From assembly GCA_029941685.1 (NCBI GenBank), contig JAPYTC010000003.1:1-51444 (forward strand): a stretch of DNA of 51,444 bases, read 5' to 3'. How positions within the stretch are numbered: the stretch's first letter is position 1; the number at the start of each line of letters is the position of its first letter. Of this stretch, positions 1 to 51,444 are shown one piece after another. The notes under the pieces were generated by a model, which saw nothing but the letters and a program-made list of their open reading frames with translations, searched no databases and was not told the origin of the DNA. This stretch comes from Planctomycetota bacterium. Lineage in GTDB: Bacteria; Planctomycetota; UBA1135. The position numbers were made by a program, and so were the translations under genes.

Positions 1-30
1 GGCGAGGGGGTATTCTTTCGCCCCTACGAC

Positions 31-106
31 GGGGGGATAGCTCAGTTGGTAGAGCAGAGGATTGAAAATCCTCGAGTCGGCGGTTCAAGTCCGCCTCTCC
101 CCACCA
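31..106 (+). tRNA. tRNA-Phe (anticodon GAA)
   Basis: 76-nt cloverleaf read by eye. Acceptor GGGGGGA/TCTCCCC (one G-U). D arm GCTC-AGTTGGTA-GAGC. Anticodon arm GAGGA-TTGAAAA-TCCTC with GAA at 34-36. T arm GGCGG-TTCAAGT-CCGCC. Discriminator A and an encoded CCA. Confidence 0.93.
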
Positions 107-116
107 AAAAACGAAA

Positions 117-146
117 CCGACGACTTAATTGTCGTCGGTTTTTGTT
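117..146. terminator. Bidirectional intrinsic terminator hairpin between tRNA-Phe and the convergent CDS
   Basis: Perfect 8-bp stem CCGACGAC (117-124) / GTCGTCGG (131-138) with loop TTAATT. An A-run lies 5' and TTTTTGTTTTTG lies 3', so it reads as a terminator on both strands. The stop codon of the minus-strand CDS sits in the loop. Confidence 0.75.
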
Positions 147-1951
147 TTTGTGCCGCCCGCCATCATTGCTGCCAAATCTGGCGCAATGGTTGTGCCTGAA
201 GCTGATTTAACCTCTTGGACAATTGGCTTAGGCTCTGGAGTTGGCTCTAGCTTTACCTCCGCTACAACCTCTTCTTGGACCTCTTCTTCAACCACCTCGG
301 CGACTGCATCGTCTGAGTCTTCAACCTTTGGCTTGCCACGACGTTTTGGTTGACGCTTGACTTTCTTTTTCGCTTTCGGCTTTTCTTTAGTTTCCGCTTC
401 TTCTGAAGTTTCTGAGACCTCTTCGGTCGCTGCTACCTCGACGGCATCGGACTTGTCGTCGCCATCTTCTTTCGCGAACTTAGTCAGTGGCAGTGGATCA
501 ACTAATTTAGCTTTAGTTTGTTCACCCTCTTGTATTGTTGACTCACTTGACTCACTTGACTCACTTGACTCATCGTTTGATGCTGAACGACCACCGCGAC
601 CACGACCACCGCGACGGCGACGGCGACGTTGAGGAGTTTCATCTTCGTCACCTAAGTTTACGCTGCCAAGCTTTTTGGCGGCCTCGACATTTTCAAGCGG
701 GATTTCATCTTCCGGAATTTCTTCTGTCTCGGTAGAGGTTGATGATGTATCGCCTAAACGATTATCGCTGCTGCGACCACCGCGACTGCCACGACCACCG
801 CGACTGCCACGTGAACGACGTTGATCTTCTTCGTCAAGTGGCTCGATCATAGGTGGAGTCGGTTTGCCAACCAACTCTTCGTCCAAGAATACGCTAATGA
901 AATCTTCGACTTCGTCAAGAGACATTAAGGTCATGTCCAGCATGTCGGTCGCACGCTTACAAGTCGCAGAATCTGGCGGACGAATTAACAACAAGCCTGC
1001 TGAAGTGCGATCGGTGCCAAACGTTTTTACTAATCCACGGAAACGTGCACTGTAATCTTGCCAATGACCCGTTTTACATTCGATCCAAACAAGGCGGCCA
1101 TCTACACAAGCCATTAGGTCTGACTCAAACTCGCGGCCATCGCTAAATGAGCCCTTTACGTTGACCATTAACTGGAACTTAGCCGGGCTAATTGACGCGC
1201 GCAGGCGTTTGCCCATAATCGCGTTAACGTACATTTCGAGCCATCCACCTGTTAAGAACTGAGAGATTTCTCCATCTTTAGTAGGGATGACGCGTAGCTG
1301 TTTCTTTGGCGAGCGGTGGTAGTAAAAATCTTTGAGCATGCCGTGGCGATGCAACAAAGTGCCGAATTGGACTGCTGCCGAACGCTCGGCTGTTGACATG
1401 TGATCAATGTCGATGCGTTGTCCGCGACCGTTTGCTACACAGCGTTTTAGCTTTTCGTAAAACGGACTAAGTGCTGCAAAGTGAATGCCGAGGTGGCGAG
1501 CGAGATGCTCGAATGCCTCGTTGCGGTTGAGATCGTCTTGACCTTCGTAAACCCAGATGTCGCGCTCTTTTAAATAGTCGACTAACAAGCCAACTGGTGC
1601 ATCGTCTGGTACAGGTTTACGCTCGCGTGGTGTGCGAGGTTCGCTGCTGCGTGAATTACGCGAGTTGCGTGAATTACGACCGCGGTTACTGTCGTTTTGT
1701 GAACCGTTTATGTTGCGTGAGCCCCGGCTGTTTCTGCCGCCGCGGCGATTGCGGTTGTCGTTGTCGCGAGCACTACCCTCGGATGACAACGAATCTCCCC
1801 CACCGAGAGTATCTCGGAGGAGTGTTATTTCTTCTTTTAAAGCCCTTAATTCTTCGCTGAGTTCAGCAGAAGCAGGGGCTTGGTTCGAGGAGCGATTACG
1901 ATGTAGGTCGCTTGATTTTGCTCCTGAGAATAAGCGTTGGAACCAGCCCAT
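125..1951 (-). CDS. Card1/DUF1887-like PD-(D/E)xK nuclease-domain protein with RG/RGG-rich disordered N- and C-terminal regions
   Basis: 608-aa ORF. The folded core (about aa 118-360) carries GGWLEMYV and ESD-x12-IECKTG, a D...ExK restriction-endonuclease-like motif of the Card1/DUF1887 type. Flanks are low complexity: RNSRNSRNSR, GSRGGRGSRGGR, RRRRRRGGRGRGGR, SESSESSES and a KE-rich tail. The N-terminus MGWFQRLFSG is followed by a short coiled-coil-like segment. Confidence 0.6.
   Translation of the reverse strand: MGWFQRLFSGAKSSDLHRNRSSNQAPASAELSEELRALKEEITLLRDTLGGGDSLSSEGSARDNDNRNRRGGRNSRGSRNINGSQNDSNRGRNSRNSRNSRSSEPRTPRERKPVPDDAPVGLLVDYLKERDIWVYEGQDDLNRNEAFEHLARHLGIHFAALSPFYEKLKRCVANGRGQRIDIDHMSTAERSAAVQFGTLLHRHGMLKDFYYHRSPKKQLRVIPTKDGEISQFLTGGWLEMYVNAIMGKRLRASISPAKFQLMVNVKGSFSDGREFESDLMACVDGRLVWIECKTGHWQDYSARFRGLVKTFGTDRTSAGLLLIRPPDSATCKRATDMLDMTLMSLDEVEDFISVFLDEELVGKPTPPMIEPLDEEDQRRSRGSRGGRGSRGGRSSDNRLGDTSSTSTETEEIPEDEIPLENVEAAKKLGSVNLGDEDETPQRRRRRRGGRGRGGRSASNDESSESSESSESTIQEGEQTKAKLVDPLPLTKFAKEDGDDKSDAVEVAATEEVSETSEEAETKEKPKAKKKVKRQPKRRGKPKVEDSDDAVAEVVEEEVQEEVVAEVKLEPTPEPKPIVQEVKSASGTTIAPDLAAMMAGGTKTKTDDN
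538..572. repeat. 9-bp in-frame tandem repeat (about 3.9 copies of ACTCACTTG), encoding (SES)n on the minus strand
   Basis: ttg-actcacttg-actcacttg-actcacttg-actca read directly. It lies in the disordered C-terminal region of the 125..1951 CDS. Confidence 0.9.
774..809. repeat. Exact 18-bp tandem duplication (CGACCACCGCGACTGCCA x2), encoding GSRGGR-GSRGGR
   Basis: Two identical 18-mers at 774-791 and 792-809, inside the RG-rich region of the 125..1951 CDS. Confidence 0.9.
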
Positions 1952-2285
1952 TGGTGTATTATCAGGCTTTCTATTCGCATGTGCAAGTACTAAAATTAAA
2001 GTAAGTTAAATGATTGCAGTTCCCAACACGATTGTCCTCTTGCAAAGCTCCAAAAATCGCCTTAAAACGGGCTTAAAGCTGTGTTTAGCAGATACCGTGG
2101 CCATAATGAGGCGTGACTTAGCACTTGCTGAAAAACATCGTATCTCGCGCGCCTATAACGATGCTGGCGCACCCTGATCACTAACCGGTAAATAGATTGG
2201 TTTGCTTATTTGGTTACTTTACAGCAATGCTTAAATGGTTATATCAAGCTTATTATTCAATTCGTCGTGCGCTAAGATGAGTTAA

Positions 2286-4349
2286 ATGATTTCGCTTCTC
2301 CTAGCCCTTTTCGTTTTGCAGCACCCAACAAACCATCTCGAAAACGAAACCTCGCCCTACCTGTTGCAGCATGTACACAACCCTGTCAACTGGTATCCGT
2401 GGGGAGATGAGGCCATTGAGCGGGCAAAAGCCGAAAACAAGGTGATCTTCCTGAGTATTGGTTATTCGGCCTGCCACTGGTGTCATGTCATGGAGCGTGA
2501 GTCATTCGAGGATGAGACTACGGCAGAGTTTATGAACGAACATTTCATTTCCATTAAAGTTGATCGCGAAGAGCGTCCTGACCTTGATGATTTGTATATG
2601 ACGGCCGTACAGAAGATGACTGGCTCAGGTGGATGGCCGATGTCGGTGTGGCTGACACCTGACTTAAAACCTTTTTATGGCGGCACTTACTTCCCACCGG
2701 AGGCTAAATATGGGCGCCCTAGTTTTATGATGGTGCTTGAAAATCTATCTGAAGCATGGGATACCCGCCGTGACGAGGTTATCGCAGCCGCTGAATCGTT
2801 AAACGCTCAGCTACAGACCAATTTCCCGGATTTAGACAGTGAACAAACACTGCCTTCAGCGACTGATCTTGCCGTAATGCAAACTGCATGGGTTAATACA
2901 TATTGGTCGGTGTACGATCCTGTTGATGGCGGATTTGGCAAGGCACCGAAATTTCCGCATGCGACTGACTTGCGATTTTTGTTAAATATCGCCGGCACTC
3001 ATGCGGATGAAAAAACCGTTGCGCGCGCGAAAGAGATGTGTGAACTCACTCTGAAAAAGATGGCGAGTGCTGGGATGTACGATCAGCTCGCCGGCGGTTT
3101 CGCGCGATACTCGGTTGATGAAAAGTGGTTAATCCCCCACTTTGAAAAAATGCTTTATGACCAAGGCACTTTGATTCCGGCTTACTTGCTTGGCTATCAA
3201 TTAAACAAAGACCATGCATTCGCCACCATCGCTCGCGATAGCTGTGATTATTTGCTGCGCGAGATGCAAAGCCCTGACGGCGGGTTTTACAGCTCGACTG
3301 ATGCTGATTCAGAAGGTGAAGAGGGAAAGTATTTTGTTTGGACACCAGACGAAATTAAAGCCGAGTTAAGTGACGAACTGGCAGAGATTGCGATTGAGTA
3401 TTATGGAGTTAGCGAAAAAGGGAATTTCGAACACGGCAAATCTGCACTGACGAATTACACCACCACCAGTTATGACGAGTCGCAACTGCAAGAAATACGC
3501 AAAACTTTGCTCGCTGCACGTCAGCAGCGTGTTGCTCCAAATCTCGATGACAAAATTATCGCCGGCTGGAATGGCCTTGCGATAAACGCCTTAGCCGAAG
3601 CGAGTTGGGTGTTGCGCGAACCACGATACCTGCAAGCAGCAGAACGCGCGGCGGATTTCGTCCTTAGTGAAATGGTGGATGACAAGGATAATTTACTGCG
3701 GGCTTACCGTGCCGGGCGTGCGCAACATTCGGCGGTGCTTGAAGACTATTCTTATATGATGCGTGCGCTGCTGGCAATTTTTCAGGCGACTGGTGATGTT
3801 GCGCGTTTAAGTCAGGCGCAGAATTTAGCGGAGCGCATGATTGATTTGTTCTGGGATCCAAAGACCGGAATTTTCTTTGACAGCGATGGTTTGCAAAAAA
3901 ATGTTATTCATCGGCGTCAAACTCCGACCGATGGCGCGATCCCTTCAGCTAATGCGGTGGCAATTGAAGGCTTAGTTAAATTAGCTGCATTTACTGATAT
4001 CGAGCGCTTCCGGAAAATCGCTGTTGAGGGAATGCTGGCGACCCTGCCTTACAGCGAACGTGCTGCCCGTTCGTTCAGTGGCACATTCGTTTCGTACCCT
4101 TACTTGATTGAGCTGCCCGCGGTAGCGGTTGTTATTGGTAACGGCGCAACATCTTCACTTGCGGCGTGGCAAGGTGAATTATCAGCAACGCAATACTTCA
4201 ACACCCTGCCCGTCTTTAGCGCCGAGGCTCAAGCAGACTCAAAACTAGCGATTTTCACCAGCCGGACGGCGTCCAAAGGGGTGACTACCATGTATCTGTG
4301 TCGCGGACAACATTGTGATGCGCCTAGAACTTTGGCTTTGCCCGAATAA
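2286..4349 (+). CDS. Thioredoxin-domain protein, DUF255/YyaL family (thioredoxin-like N-domain plus N-acylglucosamine-2-epimerase-like alpha/alpha toroid)
   Basis: 687 aa. N-terminus [28 protein letters not shown]...[22 protein letters not shown] is the family signature. The long helical C-terminal part ends in a CRGQHCDAP motif. Confidence 0.9.
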
Positions 4350-4372
4350 TAAAATGGCGCAAATGTAGAATA

Positions 4373-5359
4373 TTGGCCATGTCTGATGTGAACACTACCT
4401 TAACACTCGACGAAGTAGCTGAGCTATATCGTCGTCCGCTGCTCGATTTGGTTTTTGAAGCGGCGCGAATTCATCGTGCGAATCACGATCCGCGCGTGGT
4501 CCAGTGCTCGACTTTGTTATCGATTAAAACTGGCGCCTGCCAAGAAGATTGCAGCTACTGTTCACAATCGGCACACAACAATACCGATGTCGAACGCGAA
4601 AAATTACTCGAGCTCGATACCGTTGTTGATGCGGCAACCGAAGCCAAGCGCGGTGGTGCCGATCGTTTCTGTATGGGCGCGGCATGGCGTCAGGTAAAAG
4701 ACAACACCGACTTCGAACGTGTACTCGAAATGGTACGCCAGGTTAAGGCTCTCGATTTAGAAACTTGCGCGACGTTGGGCATGGTCACTAAAGAGCAAGC
4801 CGAAAAATTACGTGATGCTGGTTTAGATTACTACAATCACAACCTCGACACTTCACCTGAATATTACGGCGAGGTTATTACTACTCGCACCTATGAAGAT
4901 CGTCTGCGAACTTTGGCGGTGGTGCGCAGTGCTGGCATGAAGGTTTGTTGTGGCGGAATTTTAGGCATGGGTGAAAGTGAAGATGACCGCATTGGTTTGA
5001 TTCAACAGCTGGCTATGCAAGATCCTTACCCCGAGTCGGTACCGATCAACACTTTGATTCCGGTGGAAGGAACGCCCTTGGCGGATACTCCGTCGTTGCC
5101 ATGGACTGAACTGTTACGCGCAGTTGCGGTGTGTCGAATCTTGATGCCACAATCGATGGTTCGTCTCTCTGCCGGGCGTTCGGGTATGAGCGAAGAGTCG
5201 CAGGCTTTATGTTTCTTGGCCGGTGCAAATTCGATTTTCCTCGGCGACCAACTTCTTACTGCGCCAAATCGTAGTAAAAACTCTGATGTTGAGTTGTTTG
5301 ACATGCTTGGCCTTGAAGGCATCAATGAAGTTGAGTCCACAGAAACAATCGAAGTGTGA
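4373..5359 (+). CDS. bioB: Biotin synthase
   Basis: 328 aa. Radical-SAM CxxxCxxC motif ([11 protein letters not shown]). [12 protein letters not shown] and [10 protein letters not shown] motifs are typical of BioB. Confidence 0.95.
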
Positions 5360-7140
5360 ATAAAGACTTTCGCAGCGAGCTAAACGAGGTCGCCGCGCGT
5401 TGGCGCGACGCAGGTTTGGAGCGCAAACTTGTCGAGCCAAGCGGTATCGACTTCTCATCGAATGATTACTTAGGATTGTCAAAGAATCCGAGTGTAATTA
5501 AAGCAGCAATTGCGGCCGCTGAAGAATTCGGAGCTGGGGCGCCGTCCGCGCGGTTGCTTAGGGGCAACTACCCCATTCATCGTCAAGCCGAATTAACTGC
5601 TGCACAATTTGTTGGTACCGAAAACGCTTTATTGCTTCCGAGTGGGTGGCAAGCGAATCTGGCTATCGTTACAACTTTAGCAACGCAAGATGATGTGTTG
5701 ATTTGTGACGAACTAGTTCACGCCTCGCTAATTGATGCTTCACGTTTGAGTAAGGCGTGTGTAAAAATATTTAAGCACAACGATCTTGCAGCACTCGAGC
5801 AATGCTTGCAGTTAAGTTCGGCAATGCGCCAACGTTTCATCGTGGTCGAAGACATTTATTCTATGGATGGCGACCGCACACCGCTGCCGGGGATTATTGA
5901 GTTGTGCGAAAAGTACGACGCTTATGTGATTTTAGATTTAGCACATTCAGTTGGTTTGTATCCACCACGACACTTTCAGTCTAAACGGGTGATTACGCGC
6001 ATGGTTACTGGCGGCAAAGCGCTTGGCGTTGGCGGCGGAATCATTTGCGCGAGCGATGACGTGATTAATCATTTAATCAACCATGCGCGGCCTTTTTTGT
6101 TTACTACTGCGGTTCCGCCGGCGACTTGTGGCGCACTACAACGTTCGATGCAGTTGTTGCGTGAACAGCCTGGGTTGTGTGATATCGCACACCAAAACGC
6201 ACTACTATTACGCGAATTGTTAAAAGCTAAGGGCTTCGATTGCCTCGGCGAAGCCCCTATTGTCCCGTTGGTTGTGGGCAGCGCACAGGCAACGATTAAA
6301 GCATCGAATAAGTTAAGTGAGCTGGGCTTTGATGTACGTGCGATTCGTCCGCCGACTGTGGCTGAGGGCTCTAGCCGTTTGCGCATTGTGGTTCACGCCG
6401 ATCACACCACTAAACAAATTAGCGACTTAGCTGATGCTATTGCCCAATGCGTAGTGGTTGATGCCGATGTAAAGGTCGGTAAGCAACGATTAAATGATTT
6501 ACTAGTTGTCGGCACCGACACCGATGTCGGCAAGACGGTTATTTCAGCATTACTGATGCGTGCCGCTGCACGTTACGGCCATGGAGTAAGCTATCTAAAG
6601 CCAATTCAAACTGGTAAAGACAGCGACACTAATGCAGTGCAGCAATTGGCTGAAGCAAACGACTCGTCAATGTCGGCACCCTTAGTTGAGTTACGGCTAC
6701 CTGCTTCAGTTGATCAAGCCGCAGCTGCCGAGGGTGCGCACATCACTATCAACGACGTGCTGCCGAAAGTGCGCCAAGTAATCGCCGACAACGAATTAAC
6801 CGTAATAGAAACGGCTGGTGGCCTGTTGGTGCCTTGGAACAAGAAACAACATCAGGGTGACTTCGCGCAACGCTTAGGGATTGACGCGGTGTTAGTCACG
6901 CGCACCGGATTAGGCACACTAAATCACACTTTGCTCACCATCGAAGCATTGGTAAAACGTCATGTTAAATTGCGCGCGGTATTTATGGTTGGTGACCCAC
7001 ATCGCGAAAATAAAAATAGTATTCAAGCACAGATTCTTGACGTCCCAATTTTTGAATTCCCGTTGTTTAAGAAATTGAGCACTGCTAATTTAGATTTGTG
7101 GCTCGACACCGAAGATTTACAATTCTTATTTAAGAGGTGA
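5356..7140 (+). CDS. bioF/bioD: Fusion protein: 8-amino-7-oxononanoate synthase (BioF, about aa 1-370) plus dethiobiotin synthetase (BioD, about aa 385-594)
   Basis: 594 aa. The N-terminal half has [16 protein letters not shown] and the PLP-lysine context [12 protein letters not shown]. The C-terminal half has the BioD P-loop [18 protein letters not shown] and [11 protein letters not shown]. The GTG start overlaps the bioB stop (GTGA). Confidence 0.88.
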
Positions 7141-8405
7141 TGGCTAGCAACCTACAACAACGCGACGCGAAAGTTTGCTGGCATCCTTTTACGCAACATC
7201 AAATTGACCCGTTGCCGATGCCAGTTGTGTCAGCACACGATGCGACTTTGGTTTTAGAAGATGGCAGCACGCGCATTGATGCGATTTCTAGTTGGTGGTC
7301 GATTTTACATGGCCACTGCCGTCCAGAGTTAGCTGAGGTTTTGGCTGAGCAGGCGCAGTCGCTTGATCACGTTCTGTTTGCCGGATGCACTCACCAGCCG
7401 GCGGTTGAATTAGCCGAGCTGTTGATTGATGTTGCTCCTGATTCTTTATCGCGAGTTTTTTATTCAGACAACGGCTCGACTGCGGTTGAGATTGGGCTAA
7501 AGGCCGCTTATCAATCGTGGGTGCGGCGCGGACAAACACAGCGCACTACTTTTATCGCACTCGAGCATTCTTACCACGGCGATACTTTTGGTGCGATGGC
7601 CTTGGGTGACCCGGTGCCCTTCTTCAGCGAATTCGAACCGTTTTTGTTTGACGTTAAGCGCGTTGCGCCGACAGCCGATAGTTTACGGGCAACTCTCGAG
7701 CAACTAGGGGATCAGGCTTGTGCTTTTATTGTTGAGCCGCTAGTCCAGGGCGCTGCCGGAATGCAAATGCACTCAATTGAGTTTTTGCAAGCTGCCCGCG
7801 AGCTGTGTGACGCATTTGGCATTTACTTTATAGCTGACGAGGTCATGACCGGCTTCGGACGCACAGGTAATTTGTTCGCGTGCCAAACTGCAGGCGTCGA
7901 ACCAGACATCATGGCGGTGGCCAAAGGGTTGAGTGGTGGCATACTTCCGCTATCTGCCACGCTAGTAAGTGAGGACATCTACCAACATTTCCTCGATGAC
8001 GACCGTGCTAAGGCGTTTTTCCATGGCCATACCTTTACCGGCAATCCAATAGGCTGTGCAGTGTCTTTAAGGTCGCTCCAGCTCTGCATCAGCGAACAAA
8101 CTCCGCAACGTCTGCAGAAAATAGGAAATGTGATAGAATGTGCACTTGCGTCTCTGAGTGACCACCCGCGAATTGAAATTAGAAGGTGCGGCGGAATAGT
8201 TGCCATTGAGATAATTACCACTGATGGTGGTTATCTAGCCAGCGCTGGCGACATCCTGCGAAACGCTTGTAGAGAACTAGACGACGTCCTGCTTCGCCCT
8301 TTGGGTAATGTGTTGTATGCAATGCCACCGGCTTGCACCACCGAAGATGAATGTCAGATTATTGCTGATGCAATGATTAAGGTTGTCACACAAGTTGTGC
8401 AATAA
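7137..8405 (+). CDS. bioA: Adenosylmethionine-8-amino-7-oxononanoate aminotransferase
   Basis: 422 aa. CWHPFTQH, SSWWSILHGH, YHGDTFGAM, ADEVMTGFGRTG and AVAKGLSGG (PLP Lys). The start is GTG 7137 or, more likely, ATG 7140 overlapping the bioFD stop (TGATG). Confidence 0.93.
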   Translation: MMASNLQQRDAKVCWHPFTQHQIDPLPMPVVSAHDATLVLEDGSTRIDAISSWWSILHGHCRPELAEVLAEQAQSLDHVLFAGCTHQPAVELAELLIDVAPDSLSRVFYSDNGSTAVEIGLKAAYQSWVRRGQTQRTTFIALEHSYHGDTFGAMALGDPVPFFSEFEPFLFDVKRVAPTADSLRATLEQLGDQACAFIVEPLVQGAAGMQMHSIEFLQAARELCDAFGIYFIADEVMTGFGRTGNLFACQTAGVEPDIMAVAKGLSGGILPLSATLVSEDIYQHFLDDDRAKAFFHGHTFTGNPIGCAVSLRSLQLCISEQTPQRLQKIGNVIECALASLSDHPRIEIRRCGGIVAIEIITTDGGYLASAGDILRNACRELDDVLLRPLGNVLYAMPPACTTEDECQIIADAMIKVVTQVVQ

Positions 8406-8418
8406 CACCAATAAAATC

Positions 8419-10101
8419 ATGACATCACTTAAGTTCAATGAGCTGGGGCTTCCAGCTGCAATGGTCGATTCCTTAGAGAGTTTTGGCTACGAAAACCCGT
8501 CTCCTATTCAGGCCGAGGCGATTCCATATTTACTCGAGAAGCGCGACATCATTGGTCAGGCGCAAACAGGTACGGGTAAAACCGCTGCCTTTGCTTTGCC
8601 GATTTTGGCTAATATCGATTTGAGCAACCGCGTGCCCCAAGTATTGGTGCTGGCGCCAACTCGCGAATTGGCGATTCAAGTTGCTGAGTCATTTCAGAAG
8701 TATGCGCGCTCTTTGCCTGGTTTTCATGTGCTACCAATTTATGGTGGCCAAGCTTACCAACACCAGTTGCGCCCTCTGAAGAAAGGCGTGCACGTTGTTG
8801 TTGGTACTCCGGGACGCGTGCTTGACCATATTAAGCGCGGCACTCTCAAGCTCGACCAACTAACCACTTTGGTTCTTGACGAGGCCGACGAAATGTTGCG
8901 CATGGGTTTCATTGACGATGTTAATTTCGTTCTCGAAAATTGCCCTGACGATCGTCAAATTGCTTTGTTCTCGGCGACTATGCCAAGAGAGATTAAGAAG
9001 ATTGCTGACAAGTATCTCAACTCTCCGGCTGAAGTAAAAATCAAGGCTGTACAAGCTACCGCCGACACCATTAATCAACGGTACCAAATTGTCACTGGTC
9101 GCAAAAAGATTGACGCCCTTGGTCGCTTGTTAGAATTCGAAGAAGTTGACGCAATGATTGTGTTTGTACGTACCAAAAACGCTACCACTATCATTTCCGA
9201 ACAACTCGAAGCCCGCGGATATGCTTCGGCACCACTAAATGGCGATATTCAGCAAGCGCAGCGTGAGCAAACCATCAAGCGCCTAAAGAATGGCGCGCTT
9301 GATATAATTATTGCTACCGACGTTGCGGCGCGTGGCCTTGACGTACTTCGTGTTAGTCACGTAGTTAATTACGATGCGCCGACTGACCCAGAGTCATACG
9401 TGCACCGTATCGGACGCACCGGACGTGCCGGCTGTACCGGTGAAGCAATTTTGTTTGTAACACCTCGCGAAAAGCGTTTGTTACGCATGCTTGAAAAAGT
9501 AACAAGGGCCGACATCAAGCCGATGAAGATGCCGACCACCGATGAAATCAACGAGCAGCGTATCGACCGCTTCAAAAATGAAATTTCTGCGGTTATCGAA
9601 GACGACACGCTTGAATTCAACCTACGCTTGATTGATAGTTACCTGACTGACCACCCAGAAACTGAAGCAGTAAATGTTGCGGCTGCTTTGGCATTTATCG
9701 CGCAAGGGAAAAAGCCGTTGTTGATTTCGAAAACCGAATTAGTGAGAGACGAAAACTTTGCAGCAGAGCGCAACCAACGCGAGCCGCGCGACAGTCGCGG
9801 TCGTGGACGCGAAGATCGAGGTCCGCGTCACGATAAGCGTGGAGGCAAAGTTGAAAAGTCATCAGAAGATGGCATGGAACGCTTCCGAATTGAAATTGGA
9901 CATCGCGATCAAGTGCGTCCAGGGTCTATTGTGGCGGTGATTGCCAAGACTTCTGGCTTGCAGGGCAAGCATATTGGCCGCATAGAAATTTACGACAATT
10001 TTGCAACTGTTGATTTGCCAAAGGGCATGCCGACTGATGTGTTAGACGACTTGAGCTACGTTAAGATTAATAACCGTTCCTTAAAGATGTCCCGCATTTA
10101 G
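8419..10101 (+). CDS. deaD: DEAD-box ATP-dependent RNA helicase (DeaD/CsdA-like) with an RG-rich linker and a DbpA-type C-terminal RNA-binding domain
   Basis: Motifs AQTGTGKT, PTRELA, DEAD, SAT and HRIGRTGRAG, with C-terminal ERFRIEIGHRDQVRPGSIV. I prefer ATG 8419 (MTSLKFNELGL) over the track start 8383, which would overlap bioA. Confidence 0.9.
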   Translation: MTSLKFNELGLPAAMVDSLESFGYENPSPIQAEAIPYLLEKRDIIGQAQTGTGKTAAFALPILANIDLSNRVPQVLVLAPTRELAIQVAESFQKYARSLPGFHVLPIYGGQAYQHQLRPLKKGVHVVVGTPGRVLDHIKRGTLKLDQLTTLVLDEADEMLRMGFIDDVNFVLENCPDDRQIALFSATMPREIKKIADKYLNSPAEVKIKAVQATADTINQRYQIVTGRKKIDALGRLLEFEEVDAMIVFVRTKNATTIISEQLEARGYASAPLNGDIQQAQREQTIKRLKNGALDIIIATDVAARGLDVLRVSHVVNYDAPTDPESYVHRIGRTGRAGCTGEAILFVTPREKRLLRMLEKVTRADIKPMKMPTTDEINEQRIDRFKNEISAVIEDDTLEFNLRLIDSYLTDHPETEAVNVAAALAFIAQGKKPLLISKTELVRDENFAAERNQREPRDSRGRGREDRGPRHDKRGGKVEKSSEDGMERFRIEIGHRDQVRPGSIVAVIAKTSGLQGKHIGRIEIYDNFATVDLPKGMPTDVLDDLSYVKINNRSLKMSRI

Positions 10102-10105
10102 CCTA

Positions 10106-10786
10106 ATGCAAAACTATCTTCAACAAGCCGCCGCGCAAGACTGCATGCAACTACTGCATGAAGTGCTGCCGCAAATCATTGCCTCCCCGTTGCTACATGC
10201 GCGCATGGTTAACACTTTGTCACGCATGGAATACGTCGGCACGCGCAAAATATTAAAAGCGCGTAATTCAGCACGGATTGACAATGATGGTTTGATGCAC
10301 ATTATCGAAGAAGCGTCGCATGCGTTGCGTTTAAAGCGCGCGGCGATAAAACTTAATGGTGGCAGCGAAGATGGTATCGCAACCTACTCCGATGAACACA
10401 CTCTGGCCGGTAATGCTGCTGAAAATTATTTACAGCAAGTCGATTACGCTTGTGAGAAAATCGTTGCCGATGCTAACTTGTCTTTCGACGACCAAAGTGA
10501 AGCCAATTATGTTTTAAGTAGCGTAGCTATCGAAGTCCGCGCCGATTGTTTTTACCCTATATACGAACAGTGTTTAGTGGATGCCGGCGCACCGTTTTCG
10601 GTCGCTTCGATCTTAAAAGATGAAGTTAAGCACCTCAAAGAAATGGGCGAAAAAGCTGCTTTGTTGTTTGGTGGCAACTGGCGTGACATTTTCGACAAGG
10701 CCTTCGTGGCCGAATCAGCATTCTTTATTGATTGGGCCGAAAACATCAAAGAGGCCGCATGTCTAGCACCACTGAAACAGTCGTAA
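10106..10786 (+). CDS. Ferritin-like di-iron-carboxylate protein, function unknown
   Basis: 226 aa, all-helical in appearance, with two E...ExxH pairs. The first is RMEYVG ... IIEEASHAL at about 27 aa spacing. The second is AIEVRAD ... KDEVKHL at about 30 aa spacing. This is the ligand pattern of di-iron oxygenases. It starts 4 nt after the deaD stop. Confidence 0.5.
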   Translation: MQNYLQQAAAQDCMQLLHEVLPQIIASPLLHARMVNTLSRMEYVGTRKILKARNSARIDNDGLMHIIEEASHALRLKRAAIKLNGGSEDGIATYSDEHTLAGNAAENYLQQVDYACEKIVADANLSFDDQSEANYVLSSVAIEVRADCFYPIYEQCLVDAGAPFSVASILKDEVKHLKEMGEKAALLFGGNWRDIFDKAFVAESAFFIDWAENIKEAACLAPLKQS

Positions 10787-11964
10787 TTGGCGCTGGTGCT
10801 GCCGGCCTAATGGCAGGAATTTGGGCGGCGCGAGCAGGGCAAAAAGTCGTAGTTTTAGAATCAACTGCCCAAGCCGGAAAAAAAATATTGATTAGTGGCG
10901 GCGGACGCTGCAATTTATTGCCGTCAGTGGCTGACATCAGTGATTTCTATTCGGGTTCATCTGACAATGCAATCAAGCGGCTGTTTCGCACTTGGCCACT
11001 CGAGCAAGTACAGATGTTTTTTGAGTATGAGGTCGATGTGCCTCTTCAACTCGAAGGTGAAACAGGCAAGCTGTTTCCGCAAGCACAAAAATCAATTGTG
11101 GTACGCGATGCCTTACAGAATGAGTTGTTAAATCTTGGTGGAGAAATTCGTTTCAACCACAAAGTAACCGATGTTAAAAAGGTCGGTGGCGATTTTGTTT
11201 TAGCATGTGGCGACAATGTTATTAGTGCAAAAAAGTTGATTATGGCGACTGGCGGCAAATCTGTGCCGAACACCGGCTCTGATGGCTTTGGGTATGAGAT
11301 TGCGCGTCGACTCGGCCACAGCAATTTGCCCAACTACCCCGCTTTAGTGCCACTAGCGACTAACGAGAGCCTGTTAACCGATTTACGCGGCATCAGCTTG
11401 CGCGTTGAATGGCGCGCCGAAAAAAATGGCAAGACTCTTGAGTTAGGCAACAACGATTTACTTTTCACTCATCACGGTTTCAGCGGTCCAGCAATTCTTG
11501 ATGCTAGTCATTGGATAGTGCGCGATAAAGCCGATTTGATTATTAACTTTACACAAGTTAGCAGCGAGGAATGGCGTCAGCGTTTTATTGATGAGCCAGC
11601 CAAGACAGCCCATGCTGTGTTGTCAGACATTGTTCCAGCGCGATTAGCCAAAGCATTGCTTGAGAAAGCAAATGTTAAGCATGACGACCGCGTCGGTAAT
11701 CTACCCGCTGAAAAACGTAAAGCTTTTATTGATGTGATATGTAATTACAAATTAGCGATTAGTGGCAATCGCGGTTTAGCTGTAGCTGAAGTTACCGGCG
11801 GCGGCATCCCGCTTGATGAGGTTAATTTATCGACACTTGAGAGCAAGAAAACTTCGGGGCTTTATCTGTGCGGGGAAATTCTTGATGTCATCGGTCGCAT
11901 TGGTGGCTACAACTTTTACTGGGCCTTTGTCAGCGCACGGTTAGCTGGCGAATCTACAAAATAA
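10759..11964 (+). CDS. FAD-dependent oxidoreductase, HI0933/YhiN (BaiN-like) family
   Basis: Rossmann motif VVIGAGAAGLMAG and the family signature ISGGGRCNL, with C-terminal GLYLCGEILDVIGRIGGYNF. ATG 10759 is preferred because AAAGAGG lies 5 nt upstream. It overlaps the end of the preceding CDS. Confidence 0.85.
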   Translation: MSSTTETVVIGAGAAGLMAGIWAARAGQKVVVLESTAQAGKKILISGGGRCNLLPSVADISDFYSGSSDNAIKRLFRTWPLEQVQMFFEYEVDVPLQLEGETGKLFPQAQKSIVVRDALQNELLNLGGEIRFNHKVTDVKKVGGDFVLACGDNVISAKKLIMATGGKSVPNTGSDGFGYEIARRLGHSNLPNYPALVPLATNESLLTDLRGISLRVEWRAEKNGKTLELGNNDLLFTHHGFSGPAILDASHWIVRDKADLIINFTQVSSEEWRQRFIDEPAKTAHAVLSDIVPARLAKALLEKANVKHDDRVGNLPAEKRKAFIDVICNYKLAISGNRGLAVAEVTGGGIPLDEVNLSTLESKKTSGLYLCGEILDVIGRIGGYNFYWAFVSARLAGESTK

Positions 11965-12964
11965 CTTTTAGACTTTGCTGCCAGCGATCGTCCATGGCGA
12001 AGTGGCCTCCCTTGAAATACTCGACATGGGCGTCAATATTTCCCGCTTTTAATTTTTCATGAAAGCGACGCAGCCCCCACTGCAAGGCAAACTCATCGGT
12101 TTCGCCAGCGTCTAAGAATAAGTAGTCGAGTTGGCGCAGTGCATCAGCGTTTGACTGTTCATCTATCATGCGTAGTGGGTCGTAAGCCAGCCATTTATCA
12201 AAAACATCGTGGCGAATTTCACCAGTCTCTGGCATTACGGGTAAATCAAATCCTAATTTTGACTCTGGGTTTGGTGAATAACAAGTGGCCATTGCAATGG
12301 CTTCGATGCCAGCGTGTTCAGTGAATCCGAAGGTGGACAATCTAGGCAACTGCTCCATGAATGATTCGATGCCACCGTACTTTGACCAACAAGTGAGTGC
12401 ATCGGCAAAACCGCGAAAATGCGACATGTCAAAACCCATGTCTCCGGCATGCGAAGCGGCGGCACGAAAAAATCCCGGGTTGCGCATCGTCAAGCTAAGC
12501 GCGCCAAAACCGCCACTTGATTTGCCGACGATCACCCGGCTGCCATTTCCTCCGCAGCAATATTTATTTTCGACCGCCGGAATGATTTCGTCGATTACAT
12601 AATCTTGATAATTACCCGTGCCAATCGAGTTTACATATTGCGAGCCTCCCAACTTAGTTTCGCAGGCCGGCCATACAAAAACTGCGGGCTTGATTTCGCC
12701 ACTTGCCATGGCCAACGCCAAGCGCTCAGGCACACTCAGCTGCCACATCGACGACTTGTTCACAACCTTATGGTTGAAGCTCGTGTAGCCAGACAGCATC
12801 ACAACCAGCGGCAGGCCCGAAAATTCTTCGCCCGGTGGCAACAACATTGGCTGCGAACGCAAAGTTGGGTCGCCTAGTGGATTGTCCTGCAGGGCTTGAG
12901 AGTCAACATCGAAGGTTGTCAGGACGGCGCCCTTAGCTAAAATACGGTGGTATTGAAATTGCAT
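11954..12964 (-). CDS. Alpha/beta-hydrolase, putative esterase family (esterase D / enterochelin-esterase-like)
   Basis: 336 aa. Nucleophile elbow GKSSGGFGAL (GxSxG) and a downstream AASHAGD segment. The overall pattern fits PF00756-type esterases. Confidence 0.75.
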   Translation of the reverse strand: MQFQYHRILAKGAVLTTFDVDSQALQDNPLGDPTLRSQPMLLPPGEEFSGLPLVVMLSGYTSFNHKVVNKSSMWQLSVPERLALAMASGEIKPAVFVWPACETKLGGSQYVNSIGTGNYQDYVIDEIIPAVENKYCCGGNGSRVIVGKSSGGFGALSLTMRNPGFFRAAASHAGDMGFDMSHFRGFADALTCWSKYGGIESFMEQLPRLSTFGFTEHAGIEAIAMATCYSPNPESKLGFDLPVMPETGEIRHDVFDKWLAYDPLRMIDEQSNADALRQLDYLFLDAGETDEFALQWGLRRFHEKLKAGNIDAHVEYFKGGHFAMDDRWQQSLKVIL

Positions 12965-13005
12965 ATGTGTATTTCATTGAAGCGGGGAGGTTTATTCAAT
13001 AGGCT

Positions 13006-14211
13006 ATGGGTATGAAAGCTGTTCGCTGCGCCTTTGCGGTTGCTTGTGGTTTAGCCACAGGTTGCCAAGCCCCTCAAACCGAAAGAATTGAGGCCCTTAA
13101 TCCTTATGAATACCAACTTGCTGATGGCGAGTATGGTGTTGAGCGCTTGCCTTTTGGCGAAAGTTGGCCTGATTTTGCGATTGGCTGGCAACGGCGCGAA
13201 GAGTTAATTGATGCGACGCAGCGTTCGATGAATTATCTGGCGAAGCCGAGCTCCAAAACGTTCTTCCCGGTCGGACCCAACAACGCCATTACTCACGATT
13301 TAATGTCGCGTTCGGTAGCACGCTTCAACGAAGTCTTGCATCAAGCATTGTCGTCCGAAGATTTCTTGAAGTTGTTGCGCAAAGATTTTGACGTCTGGGT
13401 TGCCCGCGGACGTTCATCTACCGGCGATGTGTTTTTCACTGGCTACGGTACGCCGATTTTAGATGGAGCCAAGGAGCGCGGTGGCGAGTATCAATTTCCG
13501 CTATACGCCCCACCGTCCGATTTGGTGAAAGCAAACGATGGCGCAATTGTCGGCCGCAGAACGGCTAGTGGCCAAACGGTTCCTTACTACACTTCCGCCG
13601 AGTTGCGTGACAATCACCACCTCGATGGTTTAGAAATTGTATGGCTTAAAAACCCTTATGATGCCTACATGGCACATGTTCAAGGTAGTGCCGTGATTCG
13701 CTATGCTAACGGTGATTTGTTCGAAGTCGGTTACGGCGGCAACAACGGCCACGAATACAACAGTATTGGCTTGGCACTAGTCGAAGAAGGTAAGTTCAAA
13801 ATGGGCGACTTGTCGTTACAAAAACTTCGAGATTACTTCGCTGCCAACGAAGGAGAGGCCGCCCGCGTGCTTCCTAAAAACCCTCGCTTCATTTTCTTTA
13901 AGGGCGCCAACGGTGGCCCATACGGATGCCTTGGCCAACCCGTAACGGCAATGCACTCTGTCGCGACGGATAAAGACGTCTTCCCACGTGCAGCTGTAGT
14001 TTATGTCGAAGCACGTTTGCCCGAGTTTAATAAAGACCATGAAATCGTACAGCGCCCGGTAAGATTTTTCGCTCTCGATCAAGACCGCGGTGGCGCAATT
14101 CGCTCGGCAGGTCGTTGCGATATTTATATGGGCTTTGGCGACGACGCTATGGCGCGTGCTGGGCATGTACAGGCCCGTGGGCGCATGTATTACTTGCTCC
14201 TAAAACGATAA
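13006..14211 (+). CDS. mltA: Membrane-bound lytic murein transglycosylase A (lipoprotein)
   Basis: 401 aa. Lipobox LATGC after the signal peptide. MltA-type core including YFTGYGTP and AHVQGS. 3D-domain end DRGGAIRSAGRCDIYMGFGDDA. Confidence 0.88.
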   Translation: MGMKAVRCAFAVACGLATGCQAPQTERIEALNPYEYQLADGEYGVERLPFGESWPDFAIGWQRREELIDATQRSMNYLAKPSSKTFFPVGPNNAITHDLMSRSVARFNEVLHQALSSEDFLKLLRKDFDVWVARGRSSTGDVFFTGYGTPILDGAKERGGEYQFPLYAPPSDLVKANDGAIVGRRTASGQTVPYYTSAELRDNHHLDGLEIVWLKNPYDAYMAHVQGSAVIRYANGDLFEVGYGGNNGHEYNSIGLALVEEGKFKMGDLSLQKLRDYFAANEGEAARVLPKNPRFIFFKGANGGPYGCLGQPVTAMHSVATDKDVFPRAAVVYVEARLPEFNKDHEIVQRPVRFFALDQDRGGAIRSAGRCDIYMGFGDDAMARAGHVQARGRMYYLLLKR

Positions 14212-14230
14212 TATGTGATAGATTAAAGGG

Positions 14231-16507
14231 ATGCGTCTCATCTCATCCTTACTTTGCGCAATCCTCTTGAGTGGTCAAGTATTCGCCACTTGGTCGATTA
14301 TTGTTGTTAATACCAAAACTCAAGAAATCATTGTGGCGTCAGCAACATGTGTTGAGGCGATTAATTTGCGCGCGTACATTGCCATGCTTGAAGCGCAAGC
14401 GGGCGGCGGGTGCGTGCAATCAATTGGCGCTTCCGCGGTAATGCGCGGTGATGCGAGCGCTATGCTTGCCTTGGGTGTCCCACCGGAAGAAATCTTGGAG
14501 GCTATGGCAGCTTACGACAACTTGCACCAACTTCGGCAATATGGTTTTGTAGATATTGCCGGACGTGCTGCAACGTTCACCGGAACTCAGTGTGGTGACT
14601 GGGCTGGCGGTCTAACTGGGCGAAGCGGAGATTTGGTTTACGCGATTCAAGGCAATGTTCTTACGGGGCAGCCAGTCATCGACGCTGCAGAACAAGCACT
14701 GATCAACACCGTGGGTGACTTGTCGCAAAAAGTAATGGCGGCAATGGAAGCCGCGCGCGACATGGGCGGCGACGGCCGTTGTTCATGCAGCAACACTGCG
14801 CCAACATCATGCGGCGCCCCTCCGCCTTCATTCACCAAAAGCGCGCACGTCGGGTTTCTGATTTCCGCGCGCCCCGGAGATCATCCCTATTGCGACAACT
14901 TTGCCTGCGCAAAAGGTGATTTGTATTTAGCAATAAACAAAGCGAGCCTCACCGCCGCCGATCCTGATCCAGTAAGTGAAATGCGCATTAAATTTGACTC
15001 GCTACGCCAAGCATTGGTGGCGCGGCCTGATGCATATTTATCAACCGTTTTCTCTTACTCGAATAAAGTAAGTGCGGGAAGTACTGCGCCGCAAGCTTTT
15101 GTTTTAGATTTATCTGATGTCGATGGCAACTTACTCACCAGTGGTGGCTCGGCGATCACTCTTGATCACACCTCGCGTTCTGCTGGTCTAGCGATTTTGC
15201 ACCAAGTGACCGACCACAACAATGGGACCTACACCGTCGAAGTCATGCCCGGCACAGAAACCGGTGTCGATGAATTACTCTTCGTCGTTGACGACGGCAT
15301 CCGCGCAGTGACTTTATGGCCGCCTACTACTCTGGTACACGAGCAGCCATTAACCCCGTTGACGGCTGAACAAGATATTAACGGTTTACAAAACATCGAT
15401 GTCACTTTTGCGCGCTTCACCGAAAACGGACTCCGTGCATGGGTTGTCGGCGACCAGCAGCAAGGCGGCGGGCTTGAATTTCTTGAGTTGACTCGCGCCG
15501 ATTGGCAAACACCGTTTACTGTCACTGCAAATTGGGGCATCATCAACTTTCCGCTCGCCAGCTTAAAATCCTTTTGGATGAGCGACGATGGTTTACGCAT
15601 GACTCTTGCTGCCGAGCACGTCAACGGCAGCTCGATTGACTTATTCTCTACTTCGCGTAACAGCATCTACGACGATTTTGCTCAACCTCTGCGCGATCGA
15701 GACTTGAATACCTCAGGACTTGAAAGCTCTCCTTTCTTGAGCGCTAATGAATTAGAAATTTGGTTTCATGCCAACCGCGGTAACGGGATTTCATTTTGGC
15801 ATGCAACGCGTCAATCTAAAGATGCACGTTGGTACCCACCGCAACGCTACCTTGAATCCGGTATCAACGAATTCAGCAGCCACCCTACTTTTGCCAACAA
15901 TGGCACCGAATTTATTTTCGCACAACGCTTAGCTTCGTCATCAGGATATAGTCTATTCCATGCTTCGCGTGACGAGAACGGCACGGTTGGCCCATACCGC
16001 TTGCTTAGTGGAATTTCGCCAACGCGCACCTCGCAGCGCATTCCGTTAAACATCGTCACTGAGCCTAACAGTAACCGACGAGCTCTATGCGCGTTAACAA
16101 ACGGCACTGTGCGTCAGGCCTTCTGTGCCGACGACACCTTGTCTGTAAGCCCGGACTTCATCTCTTTAAGCGCCGGAGGCACTTTTGCTTTTCAAATTGA
16201 TGCCGGTTCAAGCTTTGCGAACGGTTCTTTCACTTTGTTCCCAGGCGACTTGCTTTCGAGTGCCACGGCGGTCGGAGTGATTCCTATCAGTCTCAACCGA
16301 TATTACTCACGGCAAATGAAAAATGCTCTAACGAACGCCGGTGGTTCGTTGTCGGCATCTGGCTCACAGTCCGCCTCATGGACGGTCCCTGCCGGGATGA
16401 ACCTGCCACCGCAACTCATTGACCGTAATATCGGATTTAGTTACATCGCAAAAAGTGGTGGAGATGCGTTAATAAGTCAAGCTGTTGTAATTAGGGTTTT
16501 ACCTTAA
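14231..16507 (+). CDS. Secreted DUF1028 (Ntn-hydrolase fold) domain protein with a large C-terminal beta-rich region containing TolB/PD40-like repeats
   Basis: 758 aa. Signal peptide ...SGQVFA is followed directly by TWSIIVV. DUF1028 pattern RQYGFVDIAGRAATFTGTQCGDWAG ... QGNVLTG ... MGGDGRCSC. The C-terminal part has repeats such as SSPFLSANELEIWFHANRG and SHPTFANNGTEFIFAQR. Confidence 0.7.
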   Translation: MRLISSLLCAILLSGQVFATWSIIVVNTKTQEIIVASATCVEAINLRAYIAMLEAQAGGGCVQSIGASAVMRGDASAMLALGVPPEEILEAMAAYDNLHQLRQYGFVDIAGRAATFTGTQCGDWAGGLTGRSGDLVYAIQGNVLTGQPVIDAAEQALINTVGDLSQKVMAAMEAARDMGGDGRCSCSNTAPTSCGAPPPSFTKSAHVGFLISARPGDHPYCDNFACAKGDLYLAINKASLTAADPDPVSEMRIKFDSLRQALVARPDAYLSTVFSYSNKVSAGSTAPQAFVLDLSDVDGNLLTSGGSAITLDHTSRSAGLAILHQVTDHNNGTYTVEVMPGTETGVDELLFVVDDGIRAVTLWPPTTLVHEQPLTPLTAEQDINGLQNIDVTFARFTENGLRAWVVGDQQQGGGLEFLELTRADWQTPFTVTANWGIINFPLASLKSFWMSDDGLRMTLAAEHVNGSSIDLFSTSRNSIYDDFAQPLRDRDLNTSGLESSPFLSANELEIWFHANRGNGISFWHATRQSKDARWYPPQRYLESGINEFSSHPTFANNGTEFIFAQRLASSSGYSLFHASRDENGTVGPYRLLSGISPTRTSQRIPLNIVTEPNSNRRALCALTNGTVRQAFCADDTLSVSPDFISLSAGGTFAFQIDAGSSFANGSFTLFPGDLLSSATAVGVIPISLNRYYSRQMKNALTNAGGSLSASGSQSASWTVPAGMNLPPQLIDRNIGFSYIAKSGGDALISQAVVIRVLP

Positions 16508-17057
16508 TCATAATCGCTTCAAAATCTTCGGACTCTAAATAGCCTTGTAGCCAATTATTTAAGAACGACCAAGACTGTTCATCAAACCACGTTATGTCGG
16601 CAATTCTAAACTGCCGCACAAACGGTGCGATGCAAATGTCGGCTGCGCCAAACTCATCTCCAGATAAATATTGTTGCTTTGACAGCAACTCATTGAGCCT
16701 TAATAAAAAAACACTCCCCGCCGCACGGTGTTTATTTGAATCAACATCTTCATATCGAGTTGCGTATTTATAACGATCTAGGTTGTGCTTAAATTCTCCG
16801 TCACATTCACCGACTAATTGCAAAGCGTGCTCATCAACACTCATTGCCCACTTTACTATTTCAATACTTTCGTCGATTACCACACCGTCACTTAACACCA
16901 GCACCGGCACTGTTCCTTTCGACGATACCGCGTACAATTCTGGCGGACGATTGCTCAACTCAATTTCTTGAATTTCGACATCGATACTAGACAAGCGCAA
17001 CGCCAACCTGGCGCGCATTGCATACGGTCAGCGTCGAAACGAGAATAACTTATGCAT
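16491..17057 (-). CDS. Glutathione S-transferase / glutaredoxin-2-like protein with an in-frame TGA (17028-17030) at the catalytic-Cys position; candidate selenoprotein, or a nonsense-disrupted gene
   Basis: The track ORF (16491..17018) starts at MRARLAL, inside the thioredoxin-fold N-domain. Reading upstream in the same frame gives ATG CAT AAG TTA TTC TCG TTT CGA CGC TGA CCG TAT GCA ATG, i.e. MHKLFSFRR-[TGA]-PYAMRARLAL. As I recall them, Cys homologues of this family read ..LYSFRRCPYAMRAR... The C-terminal GST domain is intact (LDRYKY, PFVRQF). Confidence 0.6.
16992..17020 (-). promoter_or_regulatory. Candidate bacterial SECIS-like stem-loop downstream of the in-frame TGA
   Basis: mRNA sequence CAAUGCGCGCCAGGUUGGCGUUGCGCUUG. 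Pairs are C8-G36, A9-U35 and A10-U34, then a U11 bulge, then GCGC/GCGC, a 3-nt bulge and GCC/GGC. The apical loop is AGGUU. The loop GGU falls 23-25 nt from the U of UGA, close to the G23/U24 position in E. coli fdhF. Confidence 0.4.
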
Positions 17058-17179
17058 TAACTGACCTTGGCTATTAAGGCCGAGCGATAGGAGTAGTTGG
17101 TTTCACTCATGCCATATCTTAGCGCCGGTAAAACCAAGATAATCCTGTCGATACAAGCAAGGGCAATATATCATGAAAT

Positions 17180-18043
17180 CTACTGCGCTCTTTTCGGCAC
17201 ACTATTCTGCTGAGCTCCCAAATAGATGCCGAAAAATACCAACAAAGCTCCGATTATCTCTATTTGTCCAGGCCGGCCATCGCCGGCAAAAACACCAAAA
17301 AACATCGCGAATATCACGCCGACGAAACCAATTTGTGTAGCGCGCGTCGCGGTGTGATATCGCAACCCGTGCGTCAAGCACACCTGACCACCCTGCGTGC
17401 CCACGCCCAATGCCAGCAACCACCACCACTCGATGCCGGCCGGCAAACGAAAGTCATTTACACCAAGCGCTAGGCATAGAGGAATCGAGACTAAAGGAAA
17501 TGCCAGTACGATAATAAGTGGTTTTTCGGTTTTACCTAAAATGCGGACTAAGGAGTATGCAATCGAAGAAAAGAAAGCCGTCAATAGGCCAAAAATGATG
17601 CCGTCTATTGGCGCGTTGGCAGAGAAACCTTTAATGAAGGCAATGCCCACTATCGCCAACAATATGGATATGATGCGTTGCGTGCTGTGTTTTTCTTTTA
17701 GGACTACAATGCCGATGATCGCCGCAAAAATCGGCGTGGTGTTATAGATTGTCACCGAAGTGCCGAGTGGCAATCGCGCAATTGCTTCAAAGTAGCACAC
17801 CAGTCCACCGAAACCAAAAATCGAACGCAATAACAACATCCACTTGCGGTTGGCGCGCAACTGAATACCGGCGGCACGCAAAGCGTAAATGGTCATCACC
17901 ACCGAGATCAAACTGCGAAAGAAAACTTTTTCGAACGCCGGAATCTCTGGCAGCATTTTTGCCGACAGCGCCATCACCGAAAAGGACGCCGCGGATGCGA
18001 CCATCCATAAGGTGCCCTGATTAAATCCCTTTACCGTTTTCAT
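17180..18043 (-). CDS. DMT-superfamily (EamA-like) membrane transporter
   Basis: About 10 predicted TM helices in two EamA-like halves. The start is uncertain: track 18100, ATG 18043 or ATG 18004. The upstream gene ends at 18021, so 18043 gives a 23-nt overlap and 18004 gives none. Confidence 0.8.
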   Translation of the reverse strand: MKTVKGFNQGTLWMVASAASFSVMALSAKMLPEIPAFEKVFFRSLISVVMTIYALRAAGIQLRANRKWMLLLRSIFGFGGLVCYFEAIARLPLGTSVTIYNTTPIFAAIIGIVVLKEKHSTQRIISILLAIVGIAFIKGFSANAPIDGIIFGLLTAFFSSIAYSLVRILGKTEKPLIIVLAFPLVSIPLCLALGVNDFRLPAGIEWWWLLALGVGTQGGQVCLTHGLRYHTATRATQIGFVGVIFAMFFGVFAGDGRPGQIEIIGALLVFFGIYLGAQQNSVPKRAQ

Positions 18044-18902
18044 CTGGTGTCCACCAACCATGAGACATTCCAACAGTCGTCCAGAATGCATGAGGGTCAC
18101 TATCTGGTGTAATCAAAATCGCGCCACCAACGCCATCGAAAAAATCGCGCACCCGCTCGAGCATCACCTGCAATGCCTCGCCCGGTTCTTTACCAAAGCG
18201 GACGGCATCTGATAGGCGAGCTGCGAATACAGATCGCATAAATGCTTCGCCAACTCCGGTGGCACTTACTGCACAAACCTCATCGGCATATGTTCCGGCA
18301 CCAATTAACGGTGAATCGCCAACGCGTCCAGATTGTTTTCCCATCGTGCCGCCGGTAGATGTTGCAGCAGCTAAGTTGCCATCGGCGTCGCGAGCTACTG
18401 CACCGACGGTGCCGCCCGCAAAGTTCGGCGACTCACCTTGATCAACAACGCGGTGCCATTGCAAGCGCGCAGCTTCGGTAGTCAACTCGTCTTCGGGTAC
18501 TCGATTAAAACCATTACGCTCGGCCCACTCTGATGCTGGCTGACCCACAAGTAACACCTCGGGTGCATGCAACATTTTGCGCGCTATTTTCACAGGATTT
18601 GGAAAAGCGTCAAGCGCCGCCAAACCAGCGGCGTCGCGCGTTTTGCCGCACATAATCGCAGTATCTAAGGATACGCGACCACTGCGCGTTAAGGCACAGC
18701 CCACGCCAGCGTTATAAGCCGGATTGTCTTCCAGCACCGCAACCGCCGCCGTGACCGCATCAATCACCGAACCACCGGTGCTAAGAATTTTTCCGCCGGC
18801 GAGGGCCGCCAACCGACAACCTTCGGCATGTGCTGCGCGTGATGCTTCAGGAACATCGCCGGCGCCGCCGTGAACTAGAACTAATGGAGTGCTCATGAAC
18901 AA
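18021..18902 (-). CDS. iaaA: Isoaspartyl peptidase / L-asparaginase (plant-type, Ntn hydrolase)
   Basis: 293 aa. VHGGAG near the N-terminus, autoprocessing site GTVGAVARD (Thr nucleophile), and GTMGKQSGRVGDSPLIGAGTYA. Confidence 0.9.
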   Translation of the reverse strand: MFMSTPLVLVHGGAGDVPEASRAAHAEGCRLAALAGGKILSTGGSVIDAVTAAVAVLEDNPAYNAGVGCALTRSGRVSLDTAIMCGKTRDAAGLAALDAFPNPVKIARKMLHAPEVLLVGQPASEWAERNGFNRVPEDELTTEAARLQWHRVVDQGESPNFAGGTVGAVARDADGNLAAATSTGGTMGKQSGRVGDSPLIGAGTYADEVCAVSATGVGEAFMRSVFAARLSDAVRFGKEPGEALQVMLERVRDFFDGVGGAILITPDSDPHAFWTTVGMSHGWWTPDENGKGI

Positions 18903-18936
18903 TATTCTAGCGTAGTGCTGTTAAACTTCTAGAGCA

Positions 18937-20310
18937 TTGACACACGCTCCCACCGATTACTTAGTCGCCCCGACGATCCGCCTCGATAAAGGCGAGGGGC
19001 TCGCCGAGGCTTTACGTTGCCTGCGCGAATTCGACCCGCGTATTTTTCTTATCTTTGGCGGTGATGCCGAAGACGTGCAATGGCTTCACCAGACTCTCGA
19101 AGACCAAGCTGGGCACCCTATTCTGTTGGCTGCCGACCTTGAACGTGGCGCTGGACAACAATTCGAAGGCTTAACGCCATTGCCAGATGCGTGGGCATTA
19201 GGCTTGCTTGGGCCTGAAGCAGCTTACGAAGCTGGGCATCGCACTGCCGCCGAAGCTGCTACCGCCAACGTGCGCTGGATTTTCGGACCGTGTTTAGACT
19301 TGCACCGTACTGGACCTAATGACATCTCTTCACCGATTATTGCCAACCGTGCATTCGGTGGCGACATTCAACGCGTAATTGAATGTGCGGGTGCGTTCAT
19401 TAAAGGTGTTGTCGATGCGGGCGGCATCCCATGTGGTAAACACTTCCCAGGACATGGTGCGTGCGCACAAGATTCGCACACCGAGGTGGCCGTCTCATTC
19501 GACGACATCACCCCACACCTTGAGCCGTTCAAGGCTTTAGTCGCGCACTTGCCAAGCATCATGGTTGGGCATATTGAGTTTCCAATGATTGACGAGACCG
19601 GCGCGCCGGCATCGCGTTCAAAGACTATGATGGATATTTTGCGCAACGATCTTAACTATAACGGCTTGGTAGTTACTGACTCCATCAACATGACCGGCTT
19701 CGGTGAACCACAAGAAGAGTTGGCTGTCGAAGCAATTGCTGCCGGCGTCGATTTGTTACTCGACCCTAAGGATCCCGTGGCTTTAGCCATGACTTTACGC
19801 GATGCTGTAGCACGTGGTGATCTCGATGAAGAGCGCGTGCACCAAGCAGTCGGTCGCATTGACAAATTAATTCGTTTGTCACTCGACACCGAGCCAGCAA
19901 AAACTCGTCCACTAGTATTGGGTGGTGGCATGAAGACTTTGATGCGCCCCTTGCCCGGTGGCTCAGGTGGACGCTCCCATCCGCGGCCTGATTACGCCTT
20001 GAATTTAGCGTCTACTCCCGACGCAGTCCGCTTCCTCGAAGAATGGGGGGTGCCTATATACCAAGCCGACGAAGAACCGCCAGCCGATATCGGTAAAGCG
20101 TTGTTGGTATTGTGCGGTGCGCGTGAAGGGCATGGTCTGCCAGACATCCCGGGTAATTGGCTCGAAGCAATTCACCAGCAGCATCCGCGCCTTTACATGG
20201 CCGGCTCACCAAACTCTGCAGAGATCGCGCCGGATTCTTCGCGTGGCTGGTATGTTCCTGGCGTTTCTCCGGCATTGCTCGGAATGTTGCTCACCGCTGA
20301 TGAGCAATAA
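18937..20310 (+). CDS. Glycoside hydrolase family 3 N-terminal-domain protein, NagZ-like beta-N-acetylhexosaminidase with a roughly 120-aa C-terminal extension
   Basis: 457 aa with a TTG start. KHFPGHGACAQDSH (the KHFPGHG...D-H motif) and VVTDSINM (nucleophile Asp context). Confidence 0.75.
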   Translation: MTHAPTDYLVAPTIRLDKGEGLAEALRCLREFDPRIFLIFGGDAEDVQWLHQTLEDQAGHPILLAADLERGAGQQFEGLTPLPDAWALGLLGPEAAYEAGHRTAAEAATANVRWIFGPCLDLHRTGPNDISSPIIANRAFGGDIQRVIECAGAFIKGVVDAGGIPCGKHFPGHGACAQDSHTEVAVSFDDITPHLEPFKALVAHLPSIMVGHIEFPMIDETGAPASRSKTMMDILRNDLNYNGLVVTDSINMTGFGEPQEELAVEAIAAGVDLLLDPKDPVALAMTLRDAVARGDLDEERVHQAVGRIDKLIRLSLDTEPAKTRPLVLGGGMKTLMRPLPGGSGGRSHPRPDYALNLASTPDAVRFLEEWGVPIYQADEEPPADIGKALLVLCGAREGHGLPDIPGNWLEAIHQQHPRLYMAGSPNSAEIAPDSSRGWYVPGVSPALLGMLLTADEQ

Positions 20311-22023
20311 ATGGGTAGATTCGAAACATTAGATTGGATTGCCGTCATTGGCTACATCGTTTTTGCGATGGCTGTCGGTATTTATTTAACTAAGCGCGCT
20401 TCGAAATCGACAACCGATTTTTATCTTGCCGGTCGCTCTCTTAAATGGTGGGTTGCCGGCACTTCACTTGTCGCAACTTCTTTCGCTGCCGACACGCCAT
20501 TGGTGGTTAGTGGTTGGGTTCGCAGCTCGGGCATTTCGCAAAACTGGTTATGGTGGGGAATGGCCGTCGGTGGTTCGTTAACATTCGTGGTACTCGCTGC
20601 ATGGTGGCGACGCCTCGAAGTCACAACCGATGCCGAATTCATTGAACGCCGCTACTCGGGTAAACCTGCAAGTTTTTTACGCGGCTTTTACGGATGCTAT
20701 CACGCACTCATAACAAACACCATCGTTTTAACCTGGGTGCTGCTTGCGATGTTAAAACTAGTGCGCGTCATCCTCGGTGCCGAAGACGATAGTTACGACA
20801 TCTACATAGTCGGCGGCGGCCTAGTTTTAGCCTTGAGCTACTCCTTCCTTTCTGGGTTGTGGGGAGTCGTAGTCACTGACTTAATGCAGTTCGCGCTCGC
20901 GATGTTTGGCGCGATTTTGCTAGCCTATAAATCTATCGACGCTCTCGGTGGCTTCACTGCGGCCCAACAGGCTTTTGCCGAGCTTCCACGTGCAACCACT
21001 TCAATTATGCCATTAGCCAACGAGGACGGGCTTTCTTGGCGCAACATCGCTTGGTGGTCACAGGGCTTCGGAGCATTTTTCATCTTTATTGGCATTCAAG
21101 GTTGGCTAAATAAAAACGCGGACGGCGGCGGTGCTGGCGTCCAGCGCTACTCGGCATCGCTTGATGAAAGTCATGCGCGCAAGGCTGCCTTATGGTTCAA
21201 TATTGCGCATTATTGCATTCGGCCATGGCCATGGATTATCGTTGGCCTTGCGTCATTAATTTTGATTGACCCGACTACCCTGCCAATAATTAATGGCAGC
21301 GTTGATCACGAGGCCGCTTACCCAATGATGATGGCGCAATTATTGGGCCCCGGATTGTTCGGACTATTGTGTGCAAGTTTTTTGGCGGCTTTTATGAGCA
21401 CCCTTGATACGCATTTCAATTTAGCATCGGCGTATTTAGTAAATGACGTCTATCGCCGTTTTGTTCGCAAGGATGCACCAGACAAACACTACGTTTGGGT
21501 CGGACGCTTCGCTGAAATATTAATTGGTATCATCGCCGCTGTCTTCGCCCTCCAAGCAGATAGTATTGCAAACCTGTTTACCTTCTCGCTCTCGTTAATG
21601 GGCGGACTTGGTCCAGCATTGTTGTTGCGTTGGTTTTGGCGACGCGCAAATGTTTACACCGAGTTTTCTGCATTGGCGACATCAACCACCCTTACCTTTG
21701 CCACTAAAGGGCTAGGGTTCGAGTATCCATTCAGTTACATGGTTGTTGTTCTCGGATCACTAGCCATAGCCACCCTAGTAACACTGCTTACCCCGCCGGC
21801 CGACGAAGAAACCCTACAGCGTTTTTACTCGACCATCCGCGCCGACGAAGTGTCCAAGCCACATTTCTTCGGAGCCTGGGCAGGCGGCATTGCACTCATC
21901 TATGGCCTGCTACTCTCAATAGGCTGTTTTTTACTCGGCAATCCATTCCTAACGCCTCTTTTCTGCGCAATCGGTGGTGCGATTATGTTGCGCATATGTT
22001 GGCATAAATGCATCGATGCTTAG
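20311..22023 (+). CDS. Sodium:solute symporter family (SSF) transporter
   Basis: 570 aa with about 13 TM helices and an SSF-like N-terminus (DFYLAGRSLKWWV). ATG immediately follows the stop of the GH3 gene. Confidence 0.8.
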   Translation: MGRFETLDWIAVIGYIVFAMAVGIYLTKRASKSTTDFYLAGRSLKWWVAGTSLVATSFAADTPLVVSGWVRSSGISQNWLWWGMAVGGSLTFVVLAAWWRRLEVTTDAEFIERRYSGKPASFLRGFYGCYHALITNTIVLTWVLLAMLKLVRVILGAEDDSYDIYIVGGGLVLALSYSFLSGLWGVVVTDLMQFALAMFGAILLAYKSIDALGGFTAAQQAFAELPRATTSIMPLANEDGLSWRNIAWWSQGFGAFFIFIGIQGWLNKNADGGGAGVQRYSASLDESHARKAALWFNIAHYCIRPWPWIIVGLASLILIDPTTLPIINGSVDHEAAYPMMMAQLLGPGLFGLLCASFLAAFMSTLDTHFNLASAYLVNDVYRRFVRKDAPDKHYVWVGRFAEILIGIIAAVFALQADSIANLFTFSLSLMGGLGPALLLRWFWRRANVYTEFSALATSTTLTFATKGLGFEYPFSYMVVVLGSLAIATLVTLLTPPADEETLQRFYSTIRADEVSKPHFFGAWAGGIALIYGLLLSIGCFLLGNPFLTPLFCAIGGAIMLRICWHKCIDA

Positions 22024-22035
22024 TAGAATAAGCCT

Positions 22036-22785
22036 ATGGCATTCTTCACATCTACTGCGCACACAAACTCTAACGCCGTCGTCAATTCGGCTGCCAGCGA
22101 CACTCTCGAACAACGCCTAGCCTTTCTGCGCAAAGTCTACACCCTATTCAGCTGTTCCATGGTCGTATGGATGGGCTCTGCCTTGTGGGTATCTACCAAC
22201 GACAAAATGCTCGGCATGGTGATGGGTATTTTCGGCAGTGGTTTCATTGGCCTGTTAGTCTTCATGGCAGCCTTATTCGGATTGCTACACCTAACCCGCA
22301 GCACTGCCCCGCCAATCAATTACATCGGCCTCGCTTTGTTTAGCATTCTCGAAGGATTCGTAACGGCACCATTAATAAAATACTCGCTTATGGCAACCGG
22401 TGGCGAAGGGCTAGCGATGACCGACCCAAGCAATGTCGTGTTGCAAGCATTCGTCCTCACAGGAATGGTGTTCGGTGGCTTAACGACCTATGCATTAACC
22501 ACAAAGCGCGATTTTAGTTTTTTAGGGGGCGCATTATGGATGGGCTTCTTCTTACTGTTCGGCCTTGGCATTCTTGCGATGTTCGGCATCGGCGAGTCAA
22601 TGCAAATGGGCTGGGGCATCTCTGTGGCATGGGTTTTGTTAATGGGCGGCTTTGTGTTATATGACACACAAAACATCATGAAACGTTACCCGTCAAACAT
22701 GGCGGCAGCCGCTGCGGCAACTCTCATGATTGACTTTATCATTATGTTTCAGCGCATCTTGATGTTACTTTCACGCCGCGATTGA
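22036..22785 (+). CDS. Bax inhibitor-1/YccA family membrane protein
   Basis: 249 aa with 7 TM helices. FLRKVYTLF near the N-terminus and the LYDTQNI motif near the C-terminus. Confidence 0.85.
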   Translation: MAFFTSTAHTNSNAVVNSAASDTLEQRLAFLRKVYTLFSCSMVVWMGSALWVSTNDKMLGMVMGIFGSGFIGLLVFMAALFGLLHLTRSTAPPINYIGLALFSILEGFVTAPLIKYSLMATGGEGLAMTDPSNVVLQAFVLTGMVFGGLTTYALTTKRDFSFLGGALWMGFFLLFGLGILAMFGIGESMQMGWGISVAWVLLMGGFVLYDTQNIMKRYPSNMAAAAAATLMIDFIIMFQRILMLLSRRD

Positions 22786-24944
22786 TACTCACAGCATCCA
22801 TTCTCCTCTGCGCCCAGCAATTTGTTGGCGCCTGGAGTTTCGCTGGCCCATATAGCGAAGCCAAAGAGATTGCTGCTATTGAAAAAATAATTGCCGGTGG
22901 CGGCGCCCTGAATGGATTCAAGGCTCATGAAGCCAAAGCGTTTTATGGCCATTTTGATGTTGCTTATGATCTTGGACAAGAATCCGTTGCTTCAGTTTTT
23001 TACCAACACAAAATAATCGCCAAAGAAGACAAGGTATGGCGGGTGCGAATGGGCAGCGACGACGGATTGAAGGTTTGGTTAAATGGCGAACTAATCCTTC
23101 AGCACGAAGCAGAGCGTGGCACTAACCCATCCGAAGAACATCTACTGCTCCCATTAGTCACAGGTGATAATTATCTAGCAATCCGCGTCATTAATACTGG
23201 CGGTACGTGGTCGTTTTCCATTAACGACGAAAAGCTCGCTAACCCTATTGAGGTCGACCGCGCCATTCGCCGTGGCACCGATCACTTAATTCAAGCGCAA
23301 GCGCTTGATGGTTCTTGGGGCTTCCACAAAGGCGCCTACCGCAACGGTGCGACCTCACTCGCTGTTTACACCCTGTTAAGTTGCGGAATTAGTCCGCAAT
23401 CCGCAACGGTGCAAAAGGGATTAAGTTTTATTAGCGCGACTTATCCCGAAAAAACTTACTCGGCCGGTTGTCAGCTCATGGCACTTGCCGAGCTAAACGA
23501 CCCGCAGTACTACGAGCAAATGGAGGTCATCGTTTCGGACCTCATCTCCTGGCAAGAGCGCAATGGCATGTGGGCCTACCCCGGCGGCCACTGGGATTTG
23601 TCTTGTACCCAATTTGCGATTCTCGGCCTATACGCGGCAGCAAACATCGGCATCGATGTTCCGGATAAAGTTTGGCGTGACGCCATTGAGGGCATTTTAT
23701 TGTGTGAAACCGAGATTAAAGGCAAAGCCGCGCGGCGCATCTCGGGCTTCCGCTACCACCCTGGCTACTCGGCTACCGGCACCTTGGCGATGACAGCCGC
23801 GGCAGTAGCGTCGATTGAAATTTGCCGGCAGCAACTCGGCGGAAAATATCCGCAAAAGTTACGCAAGAAAGCTGCGTCCGCAGCGAAAAGCGGTTTGGCT
23901 TGGATCACACAAAATTTTACTGTCGCGCGCAACTTCGGCTTTAATGGCCACCGCTACTACGCGATCTATGGTCTCGAACGAGTTGGCTCCATTCTCGATC
24001 TCAGCAAGTTCGGCGAGCACGATTGGTACAATGAGGGCGCAGGTTTCTTACTCGATGCGCAGCACACGAATGGCGGATGGCCTAATACCACCGTGGACTT
24101 CGCTGATACTCTATATTCACTCCTGTTCTTAAAGCGCGCAACCGCTCAGGCAGCGATTACGGGCGAATACGAGGTTAGATCCAGCAACGAAGTTGTGTCC
24201 GAAAATTTAGATGGACGCCTGCGTTTGCACGTAAATAATGGCGATCCAGTGGTCATGTGGACTGCACTGCCTGATGGCCTAAAGACTACTGCGGTAACTT
24301 ATGCGATAAGGCGTCACGCTAACGCCCCGTGGCAGCCTATTGGCGAGTCCTCCGCAAACCGCTTTGCGTATACGCATTCGTTCCCTGGCGTCGGCAAATG
24401 GTTGGTGCGCGCCGAATGCGTCGCTGACGGCCAACAGGTTAATTCTACCGATGTGGTTTACTACTACGTACCAAACCTTCGGCCAGATGACACCTCCTAT
24501 GGCGATGACGAATTCGAAAACTTAATTTCTGTGAGCCGGGCGACCGTAACAACTTCGACAGAAGTGGCTGACTACTTCGGAGGCAAACAGCTCGTTGATG
24601 GCAGCCTAAGCACACGCTGGTTCTGCAAAGTTGATGACGCGCTACCAGAGTTTACTATTTCGATGCGCAGGTCAGCGAAGGCTACTAAACTTTTGTTTAG
24701 TCATATCTACACGAGTCCGTCCAACATCGCAGACCGACCTCGACCTACCGAAGTCGAAGTTTATATCAATCACGAAAAAGACCCGATTGTGGTTAGCATT
24801 AATCCCGATCAATCTCAAAAAACAATTTATGCTTTCGAAAAGAAGAGGAGTATTACTAAGTTGCGTGTAGTAATTACGAAGGTTGTCGACGGCACTCTCG
24901 GAAAAGCCTCTATCGGCTTTAGTGAAATAGAACTGCAGCGCTAA
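22782..24944 (+). CDS. Secreted multidomain protein: PA14-like beta-sandwich, prenyltransferase/squalene-oxidase-like repeats, and a C-terminal discoidin (F5/8 type C)-like domain
   Basis: 720 aa with a TTG start overlapping the upstream stop (TTGA). WRVRMGSDDGLKVWLNGELIL (PA14-like). Repeats QAQALDGSWG, SWQERNGMWAYPGG and DAQHTNGGWP. C-terminal GGKQLVDGSLSTRWF. Confidence 0.6.
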   Translation: MILTASILLCAQQFVGAWSFAGPYSEAKEIAAIEKIIAGGGALNGFKAHEAKAFYGHFDVAYDLGQESVASVFYQHKIIAKEDKVWRVRMGSDDGLKVWLNGELILQHEAERGTNPSEEHLLLPLVTGDNYLAIRVINTGGTWSFSINDEKLANPIEVDRAIRRGTDHLIQAQALDGSWGFHKGAYRNGATSLAVYTLLSCGISPQSATVQKGLSFISATYPEKTYSAGCQLMALAELNDPQYYEQMEVIVSDLISWQERNGMWAYPGGHWDLSCTQFAILGLYAAANIGIDVPDKVWRDAIEGILLCETEIKGKAARRISGFRYHPGYSATGTLAMTAAAVASIEICRQQLGGKYPQKLRKKAASAAKSGLAWITQNFTVARNFGFNGHRYYAIYGLERVGSILDLSKFGEHDWYNEGAGFLLDAQHTNGGWPNTTVDFADTLYSLLFLKRATAQAAITGEYEVRSSNEVVSENLDGRLRLHVNNGDPVVMWTALPDGLKTTAVTYAIRRHANAPWQPIGESSANRFAYTHSFPGVGKWLVRAECVADGQQVNSTDVVYYYVPNLRPDDTSYGDDEFENLISVSRATVTTSTEVADYFGGKQLVDGSLSTRWFCKVDDALPEFTISMRRSAKATKLLFSHIYTSPSNIADRPRPTEVEVYINHEKDPIVVSINPDQSQKTIYAFEKKRSITKLRVVITKVVDGTLGKASIGFSEIELQR

Positions 24945-27900
24945 TCGCCAGCACCAGCGAATCCGCTGCGACTGTGGTCTTGGTATTCGCGAATTAATTT
25001 ATAAAAGTCTTTCGGTAGCCCAAGTCGCGTTCTTCGCAGGCGTTTGGCATAGCGAATAATGCCAACAGGGTCAGCAAAAAACAACACTGGTGACGGCCAT
25101 CCGCCGATTGATTTAGTTATCTCCAAATCATTTTCGGTTTTATTGTGCTTAGCAAACACGGGTCGCTGCGGAATATCTAACTGACCCAGTGAGGCCATGT
25201 CGAAATCATTAGGCAACAATATTGTCAGTCCCTGAGCTGGAGCATCAATTTCCCAATTGTCCAAAAACTGAGTTAGATTTTTCTGCAAATGCTCGATGTC
25301 GGTTTTTGCAAACAACATTATTGCCGTTCCAGATCCTGACAATGGCACTCCGTTCATCGGCAAGCCGACTAGCTGACGCAATTTAAATTCTCCGGTACGC
25401 TGACTGTCAAAGCCCCACCCTTGTGCATGAGCGAACTGACCATGGGCCAAACGGTCGAGACGCTGCACTTTAACATCGATTACACGCATTGCACCGGTGG
25501 TCGTGTAAAACCCGATGCGTCCATAAATAGGGCGACTGTTTAATAATGTAGTACGTTGCACCAACTTGCCGTCAAAATAAATTTCTGCACTAGGCCCATC
25601 GACAATAATTTCAAAACCAAAAGTAGTGCCGGTCTTGTCAAATCCGACCCCGCCACGCTTGGCTCCTTCACGTACGAACGATGAGGTGAGCGACCATGAC
25701 AAGCCAGCGTTGGATTCCGTTTCTTCGGTTTCACCGACTGAATAACGGTAATCGCCACCTGAAAATGAAAGTCGTGTATTGCGGTCGCGGCGATTCCAGC
25801 CGAAGACAATACCGCCATTAAAAAAAGTGGTGGTTTGTTCAACCTTGCCGCTAATTTTATAACGACCTGGCTGCTGCCACTCATCGGAAAACACTACCGC
25901 TTGCCGCTGGAAAGCAGTGCGATCCATGGTGCCCGTGTCGGTGCGTGCCTTATCACGACCTACGTGTAAGTCACCGAGTAATTCGTCTAGAAACCACATG
26001 CCAACACTACGCTTTTTATCTAAGCCATTCAATGCAAACTCTCGCCACTCGCCACTACTTAAAGCAACTGCTGGTTGCACAAAAGGTGACTGCTGTAGTT
26101 CGTTTAGGTCGACGAATGTTAGGGAGTTATTATTCGTTAGCCCAAAAGTTGTCGCATAACGTTGGTGATCTGAGGCTAGCGCCGCCGCAGTGACCAGATA
26201 CTGCTGTCTAGCAAAGTCGTTTGATAATTGTGCTAAGCCATCAAGCCACTCGATTGTTTTCGGCAAGTTTTTCGCCAGTGGGTTTGTTGAGTCATCACGC
26301 GCGAACTCTCGCAATGGCGAGTTGTAGCGCGGCCAATGTTGCAAGCACCACGCAGCGCGTGACTGATGAGTATCGTTTAGTAACCGTGCAAAGTCATCAA
26401 GCACGGCGTCGCTTGGCTCATCAACAACTAGAGCCCATTGATAAGCCAAATCAGCAGCACTGTTATTTACTTGATGCAATAACAAGGCTGCAACACGCGC
26501 TTGATCTTGACCAAACCACGGCTCAGTGCGGCCACGTAACCATGACCACGTTGGCTCGTCGTAAATCACTTCAGCACTTTCACCAGCAGGTCCACTAGGA
26601 GAAAAACGATTCGTCCAATCAGCTAATTCTTTCCAGTAAAACCCGCCAAGAAATTTACCATAGTCCGCTGCGAATTCTATTAAATCTGCGGGGCGTCCAC
26701 CTTTGCCATCACAAAAGTACTCTTCAAAATGAGCTGCCGCCGAAACTTTAGAACGGCGCAAACTGTTTTGATAAGGCTCTAAGTTGTCGGCGAATAATTT
26801 ATCGCCACCCTCTTCGAAGCCATTCCAGTAACGCAAGTAAATATACAGTGCATATCCGGCGGAGTAATTATCGCGGTACTCTTCGATATCGCCGCTCAGC
26901 AACTCACTTAGTTTATTGAAACCGCCATAGCCTTTTTGGGATACATCAAACATTGTGCCGAAACTAACGTAGTCCTCGACGAATTGTTCATCAATCATGA
27001 ACCCATAGTTTCCACCCGTCCATACGGCTTTACCTTCGGCTAGCCAAGCTGGTAGCCCGCCATAAGTCGCTCCGTCAAAACGGTGAGTAAGTTCGTGCGT
27101 CAAGCCGTGACCCAATCCGGGTATGGTGCCGATGGTGAATTTAAAGGTGGTGATGTCTCCACCCTGGAAGCCGCCTACCCAATAGAAGCCAGCGCCTTCG
27201 GACTCGAGGCCGAATGATTCGGGAACGATACGCACTGTGCCTTGACGGCCATTAAATGGGTCTTGTCCGTAAAAGTTGAGCAACCGCTTATGATGCAATT
27301 CGATGGTAGTTGCCGTACCAAGCAAAGTGTTGTATCCGCAAGATGTTTCTACTCGGTACAACCCGGTTGGCGAAATACACACGCCAGGGTTTTCGAAGGA
27401 TGAATGCCGCAATGTAAACTCACGCTGCTGGTCAATATCAAAATTTTCTAACTCTTCGATAGTGTAAACGCGCACCGAATCAAGCATCTCAGCACGCACT
27501 TCGCCAAGAACAGTTCCTGCCAATTTCTTTTCGCGACTAATGTTTGCTGGAGCCGGCCCTTTCAAATCTTTAAAGCCCGCCTGCGCCGCCATTCCGTTGA
27601 TACAACGTGCGAATTTTAGAGCCAAACCATTGTCGTTCTTGCTTTGGGCAATGCGCATTTCTTTTGCCATCGCTTTAGCCACATCCTTTTGCGATTCACG
27701 ACTTATTTTTAAAATGGGAGATAAGTTTTCTGGCAGCAATTTGGTCAACGACGGATTGTGCTGTGCCATTGTTGCAAGCAAGTCGCCGCTCCAGTTTGCC
27801 ATCAACCAATCACCTACCTTTCTACCATGCAACATTCGATCGCGAAATTTCACCAACTCGCGAAATGCTGCGCCACGCTGACTGGCCAAAAGCGAAATTT

Positions 27901-28198
27901 TCTCATGCGGGTGTTCTTTGTACCGGCCACGGTCATCGGCTTTGGCAGAATATAAATAATTTACCCATAAAGTTTGTAAGTCAAGATTGTCGCCACACGA
28001 TTCAATTAATAGCGGCACCAACTGGGCGGCGTCTGCCCCATTACTTAAAGCAAAAGAAAAATGACCGTACGCCTCAGCGTTATCGCCACCACTTAGTGCG
28101 CGGCGTCCGGCATCAATGCTCAAATCAACAGTTGATAGTTGTGCGTCAGCAGACGCGCAAATACAAACACAACATAGAGCGCTAGCAAAGAAGTTCAT
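24941..28198 (-). CDS. Large secreted protein with an HExxH zinc-metallopeptidase-like motif and a DUF1080-like (concanavalin/LamG-type) domain
   Basis: 1085 aa with a signal peptide MNFFASALCCVCICASADA. GHGLTHELTHRFDG (HExxH). The later segments GGIVFGWNRRDRN, FEIIVDG...IYFDGKLV and GRIGFYTTTGAMRVIDVKV resemble DUF1080. Confidence 0.55.
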   Translation of the reverse strand: MNFFASALCCVCICASADAQLSTVDLSIDAGRRALSGGDNAEAYGHFSFALSNGADAAQLVPLLIESCGDNLDLQTLWVNYLYSAKADDRGRYKEHPHEKISLLASQRGAAFRELVKFRDRMLHGRKVGDWLMANWSGDLLATMAQHNPSLTKLLPENLSPILKISRESQKDVAKAMAKEMRIAQSKNDNGLALKFARCINGMAAQAGFKDLKGPAPANISREKKLAGTVLGEVRAEMLDSVRVYTIEELENFDIDQQREFTLRHSSFENPGVCISPTGLYRVETSCGYNTLLGTATTIELHHKRLLNFYGQDPFNGRQGTVRIVPESFGLESEGAGFYWVGGFQGGDITTFKFTIGTIPGLGHGLTHELTHRFDGATYGGLPAWLAEGKAVWTGGNYGFMIDEQFVEDYVSFGTMFDVSQKGYGGFNKLSELLSGDIEEYRDNYSAGYALYIYLRYWNGFEEGGDKLFADNLEPYQNSLRRSKVSAAAHFEEYFCDGKGGRPADLIEFAADYGKFLGGFYWKELADWTNRFSPSGPAGESAEVIYDEPTWSWLRGRTEPWFGQDQARVAALLLHQVNNSAADLAYQWALVVDEPSDAVLDDFARLLNDTHQSRAAWCLQHWPRYNSPLREFARDDSTNPLAKNLPKTIEWLDGLAQLSNDFARQQYLVTAAALASDHQRYATTFGLTNNNSLTFVDLNELQQSPFVQPAVALSSGEWREFALNGLDKKRSVGMWFLDELLGDLHVGRDKARTDTGTMDRTAFQRQAVVFSDEWQQPGRYKISGKVEQTTTFFNGGIVFGWNRRDRNTRLSFSGGDYRYSVGETEETESNAGLSWSLTSSFVREGAKRGGVGFDKTGTTFGFEIIVDGPSAEIYFDGKLVQRTTLLNSRPIYGRIGFYTTTGAMRVIDVKVQRLDRLAHGQFAHAQGWGFDSQRTGEFKLRQLVGLPMNGVPLSGSGTAIMLFAKTDIEHLQKNLTQFLDNWEIDAPAQGLTILLPNDFDMASLGQLDIPQRPVFAKHNKTENDLEITKSIGGWPSPVLFFADPVGIIRYAKRLRRTRLGLPKDFYKLIREYQDHSRSGFAGAGD

Positions 28199-28366
28199 CT
28201 AGCGCAGTATAACTACTACCGAGGAAAGACTTAGCTTTATGACACGAACGAACAGGTGCCGGGCAGTGCATATGATGGCCCGTGATTATCGGCCGCTATT
28301 TTATTTTTATTTAATTTTGCGAGCGATATGGTTACTTTAATTAATTAAGGAGGTATTATTTGACAG

Positions 28367-30370
28367 ATGAAACTCGTCGCCGCCTTACTCGCCGTCAGCA
28401 GCCTTCTCGTACCGTGTTCGGCTCAACAAGCCGATCTCGAAGCGGAGTTGCTCACACTAGAGGTATTGCGCCAAAACCCGCAGCGTCCTGATTTGGTGAA
28501 CGGGCAGCTGTATTTGATTGCCCAGATCAACAGCGACGATTCGGCCAAGGCCCTGCATAAGTTGGTCGACAAACTTCCCGAGGAACACCGCTATATTGCC
28601 ATTTCTGCGATCGGAGTAAATGACTCAGAGGCTGCTACTGAAGCTTTGCAGAAATTAGCCAAGCGCCGTAGCGATTTGCGAGTGCGGCGCCAGGCCATCC
28701 GTGTTTTAGCTAACGGCGACATCGAAGATTTAGAGTACTTACGAGATAAACGGCTAAAGTACGAATCTGATTTACGGGTGCGGGCGCTTATTTTGACTCT
28801 GCTCACCGAGCGGGATGTGCCTAAACTCGACAGTGCTTTTTTGCTGGCGGCAAAATCAAAGGACACCGTTTATGCTGGCGTGGGCCTCACCGGCATTGGC
28901 AAGCTTAAAATAAAACGCGGCCTACAGAAAATTTACTCGGCGCTTACCGACCCCGACATCCAATACCGCATTACCGCCTACACTGCTTTGGCGAGCTATG
29001 GCGGCAAGCAGCAATACACGGCCATTATCGACGGCATGCGAAAGGCAAACAATTTAATGATTTTGCCGAAACTTAGTGCACAGCTACAACGCGCGTCGAC
29101 TGCCGAAGAAATCGGCGCAATCATTCGTGCAGGCAAGAGCACTGTCGACCTCGCAATCATCGAAACTTGCGTTAGGGCTTTGGTCGTTATTAGCAAGACC
29201 GAGCCACAACTTTGTATAGCTGCACTGCATGAATTCTTGGAACTACCAAGCGAAAAAATTCGCGGTTTGTCAATTGAGGGATTGGTTCAAATTAAAGCAC
29301 CCCGCCTTCCACAACTATTAGTTGGGTATCTCAACCACTCTAGCCCACAAACTCGCGCGGACGCCGCATGGGGTTTAAGTCAGTTGGGCAACCTGCCGCC
29401 CGAAACCGAGATAGAGCTCGTAAAGATGGCCTCCAGCGAGCGTCCTTCGATTCGTATTCAAGCACTCAATGCACTGCGCTGGTTCCCAGATTCAGAATTA
29501 GCTTACCAAGTTATTAACGATTGCCTCGAAGACGAATTGTGGGCGGTGCGCTCGGTTGCTGTTTCAGCGCTCGCGCTATTCCGTCGCGACGAATCCCTCG
29601 CTCCATTGTTCTGGTTAATCGAGAACGAAGTCGGGCGTGTGCGTAGTGATGCATTGCGCGTTATCACTTTGTTGACCGGCGAAGATTTTGGACCATCAGT
29701 GCACACCTGGAAATCATGGTATAAGGATCAGGGCGATAACTACATTTTGCCGAGCAAAGAGCAGGCTGCCAAAATGATTGGTGACCGCAAAAATCACAAG
29801 AAGCATGGCGATACTGTTGCCCAAAGCGGATATCACGGCATTGCGGTACCAGCTGGCGGCGTGGTATTTATTCTTGATGTCAGTGGTTCGATGAACACCC
29901 GCTTCCCAACAAACGAAACCTACTACCAGCATTTCTCTAAGGCTTTAATAAAAACCGTACAAGCTCTAGGCAAAGATACCTCGTTTAATATTATTTTATT
30001 TTCTTCAGGCATTCGCACCTGGAAAAACGAGCTGGTTTCCGCCAACGAAGACAATCGAAATGCTGCCCAAAAATGGTTAAGGGAAGCTAGCCCTGGTGGC
30101 GGGACCAATATTTACGGTGCGTTAATGACAGCGCTTTCTTTTGACGAAGCGCAAACTATTTTCATTATGACAGATGGCGCTCCATCCGCCGGTGAATATC
30201 AAATGCCTGATTCTATTCTTGCCGAAATTAACCGCATCAACCGCGACCGCATGATTCGGATTCACACTATTGCTGCCGGTAGCGTACAAGCAGAATTTCT
30301 GGCTGATTTGGCGGCAACCAACGGTGGCAAAACAGTCGACCTGCGCAAGAACAAAGGCAAAATAGAGTAG
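28367..30370 (+). CDS. Secreted HEAT-repeat plus von Willebrand factor A (VWA) domain protein
   Basis: 667 aa with AAGGAGG 15 nt upstream. Multiple HEAT/PBS-lyase-like repeats (LRVRRQAIRVLANGD, PQTRADAAWGLSQLGN, SIRIQALNALRWF). C-terminal VWA domain with MIDAS VVFILDVSGSM and IFIMTDGAPS. Confidence 0.75.
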   Translation: MKLVAALLAVSSLLVPCSAQQADLEAELLTLEVLRQNPQRPDLVNGQLYLIAQINSDDSAKALHKLVDKLPEEHRYIAISAIGVNDSEAATEALQKLAKRRSDLRVRRQAIRVLANGDIEDLEYLRDKRLKYESDLRVRALILTLLTERDVPKLDSAFLLAAKSKDTVYAGVGLTGIGKLKIKRGLQKIYSALTDPDIQYRITAYTALASYGGKQQYTAIIDGMRKANNLMILPKLSAQLQRASTAEEIGAIIRAGKSTVDLAIIETCVRALVVISKTEPQLCIAALHEFLELPSEKIRGLSIEGLVQIKAPRLPQLLVGYLNHSSPQTRADAAWGLSQLGNLPPETEIELVKMASSERPSIRIQALNALRWFPDSELAYQVINDCLEDELWAVRSVAVSALALFRRDESLAPLFWLIENEVGRVRSDALRVITLLTGEDFGPSVHTWKSWYKDQGDNYILPSKEQAAKMIGDRKNHKKHGDTVAQSGYHGIAVPAGGVVFILDVSGSMNTRFPTNETYYQHFSKALIKTVQALGKDTSFNIILFSSGIRTWKNELVSANEDNRNAAQKWLREASPGGGTNIYGALMTALSFDEAQTIFIMTDGAPSAGEYQMPDSILAEINRINRDRMIRIHTIAAGSVQAEFLADLAATNGGKTVDLRKNKGKIE

Positions 30371-32608
30371 TTACAGTGGATCTACTGTTACTCCTTGCTG
30401 CTCGGCTAGCTTGTATAGCAGCGGTCGTAATTGCAACAACTCTGCACGCGTTGTTTTAATCAACAACTGCCGGCGATATTTACCACGTATGCGTTCGATT
30501 GGCGGCGGAGCTGGGCCTAAATACTCAGTGCTCTTGCCAAAGCCTCCGTCCACAATTTGCCGCAACTCTTTGCAAGACTCATTTGCAACACTAATCGCAC
30601 GTTGCTGATGCTGAGACTCGAAGGTAAGTCGCAATACATCACCGAACGGTGGGTAAGAGAAATCTTTACGCTCTTGCAACTCAGACAATGCGAATTTTTC
30701 ATAATCGTGCTTTGTTGCGGCCAACAACGCTGGGTGACCTGGCATCCAGGTTTGAACAATCACCCGCCCACCTAAAGAGCTGCGTCCGGCGCGACCCGCA
30801 ACTTGTGCAATCAAATTAAAGCAACGCTCGCTTGACCGGAAGTCGGGTTGATGCAGCGCGGTGTCGGCATTTAACACGCCGACCAATGTTACCCGCGGAA
30901 AATCTAAACCCTTCGCAACCATTTGTGTTCCTAAAAGAATGTCATACTTGCCATCGCCAAAATCACCTAGAGCTTGCTCATAAGACTCACGACGTAACAT
31001 GGTGTCGCGGTCCATCCGTAAAATTCGCGCTTGCGGGAACAAACGTTGCACGCTGTCCTCTACACGCTCAGTGCCAACACCGATCATTTCGACCTTATGC
31101 CCACAAGTAGAGCAACACTGTGGCATCGGTTCTTCCTTTAAGCAGTAATGACACAGGGCCTTTTTGCGCCACCGATGGTAAGTCAATGCTACATCGCAAG
31201 TGCTACAAGAAATTGTTTTGCCACACGGCCGACAATACCATGCCGGAGAAAATCCACGTTGATTCAAAAACAGAATCGCTTGCTCTTTTTTCTCGAGCAC
31301 CTCTTTTAGCCCATACTTAAGCTGCGACGAGACAACCAACCAGTGTCCTTTTTCGGCTTTCTCGACGCGCATGTCCACTAGTTTGACTGATGGCAACGAG
31401 CCGCCAGCAACACGCTCGGTTAAGCGCAACAACTGCATGTCTGGCGAGTCTTTTGCTGCTTGCCATGACTCTAATGACGGCGTAGCGCTACCCAAAACAC
31501 AGACGGCCCCTTCAATCCGTGCTCGCTCACGGGCAACCTCCCGCGCCTGATAGCGTGGAGTTGATTCTTGCTTGTAAGTAGATTCGTGCTCTTCGTCCAC
31601 TATGATGATTCCGAGATCTTGAACTGGGGCGAACAATGCCGAACGCGCACCAACGACAACGCGCAACTTGCCTTCGCGTATTGCCAGCCACTGGTCGTGT
31701 CGCTCGACATCGGTTAAACCCGAGTGCAAAACTGCGACCTCACCACAGCGGGCGCGAAAGCGCGATACTGTTTGTGGAGTCAAAGATATTTCTGGCACCA
31801 ACACAATGCCGCCACGTCCTTGCGCAAGACATCTTTCTAAGGCGTGTAAATAAACTTCGGTTTTGCCCGAACCAGTGATGCCGTACAGCAAGAAATCTTG
31901 GTGTTGTTGAACATCAATAGATTTGTTTATGGTGTCGACGCAATCTTGCTGCGGACCAGTTAATTGCGGTGGCGTATCGCGCACCAACTCGACAGCAGCA
32001 AAAGGATTTAGGACGTCTGCCTTTTTATCAAACTTGACCCACTCTTTTTTATTAAGAGTAGTAAGCGGCGACTTTGACAAGCCTGTGCGATTGCAAAATT
32101 CGCGAACCTCCATGGGTCCACCGGCTTGTTGTAAATACGCAACCGCCTTCGCTTGCTTAGGGAATTTCGCCTCGAGACTTTGCATTTCTTCAGCAGCAGG
32201 TGAATAAATAAGTTCGACAGTTGGAATAGTGCGTCGCGTTCGATCGTGGCGTAAAGCTGCCGGCAACATCGCAGCCAAGGCCTGCCCCCATGAGCAGTAG
32301 GCGTTATCAGCCACGGTACGCGACAAACGCAGCAGCGCCGGCGTAACAAGCGGTGTAACGTCTAAACAAGAGTCAATGTCTTTGATGCGCTCAACTTCAA
32401 CACCCGAGGGTGGAGCGTCGTCGATAGCCACCACCACGCCAATGATTGGGCGCCGTCCGAATGTTACCTTTACTCGGCAGCCCGGCTCGACGGGCTCGGC
32501 ATGCTTGGGAATGTGATAGGAGAACTCACGGCGCACCGGAGTGTTCATCGCCACTCGCGCATATCGTCCGCCCGGAGCGGCGAACAGGGAGCCTTGAAAT
32601 GCATCCAT
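30371..32608 (-). CDS. priA: Primosomal protein N' (replication restart helicase)
   Basis: 745 aa. Walker A GITGSGKTEVY, DExH box VVDEEHE, and the Cys-rich zinc-binding insert CRPCGKTISCSTCDVALTYH...CHYC...CSTCG. Confidence 0.95.
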   Translation of the reverse strand: MDAFQGSLFAAPGGRYARVAMNTPVRREFSYHIPKHAEPVEPGCRVKVTFGRRPIIGVVVAIDDAPPSGVEVERIKDIDSCLDVTPLVTPALLRLSRTVADNAYCSWGQALAAMLPAALRHDRTRRTIPTVELIYSPAAEEMQSLEAKFPKQAKAVAYLQQAGGPMEVREFCNRTGLSKSPLTTLNKKEWVKFDKKADVLNPFAAVELVRDTPPQLTGPQQDCVDTINKSIDVQQHQDFLLYGITGSGKTEVYLHALERCLAQGRGGIVLVPEISLTPQTVSRFRARCGEVAVLHSGLTDVERHDQWLAIREGKLRVVVGARSALFAPVQDLGIIIVDEEHESTYKQESTPRYQAREVARERARIEGAVCVLGSATPSLESWQAAKDSPDMQLLRLTERVAGGSLPSVKLVDMRVEKAEKGHWLVVSSQLKYGLKEVLEKKEQAILFLNQRGFSPAWYCRPCGKTISCSTCDVALTYHRWRKKALCHYCLKEEPMPQCCSTCGHKVEMIGVGTERVEDSVQRLFPQARILRMDRDTMLRRESYEQALGDFGDGKYDILLGTQMVAKGLDFPRVTLVGVLNADTALHQPDFRSSERCFNLIAQVAGRAGRSSLGGRVIVQTWMPGHPALLAATKHDYEKFALSELQERKDFSYPPFGDVLRLTFESQHQQRAISVANESCKELRQIVDGGFGKSTEYLGPAPPPIERIRGKYRRQLLIKTTRAELLQLRPLLYKLAEQQGVTVDPL

Positions 32609-32645
32609 CGATGAGAATTGTAGTGACGCGCGACCCTGTTACCCT

Positions 32646-33614
32646 ATGCCGATGCCAACATCTTCCCTTCCACTGCAAACTCCTGTGACTTTAATCACTG
32701 GTTGGCTTGGTGCTGGCAAAACCACTCTGCTTAACCGCATCTTGACCGAGAATCACGGGCAGAAATATGCTGTACTGATTAACGAATTTGGTGAACTTGG
32801 CATCGACGATCGATTGATTGTGCAGCGCGACCAAGATTTAATCGAATTATCTAACGGCTGCATCTGCTGCACAGTACGTGGCGACATGATTGACAAGCTG
32901 CTCAGCTTGCGAAAGCGGCGCTTCCCCCTTTTCAAGCGACGTCGCTTTGATCGCATCTTAATTGAAACCACGGGTATCGCCGAACCTGCCCCACTACTTC
33001 GCACTTTTTTGGTAGAAGAAGATGTCGCGACCTATTATTCGGTCGACAAAATAATTACGGTTGCCGACGCCCGAAATTTACAGCGGGCACTCGAGCATCA
33101 ATCAGCCAGCGAACAACTTGCGCTTGCCGATACTCTGATTCTAAACCATACCTCCAATCTCAATCAAAATCAGATTGATGTTGCGAGTGAAGCTGTGCAG
33201 GCAATCAACCCTGACGCCACCCTACTGGTTAGTGAAGTGCCAACAATTGATTTGCGAAACGTGCTTGCCGCCTCTAACGTAACTTTCGCAACCACTCAAT
33301 CTGCCACGCATAGCCACGAGCATTCGATTACAACGATAAGCATTTCATCCGACAATGCGCTCGACGAACTTAAAGTGCAATTATGGCTCGACACCTGCGT
33401 GCAACAACTCGGCGAAGACTTGATTCGTTACAAAGGGTTTTTAAACATCGCCGGCATCGAATACCGCTGCTTACTACAAGGCGTTTACGATCTTTACAAA
33501 GTTAGCGCCGACGGTGAGTGGCCTGCACAACCACGCAACGAGATTGTATTCATCGGCCACAACCTCGAACAAGAATTTTTCGATCGCGGCTTCGCCGCCG
33601 CCCTCGCGCCCTAA
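32646..33614 (+). CDS. COG0523 (CobW/YjiA/ZigA-type) metallochaperone GTPase
   Basis: 322 aa. P-loop GWLGAGKTTLLN, metal-binding GCICCT (CxCC), short His-rich stretch ATHSHEHS, and a CobW C-terminal domain. Confidence 0.88.
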   Translation: MPMPTSSLPLQTPVTLITGWLGAGKTTLLNRILTENHGQKYAVLINEFGELGIDDRLIVQRDQDLIELSNGCICCTVRGDMIDKLLSLRKRRFPLFKRRRFDRILIETTGIAEPAPLLRTFLVEEDVATYYSVDKIITVADARNLQRALEHQSASEQLALADTLILNHTSNLNQNQIDVASEAVQAINPDATLLVSEVPTIDLRNVLAASNVTFATTQSATHSHEHSITTISISSDNALDELKVQLWLDTCVQQLGEDLIRYKGFLNIAGIEYRCLLQGVYDLYKVSADGEWPAQPRNEIVFIGHNLEQEFFDRGFAAALAP

Positions 33615-34780
33615 GGTTGCGGTAATGATTCAAGCGTGCTCAATAAGGACGCTTCGAATTGTTCGCGCTGCCAATCGTTTAGCTGGACCACCCTGTTCAA
33701 CTCTTCGGACGACTGCGGCAAAGCATGCGCAATTTCTTCGAGTTGGCGGCGGTGCATCAAGCGTTCGCTCGGCAAATCTAATTCGCTAGCTGTCGCTGTG
33801 CGCCATGCCTTTAACGCATCAGTATTATCGCGACGAATCTGCCGCGCACGACGCTCTTCTTTGCTAACTGTGTTGGCCTTCATTTCTATGACATCATCTT
33901 TAACGCTGCCCAGCAGATCAAAGATTTTGTCGCCGTTGCGCTTAGCTATCTTCCAACCCACACCTTTGATTTCGGCTAGGTCTTTTGTTGTGCGCGGCGC
34001 CAATTCGGCAATGCCCAATATTCCGGGATTGCTCATTATCTTAAACGGTGGCACGTCTTTTTTGGACGCCGCTGCTTCGCGCCAAAGAAACAACGCTTTC
34101 AACTTCGCCAGCTGACTTGGATTTAATTGTTTTGCACCCTTCATCTTCAGATAGCGGTCGGGATTTGACTCGGCGGGTATTAATATCTCACGCATCTGGC
34201 GATCAAATTCGCCATATGCGGCACCGGTCATATTTTGCTCCTCGAGCTCGGGCACTAACTTGTTATACACGTCGACCAAAAAATGCGTGTCGATGCGCGC
34301 ATAAGCAATCTGCTTATCAGAAAGAGGGCGCTTGCCCCAATTCGAACGCTGTTCATCTTTAGACAACTTTATGCCGTAGTAACTTTCGATAAGTGCAGCC
34401 AAACCTGTTTTTTGATGGCGCAAAAATGTCATTGCCACCTGCGTATCAAACATACCTTTGACGTCGACATTCATGTCTTTTTTGATTAGCATTAAATCAA
34501 ATTCGGCGGCATGAAAAATTTTAATAATCTCTGGGTCTGACAGCATCGGTGCCATAATCTGCATGTCGTCGCCAAGCGCGAATGGATCAACAATCCAATC
34601 TTGACTATCTGTGCTGACTTGCATCAAACACAGGCGCTCGTGGTAAGCGAAAAACGAATTCGCTTCGGTATCGACACCGATAACGCCGGCGGCCTTCCAT
34701 ATTTCTAATGCCTGGGCTAACGACTCGGCGTCGGTAACCATTATCACATCAGGCCAATCACTGGGTATTCTACTCGGCAT
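33611..34780 (-). CDS. rnd: Ribonuclease D (DEDDy 3'-5' exonuclease plus HRDC)
   Basis: 389 aa. Exo motifs IGVDTEANS, KIFHAAEFDL and YARIDTHFL, with a C-terminal HRDC-like region. Confidence 0.9.
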   Translation of the reverse strand: MPSRIPSDWPDVIMVTDAESLAQALEIWKAAGVIGVDTEANSFFAYHERLCLMQVSTDSQDWIVDPFALGDDMQIMAPMLSDPEIIKIFHAAEFDLMLIKKDMNVDVKGMFDTQVAMTFLRHQKTGLAALIESYYGIKLSKDEQRSNWGKRPLSDKQIAYARIDTHFLVDVYNKLVPELEEQNMTGAAYGEFDRQMREILIPAESNPDRYLKMKGAKQLNPSQLAKLKALFLWREAAASKKDVPPFKIMSNPGILGIAELAPRTTKDLAEIKGVGWKIAKRNGDKIFDLLGSVKDDVIEMKANTVSKEERRARQIRRDNTDALKAWRTATASELDLPSERLMHRRQLEEIAHALPQSSEELNRVVQLNDWQREQFEASLLSTLESLPQP

Positions 34781-34812
34781 TGGCTCTAGCTTAACAGATG
34801 ACTAGTGATGGT

Positions 34813-36612
34813 TTAGCGTGACCACACGTAAACTGGTGTTGTCATTGCATTCACTGTCCACGGTGCGTTGTGGATATCAGCGCGATACCAGAATGAACTA
34901 GTGGGTACGGTATCAGTGATTTGCACTGAACCCCCGCCGGTGTATCCGCTCTGACGGAAAACCTCTACTTCGCCGCCGCCAACAGTGCCGCGGTAAATCG
35001 TAATTTCGGAACTGTATGTGCAATTGTAGTCAACGTTGATATTAATCTGAATGTTATTCGGAATACGCTGCACGAATGCGGTGCCGCCCATGGGTAAAGT
35101 TCGCGCGCCATTAACCGTTTCAATGCCAAGCTCAAGGAATGGTCCATTTGAAATGTAACTACGCCCAGCCTTTAACGCATCGGTCAAACTTTGGTGAGTT
35201 AGTGCGCCTTGCACATAAGTATGGATGGCGCCAAAATCAACTGCGGTGTCGTGAGTGTCTGAACCAGAGTATGGATACAGCAACTTGCCTTCTGTTAAAC
35301 GGTCAATCCACCAATCTCGTTGATAGACCTGCCATTGATTGGCGCCTTCAGAACCGTTCCAGACTTCAACGCCCCAAGTACGATTGCGCTCTTGTCCGGC
35401 AATATCCTGAACCGAGTTGAAGCCCCATGAGCCTGAATTCGGATGGTTGATGCTAGTGAAGCCACCTTCGCCGCGAACGGCAATCGAGTTGCTCTTTTGA
35501 CCAAACATTGGATTGTCACAAAAATCTAGGAAGCCGTCTTGGCCACCAGGCTTGCGTGACGAAATGTTATGCGCGCCCATGTGGTGCACATCATGCGCAC
35601 CCCAACCTAAAGAACACAACAAATCGGCGCTATCTGATCCACTTTGTGGACCTTGCTCTGCACCCGAGATCTCGGTGCTCGCCAACATAACAAAAGTGTT
35701 ATCTGAGAGGCTTTGTGACTCGGTGAGCACAGCATTAAATTCTGAGGTGCTATTGATGCAGTAAGAATGCGTTGTCGAACTGAAGAAATCCATACCTAGC
35801 GCCTGGAACTGCGGCTTAAGATCGGCGTTAGAGAAAGCGCCACTAATGTTGAATGACTCGGCAGAACATGAGTCGCAGCCGCCAATCGCTTCATCACGAC
35901 AGTTGTGAACGTGAAGGTCGCCGGTTACCCACGCGCCTGTACCTGTTCCGCGGCTCGCATAAGGAGGTGACATATAGGGTGACAGCTTAGTAATGTGATG
36001 CGTAATCGCCACCGAGCTAGAGTGCGCCCCACCATTCCATTGCGCAATAATTTGGACAGGGGCGACATCTCCTGTCTGAGAATTTGCACCGAACAGTGCG
36101 TTTAGGTCTAGTTCAAAGAGAACATTGGTCAGTTGCGGTGACCCTGCAGCTTGCAGTTCGCGTACATTTTCAATGATGGTGCTGATCGTGCGGGCCTCTG
36201 CTTCTGGACTGAGGGCCTTCCAGTCTTCAAGTGGGATGTATTGGCGCTTAGTATGGCGGTGAGATATGTCGGGGTCTACCATCTCAAGTGCGAGGTAAAG
36301 ATCTTGGACAAAACCTTGGTCTCCGACTAGCACTTCATCAAATATTACAACGTCTAGCACTTGTCCCTCTGGGGTTTGCACCGTCAGCGACTCTAGGGCT
36401 ACCGTGTTTTCACCCGGGTTGTACAGCTGAACCTGCATGGGCACCACCCCGTCGGTGTTGCGGACCGATTCCATTAGCCCATAGGGATAAATAACTAGTT
36501 TTGACTCGCCGAGAGTCAACTCTAAGCTATCGCTAGCGACCACGTCTTGTTGGAAGGCAATGCCAGCGCCAAGCGCGGCAACAAGAATAAAAGGTAAAGC
36601 AATGTTGCGCAT
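34813..36612 (-). CDS. Secreted PHP-domain (CehA/McbA-like) metallophosphoesterase-family protein
   Basis: PHP metal-ligand series GDLHVHN, TTHSY, SINHPNS and GSDTHD, with a Cys cluster HVHNCRDEAIGGCDSCSAE. I prefer ATG 36612 (MRNIALPFILVAALGAG signal peptide) over the track start 36660. Confidence 0.65.
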   Translation of the reverse strand: MRNIALPFILVAALGAGIAFQQDVVASDSLELTLGESKLVIYPYGLMESVRNTDGVVPMQVQLYNPGENTVALESLTVQTPEGQVLDVVIFDEVLVGDQGFVQDLYLALEMVDPDISHRHTKRQYIPLEDWKALSPEAEARTISTIIENVRELQAAGSPQLTNVLFELDLNALFGANSQTGDVAPVQIIAQWNGGAHSSSVAITHHITKLSPYMSPPYASRGTGTGAWVTGDLHVHNCRDEAIGGCDSCSAESFNISGAFSNADLKPQFQALGMDFFSSTTHSYCINSTSEFNAVLTESQSLSDNTFVMLASTEISGAEQGPQSGSDSADLLCSLGWGAHDVHHMGAHNISSRKPGGQDGFLDFCDNPMFGQKSNSIAVRGEGGFTSINHPNSGSWGFNSVQDIAGQERNRTWGVEVWNGSEGANQWQVYQRDWWIDRLTEGKLLYPYSGSDTHDTAVDFGAIHTYVQGALTHQSLTDALKAGRSYISNGPFLELGIETVNGARTLPMGGTAFVQRIPNNIQININVDYNCTYSSEITIYRGTVGGGEVEVFRQSGYTGGGSVQITDTVPTSSFWYRADIHNAPWTVNAMTTPVYVWSR

Positions 36613-36764
36613 GGACTCAAATATAGCATAAAAGCACGTATTTATCGTACAAAGTCCCAAATATGTTGGTATATTTATTGGAACGCGATTGGGTTAACGC
36701 CGTCGAAGAATTATCACCTAGCGTTACTGCAAAACGCATTCATTTCCATTCCACCAAATAAATC

Positions 36765-37301
36765 ATGAACCTACTACGTTGGCTAACTGCCACTGCTGCC
36801 ATCTTGCTACTTGTGCAAGGCGGTAATGCATGCATCGAAGAGCTAGATCTCCAAAAGATTGTTTCCAAAACAGACGTTGCTGTCCACGGAACCATCACTG
36901 ACGTCCGTACTGTAAAGTACACGCCAGAAAACGATGATCGACTCATTTACACAATTTTAACCATTGAGGGCGTAAGCCTTTACGACAACAGCCCTATCAC
37001 TGTCGATGCTGCTTTCTTGGGCGGCACCTTCGAGGGCGAGTCAATGATGGTTACCTCAATGCCGGCTCCATCCGAATACCGCCTCGGCAACGACGTGGTC
37101 GTCTTCAGCGGTGAAGTACAAGGATGGGGTCCTGAAGTCGATCGCTGTGTTTACGCAGCTATGGGTGGTATCTACCGCACAGTCGATTCTCGCAAAGGGC
37201 AGGTTGTTCTTGGCAAAGGCAAAGGTTTTGCTGTCGAAGACAATCAGCTTGTAGCAAACCTAATTAACAACATCGCTAGAGTTTCACAGGAGGCCAAATA
37301 A
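36765..37301 (+). CDS. Hypothetical secreted protein
   Basis: 178 aa with an N-terminal signal peptide (MNLLRWLTATAAILLLVQGGNA). No motif recognised. Its stop overlaps the start of the downstream metalloprotease (TAATGA). Confidence 0.55.
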   Translation: MNLLRWLTATAAILLLVQGGNACIEELDLQKIVSKTDVAVHGTITDVRTVKYTPENDDRLIYTILTIEGVSLYDNSPITVDAAFLGGTFEGESMMVTSMPAPSEYRLGNDVVVFSGEVQGWGPEVDRCVYAAMGGIYRTVDSRKGQVVLGKGKGFAVEDNQLVANLINNIARVSQEAK

Positions 37302-38590
37302 TGAAAAACATTCTACGTCTTTCAACTGGTGGCCTGATTCTCGCCGGCGCTTCATTCTTCGTGATGGGCGATTCTGCGATTGGCTACTCAACTATCGGTG
37401 GTAGCCTTAACCTGGGTCAACGCGACTTCCGCGTTTATGACAACTTTAGCGGTAGCCCTGCGAACAACAACACGACCAATCATTCAAACTGGCCGGGTTA
37501 CACTGGCGCAGAACTAGCTATCTGGAAAGGTGGCGCAGAATGGAACTCGCGCGCACACGGCGACGGTTCTGGAGATGGCGCACAAAGCGTTGTTGGTTCT
37601 GGTGGCGCAAACATGACTTTCTTTTGGGAAGGAATGGCTAGCGGCATTGGTGGCAGTAACGACAACATCGTTTCATCGATTAGTGGTTCAAGTGGCGGTG
37701 TTCTTGCCTACTGCGAAACCCCAATTAACGATGGTTGGCGCATCCGCTTCTACGGCGATGCTTGGTCATGGCAAGATGGCCCTGGCACTGTAAATAGTGG
37801 CATGGACATTCAGGGCGTGGCTTGTCACGAATTGGGTCACTCGCTTGGCCTTGGTCACTCTACAGCTGGTGGTAGCCCAACAATGAACGCTTACATTTCA
37901 GGCACTGGCTCCGGTCAGCGCTCAATTGCAAGCGACGATATTGCTGGTCTTAAGAGTATCTACTCAGCCAGAGATTCTAACATGCCATGGATTGACAACG
38001 TTGCTGTTTCTGGCAACACCGTAACAATTTCTGGTGGTGGTTTCTCGGCGTCAACAAACCGTGTGTGGATCATGAACGATTTACTCGATGGTGGTAACAG
38101 TGGTGGCGCTCACGAAACTGTAGCTGACGTGCCCTCATCAAACGGCACTAGCCTGACATTCCAACTTCCAGCTTCAGGCTGGGAAAGCGGATGTATCGCT
38201 GTTAAGCGGACCACAGGTGGCACCTACGGTAACTTGTCTGAAAGCCATCCGTTCGACGCTAGCGGCGGTGGTGGTGGTGGTGGTAACGACACTGCAAATT
38301 TAACTGCAAACACCTACACACCAAACATAGGTACAGGTATCACTTTTAGTTGGACTAACGCGCCAGCAAGTGCAGCCTACAACTTGGTTTACTCCTTTAC
38401 TGACCGTAGCCCGTTCTTCAACACCTACAACGGTCTTGTTGGCAGTGGCACGAATACAGCTTGGGGTACAGGTTCTCTCTACCGCATAGTACCTAACCGC
38501 GCGGCAGGACGCACTGTATTCATCGAATGCCAGTACATTGCAGGCGGTGTTGTTTACGACACAAACACCATTCGTCTCGACGTTCCATAA
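37301..38590 (+). CDS. Secreted metzincin (matrixin/M10-like) zinc metalloprotease with C-terminal beta-sandwich domains
   Basis: 429 aa. HELGHSLGLGHS (HExxHxxGxxH) followed by PTMNAY (Met-turn). IPT/TIG-like segment VSGNTVTISGGGFS. A Gly7 linker and a further C-terminal domain. Confidence 0.8.
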   Translation: MKNILRLSTGGLILAGASFFVMGDSAIGYSTIGGSLNLGQRDFRVYDNFSGSPANNNTTNHSNWPGYTGAELAIWKGGAEWNSRAHGDGSGDGAQSVVGSGGANMTFFWEGMASGIGGSNDNIVSSISGSSGGVLAYCETPINDGWRIRFYGDAWSWQDGPGTVNSGMDIQGVACHELGHSLGLGHSTAGGSPTMNAYISGTGSGQRSIASDDIAGLKSIYSARDSNMPWIDNVAVSGNTVTISGGGFSASTNRVWIMNDLLDGGNSGGAHETVADVPSSNGTSLTFQLPASGWESGCIAVKRTTGGTYGNLSESHPFDASGGGGGGGNDTANLTANTYTPNIGTGITFSWTNAPASAAYNLVYSFTDRSPFFNTYNGLVGSGTNTAWGTGSLYRIVPNRAAGRTVFIECQYIAGGVVYDTNTIRLDVP

Positions 38591-38610
38591 AACCTTTAAA
38601 CGTTTTTGCT

Positions 38611-38645
38611 ACAGGTCGCAGTCTAAACTGCGACCTGTTTTTTTA
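38611..38645 (+). terminator. Rho-independent terminator after the metalloprotease gene
   Basis: Perfect 11-bp stem ACAGGTCGCAG / CTGCGACCTGT with loop TCTAAA, followed by TTTTTTTT. Confidence 0.85.
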
Positions 38646-38706
38646 TTAATCGGCTAAAGTCGCAGCAGGGGTTGGGTCGATAAGGGGGTGAACCCATTAA
38701 AGCCCC

Positions 38707-39057
38707 ATGACTTCCGCCGATAACCTACTTGCCTACGCCCAACGCTGTCACAGCGAAGGACGCTTTCTTGCTGCCGCAGACTTTCTTCTAGAAGCATTTC
38801 GCAATCATCCTGAAGACCCGAATGTGTCGCGTGAGTTAGGTAAAGTATTGCGCTCTGTTGGTGATACCGAAGGTGCGATAACTTATCTAAAGCGTTCATG
38901 GCAACACGACTCATCGTGTCCCGACACAGTTGCGGAACTTATTCTGGCACTTCATGAAGTGCACCGCGAAGACGAAGCCGTATCTGTTATGTTACGCTCA
39001 CTTGAGGCTGGCCTTGACGAAACAGAATTCGCAAACTGCATTGTAGATGGCGCTTAG
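38707..39057 (+). CDS. Small TPR-like repeat protein
   Basis: 116 aa. Helical repeat pattern (AYAQRCHSEGRFLAAADFLLEAFRNHPEDPNVSRELGKVLRSVGDTEGAITYLKRS). Preferred over the overlapping 86-aa minus-strand ORF. Confidence 0.55.
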   Translation: MTSADNLLAYAQRCHSEGRFLAAADFLLEAFRNHPEDPNVSRELGKVLRSVGDTEGAITYLKRSWQHDSSCPDTVAELILALHEVHREDEAVSVMLRSLEAGLDETEFANCIVDGA

Positions 39058-39075
39058 TTAGCGTAAACTGACTTC

Positions 39076-39621
39076 ATGTCAGATCGTTGGAAACTACAAT
39101 CATCGAAAAATCATGGTGCGTACCGGATCTTTTCGGTGCGCGAAGATTTTTATGGTCACCCTGCTTTAGAAAACGCTGCGTCGTTTTTTGTAATTGAGAG
39201 TAGTGACTGGGTTAATGTGATTGCAGTTACCCCTAGCGATCAGATTGTTTTGATAAAGCAATTCAGGCCCGGAGTCGGCGGAGTACGTTTAGAAATTCCG
39301 GGGGGCATTATCGACGACGGCGAAAGCCCGTCCGATGCTGCCGCAAGAGAGTTGCGCGAAGAAACTGGCTACCTTGGTGATCCCCCACAGTTAATTTGTG
39401 AGGTAGAGGCTAATCCTGCCATCCAAAACAATCGTTGCTTTTCATTTCTCATCAACAACGCGCGGCCTGATGCGACACGCAAGCTAGATTCAGGCGAAGT
39501 GATTGACGTGCAGTTGAGGCCTTGTTCAGAGCTAGATGCCATTATTGCGGACGGCGAACTGCAGCACGCTTTGTTACAGTTACCGTTGATACATTTCCTG
39601 CGACAACGTGATTCTCAATAA
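39076..39621 (+). CDS. NUDIX hydrolase (ADP-ribose pyrophosphatase-like)
   Basis: 181 aa. Nudix box GGIIDDGESPSDAAARELREETGY (Gx5Ex7REUxEExGU). Confidence 0.88.
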   Translation: MSDRWKLQSSKNHGAYRIFSVREDFYGHPALENAASFFVIESSDWVNVIAVTPSDQIVLIKQFRPGVGGVRLEIPGGIIDDGESPSDAAARELREETGYLGDPPQLICEVEANPAIQNNRCFSFLINNARPDATRKLDSGEVIDVQLRPCSELDAIIADGELQHALLQLPLIHFLRQRDSQ

Positions 39622-39857
39622 TGCCTCAACAACAGTGCCCCCCTTGCCCAAAATGCGGATGTCCTCCGGAAGGCTATCTCGAATTATTCGAGACTGTTAA
39701 TTGTGCGCGCTGTCAGCATTGCCAAAAAGAGATCAATGTACGAGAAATGGCACAGGTGTTGGGCAGTTATTCTGATGCTGAAATTGTTGCCGAGGGTGAA
39801 AAGACCGGCCGCTTGCTGTGCGACGACGACGACAGCGACCACGATTTTGGCGAATAG
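39621..39857 (+). CDS. Small Cys-rich zinc-ribbon-like protein with an acidic tail
   Basis: 78 aa. CPPCPKCGC ... CARCQHC, with C-terminal CDDDDSDHDFGE. ATG overlaps the NUDIX stop by 1 nt (TAATG). Confidence 0.5.
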   Translation: MPQQQCPPCPKCGCPPEGYLELFETVNCARCQHCQKEINVREMAQVLGSYSDAEIVAEGEKTGRLLCDDDDSDHDFGE

Positions 39858-39887
39858 CGTAAGTCTGCCTATTCGGCAGTCAGGTTG

Positions 39888-39903
39888 TGGCACATTTATT
39901 GCT
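39888..39903 (+). promoter_or_regulatory. Candidate sigma-54 (-24/-12) promoter upstream of the receiver-groES-groEL unit
   Basis: TGGCACATTTATTGCT against the consensus TGGCACG-N4-TTGCW. GG and GC are correctly spaced and all fixed positions match except one. It is the only TGGCAC-N5-TTGC I found by eye on either strand. It lies in the 62-nt gap before ATG 39920. Confidence 0.45.
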
Positions 39904-39919
39904 ATTTACCCCTGTAAAC

Positions 39920-40291
39920 ATGTCTTTTCGTATCCTAATCGCCGATGACCAAGTTGACCAGCTAAACGCTGTTGTCGCTTTGTTAGGTAATGTCGAGTAC
40001 ACCATCGAGGTGGCTTACAGTGGGTCTGATGCGTTAAACATGCTGCTTAATAGTGCCTTCGACTTATCTTTGCTTGACATGCACATGCCAGGGCTAACCG
40101 GCCTCGAGGTGCTTGATCACCTTAATCAGGTGGGTAATACAGTGCCAAGCATCTTAATGACTGGCAAACCGTCGCGCGACATCGAGCTGGCCGCCCTTGA
40201 ATTGGGCGTAATCACAATGTTGCGCAAACCAATCCCCGCAGAACTCCTGCGTTTAACAGTAAATCAAATTTTTACCAAAAATCATGGCTAA
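39920..40291 (+). CDS. Stand-alone response-regulator receiver domain (CheY-like)
   Basis: MSFRILIADD (acidic pair), DLSLLDMHMPGLTG (phospho-acceptor Asp context) and ILMTGKP. ATG 39920 is preferred over GTG 39887. The stop overlaps the groES start by 8 nt. Confidence 0.8.
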   Translation: MSFRILIADDQVDQLNAVVALLGNVEYTIEVAYSGSDALNMLLNSAFDLSLLDMHMPGLTGLEVLDHLNQVGNTVPSILMTGKPSRDIELAALELGVITMLRKPIPAELLRLTVNQIFTKNHG

Positions 40292-40592
40292 ATCCGCCAA
40301 AAAAATTGCAATTCGTCCTCTTGGCGACAAAGTTCTAGTTCAGCGCCTCGCAGCAGCTGAAATCTCCGCCGGTGGCATCGTGCTGCCAGAATCAGCCAAA
40401 GAAAAGCCGGCTGAGGGCACCGTTATCGCTTTGGGCGAAGGTCGCTTGCTCGACGACGGCTCACGCTCCGGGTTCGCTGTGACGGCTGGCGAGCAGGTAT
40501 TGTTTACCTCATATGCTGGCACCGAAGTTGAATGGGAAGGCGATAAGTACTTAATCATGTCTGAAAATGACATTCTCGGCATCATCGGTTAA
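40284..40592 (+). CDS. groES: Co-chaperonin GroES
   Basis: 102 aa. IRPLGDKVLVQR, GGIVLPESAKEKPAEGTVIALGEG and YLIMSENDILGII. Confidence 0.97.
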   Translation: MAKSAKKIAIRPLGDKVLVQRLAAAEISAGGIVLPESAKEKPAEGTVIALGEGRLLDDGSRSGFAVTAGEQVLFTSYAGTEVEWEGDKYLIMSENDILGIIG

Positions 40593-40599
40593 TAAATAG

Positions 40600-42258
<1,659 letters not shown>

Positions 42259-42261
42259 AGC

Positions 42262-43293
42262 TTAGCCTTTAATTACATCAAAATAGTGTAATTCAATGTC
42301 TTTACAGAGGAAGTCATCTTTGATGATTTCCTCTTTTACGTAGTCTGTGGACAAGTATTTCTTATTACAGTCGGCGAACACGGTTGCCACTGCAGCATTG
42401 TCGTCAGCATCGTAAGCTAGCATTAATGCGCCAAGCAAATTGGCTCCTGATGAAATTCCCACTGATAATCCTAATTCGGTTGCTAAACGTTGTGCCATGC
42501 AAATTGAATCTCCGTCATACACCGAAACAATGGGTGCAAGAGATTTGAGATCAACAATTGCTGGGATGAACTCGTCGCTGATACCTTGAATGCGGTGGCT
42601 ACCCACCTTGTGGCCGGTAGTTAAAGTCGGCGAGTCAAAAGGCTCGAGTGGATGCACGCTTACTTCTGGAGCATGCTCACTCAAGTGGCGGTGCACGCCC
42701 ATTACTGTACCACCCGTGCCAACACCCGCAACGAATGAGGTCAGTGTCGCGCCATACTCTCGCATTTGTGCAAGTAATTCTGGAGCAGTTGAATACGCGT
42801 GTGCTTCAACATTCGCATCATTAGCAAACTGCTGTGGCAAGAATACGTTTTCGTTTTCTGCCGCATACTTTTCAGTTAGCTCGATGCTACCGATGAATCC
42901 ACCTTGCTCTTTCGAGACCGGTACAACCGTCGCCCCTAAAGATTTAATAACATCCGTACGCTCTTTGCTCATCCAGTCTGGCATTAAGATACGCACCTGG
43001 TGACCGAGAGCACTACCAATGCCGGCAAAAGCGATTCCGGTATTGCCCGAAGTGGCCTCAACGATAGTGTCGCCTGGCTTAATCGCCCCAAGCTCATATG
43101 CGCGGCGCATGATGTGTAACGCCATACGATCTTTGATGCTACCCGTGAAATTCCCGGATTCGAGCTTAACGAATATCTTTACCTGCTTACCTTTGACGCT
43201 GCAATGCAAAACCAAACAAGGGGTGTTGCCGATTAGGTTGTCGAGCGCGCTAAGTCGTTGCTCGGGCGTTGATTGTGGGACTGTGGTATTCAA
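42262..43293 (-). CDS. cysK: PLP-dependent cysteine synthase family protein (CysK/CysM-like)
   Basis: GSIKDRMAL (PLP Lys), TSGNTGIA and AGVGTGGTVMG. The track ORF start (43386) runs into tRNA-Leu, so I place the start at TTG 43293 (MNTTVPQSTPEQ), preceded by GGGGG and a TATAAT box. Start confidence is low; family confidence is high. Confidence 0.8.
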   Translation of the reverse strand: MNTTVPQSTPEQRLSALDNLIGNTPCLVLHCSVKGKQVKIFVKLESGNFTGSIKDRMALHIMRRAYELGAIKPGDTIVEATSGNTGIAFAGIGSALGHQVRILMPDWMSKERTDVIKSLGATVVPVSKEQGGFIGSIELTEKYAAENENVFLPQQFANDANVEAHAYSTAPELLAQMREYGATLTSFVAGVGTGGTVMGVHRHLSEHAPEVSVHPLEPFDSPTLTTGHKVGSHRIQGISDEFIPAIVDLKSLAPIVSVYDGDSICMAQRLATELGLSVGISSGANLLGALMLAYDADDNAAVATVFADCNKKYLSTDYVKEEIIKDDFLCKDIELHYFDVIKG

Positions 43294-43325
43294 AGCGCCC
43301 CCATTATAGTAATATGCAAAAAAAA

Positions 43326-43414
43326 TGGTGCCGGGAACAGGAGTCGAACCTGCACGGGATTTTACTCCCACATGGCCCTCAACCATGCGCGTCTGCCAAT
43401 TCCGCCACCCCGGC
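43326..43414 (-). tRNA. tRNA-Leu (anticodon GAG), class II with a long variable arm
   Basis: The reverse complement gives GCCGGGG-TG-GCGG-AATTGGCAG-ACGC-G-CATGG-TTGAGGG-CCATG-TGGGAGTAAAATCCCGT-GCAGG-TTCGACT-CCTGT-TCCCGGC-A-CCA (89 nt). The variable arm has a GGGA/TCCC stem. A T8 run follows immediately. Confidence 0.9.
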
Positions 43415-43472
43415 TATGAGGGAGGCAAATTTTAACGCGTTCTGAGTTTTAGTCTAGCTAATTTCAGAAAAA

Positions 43473-45509
43473 TCACTCGCTTATCTCGGCAGACACTAAC
43501 ATTTCAACATGTCGGCGAGAAGAATGTAGCGCTACCGATATCGGTTCGAGCAATGTTAGTGGTAGCCATCCACGATTTTCTTGGTCGACCAACTGTTGCA
43601 AGCGGTCTTTTGAGCGTACATCGCGGGACAACAACTCGTTATCGATGTATGACTGCAACAGACCGTCCTCGATAGCGCTTAATGTTGAGCGGCCATCAAA
43701 GTGCTTGTTGCGCATTTCTTGTTCAACCTGTGGGCGTTGTGATCGCCACGCGCTTTCACGCTCTCGACGGAGCCTGTATTCCGCCGTAGCCTGAGCTACA
43801 TCGCTGAACCATTGCTGTGCGCGGTGCGGCGAGAACCATGCAAAGAAGTGTGCGCCATTAGGGCTGTTGTCCAACTCGGATTTAAAGGATGGCAAAAACA
43901 ATAATTGACGACGCTTCGCAGAAGGCTCACTAGCTGCGAGAAACGCTGTTGACATTATTTCGCTAGAGTATTTCGCTGAGTTTGTTATCACCAAAGTTTT
44001 TAGCGTTGGTACGTAAAGCAACATTATCTCACCCGTTCCGGGAACTATTTGCGATACAAAACTTGTGCCCACTGCGCCACCACCAAAGGTCACGCTTTGT
44101 ACCTTTTGGTTCACATCGCCCGTAAAGCTTGCCCAATTTTCCTTCAGGTATTGGAATAGGTGATCGTAGGCGCCCATGTCGCGCACCTTGCCGTAAATCG
44201 CAAACAATGGGACTGGAGTGCCGTCGTGTAGCGGATCCGAAGCCATCTCGTCAAAATTGTTTTCGCGCAGACTGAAAGCAATGCCTTGACGATAAACACC
44301 ACCGATGCTTTGCATGAGGTGCAACATGTTTTGATAGTCGCCACCGCGTGCAATTTCGGACTCCATCATTGAGCGTAGATCGCCTGGAACTAATGAGTAG
44401 CCCTCTGTCAAGAGCTTTGATACTTCTCCGGACACTGTCCCAAAAGCAAATGACTGCGCTGGAACCATACTAGCAAACTCTTCTATTTGCTTACGCTTAA
44501 CGGAGCTGCCTTGAAGCCACTTTTGTTGATAGCCCTTAGCTTTTGCCAAATCGGTATCGCCGCCAAGGCGTAACTTTATTCCGTTATCTAAATTTAAGTA
44601 GCCGGCGCAGAAACGCAGTAGATTCATGTTAAATAGTCGATTCAAAAACTGCTCAGCAATACTATCGCTGTTTAATGGCGGCCAAACAGGTGCCGATGCT
44701 GAGTCGCGACCGAAGCGGAAAAATATTTCTAGAGGTGTTTGGTTCGGGCCGAGATAAGCGCTTACATTATCGTGAAACACCGAAGCTCGCGCTAATGAGT
44801 CTTGACCACCGCGTTTATCAAAGTCATTGGCGATGGTTAAAAATTCTTTTTCGGATGCTAACAACAATACATCTTTTACGCGACCAAGGTAAGCGTCTTG
44901 AAAACCAAACAATTCGAACTGCGGGATACGGTAAATACCTCTACCAACATCTTCGAACTTTAAAGACTCTGGTAATTTTTCACGTACAAAGTCAAAGTTG
45001 AGCATAGATACGCCGGCTTTAACCTTGAAGGACGCACGCATCATAATCACCCCCTTAAACTTACTGTCGAATGACGGTGCGCCGCGCCCTGCGATGACAA
45101 ACTCGCGCATAAAATCTTCTTTCAGGCTCAGTCCAGTGGGCAGGTAATCGTTTATTTGCGAAAGACTGCTGAGCAACTGATCAATTTCGAAGTCTTCTGA
45201 CCATTGCTTGAGCGCCCCACTCTCTTTTACGGGTGCATACTGAGAACTATTTTCTACGTCAGACCAAATCGCTGGCTCAGGGAACTCGTTGAAATGGCTA
45301 CCTACATCTTGCCAGCGCACAAAGTAATCTACCTCGGAAGGTAAAATAGAGGCCGTATCGTCGAGGGTGTCTTCGAATGGGTCAAAGAAGAAACTCACGA
45401 AGAGTAAATACACCAGAAAAATCACCACAATTAAGCTAGCAGCGATTATCGAGAATCGACGAGAACGGAGAATGGCGCTAATGCGCTCGGTAACAGTGAA
45501 GTCAGACAT
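43473..45509 (-). CDS. Hypothetical membrane-anchored protein (single N-terminal TM helix, large extracytoplasmic domain)
   Basis: 678 aa. TM segment FSIIAASLIVVIFLVYLLFVSFFF. No catalytic motif recognised. Confidence 0.6.
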   Translation of the reverse strand: MSDFTVTERISAILRSRRFSIIAASLIVVIFLVYLLFVSFFFDPFEDTLDDTASILPSEVDYFVRWQDVGSHFNEFPEPAIWSDVENSSQYAPVKESGALKQWSEDFEIDQLLSSLSQINDYLPTGLSLKEDFMREFVIAGRGAPSFDSKFKGVIMMRASFKVKAGVSMLNFDFVREKLPESLKFEDVGRGIYRIPQFELFGFQDAYLGRVKDVLLLASEKEFLTIANDFDKRGGQDSLARASVFHDNVSAYLGPNQTPLEIFFRFGRDSASAPVWPPLNSDSIAEQFLNRLFNMNLLRFCAGYLNLDNGIKLRLGGDTDLAKAKGYQQKWLQGSSVKRKQIEEFASMVPAQSFAFGTVSGEVSKLLTEGYSLVPGDLRSMMESEIARGGDYQNMLHLMQSIGGVYRQGIAFSLRENNFDEMASDPLHDGTPVPLFAIYGKVRDMGAYDHLFQYLKENWASFTGDVNQKVQSVTFGGGAVGTSFVSQIVPGTGEIMLLYVPTLKTLVITNSAKYSSEIMSTAFLAASEPSAKRRQLLFLPSFKSELDNSPNGAHFFAWFSPHRAQQWFSDVAQATAEYRLRRERESAWRSQRPQVEQEMRNKHFDGRSTLSAIEDGLLQSYIDNELLSRDVRSKDRLQQLVDQENRGWLPLTLLEPISVALHSSRRHVEMLVSAEISE

Positions 45510-45567
45510 TATGAAGTTATTTAGACGAAGTTAGAGTAAAATTCCGTCCACCTAATGGGTACGAATC

Positions 45568-46800
45568 ATGTCATCAGCAAACAGCACAAAAATGGGCTCC
45601 TTTTCCGAAAAGATGGGGCAAATCGAAGACTCAGCCACCTTATCGGTGATGGGAAAGGTAAAGGGCTTAATTGCCCAAGGGGTTGATATTATAAATCTTA
45701 CTGCCGGCGAACCGGACTTCAGCCCGCCACAATGTGTTAATGATGCTGCAATCAAAGCTGTTCAAAATGGCATGGGGCGCTACACGCCCTCGGCTGGCTT
45801 AATCGAATTACGCGATATCGTCGCTAAATCGATTCGCAATGAGATTGGGATAGAATATCAAGCCGAAAATGTCGTGGTCTGTAATGGCGCCAAGATTGCG
45901 ATTGTACAGGCGCTAATGGCCATTCTTAACGATGGCGACGAGGTGCTCATCCCCTTCCCGTGCTGGACGTCATACCCTGAAATGGTCAAGCTTGCCGGCG
46001 GTGTACCTGTAATGGTAGCTTGTGATGAAAACATGTTGCCTGATATGAGCGCGCTTGATGCCGCATGTAACAAGCGAACTGTAGCGATTCTTATTAACAC
46101 GCCATCCAACCCAACTGGTGTGGTTTTCCCTAAAGATTTCACGCGCGAATTAGGTGAATGGTGTTTGGCAAAAGGGCTACGCATCATTAGCGACGAGATG
46201 TATTGCGCGCTAACCTACAACGGCATCGAACATCACTCGCCGTTAAAGCTAGTACCTGAACTACAGAAAACCAGTGCCTGGATTGGCGGTATGAGTAAAT
46301 CATTCGCAATGACGGGATGGCGAATGGGATTCTTCGCGGGCCCAAAAGACTGGGCCGCAATTGTCGGACGCATTCAATCGCAATTAGCTGGATCACCCAA
46401 TGCCATTGCGCAACAAGCTTCTATGGCTGGGTTAAGCCACGGCATGGCAGAACGCGAAGCGATGCGTTTAGAGTTTGAAAAACGCAGTAAATTAATCGCC
46501 GCCGGGATTGATGCGATTGAGGGCATCAGCTGCCCCGAACCACAAGGTGCTTTCTATTGCTTCGTCGACATTAGCAGCCTCATTGGTCTCACTGATGAAA
46601 GTGGTATCACCATCAACAGCGGGGACGACTTCTCTAAGGTTTTACTTGAAGTGGATAAAGTGGCCACGATTGGCGGCAGCGCTTTTGGCGCAACCAATCA
46701 CTTTAGAATTTCTTTCGCTGCATCTGAGACTGAGCTCGAGCGTGCGTTAGAAAAATTATCTTCGCGAGTTAGCACGTTGTTAACGTCCGGGAAAAACTGA
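45568..46800 (+). CDS. Class I pyridoxal-phosphate-dependent aminotransferase (aspartate aminotransferase-like)
   Basis: 410 aa. INLTAGEPDF, NTPSNPTGVV and SKSFAMTGWRMG (PLP Lys). Confidence 0.88.
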   Translation: MSSANSTKMGSFSEKMGQIEDSATLSVMGKVKGLIAQGVDIINLTAGEPDFSPPQCVNDAAIKAVQNGMGRYTPSAGLIELRDIVAKSIRNEIGIEYQAENVVVCNGAKIAIVQALMAILNDGDEVLIPFPCWTSYPEMVKLAGGVPVMVACDENMLPDMSALDAACNKRTVAILINTPSNPTGVVFPKDFTRELGEWCLAKGLRIISDEMYCALTYNGIEHHSPLKLVPELQKTSAWIGGMSKSFAMTGWRMGFFAGPKDWAAIVGRIQSQLAGSPNAIAQQASMAGLSHGMAEREAMRLEFEKRSKLIAAGIDAIEGISCPEPQGAFYCFVDISSLIGLTDESGITINSGDDFSKVLLEVDKVATIGGSAFGATNHFRISFAASETELERALEKLSSRVSTLLTSGKN

Positions 46801-48128
46801 GCACACACCTGTTGAGCTAGTTTCATTTCGCGCTCGTCGGCGCCCAAAACGTGCACGTAGAATTTCCACATACGGCCGTATGATTGCTCGAGGTCGAGCA
46901 GTCGCGGCACCTTGTCACTGTGTTCTGAAAGTGGCGTCAATTGTTCGTCGCCGGGCCAATGCACCATAATTTTGGCTTGCTTCAATTGCATCTTCGACGA
47001 TGGGCAATACAACATGAATGGTATTAGCCTGCCAGTCAACTTTTGCAGTTCGGCGGTCATTTCTGATTCAACGCGTCGACGATGATTCGCGGAACCGGCC
47101 CCGAAATATGTGCTCACCAACTCTTCTTGAGCCTGGGTGTTGGCGTAAACCGGATACACCGCTGCGCGTTTAGGTAATTGGCGACGCTTAATTGCGCGCA
47201 AATACATATCGAGTAATTCGCGTGAACCTGATTCGTTGATTGTGGCGTTGGTTAATAAATCAAACAACCCGGCGTCGGTAGAAACTTGTAGCTGCTCAAA
47301 AGTAACTGCATTTTCTAGCAACACTATTTCAACGGCTTTCGCCACCAGCGAGCCCGCCGCAATTTTTGCATGGTGGTAGTAAACTCGCTCGGAGAAATAA
47401 AAGCGAGCTTCGAGACAACGAATAACCTCACTTAATACCGCCTCTTTTAAGTAACCATTGCGCCCGAGGTCTACATAAAGTTGCTGCGTTGGACGGTCGA
47501 CACGAAACACGCTGAACACGCGCTCATCGTACTCGATTTTGAGTCCAGTGAACATCGCGTCACGTTTTAGATAATCGAGGCTATCAGCATCAATCGTTCC
47601 GCTAACCAAGTCTTTCCAGAACTTAGGCACGCGCTTGTTTTCGGGGACTAAAGATGGAGCCAAAATCGACAACACATCTTCTTTGGCACCGGTGCGCTCT
47701 AGCGCACGCCCTAATGAGGTATTCCGCGACAACATGTTTGCAAAGCGCTCAGGGATGTCGTGACGCGGCAATAACCCTGTTTGATCTTCAATGTTATGCC
47801 CAAAAGGCAAATGTGTCGCATCATGAACTAAAGCGGCCAAACGCACTATGCGCTCTCCGTGTTGATCGAACCCGTCGAGGCGACTATCGTCACGGCGATC
47901 ACGTTCGAAGTTAATCGAGTTAATCATACGTGTTGCCAAATGCGCAGTACCAATCGAGTGCTCAAATCGCGAATGCTGTGCCCCCGGGTAAATTAAATAA
48001 GTAGCACCAAGCTGACGAACATTGCGCAAGCGCTGCATTTCTTCGGTGTCAAGAATCGACATCTCTTCTTTGGTAAGGGGGATATCGCCATGAACCGGGT
48101 CGCGGATGATAGTGTCGTATCTAAGCAT
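46698..48128 (-). CDS. HD-domain phosphohydrolase (COG1078 / dNTP-triphosphohydrolase-like)
   Basis: 476 aa. RFEHSIGTAHLA, ALVHDATHLPFGH and DADSLDYLKRD. ATG overlaps the rluB stop by 8 nt. The 3' end overlaps the convergent aminotransferase by 103 nt. Confidence 0.82.
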   Translation of the reverse strand: MLRYDTIIRDPVHGDIPLTKEEMSILDTEEMQRLRNVRQLGATYLIYPGAQHSRFEHSIGTAHLATRMINSINFERDRRDDSRLDGFDQHGERIVRLAALVHDATHLPFGHNIEDQTGLLPRHDIPERFANMLSRNTSLGRALERTGAKEDVLSILAPSLVPENKRVPKFWKDLVSGTIDADSLDYLKRDAMFTGLKIEYDERVFSVFRVDRPTQQLYVDLGRNGYLKEAVLSEVIRCLEARFYFSERVYYHHAKIAAGSLVAKAVEIVLLENAVTFEQLQVSTDAGLFDLLTNATINESGSRELLDMYLRAIKRRQLPKRAAVYPVYANTQAQEELVSTYFGAGSANHRRRVESEMTAELQKLTGRLIPFMLYCPSSKMQLKQAKIMVHWPGDEQLTPLSEHSDKVPRLLDLEQSYGRMWKFYVHVLGADEREMKLAQQVCAQFFPDVNNVLTREDNFSNARSSSVSDAAKEILK

Positions 48129-49011
48129 CTGATGAAGTGTTTCGCGCCATTGCCACTAACTCGTCACGCTCTTTTTTGGTTAACGGACGGATTGCACCAC
48201 GTTTTAATTTTGCGATACCGAGCTTGCCGATGCGAACTCGTTTTAAGCGTTTCACTCGCATATCGAATCTTGCCAACACTCGACGAACTTCGCGGTTGCG
48301 ACCTTCGCTAATGGTCACTTCAATCGTTGCCCCCTTTTTCGACGAACGCATTAAGCGCAATGACTCTGGCACAACTTTTACCCCATCGATATAGGCGCCT
48401 TCGCGTGCCTTTTCAATATCAGCATAGGTCACTGCATGGTTGATGTAACAAACATATGTTTTACGAATGCCGTAAGAAGGGTGGGTAATGATTTGGGAAA
48501 AATCACCGTCGTTGGTTAACAGTAGCAAGCCCTCGGACTCCTTATCAAGGCGGCCAACAGTATGTACACGGCTAGGCACCATCGAGTCGACCAAATCGCA
48601 AACCCGTGTGTCGGTTTCGCGAGGATCGTTGGTGCACAACACACCTTTCGGTTTGTAAAACAAATAGTACAAACGACGCTCGACAGAAATTTTCACATCA
48701 TCAACACGGACGTCATCGCCGTCCATAACTCTATAGCCTGGTTCGGAGACTATTGTGCCGTTTACGCTAACTTCGCCGCCAAATATTTTTTCATCGCACT
48801 TGCGGCGTGAATCAACACCCTGCTCGGCTAACCATTTGTTTAAGCGTACACCAACGACTTCAGCCTTCTCTGACTTTAGGCCTTTACGCGCGCTAGAAGA
48901 GGCCTCGATTGTTGCCGCAGCCAGACGTGCCTGACGTTTGGTGCGTGTTGTTTTACCGCGGCCACTTCCGGCAACAGGTTTACGTTTGGGTTTTTTGCGG
49001 CTTGACGCTAT
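48121..49011 (-). CDS. rluB: Pseudouridine synthase, RsuA/RluB family, with an S4 domain and a basic N-terminal extension; start codon non-canonical or unresolved
   Basis: Catalytic core YLFYKPKGVLCT and VGRLDKESEGLLLLTNDG. The track ORF starts at ATG 48726, but the same frame upstream encodes a clear S4 domain (VRLNKWLAEQGVDSRRKCDEKIFGGEVSVNGTIVSEPGYRV) and a KR-rich leader. I found no ATG/GTG/TTG between the in-frame TAA (49015-17) and 48726. The end coordinate 49011 assumes the ATA codon (MASSRKKPKRKP...). Product confidence is high; start confidence is low. Confidence 0.7.
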   Translation of the reverse strand: MASSRKKPKRKPVAGSGRGKTTRTKRQARLAAATIEASSSARKGLKSEKAEVVGVRLNKWLAEQGVDSRRKCDEKIFGGEVSVNGTIVSEPGYRVMDGDDVRVDDVKISVERRLYYLFYKPKGVLCTNDPRETDTRVCDLVDSMVPSRVHTVGRLDKESEGLLLLTNDGDFSQIITHPSYGIRKTYVCYINHAVTYADIEKAREGAYIDGVKVVPESLRLMRSSKKGATIEVTISEGRNREVRRVLARFDMRVKRLKRVRIGKLGIAKLKRGAIRPLTKKERDELVAMARNTSSDA

Positions 49012-49014
49012 GAC

Positions 49015-50022
49015 TTAATGTGCTGTAGCGCGAATGAAATCGAAATTTTCTTCGCTAGTAGATTGAACCTGCACGCCATTTAAGCATGCAGGAATTAATA
49101 CGGTGTCGCCATACTTCACGGGCATGGATTCGAATTCGCCATTGGTGGCGACCAATTCGCCGACTCCCGAAACTACAACCAAAATAATCGCCTTGTTCTT
49201 TTTGGCGACGACAGCACCTTGTTCGCCGTGACGATGTAAGTGCATTGTGAAGTATTCTCCGCCACATAATGTCACGCATTCTTTGTCATAAACTGGTGAC
49301 GACAATTCGCGGCGCTCGGGATTAGAAGGCAGTAAGTCGTAGTTGATAACATCTAACGATTCTTGCAGATGTGTTTCACGCGGTTTACCGTTGAGGCCAA
49401 GGCGGTCCCAGTCGTACATGCGGTAGGTTACATCTGAAGTCTGTTGAATTTCGCACAACACTGTCCCAGCGCAGATGGCGTGCGTCTGTCCCGCCGGAAT
49501 ATAAACACAATCGCCTGCAGACACATTTTGCTCGACGAGGTAATCACGTACTTTGGACGTAGGCGCATCGACAGCAAATTGCTGTGCCTCGGTGCCTGGG
49601 CGTAAACCACAAATCAGAGTGGCGTCTTCAGCACTATCTAAAATGTACCACGCCTCGGTTTTCCCTATTCCTGTAGGTGACTTTTCGCCATCAGGGGGGT
49701 GCACTTGCACTGACAAATTATCGCCAGCATCAAGCAGTTTCACCAACAAGGGGAAACGCCCGTCGGCGGTAGCCTTGGACGCGCCTAAAATCGCATCACC
49801 ATGATCTTCCATTAACTCGCGCAGCGACTTGCCAGCATATCCGCCGTTAACAATGTTCGTCTCTTGCCCTGGGTAGTCGCTTAACTCCCATGTTTCGCCA
49901 AGTGGGCCACTGAAAGGTAACTCTATCGATAACGATTCGACCAAACGCTGGCCTCCCCATACTTTTTCAACGAGGATGCGTTCAAATAGCAGTGGCTGCA
50001 TAGGTGCGGTAGACGAACTCAC
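49015..50022 (-). CDS. manA: Type I phosphomannose isomerase (mannose-6-phosphate isomerase, cupin)
   Basis: 335 aa. VEKVWGG, LSVQVHP, GKTEAWYIL and THAICAG. The start is GTG 50022 or ATG 50001. Confidence 0.88.
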   Translation of the reverse strand: MSSSTAPMQPLLFERILVEKVWGGQRLVESLSIELPFSGPLGETWELSDYPGQETNIVNGGYAGKSLRELMEDHGDAILGASKATADGRFPLLVKLLDAGDNLSVQVHPPDGEKSPTGIGKTEAWYILDSAEDATLICGLRPGTEAQQFAVDAPTSKVRDYLVEQNVSAGDCVYIPAGQTHAICAGTVLCEIQQTSDVTYRMYDWDRLGLNGKPRETHLQESLDVINYDLLPSNPERRELSSPVYDKECVTLCGGEYFTMHLHRHGEQGAVVAKKNKAIILVVVSGVGELVATNGEFESMPVKYGDTVLIPACLNGVQVQSTSEENFDFIRATAH

Positions 50023-50026
50023 ACCC

Positions 50027-50482
50027 TTATTTTATCAATCTTTTTAATATGCGCCTTAAAAATCTAGCGCCACTTAATCGCGGACGACGCCGACGATGAT
50101 AAAACTCGCTGGCATCCATACTGTGGCACACTTTTGGGTCTTGGCCGGCTTCACTCATTAGCTGCTGCCACTCTTTACCGTGTGACTTGACCCGCCCATG
50201 GCGTGCCGTCGCCACTAAATGCGCCAACTCGTGAATCAACACAACGTCTATATGTTGTGGATTTTCCGCCAACAAGCGTGGGTTAAGCTCGACCGTTTGC
50301 TGCATCAACAGCGCCCGTCCGCCACTAGTGCGTAGGCGGCCATTAAAGACGATTCTCAGTTGCGGTAATGCGTCAACTGCATTCCATCGCGCCAACACCT
50401 CGCCGGCCGCAGCAAGCAATACTGCGTCACTGTAATCACGCTTTAATTGCTCGACGCTTATTTTTTGCGTCCTTTGCACCAC
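50027..50482 (-). CDS. SprT-like zinc-metallopeptidase-fold protein
   Basis: 151 aa. LIHELAHLV (HExxH) preceded by RTSGGRA, typical of SprT-like domains. The GTG start overlaps the nagA end and is uncertain. Confidence 0.7.
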   Translation of the reverse strand: MVQRTQKISVEQLKRDYSDAVLLAAAGEVLARWNAVDALPQLRIVFNGRLRTSGGRALLMQQTVELNPRLLAENPQHIDVVLIHELAHLVATARHGRVKSHGKEWQQLMSEAGQDPKVCHSMDASEFYHRRRRPRLSGARFLRRILKRLIK

Positions 50483-51444
50483 ACCTGCCCTATTTTGTTT
50501 TCTGAAACGATGTACTCAACGAAATCCGCCCGACGTCCAACAGCTAAGCGTCCACAGTCGCCCAACATGTCCCCCGCAACCTGACAGCCCATACGCACCA
50601 CCTGTTCAAAGCTAAGGACGCCATCTCGATGCGCGCGCAATAGTAACTCCGGTAACGAATCTAAAGTGCCTCCAAAATTTCCACGGCGATCGATTGCTGC
50701 GGCCCCACTCCGAGACAACAACTGTCCGCCAGATTTAAAGCTGTTGGCGCGCATTCCGGCGTGTGACAAATTGTCTGAACACGCCATTAATTTATTTTTC
50801 AGCCGCGGCGTGTTCGCCCACAAATTTAATGTGTCCGCTTCGACATGAAGCATGTCTGGGATAACGGCTGCGTAATCGATGTCGCCGCGCATAGCTACGC
50901 CGATTGGTCCTAACTCGCGAGCGCTCAATGGCAACATGCGATTACCTAAATGAGTCGCTGCTATCTTGCCGTTAGCGCGTAGCATTTGGCAATCTAAGGC
51001 CGTTGCGGAACTGTGGCCGACTGATGGCATCACGTTATTGGCGCGCAACACTTCGGCTACTTCAAGCGCACCGTCTAACTCTGGTGCGAGGGTCGTCATC
51101 GACAGCCAACCGCCGCAGGCATCCACAAACTCTTGAGCTGCCTTGACGCTGGGCTTGCGCATCGCGGCTTTGGGCAAGGCGCCCGACATATTACGAGCTA
51201 CAAATGGCCCTTCGATATGCCACCCCGCAATATGAGTACGTGCGCCGCGCATTGTCGACCATTTATTCCAATTGCGCGCGGCCTTTTGCAAGCCATCGCT
51301 TGTCGTTGGGTAAAACCCTGCCAAAGCAGTGGTCACCCCAGTACTCGCCAGAAGCATAGTCATTTTATGTAGACGCGCTGGAGTTCCTTCGCCGCAATCT
51401 ACCCCACCGTAACCATGAAGCAAGGTGTCAACAAAGCCCGGCAT
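50458..51444 (-). CDS. nagA: N-acetylglucosamine-6-phosphate deacetylase (5'-partial, continues beyond the window)
   Basis: PGFVDTLLHGYGG, HIEGPF, TLAPE, VGHSSAT and THLGNRM. The family normally has about 50 aa before the PGF(I/V)D motif, so the ATG at the window edge is probably internal. Confidence 0.88.
   Translation of the reverse strand: MPGFVDTLLHGYGGVDCGEGTPARLHKMTMLLASTGVTTALAGFYPTTSDGLQKAARNWNKWSTMRGARTHIAGWHIEGPFVARNMSGALPKAAMRKPSVKAAQEFVDACGGWLSMTTLAPELDGALEVAEVLRANNVMPSVGHSSATALDCQMLRANGKIAATHLGNRMLPLSARELGPIGVAMRGDIDYAAVIPDMLHVEADTLNLWANTPRLKNKLMACSDNLSHAGMRANSFKSGGQLLSRSGAAAIDRRGNFGGTLDSLPELLLRAHRDGVLSFEQVVRMGCQVAGDMLGDCGRLAVGRRADFVEYIVSENKIGQVWCKGRKK

Follow-up and report, generated by a model that had tools for sequence, protein, structure and literature searches.

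The stretch of DNA analysed here (the window) is 51,444 nucleotides long; all coordinates are positions in this 51-kb window, and the gene under study lies on its minus strand. A single frame runs from ATG (17057..17055) through CAT AAG TTA TTC TCG TTT CGA CGC, then TGA, then CCG TAT GCA ATG, and ends with TAA at 16493..16491, giving 188 codons in total. In the RNA numbering used throughout, the U of UGA is nt 1. The features of the locus are as follows.

16491..17057, minus strand: full coding sequence of the predicted GST-like selenoprotein, 188 codons plus TAA with selenocysteine (Sec) at codon 10, from translation, Pfam and orthologues.
17065..17068, minus strand: possible Shine-Dalgarno sequence AAGG, weak, 7 nt upstream of the ATG, as read from the sequence.
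17055..17057, minus strand: true start codon ATG (M1 of MHKLFSFRR-U); ATG-CAY is kept in all orthologues.
17028..17030, minus strand: in-frame TGA, the predicted Sec codon of residue 10, at the position where the C-P-Y-A motif has its catalytic Cys.
16491..17018, minus strand: truncated open reading frame called by gene finders, 175 amino acids beginning MRARLAL, which lacks β-strand 1 and the active-site residue.
16991..17021, minus strand: extended hairpin (nt 10–40) in the RNAfold structure of the window alone; its outer four pairs are not kept in relatives.
16996..17017, minus strand: conserved SECIS-like hairpin core (nt 14–35), with stems 14–17/32–35 and 18–22/26–30 and a 1-nt bulge at nt 31.
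17006..17008, minus strand: apical triloop G23 G24 U25, the GG coming from the rare Arg codon AGG of residue 17.

The same truncated 175-amino-acid call is found in NCBI, JGI, ENA and Logan records, because the TGA is taken for a stop and the gene callers drop the first 13 residues. The initial annotation had proposed that the missing N terminus is encoded just upstream, as MHKLFSFRR-TGA-PYAMRARLAL, and translation of the minus strand confirmed it. The accompanying claim, that the annotated frame lacks β-strand 1 and the active-site turn, agrees with the Pfam profiles: GST_N_3 and Glutaredoxin start at residue 3–4 of the extended product, so the N terminus of the thioredoxin fold is complete only with the 13 upstream residues. 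The position of the start is fixed by in-frame stops that lie two to four codons upstream in three orthologues (L007, L010 and L016). Where the window gene has AAGG ahead of the start, orthologues of the L012 type have AGGAAG.

The extended product gave Pfam matches above cutoffs to GST_N_2 (3.1e-16), GST_N_3 (5.2e-15) and GST_C_2 (3.3e-08). Its best matches among PDB sequences were Cys-type GSTs, with E values of 1e-10 to 1e-4, the best of them (1e-10 to 1e-6) aligned mostly over residues 3–70; the enzymes compared were omega GST (human GSTO1, 1eem), plant DHAR, lambda GST, E. coli Grx2 and SspA. By an ungapped offset from the PDB-match coordinates, residue 10 falls on GSTO1 Cys32, DHAR1 Cys20 and Grx2 Cys9, which we take to be the catalytic residues. 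The window protein shares with the Cys-type GSTs the C-P-[FY]-x-x-R motif (here U10-P-Y-A-M-R15), the cis-Pro loop TVPVL and the E-S pair. It would differ from them in its nucleophile, predicted to be Sec instead of Cys, and the similarity is mainly in the N-terminal domain. All matches to NCBIfam equivalogs were far below cutoff, and no named GST class was assigned.

Thousands of homologues have an invariant SFRR-C-PYAMRAR motif whose Cys occupies the position of the TGA. The earlier placement of the TGA at the catalytic Cys is thus borne out by the alignment, in which this Cys is invariant among full-length relatives. The Cys homologues use TGC or TGT, and TGA is present in all genes of the Sec clade. 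In an alignment of 29 sequences (19 Sec and 10 Cys forms), L4, S6–R9, [C/U]10 and P11–R17 are invariant, and likewise the GSH-site motifs T49-V-P-V-L53 and E63-S64. Sec would sit at the start of helix α-1, in the place of the Cys in the C-P-Y-A of the homologues. Two Cys forms, L018 (TGC) and L020/21 (TGT in L020), are nested within the Sec clade, and in L018 the hairpin stem contains a C-A mismatch.

Every close relative that was read as DNA has retained the TGA. Its carriers comprise the window gene and seven further protein clusters at 64%–70% identity, and include five GTDB species-representative MAGs (L022–L026), mostly labelled Planctomycetota. It is also present in two far more divergent marine lineages (L031/L042 and L033), and it occupies the same codon in all of the ∼19 distinct Sec-type genes, close or distant. 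All 15 of the 15 orthologous coding sequences are exactly 188 codons long, with no indels or frameshifts. Pooled pairwise pN/pS was 0.092 for codons 2–9, where pS was 0.69 (near-saturated), 0 for codons 11–13 and 0.294 for codons 14–188. The nine codons upstream of the TGA are under stronger purifying selection than the annotated reading frame.

These values bear directly on the alternative raised in the initial annotation, a nonsense mutation at the TGA that would make the locus a pseudogene or a gene whose product, if any, is a protein of 175 amino acids restarting from Met14 at 17018. Such a reading would be in keeping with the public gene calls, every one of which is the 175-amino-acid frame, with the ATG found four codons after the TGA and with a relic (L035) that has the same TGA and is truncated after 27 codons. 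Against it stand the retention of the TGA in ∼19 distinct genes down to ∼40% identity, the low pN/pS of the upstream codons (0.09 at the pS given above), the conserved start ATG, the 15 coding sequences without indels or frameshifts and the covariation of the hairpin described below. Nor is Met14 a dedicated restart codon, because it is invariant in the Cys homologues too. We reject the nonsense-mutation reading of the TGA and regard a pseudogene or truncated product as extremely unlikely.

An error of sequencing or assembly, the true codon being TGC or TGT, would require a change of one base only, and close forms with just these Cys codons exist (L018 and L020, respectively). Eight independent same-species assemblies nevertheless agree at every base between −60 and +30 relative to the annotated start, TGA included, and dozens of contigs, drawn from various species and projects, also have the TGA. 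The independent assemblies refute this explanation, and we consider its probability negligible.

Downstream of the UGA, RNAfold predicts a hairpin of 13 pairs with two 1-nt bulges over nt 10–40 (17021..16991), close to the interval of 16992..17020 proposed initially. Relatives share only the upper nine pairs (nt 14–22/26–35; 17017..16996); the outer four belong to the window alone, and most relatives have 10–40 and 11–39 unpaired. The GGU assigned to nt 23–25 in the initial annotation is correct as G23 G24 U25. The apical loop itself was recovered in altered form: RNAfold closes the pair A22-U26 and leaves the loop GGU, and the AGGUU described earlier corresponds to this pair being open. Arg17, which supplies the GG, is always encoded by AGG, the rarest Arg codon of the genome, accounting for 15 of the 896 Arg codons (1.7%) in the long reading frames of the window.

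Across 14 sequences, 94.4% of the cells in the alignment of the stem were paired, as against 14%–60% in slid controls. Not all of this pairing is independent evidence, because two Ala codons force G19 C20 and G28 C29. Compensatory changes were observed in seven cells at three pairs in the same 14 sequences; the pairs 18–30 (CG/UA/AU) and 21–27 (CG/UA) covary at synonymous third positions, and the covariation score was reached by none of 500 shuffles. When synonymous codons were resampled 20,000 times with the codon usage of this genome, the nine pairs together with a G[G/U] loop arose in 0.09% of cases, and the native minimum free energy (MFE) of nt 10–40 was −12.8 kcal/mol, compared with a resampled mean of −7.5. 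In a dinucleotide-shuffle test, the hairpin alone was not more stable than the shuffles (z = −0.56). The significance of the hairpin comes from the comparative evidence and the synonymous-codon null, and not from its stability relative to shuffles.

The hairpin was compared with the bSECIS consensus (PMC13188914, Fig. 2), which sets four constraints: loop and stem size, a loop G, spacing from the UGA, and MFE. The loop GGU is 3 nt long, or 5 nt if A22-U26 is open (3–9 nt in the consensus), and the upper stem is 5 bp (18–22/26–30; 4–16 bp in the consensus), with 4 bp more beyond the 1-nt bulge. The consensus apex is N1-G[G|U]-N-N2, in which N1 pairs with N2 and a G falls within the first two loop positions; here it appears as A22-G23-G24-N25-U26, and A22, G23, G24 and U26 are invariant in 14 of 14 Sec-type sequences. 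G23 is separated from the UGA by 19 nt (nt 4–22), within the 16–37 nt of the consensus. The 48-nt segment has an MFE of −13.3 kcal/mol, below the threshold of −7.5 kcal/mol, and values for the other Sec forms lie between −11.7 and −16.6 kcal/mol. The hairpin agrees with the consensus on all four counts, as expected from the bacterial SECIS geometry that had been suggested for it.

Rfam returned no match, to SECIS or to any other family, at the gathering threshold on the whole window or at E values up to 10 on 16900..17100, and the hairpin sequence is unrelated to that of any Rfam SECIS family. Bacterial SECIS elements are, to our knowledge, gene-family specific and mostly absent from Rfam. Agreement with SECIS models comes from the published constraints and from covariation, not from an Rfam match. 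Like the SECIS of the E. coli fdhF type, the window hairpin is a stem-loop that directly follows the UGA within the coding sequence and has a small apical loop with G at its first positions (G23 G24 here, G23 U24 in fdhF). It differs in having as its loop a very small triloop with an A-U closing pair, and in carrying its single bulged U at nt 31, on the 3′ side, whereas that of fdhF is on the 5′ side.

A conserved UGA followed by a hairpin might also be decoded without Sec, through near-cognate reading by Trp, Cys or Arg, through a reassigned code or through coupling to a 9-codon upstream reading frame. A hairpin could in principle stimulate generic read-through or coupling of this kind, and Sec machinery was not seen in the DNA examined (the window and related loci). 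The codon aligns, however, only with a redox-active Cys, making the classic Sec/Cys pair, and the geometry is of the SelB type: 19 nt beyond the UGA comes a small loop containing G23 G24. The genetic code is not reassigned, because TGA elsewhere works as a normal stop, closing 6 of 32 long reading frames in the window and the L001 orthologue itself. The upstream peptide is not an independent leader, because it is homologous to β-strand 1 of the same domain. Decoding without Sec is therefore very unlikely in our judgement.

Taken with the sequence evidence, Sec remains the preferred reading of the UGA: the minus strand of 17057..16491 very probably encodes a 188-residue GST-like selenoprotein, with UGA-encoded Sec in place of the catalytic Cys. 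The candidacy put forward in the initial annotation has gained support from the conservation of the TGA, from selection, from the covarying hairpin and from a catalogued homologue. In translation, the hairpin located 11–33 nt downstream of the UGA would act as a bacterial SECIS, formed by the upper stem CGCCA/UGGCG and the loop GGU with GG at nt 23–24. It would bring SelB-GTP-Sec-tRNA(Sec) to the ribosome, where the UGA would be read as Sec and not as termination. The product may be a glutathione-dependent thiol transferase or reductase of the Cys type (omega/lambda/DHAR/Grx2-like). Its selenolate would attack a glutathionylated or oxidised substrate, a selenenyl-sulfide with glutathione would form, and a second GSH would then recycle the enzyme.

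The machinery for such decoding was sought in the window and in ∼334 kb of related loci, equivalent to ∼1% of a genome, and neither selA, selB and selD nor tRNA-Sec was found there; the DNA of relatives searched consisted of flanks of 20 kb or less around the gene. ARAGORN gave no tRNA-Sec in the window and 24 loci, and a Pfam scan gave no SelA, SelB or SelD among the 32 largest window reading frames. A tblastn search of the window and 50 loci (∼385 kb) with E. coli SelD and SelB produced no match. Among TGA-bridged reading frames across the window, the GST gene was the sole credible selenoprotein gene.

Full sets of sel genes have been reported in four Planctomycetes, with no GST selenoprotein among them (PMC4807772). 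Another study (PMC1794560) mentions the phylum only in passing, and it does not appear in the other general selenoproteome papers examined. The group of marine Planctomycetota-labelled MAGs probably uses selenium. That this clade decodes UGA by another hairpin-dependent route, without canonical SelB and SelC, is most improbable. On a milder reading the clade has the machinery, and the gene might be the first selenoprotein assigned to pelagic Planctomycetota. If true, the two natural Sec-to-Cys reversions would already be at hand for comparing catalysis by Sec with catalysis by Cys.

The window gene is a new member of a selenoprotein family that has been known, together with its Sec position and hairpin, since 2005, and it leaves knowledge of selenoproteins unchanged. 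Its practical value lies in annotation. The public 175-residue "glutathione S-transferase" calls lack the active site, and NCBIfam has no model able to rescue the truncated call. The ∼19 Sec forms, the two nested Cys reversions and the covarying minimal hairpin could seed a family-specific SECIS/selenoprotein model.

Prokaryotic GST-like selenoproteins were described in the Sargasso Sea selenoproteome (Zhang, Fomenko & Gladyshev, 2005; PMC1088965), and the same family appears in the GOS study of 2008 (PMC2398784) and in reviews (PMC9312934; PMC13188914), according to which it is known from bioinformatics only and its functions are uncharacterised. In the supplement of the 2005 study, two "Glutathione S-transferase" selenoproteins, AACY01575427 and AACY01615117, have the motif …FRRuP[YW]AIRAR…. 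AACY01575427, which reads MEYPILYSFRRuPYAIRARLAL…, has 41% identity to the window protein over 144 residues (E 3e-33), and its Sec aligns with residue 10. The window gene resembles these two entries in GST fold (COG0625/PF13409), in the position of Sec in F-R-R-U-P-[YW]-A-[MI]-R-A-R and in the register of the hairpin, with the upper stem at nt 18–22/26–30 and a GGN triloop. The Sargasso entries are AT-rich fragments, whereas the window gene comes from a clade of marine Planctomycetota-labelled MAGs. The proteins of this clade are compact, at 188 residues, and carry a deletion of ∼14 residues after helix α-2 relative to most homologues. The two remaining "GST" entries of the Sargasso set (…VTuPWVQRAV…) are from another GST subfamily.

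The called ORF is the sole piece of the gene in the ORF list and begins within a longer frame. The features concerned are:

17057..16491, minus strand: CDS of the predicted GST-like selenoprotein, one frame of 188 codons from ATG(17057) to TAA (16493..16491)
17030..17028, minus strand: in-frame TGA, codon 10, between CGC and CCG codons
16491..17018, minus strand: mechanically called ORF, 175 aa
17017..16996, minus strand: conserved hairpin core (nt 14-35), pairing common to Sec forms (TGA at codon 10)
17007..17009, minus strand: invariant Arg17 codon AGG, source of the loop GG

The start region on the minus strand reads ATG(17057) CAT AAG TTA TTC TCG TTT CGA CGC TGA CCG TAT GCA ATG(17018) CGC GCC AGG TTG GCG, and conceptual translation of 17057..16491 gives MHKLFSFRR*PYAMRARLAL…. 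With Cys put at the TGA, a profile search matched the product to GST_N_2 (3e-16), GST_N_3 and GST_C_2, and weakly to Glutaredoxin. The N-domain profiles begin aligning at residue 3-4 of the extended product, which indicates that the gene call cuts off 13 residues belonging to the thioredoxin fold.

Among 5.8 billion proteins searched, thousands of full-length relatives were found, all with …SFRR-C-PYAMRAR…; the close relatives P0003 (188 aa) and P0002 are full length with Cys. The nearest eight clusters (64-97% identity; 175 aa each, one 169 aa) all start at MRARLAL and thus share the truncation of the window gene call. Upstream of every truncated relative, the DNA reads ATG CAY AMN YTN TWY TCN TTY MGN MGN TGA CCN TAY GCN ATG. 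In a genome scan, 5/5 species-representative MAGs (65-68% identity; labels: Planctomycetota for two, Myxococcota for one, "uncultured bacterium" for two) carried TGA. In metagenomes, a search with a degenerate DNA pattern brought up two TGA lineages at much greater divergence, L031/L042 (194 aa) and the AT-rich L033 (about 212 aa). Distant proteobacterial homologues have TGY at the aligned codon. The initial annotation had proposed that the missing N terminus of the fold is encoded upstream in frame, and that the TGA aligns with a Cys, and had suggested looking for orthologues with the same TGA; the profile starts and frame, the full-length relatives and the TGA-bearing loci agree with it on each point. 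In the relative's locus L001, DUF1028, MltA and esterase genes lie on one side and EamA, asparaginase and GH3 genes on the other, as in the window, indicating that the genes are orthologues. Sequencing error at the TGA is ruled out by eight independent assemblies whose DNA, TGA included, is identical to that of the window from -60 to +30 around the annotated start. Locus L023 (JBLINB010000036.1) is labelled Myxococcota, yet its GST 5′ region matches that of L016 exactly over the ∼120 nt read (codons −7 to 34) and it groups with Planctomycetota-labelled MAGs; it may be a mislabelled or chimeric bin.

The initial annotation also raised a nonsense mutation, leaving a pseudogene or a product restarting downstream. 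The upstream codons behave as translated sequence: all 15 distinct CDSs have exactly 188 codons without indels, and pooled pairwise Nei-Gojobori pN/pS is 0.092 for codons 2-9 (pS = 0.69), 0 for codons 11-13 and 0.294 for codons 14-188, the annotated ORF. Arg8 is encoded by five different codons and is always Arg. The start codon is fixed by three lineages that have an in-frame stop 2-4 codons ahead of the ATG. Constant length, low upstream pN/pS and fixed start contradict a dead leader or pseudogene. A reassigned genetic code is likewise excluded, since TGA ends 6 of the 32 long ORFs in the window and the L001 orthologue itself stops at TGA, making it an ordinary stop here.

The hairpin downstream of the TGA agrees on every count with the bacterial SECIS consensus, tabulated from PMC13188914.

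Window hairpin and the bacterial SECIS consensus
Apical loop: required 3-9 nt; window 3 nt
Upper stem: required 4-16 bp; window 5 bp, plus 4 bp past the bulge
G in the first two loop positions, N1-G[G|U]-N-N2: required; window A-GGU-U
UGA-to-loop spacing: required 16-37 nt; window 19 nt
MFE: required -7.5 kcal/mol or lower; window -13.3 kcal/mol

No Rfam model matches the hairpin, which is read as a limitation of the library and not as evidence against a SECIS element.

"Glutathione S-transferase" is one of 15 new selenoprotein families from the Sargasso Sea, with four sequences (PMC1088965). The family reappeared in GOS as 12 Sec forms versus 1,036 Cys homologues (PMC2398784), and is listed in reviews of 2022 and 2026 (PMC9312934, PMC13188914). 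The 2005 supplementary entries include AACY01575427 (MEYPILYSFRRuPYAIRARLALSYMN…) and AACY01615117 (…YTFRRuPWAIRARMAL…) (PMC1088965). AACY01575427 shares 41% identity with the window protein (E 3e-33), and its Sec aligns with the TGA codon. The DNA of this entry (TGA CCA TAC GCA ATA CGA GCT AGG CTA GCT) folds into the same hairpin, in which pairs 18-30 and 21-27 are A-U and U-A. This makes the window gene a further member of a described family and not a new kind of selenoprotein.

Counting from UGA, whose U is nt 1, every Sec form can pair C18-G19-C20-C21-A22 with U26-G27-G28-C29-G30 around the loop G23-G24-N25. Beyond the bulged nucleotide 31, the stem extends through U14-G15-C16-G17 and U32-G33-C34-G35; the outer four window pairs (nt 10-13/37-40) are not conserved in relatives. 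In an alignment of 14 distinct sequences, including the two Sargasso entries, pairing holds in 94.4% of cells. Pair 18-30 is variously C-G, U-A or A-U and pair 21-27 C-G or U-A, with seven doubly changed cells at three pairs. None of 500 shuffles attained the observed covariation score or percentage paired, and sliding the 3′ partner reduced pairing to 14-60%. Covariation falls on synonymous third positions, in Arg15/Ala19 and in Ala16/Leu18, and so cannot result from constraint on the protein. Since two Ala codons dictate G19 C20 and G28 C29, and the window hairpin is unimpressive against a plain dinucleotide shuffle (z = -0.56), synonymous-codon resampling was used as the null (codons drawn as used in the 32 long ORFs of the window; 20,000 samples). 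The nine pairs plus G[G/U] loop arose in 0.09% of resamples, and the native MFE of -12.8 kcal/mol lies in the best 2.4% of them (mean of all resamples -7.5). AGG at Arg17 is fixed in 15 clade CDSs (Sec and Cys forms) and five further Sec-type sequences of the hairpin alignment. No Arg codon is rarer in the long ORFs of the window (15/896), and distant Cys homologues have CGC or CGA at this position. The fixation of AGG in every Sec-form gene is a clear case of RNA structure outweighing codon bias.

Two Cys forms of the compact, 188-residue clade (TGC/TGT; L018 3001..3567 and L020 1904..2470) are nested separately among Sec forms in a neighbour-joining tree without bootstrap. This suggests two independent Sec-to-Cys switches, which would fit the dynamic Sec/Cys exchange described in bacteria (PMC1794560). 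L018 has gained a C21-A27 mismatch in the stem, consistent with relaxed hairpin constraint after Sec loss. The 228-aa call of P0002 for L020 probably reflects an over-extended start. At L035 (7541..7630) lies a relic copy, probably what is left of a decayed selenoprotein gene: MDKFPILYSFRR-TGA-PYAMRARMSIVRTNFRV-stop keeps the TGA but has only 27 codons, Arg17 is CGG and the hairpin is unable to form.

Among solved structures, the protein matches SspA, omega-class GSTs, DHARs, TDR1 and Grx2 best, mostly over the N-domain. By offset from match coordinates, residue 10 falls on the catalytic residues GSTO1 Cys32, DHAR1 Cys20 and Grx2 Cys9, in line with the likeness to omega-class GST and Grx2 drawn initially. 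All 29 sequences aligned share U/C10-P-Y-A-M-R, the cis-Pro loop TVPVL and E63-S64, which points to a predicted Cys-type GST chemistry, in which thiol transfer or reduction would proceed via a mixed selenenyl-sulfide with glutathione. All NCBIfam equivalogs score far below cutoff for the window protein, which leaves it without assignment to a named GST class.

The full Sec machinery has been described for some Planctomycetes (PMC4807772), making the trait plausible in the phylum. No selA/B/D was found among the window's 32 large ORFs, no tRNA-Sec in the window or 24 loci, and no tblastn match to E. coli SelD and SelB in about 385 kb; as the DNA searched amounts to about 1% of one genome and flanks syntenic with it, the outcome is uninformative either way. 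The comparative evidence is hard to explain unless UGA is decoded, and the gene is very probably a selenoprotein with UGA read as Sec. The candidate of the initial annotation is supported, its SECIS-like hairpin by the consensus and by covariation across 14 sequences. The gene is of value chiefly for correcting annotations and for the clean comparative case it offers of a minimal SECIS within a coding region.

At their 3′ ends, the GST gene and a convergent 758-aa DUF1028/Invasin_D3 gene (14231..16507) share 17 nt (16491..16507), as they do in orthologous loci L001, L007, L010, L012, L014 and L015. In L001, a cytochrome cd1-like gene (Cytochrome_CBB3 + Cytochrom_D1) and a Bact_hydrolase gene (7382..9544) lie between the EamA gene and GST; in the window (17058..17180) the two are adjacent, without this insertion. 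For five large window ORFs (608-1085 aa), Pfam gives no match at E up to 1e-5:

125..1951, minus strand: Pfam-less large ORF
22782..24944, plus strand: Pfam-less large ORF
24941..28198, minus strand: Pfam-less large ORF
34813..36660, minus strand: Pfam-less large ORF
43473..45509, minus strand: Pfam-less large ORF

Large uncharacterised proteins are typical of Planctomycetota. A biotin synthesis cluster (4373..8405) encodes a BioB-like radical SAM protein, BioA and an unusual BioF-BioD fusion (Aminotran_1_2 + AAA_26, 594 aa).

What the first reader, a model, noticed from the sequence alone, without database searches (positions are those of the whole stretch)
48727..49017. Pseudouridine synthase S4 domain encoded upstream of any canonical start codon, in frame with manA across a single TAA
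I translated the minus strand codon by codon from the manA stop (TAA, 49017-49015) to ATG 48726. All 96 codons are open and read VIASSRKKPKRKPVAGSGRGKTTRTKRQARLAAATIEASSSARKGLKSEKAEVVGVRLNKWLAEQGVDSRRKCDEKIFGGEVSVNGTIVSEPGYRV. This contains an unmistakable S4 RNA-binding domain that RluB/RsuA enzymes need.

The stretch contains no ATG, GTG or TTG. The only near-cognate candidates are ATA (49011-09, the second codon after the manA stop), CTG (48924-22) and ATC (48909-07). The manA and rluB frames are identical (both coordinates are 1 mod 3).

Three explanations are possible: initiation at a rare codon, with ATA giving a natural-looking MASSRKKPKRK N-terminus; termination-reinitiation coupled to manA; or a recent ATG>ATA mutation or base-call error. 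TAA readthrough producing a ManA-RluB fusion is formally possible but unlikely.
Basis: seen in the sequence. Interest (0 to 1): 0.55.

Follow-up and report, generated by a model that had tools for sequence, protein, structure and literature searches.

The report
Pseudouridine synthase gene starting at ATA
An ordinary rRNA pseudouridine synthase gene in an uncultured planctomycete has ATA where all nine same-genus sequences from other species have ATG, so gene callers cut off its RNA-binding S4 domain, although the full protein is probably still made from the ATA.

Summary
After the manA stop (TAA 49017-49015, minus strand) a 297-codon frame runs to TAG 48123-48121. It has no ATG, GTG or TTG before ATG 48726. 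Pfam places an S4 domain at residues 56-102 and the catalytic domain at 116-248.

All nine same-genus sequences from other species read TAA-NNN-ATG at this junction. The window reads TAA-GTC-ATA, so ATA 49011-49009 sits at the ancestral start.

A sequencing error is unlikely. Products 97-100% identical to the window's were called as 201 or 242 aa on 18 contigs from NCBI, Logan, JGI/IMG and ENA, and never as 296 aa. I could not fetch their DNA.

The 96 upstream codons look constrained. They show no excess amino-acid change, they score as coding, and residues 57-96 are identical across strain variants. The ATA has the weak-structure, A-rich context of real starts in this nearly SD-less genome. 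ATG97, CTG31 and ATC36 look like internal codons.

Best reading (about 0.6): initiation at ATA, probably aided by coupling to manA 3 nt upstream.

In passing: infC starts at ATA in all six genus genomes. tuf in this genome has CTG where 29 of 29 family genomes have ATG. About 1,200 orthologue pairs gave no further clear case.

This is a new member of a known kind.

The parts
49015..50022 (-). manA (class I mannose-6-phosphate isomerase). Its stop TAA is at 49017-49015, 3 nt before the ATA.
   Evidence: NCBIfam TIGR00218 scores 128 bits against a cut-off of 116.2. Pfam finds PMI_typeI_cat. Translation.
49009..49011 (-). ATA codon at the ancestral start position, and the proposed start of the full-length protein.
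   Evidence: All nine same-genus sequences from other species have ATG in this column, after TAA-NNN. The -30..+33 fold energy is -7.3 kcal/mol, with A 0.33 and G 0.17 in the 12 nt upstream, as at real starts of this genome.
48121..49011 (-). Proposed full-length CDS of the RsuA/RluB/RluF-family pseudouridine synthase (296 codons plus TAG).
   Evidence: Open frame. TIGR00093 scores 143 bits against a cut-off of 109.3. It is 85-88% identical over its full length to 296-298-aa orthologues.
48850..49008 (-). Basic N-terminal tail (residues 3-55; the RKK..RKP..GRGK motif is conserved in the family).
   Evidence: Alignments. Two private amino-acid changes in this lineage, against 0-7 in four ATG-bearing lineages.
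48709..48849 (-). S4 RNA-binding domain (residues 56-102).
   Evidence: Pfam PF01479, E 1.9e-10. Residues 57-96 are identical in the 242-aa calls of strain variants. No private amino-acid change in residues 56-96.
48847..48849 (-). GTA (Val56). This codon appears to be GTG in some close strains, where callers start a 242-aa product.
   Evidence: P0123, P0126, P0129 and P0006 begin V/M-RLNKW. The window codon is GTA.
48724..48726 (-). ATG (Met97), the first canonical start and the start of the 201-aa database call. It is probably not the real start.
   Evidence: Leu or Gln in the sister species. Fold energy -15.9 kcal/mol and G-rich upstream sequence, as at internal ATGs (-14.1 +/- 3.9).
48271..48669 (-). 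PseudoU_synth_2 catalytic domain. The GRLD motif has its Asp at 48546-48544.
   Evidence: Pfam PF00849, E 1.2e-22. Motif located.
46698..48128 (-). Downstream HD-domain phosphohydrolase gene. Its ATG (48128-48126) overlaps the synthase's end by 8 nt.
50027..50482 (-). Upstream SprT-like gene of the same minus-strand gene chain. An amidohydrolase gene (50458-51444) precedes it.
   Evidence: Pfam. No promoter-like or terminator-like site on the minus strand between 50100 and 48100.

Best explanation
In this species the ancestral ATG start of an RsuA/RluB-family rRNA pseudouridine synthase has been replaced by ATA. This is a real G>A substitution shared by the close strain variants. The full-length enzyme (basic N-tail, S4 domain and catalytic domain) is still made by initiator-tRNA initiation at the ATA, presumably at reduced efficiency. 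The initiation region keeps its weak structure and A-rich, G-poor leader. Ribosomes terminating at the manA TAA only 3 nt upstream probably help by termination-reinitiation.

Shown: the homology of ATA to ATG, the presence of the truncated call in many assemblies, the lack of excess amino-acid change upstream, and the start-like context.

Inferred: that ATA itself is the codon used, that coupling contributes, and that output is lower than from ATG.
For: 1. Nine of nine same-genus sequences from other species read TAA-NNN-ATG where the window reads TAA-GTC-ATA.

2. In the 90%-identity cluster, every product 97-100% identical to the window's was called as 201 aa or 242 aa. These calls sit on 18 contigs from NCBI, Logan, JGI/IMG and ENA. 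The only 296-aa members are 94-94.5% identical, and one (P0124) has the N-terminus of sister genome G002.

3. Pairwise dN of the 96 upstream codons between the window and the sisters is 0.12-0.22. Pairs of ATG-bearing species at similar distance give 0.16-0.26.

4. The window lineage has 2 private amino-acid changes and 5 private synonymous changes upstream. Residues 57-96 are identical across strain variants, while the next 201 residues differ at 2-6 sites. The upstream stretch scores 0.22 per codon for coding potential.

5. The genome is almost SD-less: 13% of starts have a core SD, and positions -11 to -1 are A-rich and G-poor. The ATA context matches real starts. ATG97, CTG31 and ATC36 match internal codons.

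6. ATA is used as a start in this genus. infC has no canonical start before its N-domain, and a conserved ATA precedes it in all six genus genomes.

7. Literature. [quoted passage not shown] It gives about 10-30% of AUG at natural S. aureus AUA starts (PMC13009471). Termination-reinitiation works only with overlaps or very short spacers (PMC10666635).
Against: There is no direct evidence of translation: no proteomics or ribosome profiling, and the organism is uncultured.

That those strains read ATA, rather than some other non-start codon, is inferred from the protein calls.

Synonymous sites between species are saturated, so the constraint test cannot date the loss. A recent loss followed by little decay would look the same.

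The ATA lacks the GAGG Shine-Dalgarno that accompanies the infC ATA.

Some strains appear to have GTG at Val56, which could serve as an alternative canonical start there.
Confidence: 0.6

Rival explanations
1. Start loss has truncated the enzyme. Only the 201-aa product from ATG 48726 is made, an S4-less synthase comparable to RluE, and the upstream 96 codons are a recently orphaned remnant.
For: ATG97 is the only canonical start. The NCBIfam RluE model, a family member of about 206 positions, aligns to residues 118-279, i.e. without the S4 part. Saturated dS means that a recent loss cannot be excluded.
Against: Met97 is Leu or Gln in all sister species. Its context is that of an internal codon. 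The product would begin inside the last part of S4. The loss predates the split of strain variants that differ at 2-6 of 201 residues, yet residues 57-96 are unchanged in all of them. The window lineage shows no excess amino-acid change upstream.
Confidence: 0.15
2. Translation starts at another non-canonical codon inside the 96-codon stretch (CTG 48924, ATC 48909 or another). This would give an S4-containing enzyme with a shortened basic tail.
For: Both are near-cognates. More distant relatives (P0007, P0008; 255 aa) carry only about 13 residues before S4, so the tail is dispensable in some lineages.
Against: Both codons sit in structured, G-rich, internal-like contexts, with fold energies of -14.1 and -16.1 kcal/mol. 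They lie 90 nt or more from the manA stop, beyond the effective reinitiation range (PMC10666635). The tail residues 3-30 show no relaxation.
Confidence: 0.1
3. The ATA is a sequencing or assembly (MAG consensus) error, and the gene really starts with ATG.
For: The genome is a fragmented MAG (299 contigs, 83% complete). A single G>A change is the smallest possible error.
Against: Truncated calls occur for three sequence variants on 18 contigs from four independent sources. No full-length call exists at 97% identity or above. In the sister species the callers do pick the ATG and give 296 aa.
Confidence: 0.05
4. TAA readthrough produces a ManA-synthase fusion protein.
For: The two genes are in the same frame.
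Against: The same in-frame TAA-NNN-ATG layout occurs in all sister species, which have their own ATG, so the shared frame follows from the 3-nt spacer. TAA is conserved in all ten sequences. No Rfam match and no unusual structure occur at the junction (fold z-score 0.09). I did not search for natural fused forms.
Confidence: 0.02

Closest known systems
Natural AUA/AUU start codons in bacteria (E. coli infC AUU; S. aureus infC, ccpN and citZ AUA; PMC13009471)
   Same: A near-cognate codon sits at the position of a conserved start. The rest of the gene is intact. Expression is expected to be lowered and sensitive to IF3.
   Different: The S. aureus cases and this genus's own infC carry a strong or extended SD. 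This ATA has none and instead lies 3 nt after an upstream stop. It is specific to one species rather than conserved, so there is no sign that it is a selected regulatory device.
RsuA/RluB/RluF family of rRNA pseudouridine synthases (TIGR00093; S4 plus PseudoU_synth_2)
   Same: The domain order is S4 followed by the catalytic domain, with the GRLD motif. The protein is 85-88% identical to full-length planctomycete orthologues.
   Different: No equivalog model (RluB, RsuA or RluF) reaches its cut-off, so the rRNA target is unassigned. The protein carries a 55-residue basic N-tail typical of this planctomycete family.
Termination-reinitiation coupling of adjacent genes (PMC6728339, PMC10666635)
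   Same: The stop and the next start are 3 nt apart, there is no SD, and the genes lie in a tight co-directional chain.
   Different: The commonest layouts are overlaps of 4 or 1 nt with canonical starts.

Membership tests
RsuA/RluB/RluF-type pseudouridine synthase (TIGR00093) | Family HMM above its curated cut-off | tested here: met
   143.1 bits against a cut-off of 109.3.
RsuA/RluB/RluF-type pseudouridine synthase (TIGR00093) | N-terminal S4 domain followed by the PseudoU_synth_2 domain | tested here: met
   S4 at residues 56-102 and PF00849 at 116-248 of the stop-to-stop frame. This holds only if translation starts upstream of residue 56.
RsuA/RluB/RluF-type pseudouridine synthase (TIGR00093) | Catalytic Asp in the GRLD motif | tested here: met
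   GRLD at residues 154-157, with the Asp codon GAT at 48546-48544. That this Asp is the catalytic one rests on my knowledge of the family.
RluB (23S rRNA pseudouridine 2605 synthase) equivalog NF007976 | Equivalog HMM above its cut-off | tested here: not met
   100.6 bits against a cut-off of 290. RsuA scores 117 against 275 and RluF 116 against 318. 'RluB' is a database label, not a tested assignment.
Bacterial genes with a functional near-cognate (AUA) start codon | The near-cognate sits at the position homologous to the canonical start of orthologues, with no canonical alternative upstream of essential domains | tested here: met
Bacterial genes with a functional near-cognate (AUA) start codon | The region between the near-cognate and the first canonical start is under purifying selection | tested here: inconclusive
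   There is no excess dN or private amino-acid change, and residues 57-96 are identical among strains. However, dS between species is saturated, and strain DNA for codons 2-55 could not be obtained.
Bacterial genes with a functional near-cognate (AUA) start codon | Initiation at that codon shown experimentally (N-terminal peptide, initiation-arrested footprints or a reporter) | not testable with these tools
   The organism is uncultured and no such data were available.
Termination-reinitiation coupled gene pair | Overlap or very short distance between the upstream stop and the downstream start, on one transcript | tested here: met
   The spacer is 3 nt. No promoter-like or terminator-like site lies on the minus strand in between.
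Termination-reinitiation coupled gene pair | Downstream translation depends on upstream translation | not testable with these tools
   This needs a two-reporter assay.

The most novel reading that the evidence does not exclude
This planctomycete species tolerates near-cognate start codons unusually well. Within one species, two conserved housekeeping genes switched from ATG to a near-cognate: this synthase (ATA) and the only tuf gene found in the 83%-complete MAG (CTG). In both, the only canonical starts would delete an essential domain, namely S4 or the EF-Tu P-loop. If EF-Tu, normally one of the most abundant cell proteins, is really made from CTG, start-codon discrimination in this SD-less lineage must differ from the E. 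coli picture of 1-3% efficiency.
Probability: 0.15. Interest if true: 0.65.

Novelty: new member of a known kind. Interest (0 to 1): 0.4.

Why it matters
Practically, this is an annotation error with consequences. Public databases hold this enzyme as 201-aa or 242-aa fragments that lack some or all of the S4 domain, because gene callers accept only ATG, GTG and TTG.

Biologically, it is a clean natural case of a start codon replaced by ATA across a wild population with the gene otherwise intact. Together with the CTG start of tuf in the same species, it offers a test bed for how start codons are chosen in bacteria that do not use Shine-Dalgarno sequences.

Tried and rejected
- A 25-base pattern around the ATA found nothing in metagenome contigs. 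The search for related loci returned only relatives at 88% identity or below. Records very near the window's genome may be left out of both scans.
- Looking up spurious antisense ORFs and manA as a back door to strain sequences found nothing in the collection.
I used pairwise dN/dS and counts of private changes instead.
- Pairwise dS between species is saturated, at more than 1.5 or undefined.
- The first genome-wide orthologue screen was too noisy, with 195 and 196 flags. After refinement and reading by eye, the other ATG-versus-ATA/ATC flags turned out to be antisense shadow ORFs or conserved leaders upstream of a shared ATG.
- The initiator tRNA is identical in G000 and G002, so no tRNA-based explanation applies.
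- Private IF3 substitutions in G000 are mostly conservative and cannot be interpreted.
- An aragorn 'tRNA-Pyl(CTA)' on contig C4 has a mismatched acceptor stem and no counterpart in the fetched part of G002. I rejected it as a false positive.
- No Rfam family and no unusual fold occur at the junction.

Full report
**Observation**

On the minus strand, manA ends with TAA at 49017-49015. The same frame then stays open for 297 codons, down to TAG at 48123-48121. The first ATG, GTG or TTG in that frame is ATG 48726-48724, at codon 97.

Pfam places an S4 domain (E 1.9e-10) at residues 56-102 and the PseudoU_synth_2 catalytic domain (E 1.2e-22) at 116-248. The family model TIGR00093 passes its cut-off. 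The RluB, RsuA and RluF equivalog models do not. The protein is therefore an RsuA/RluB/RluF-family rRNA pseudouridine synthase with an unassigned target. Two further ATA codons inside S4 were missed, but they do not matter.

**How unusual the stretch is**

I scanned the whole assembly: 2.0 Mb, 299 contigs, 83% complete, a planctomycete MAG by the names attached to its closest database relatives. Among 1,668 ORFs of at least 150 codons, six have 80 or more start-free 5' codons. This gene is the only one of the six whose upstream and downstream parts both score as coding, at 0.22 and 0.27 per codon.

**What the ATA is**

- Four other genomes of the same genus read TAA-NNN-ATG at this junction, and five metagenome contigs at 86-88% protein identity do the same.
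- The window reads TAA-GTC-ATA.
- ATA 49011-49009 is therefore the ancestral ATG with a G>A change at the third position.
- Met97 is Leu or Gln in the relatives, so it is not a conserved start.

**Error or real?**

The 90%-identity protein cluster that holds the window's 201-aa call has 14 members.

| Identity to the window (last 201 aa) | Called length | Proteins | Contigs and sources |
|---|---|---|---|
| 100% | 201 aa | P0122 | 5 contigs; NCBI, Logan |
| 99% | 201 aa | P0130 | 5 contigs; JGI/IMG, ENA; one of 293 kb |
| 99% | 242 aa | P0123, P0126 | 5 contigs; JGI/IMG, NCBI |
| 97-97.5% | 201 aa | P0133 | 1 contig; Logan |
| 97-97.5% | 242 aa | P0006, P0129 | 2 contigs; Logan, JGI/IMG |
| 94-94.5% | 296 aa | P0124, P0132 | 4 contigs; NCBI, JGI/IMG, Logan |

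- The first five rows add up to 18 contigs, all with truncated calls.
- The 242-aa products start at Val56, evidently a GTG there; the window has GTA.
- The 296-aa members are more distant, and P0124 has the N-terminus of sister genome G002.
- The five remaining members are shorter fragments (103-183 aa) that do not begin at a start codon.
- Gene callers do choose the ATG in the sister species.

The absence of any full-length call among the close variants therefore means that the canonical start is missing across this species.

**Is the upstream part still translated?**

- Pairwise dN over codons 3-96 between the window and its sisters is 0.12-0.22. ATG-bearing species pairs at similar distance give 0.16-0.26.
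- In a five-lineage comparison, the window lineage has 2 private amino-acid changes and 5 private synonymous changes upstream. The intact lineages have 0-8 private amino-acid changes.
- Residues 57-96 are identical in all strain variants, while the following 201 residues differ at 2-6 positions.

Two caveats apply. dS between species is saturated. Strains with GTG56 translate S4 from a canonical start anyway.

**Which codon starts translation?**

I took 364 start sites that are anchored as the first canonical start in both this genome and sister genome G002.

- Only 13% of them have a core SD. Positions -11 to -1 are A-rich and G-poor.
- Their -30..+33 window folds weakly, at -8.7 +/- 4.5 kcal/mol. 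Internal ATGs fold at -14.1 +/- 3.9.
- This resembles the SD-independent initiation described for Bacteroidia (PMC6847099).

| Candidate start | Fold energy, kcal/mol | A fraction, 12 nt upstream | G fraction, 12 nt upstream |
|---|---|---|---|
| ATA, codon 2 | -7.3 | 0.33 | 0.17 |
| CTG, codon 31 | -14.1 | 0.17 | 0.33 |
| ATC, codon 36 | -16.1 | 0.25 | 0.33 |
| ATG, codon 97 | -15.9 | 0.25 | 0.33 |

The ATA therefore looks like a start, and the other three look internal.

The ATA lies 3 nt after the manA stop. No promoter-like or terminator-like site lies between them on the minus strand. No Rfam match or unusual fold occurs there. Termination-reinitiation is efficient only at overlaps or very short spacers (PMC10666635), so of the candidate codons only the ATA is well placed to benefit from it.

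AUA supports initiation at about 1-2% of AUG in one E. coli reporter, and the near-cognates as a group at 0.02-3% in another (10.1101/063800). It gives about 10-30% of AUG at natural S. aureus AUA starts (PMC13009471). A low-copy catalytic enzyme could plausibly tolerate such a drop; that is my inference.

**Context in the same genome**

1. infC has no canonical start before its N-domain. In all six genus genomes a conserved ATA precedes it, and other genera of the family have ATC or ATT. A GAGG motif lies upstream in nearly all of them. This is the classical IF3 arrangement, and it suggests that ATA is used as a start in this lineage.

2. tuf has CTG at L060 725-727, where 29 of 29 other family genomes and 8 of 8 genomes of other families in the order examined have ATG. 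The surrounding DNA is nearly identical to that of the sisters.
   - The first canonical starts would remove the P-loop.
   - A strain variant with one amino-acid difference also carries the truncated 360-aa call, in NCBI, JGI/IMG and ENA.
   - No full-length EF-Tu closer than 95% identity was listed.

3. I compared about 1,200 orthologue pairs between this genome and 1.6 Mb of G002. After reading the flags by eye, no further clear case remained in G000, and G002 gave none in the first screen and only ambiguous flags in the second. The initiator tRNA is identical in the two genomes.

**Verdict**

This is a real, species-wide ATG>ATA start substitution in an otherwise intact gene. The protein is most likely still translated from the ATA, with help from coupling to manA. 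That makes it a new example of a known phenomenon, and the database fragments are misannotations.

The more novel reading is that this species handles near-cognate starts unusually well, with tuf as the striking case. My evidence does not exclude it, but it rests on only two genes.

Noticed in passing
G000 contig C177 (locus L060), CTG at 725-727; ORF 668-1936 on the + strand: The only tuf (EF-Tu) gene found in this genome has CTG where 29 of 29 other family genomes, and 8 of 8 genomes of other families in the order examined, have ATG. The flanking DNA is nearly identical to that of the sister species. It follows a tRNA Thr-Tyr-Gly-Thr cluster. The first canonical starts (TTG at residue 38, ATG at residue 45) would delete the P-loop, and databases hold it as a 360-aa fragment. 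A strain variant with one amino-acid difference (P0136; NCBI, JGI/IMG, ENA) has the same truncated call. Two more distant truncated calls also exist: P0161 (91% identity) and P0182 (89%, 7 contigs).
   Followed up: partly
G000 contig C17 (locus L061), minus strand 1261-1998; ATA start at L061 1998-1996: infC (IF3) has no canonical start before its N-domain. A conserved ATA precedes it in all six genus genomes, and other genera of the family have ATC or ATT. A GAGG Shine-Dalgarno-like motif lies about 8-11 nt upstream, which is rare in this nearly SD-less genome. The -5..+5 context AAGTC-ATA-GC is identical to that of the synthase ATA in this genome, possibly by chance.
   Followed up: partly
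G000 contig C235 (locus L062), minus strand 398-1114: A protein whose sequence looks thioredoxin-like (Pfam found no family). Its open frame is preceded by TGA-CCA-CCA-TGC, which could read U-P-P-C. It may be a selenoprotein cut short by gene callers. The genome has a tRNA-SeC on contig C261.
   Followed up: no
whole genome G000 (364 start sites anchored as first canonical start in both G000 and G002): Only 13% of starts have a core SD within -20..-4. Positions -11 to -1 are A-rich (about 0.4) and G-poor (about 0.11-0.22). Start regions fold about 5 kcal/mol more weakly than regions around internal ATGs. This points to SD-independent initiation like that of Bacteroidia.
   Followed up: yes
window 48121-48128: The synthase stop and the HD-phosphohydrolase start overlap by 8 nt (ATGCTTAG). 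The chain amidohydrolase - SprT-like - manA - synthase - HD is tightly packed on the minus strand.
   Followed up: partly
G000 contig C4, 33675-33751: aragorn calls a tRNA with a CTA anticodon ('Pyl'). Its acceptor stem is poorly paired, and the fetched part of sister genome G002 has no counterpart, so it is probably a false positive.
   Followed up: yes
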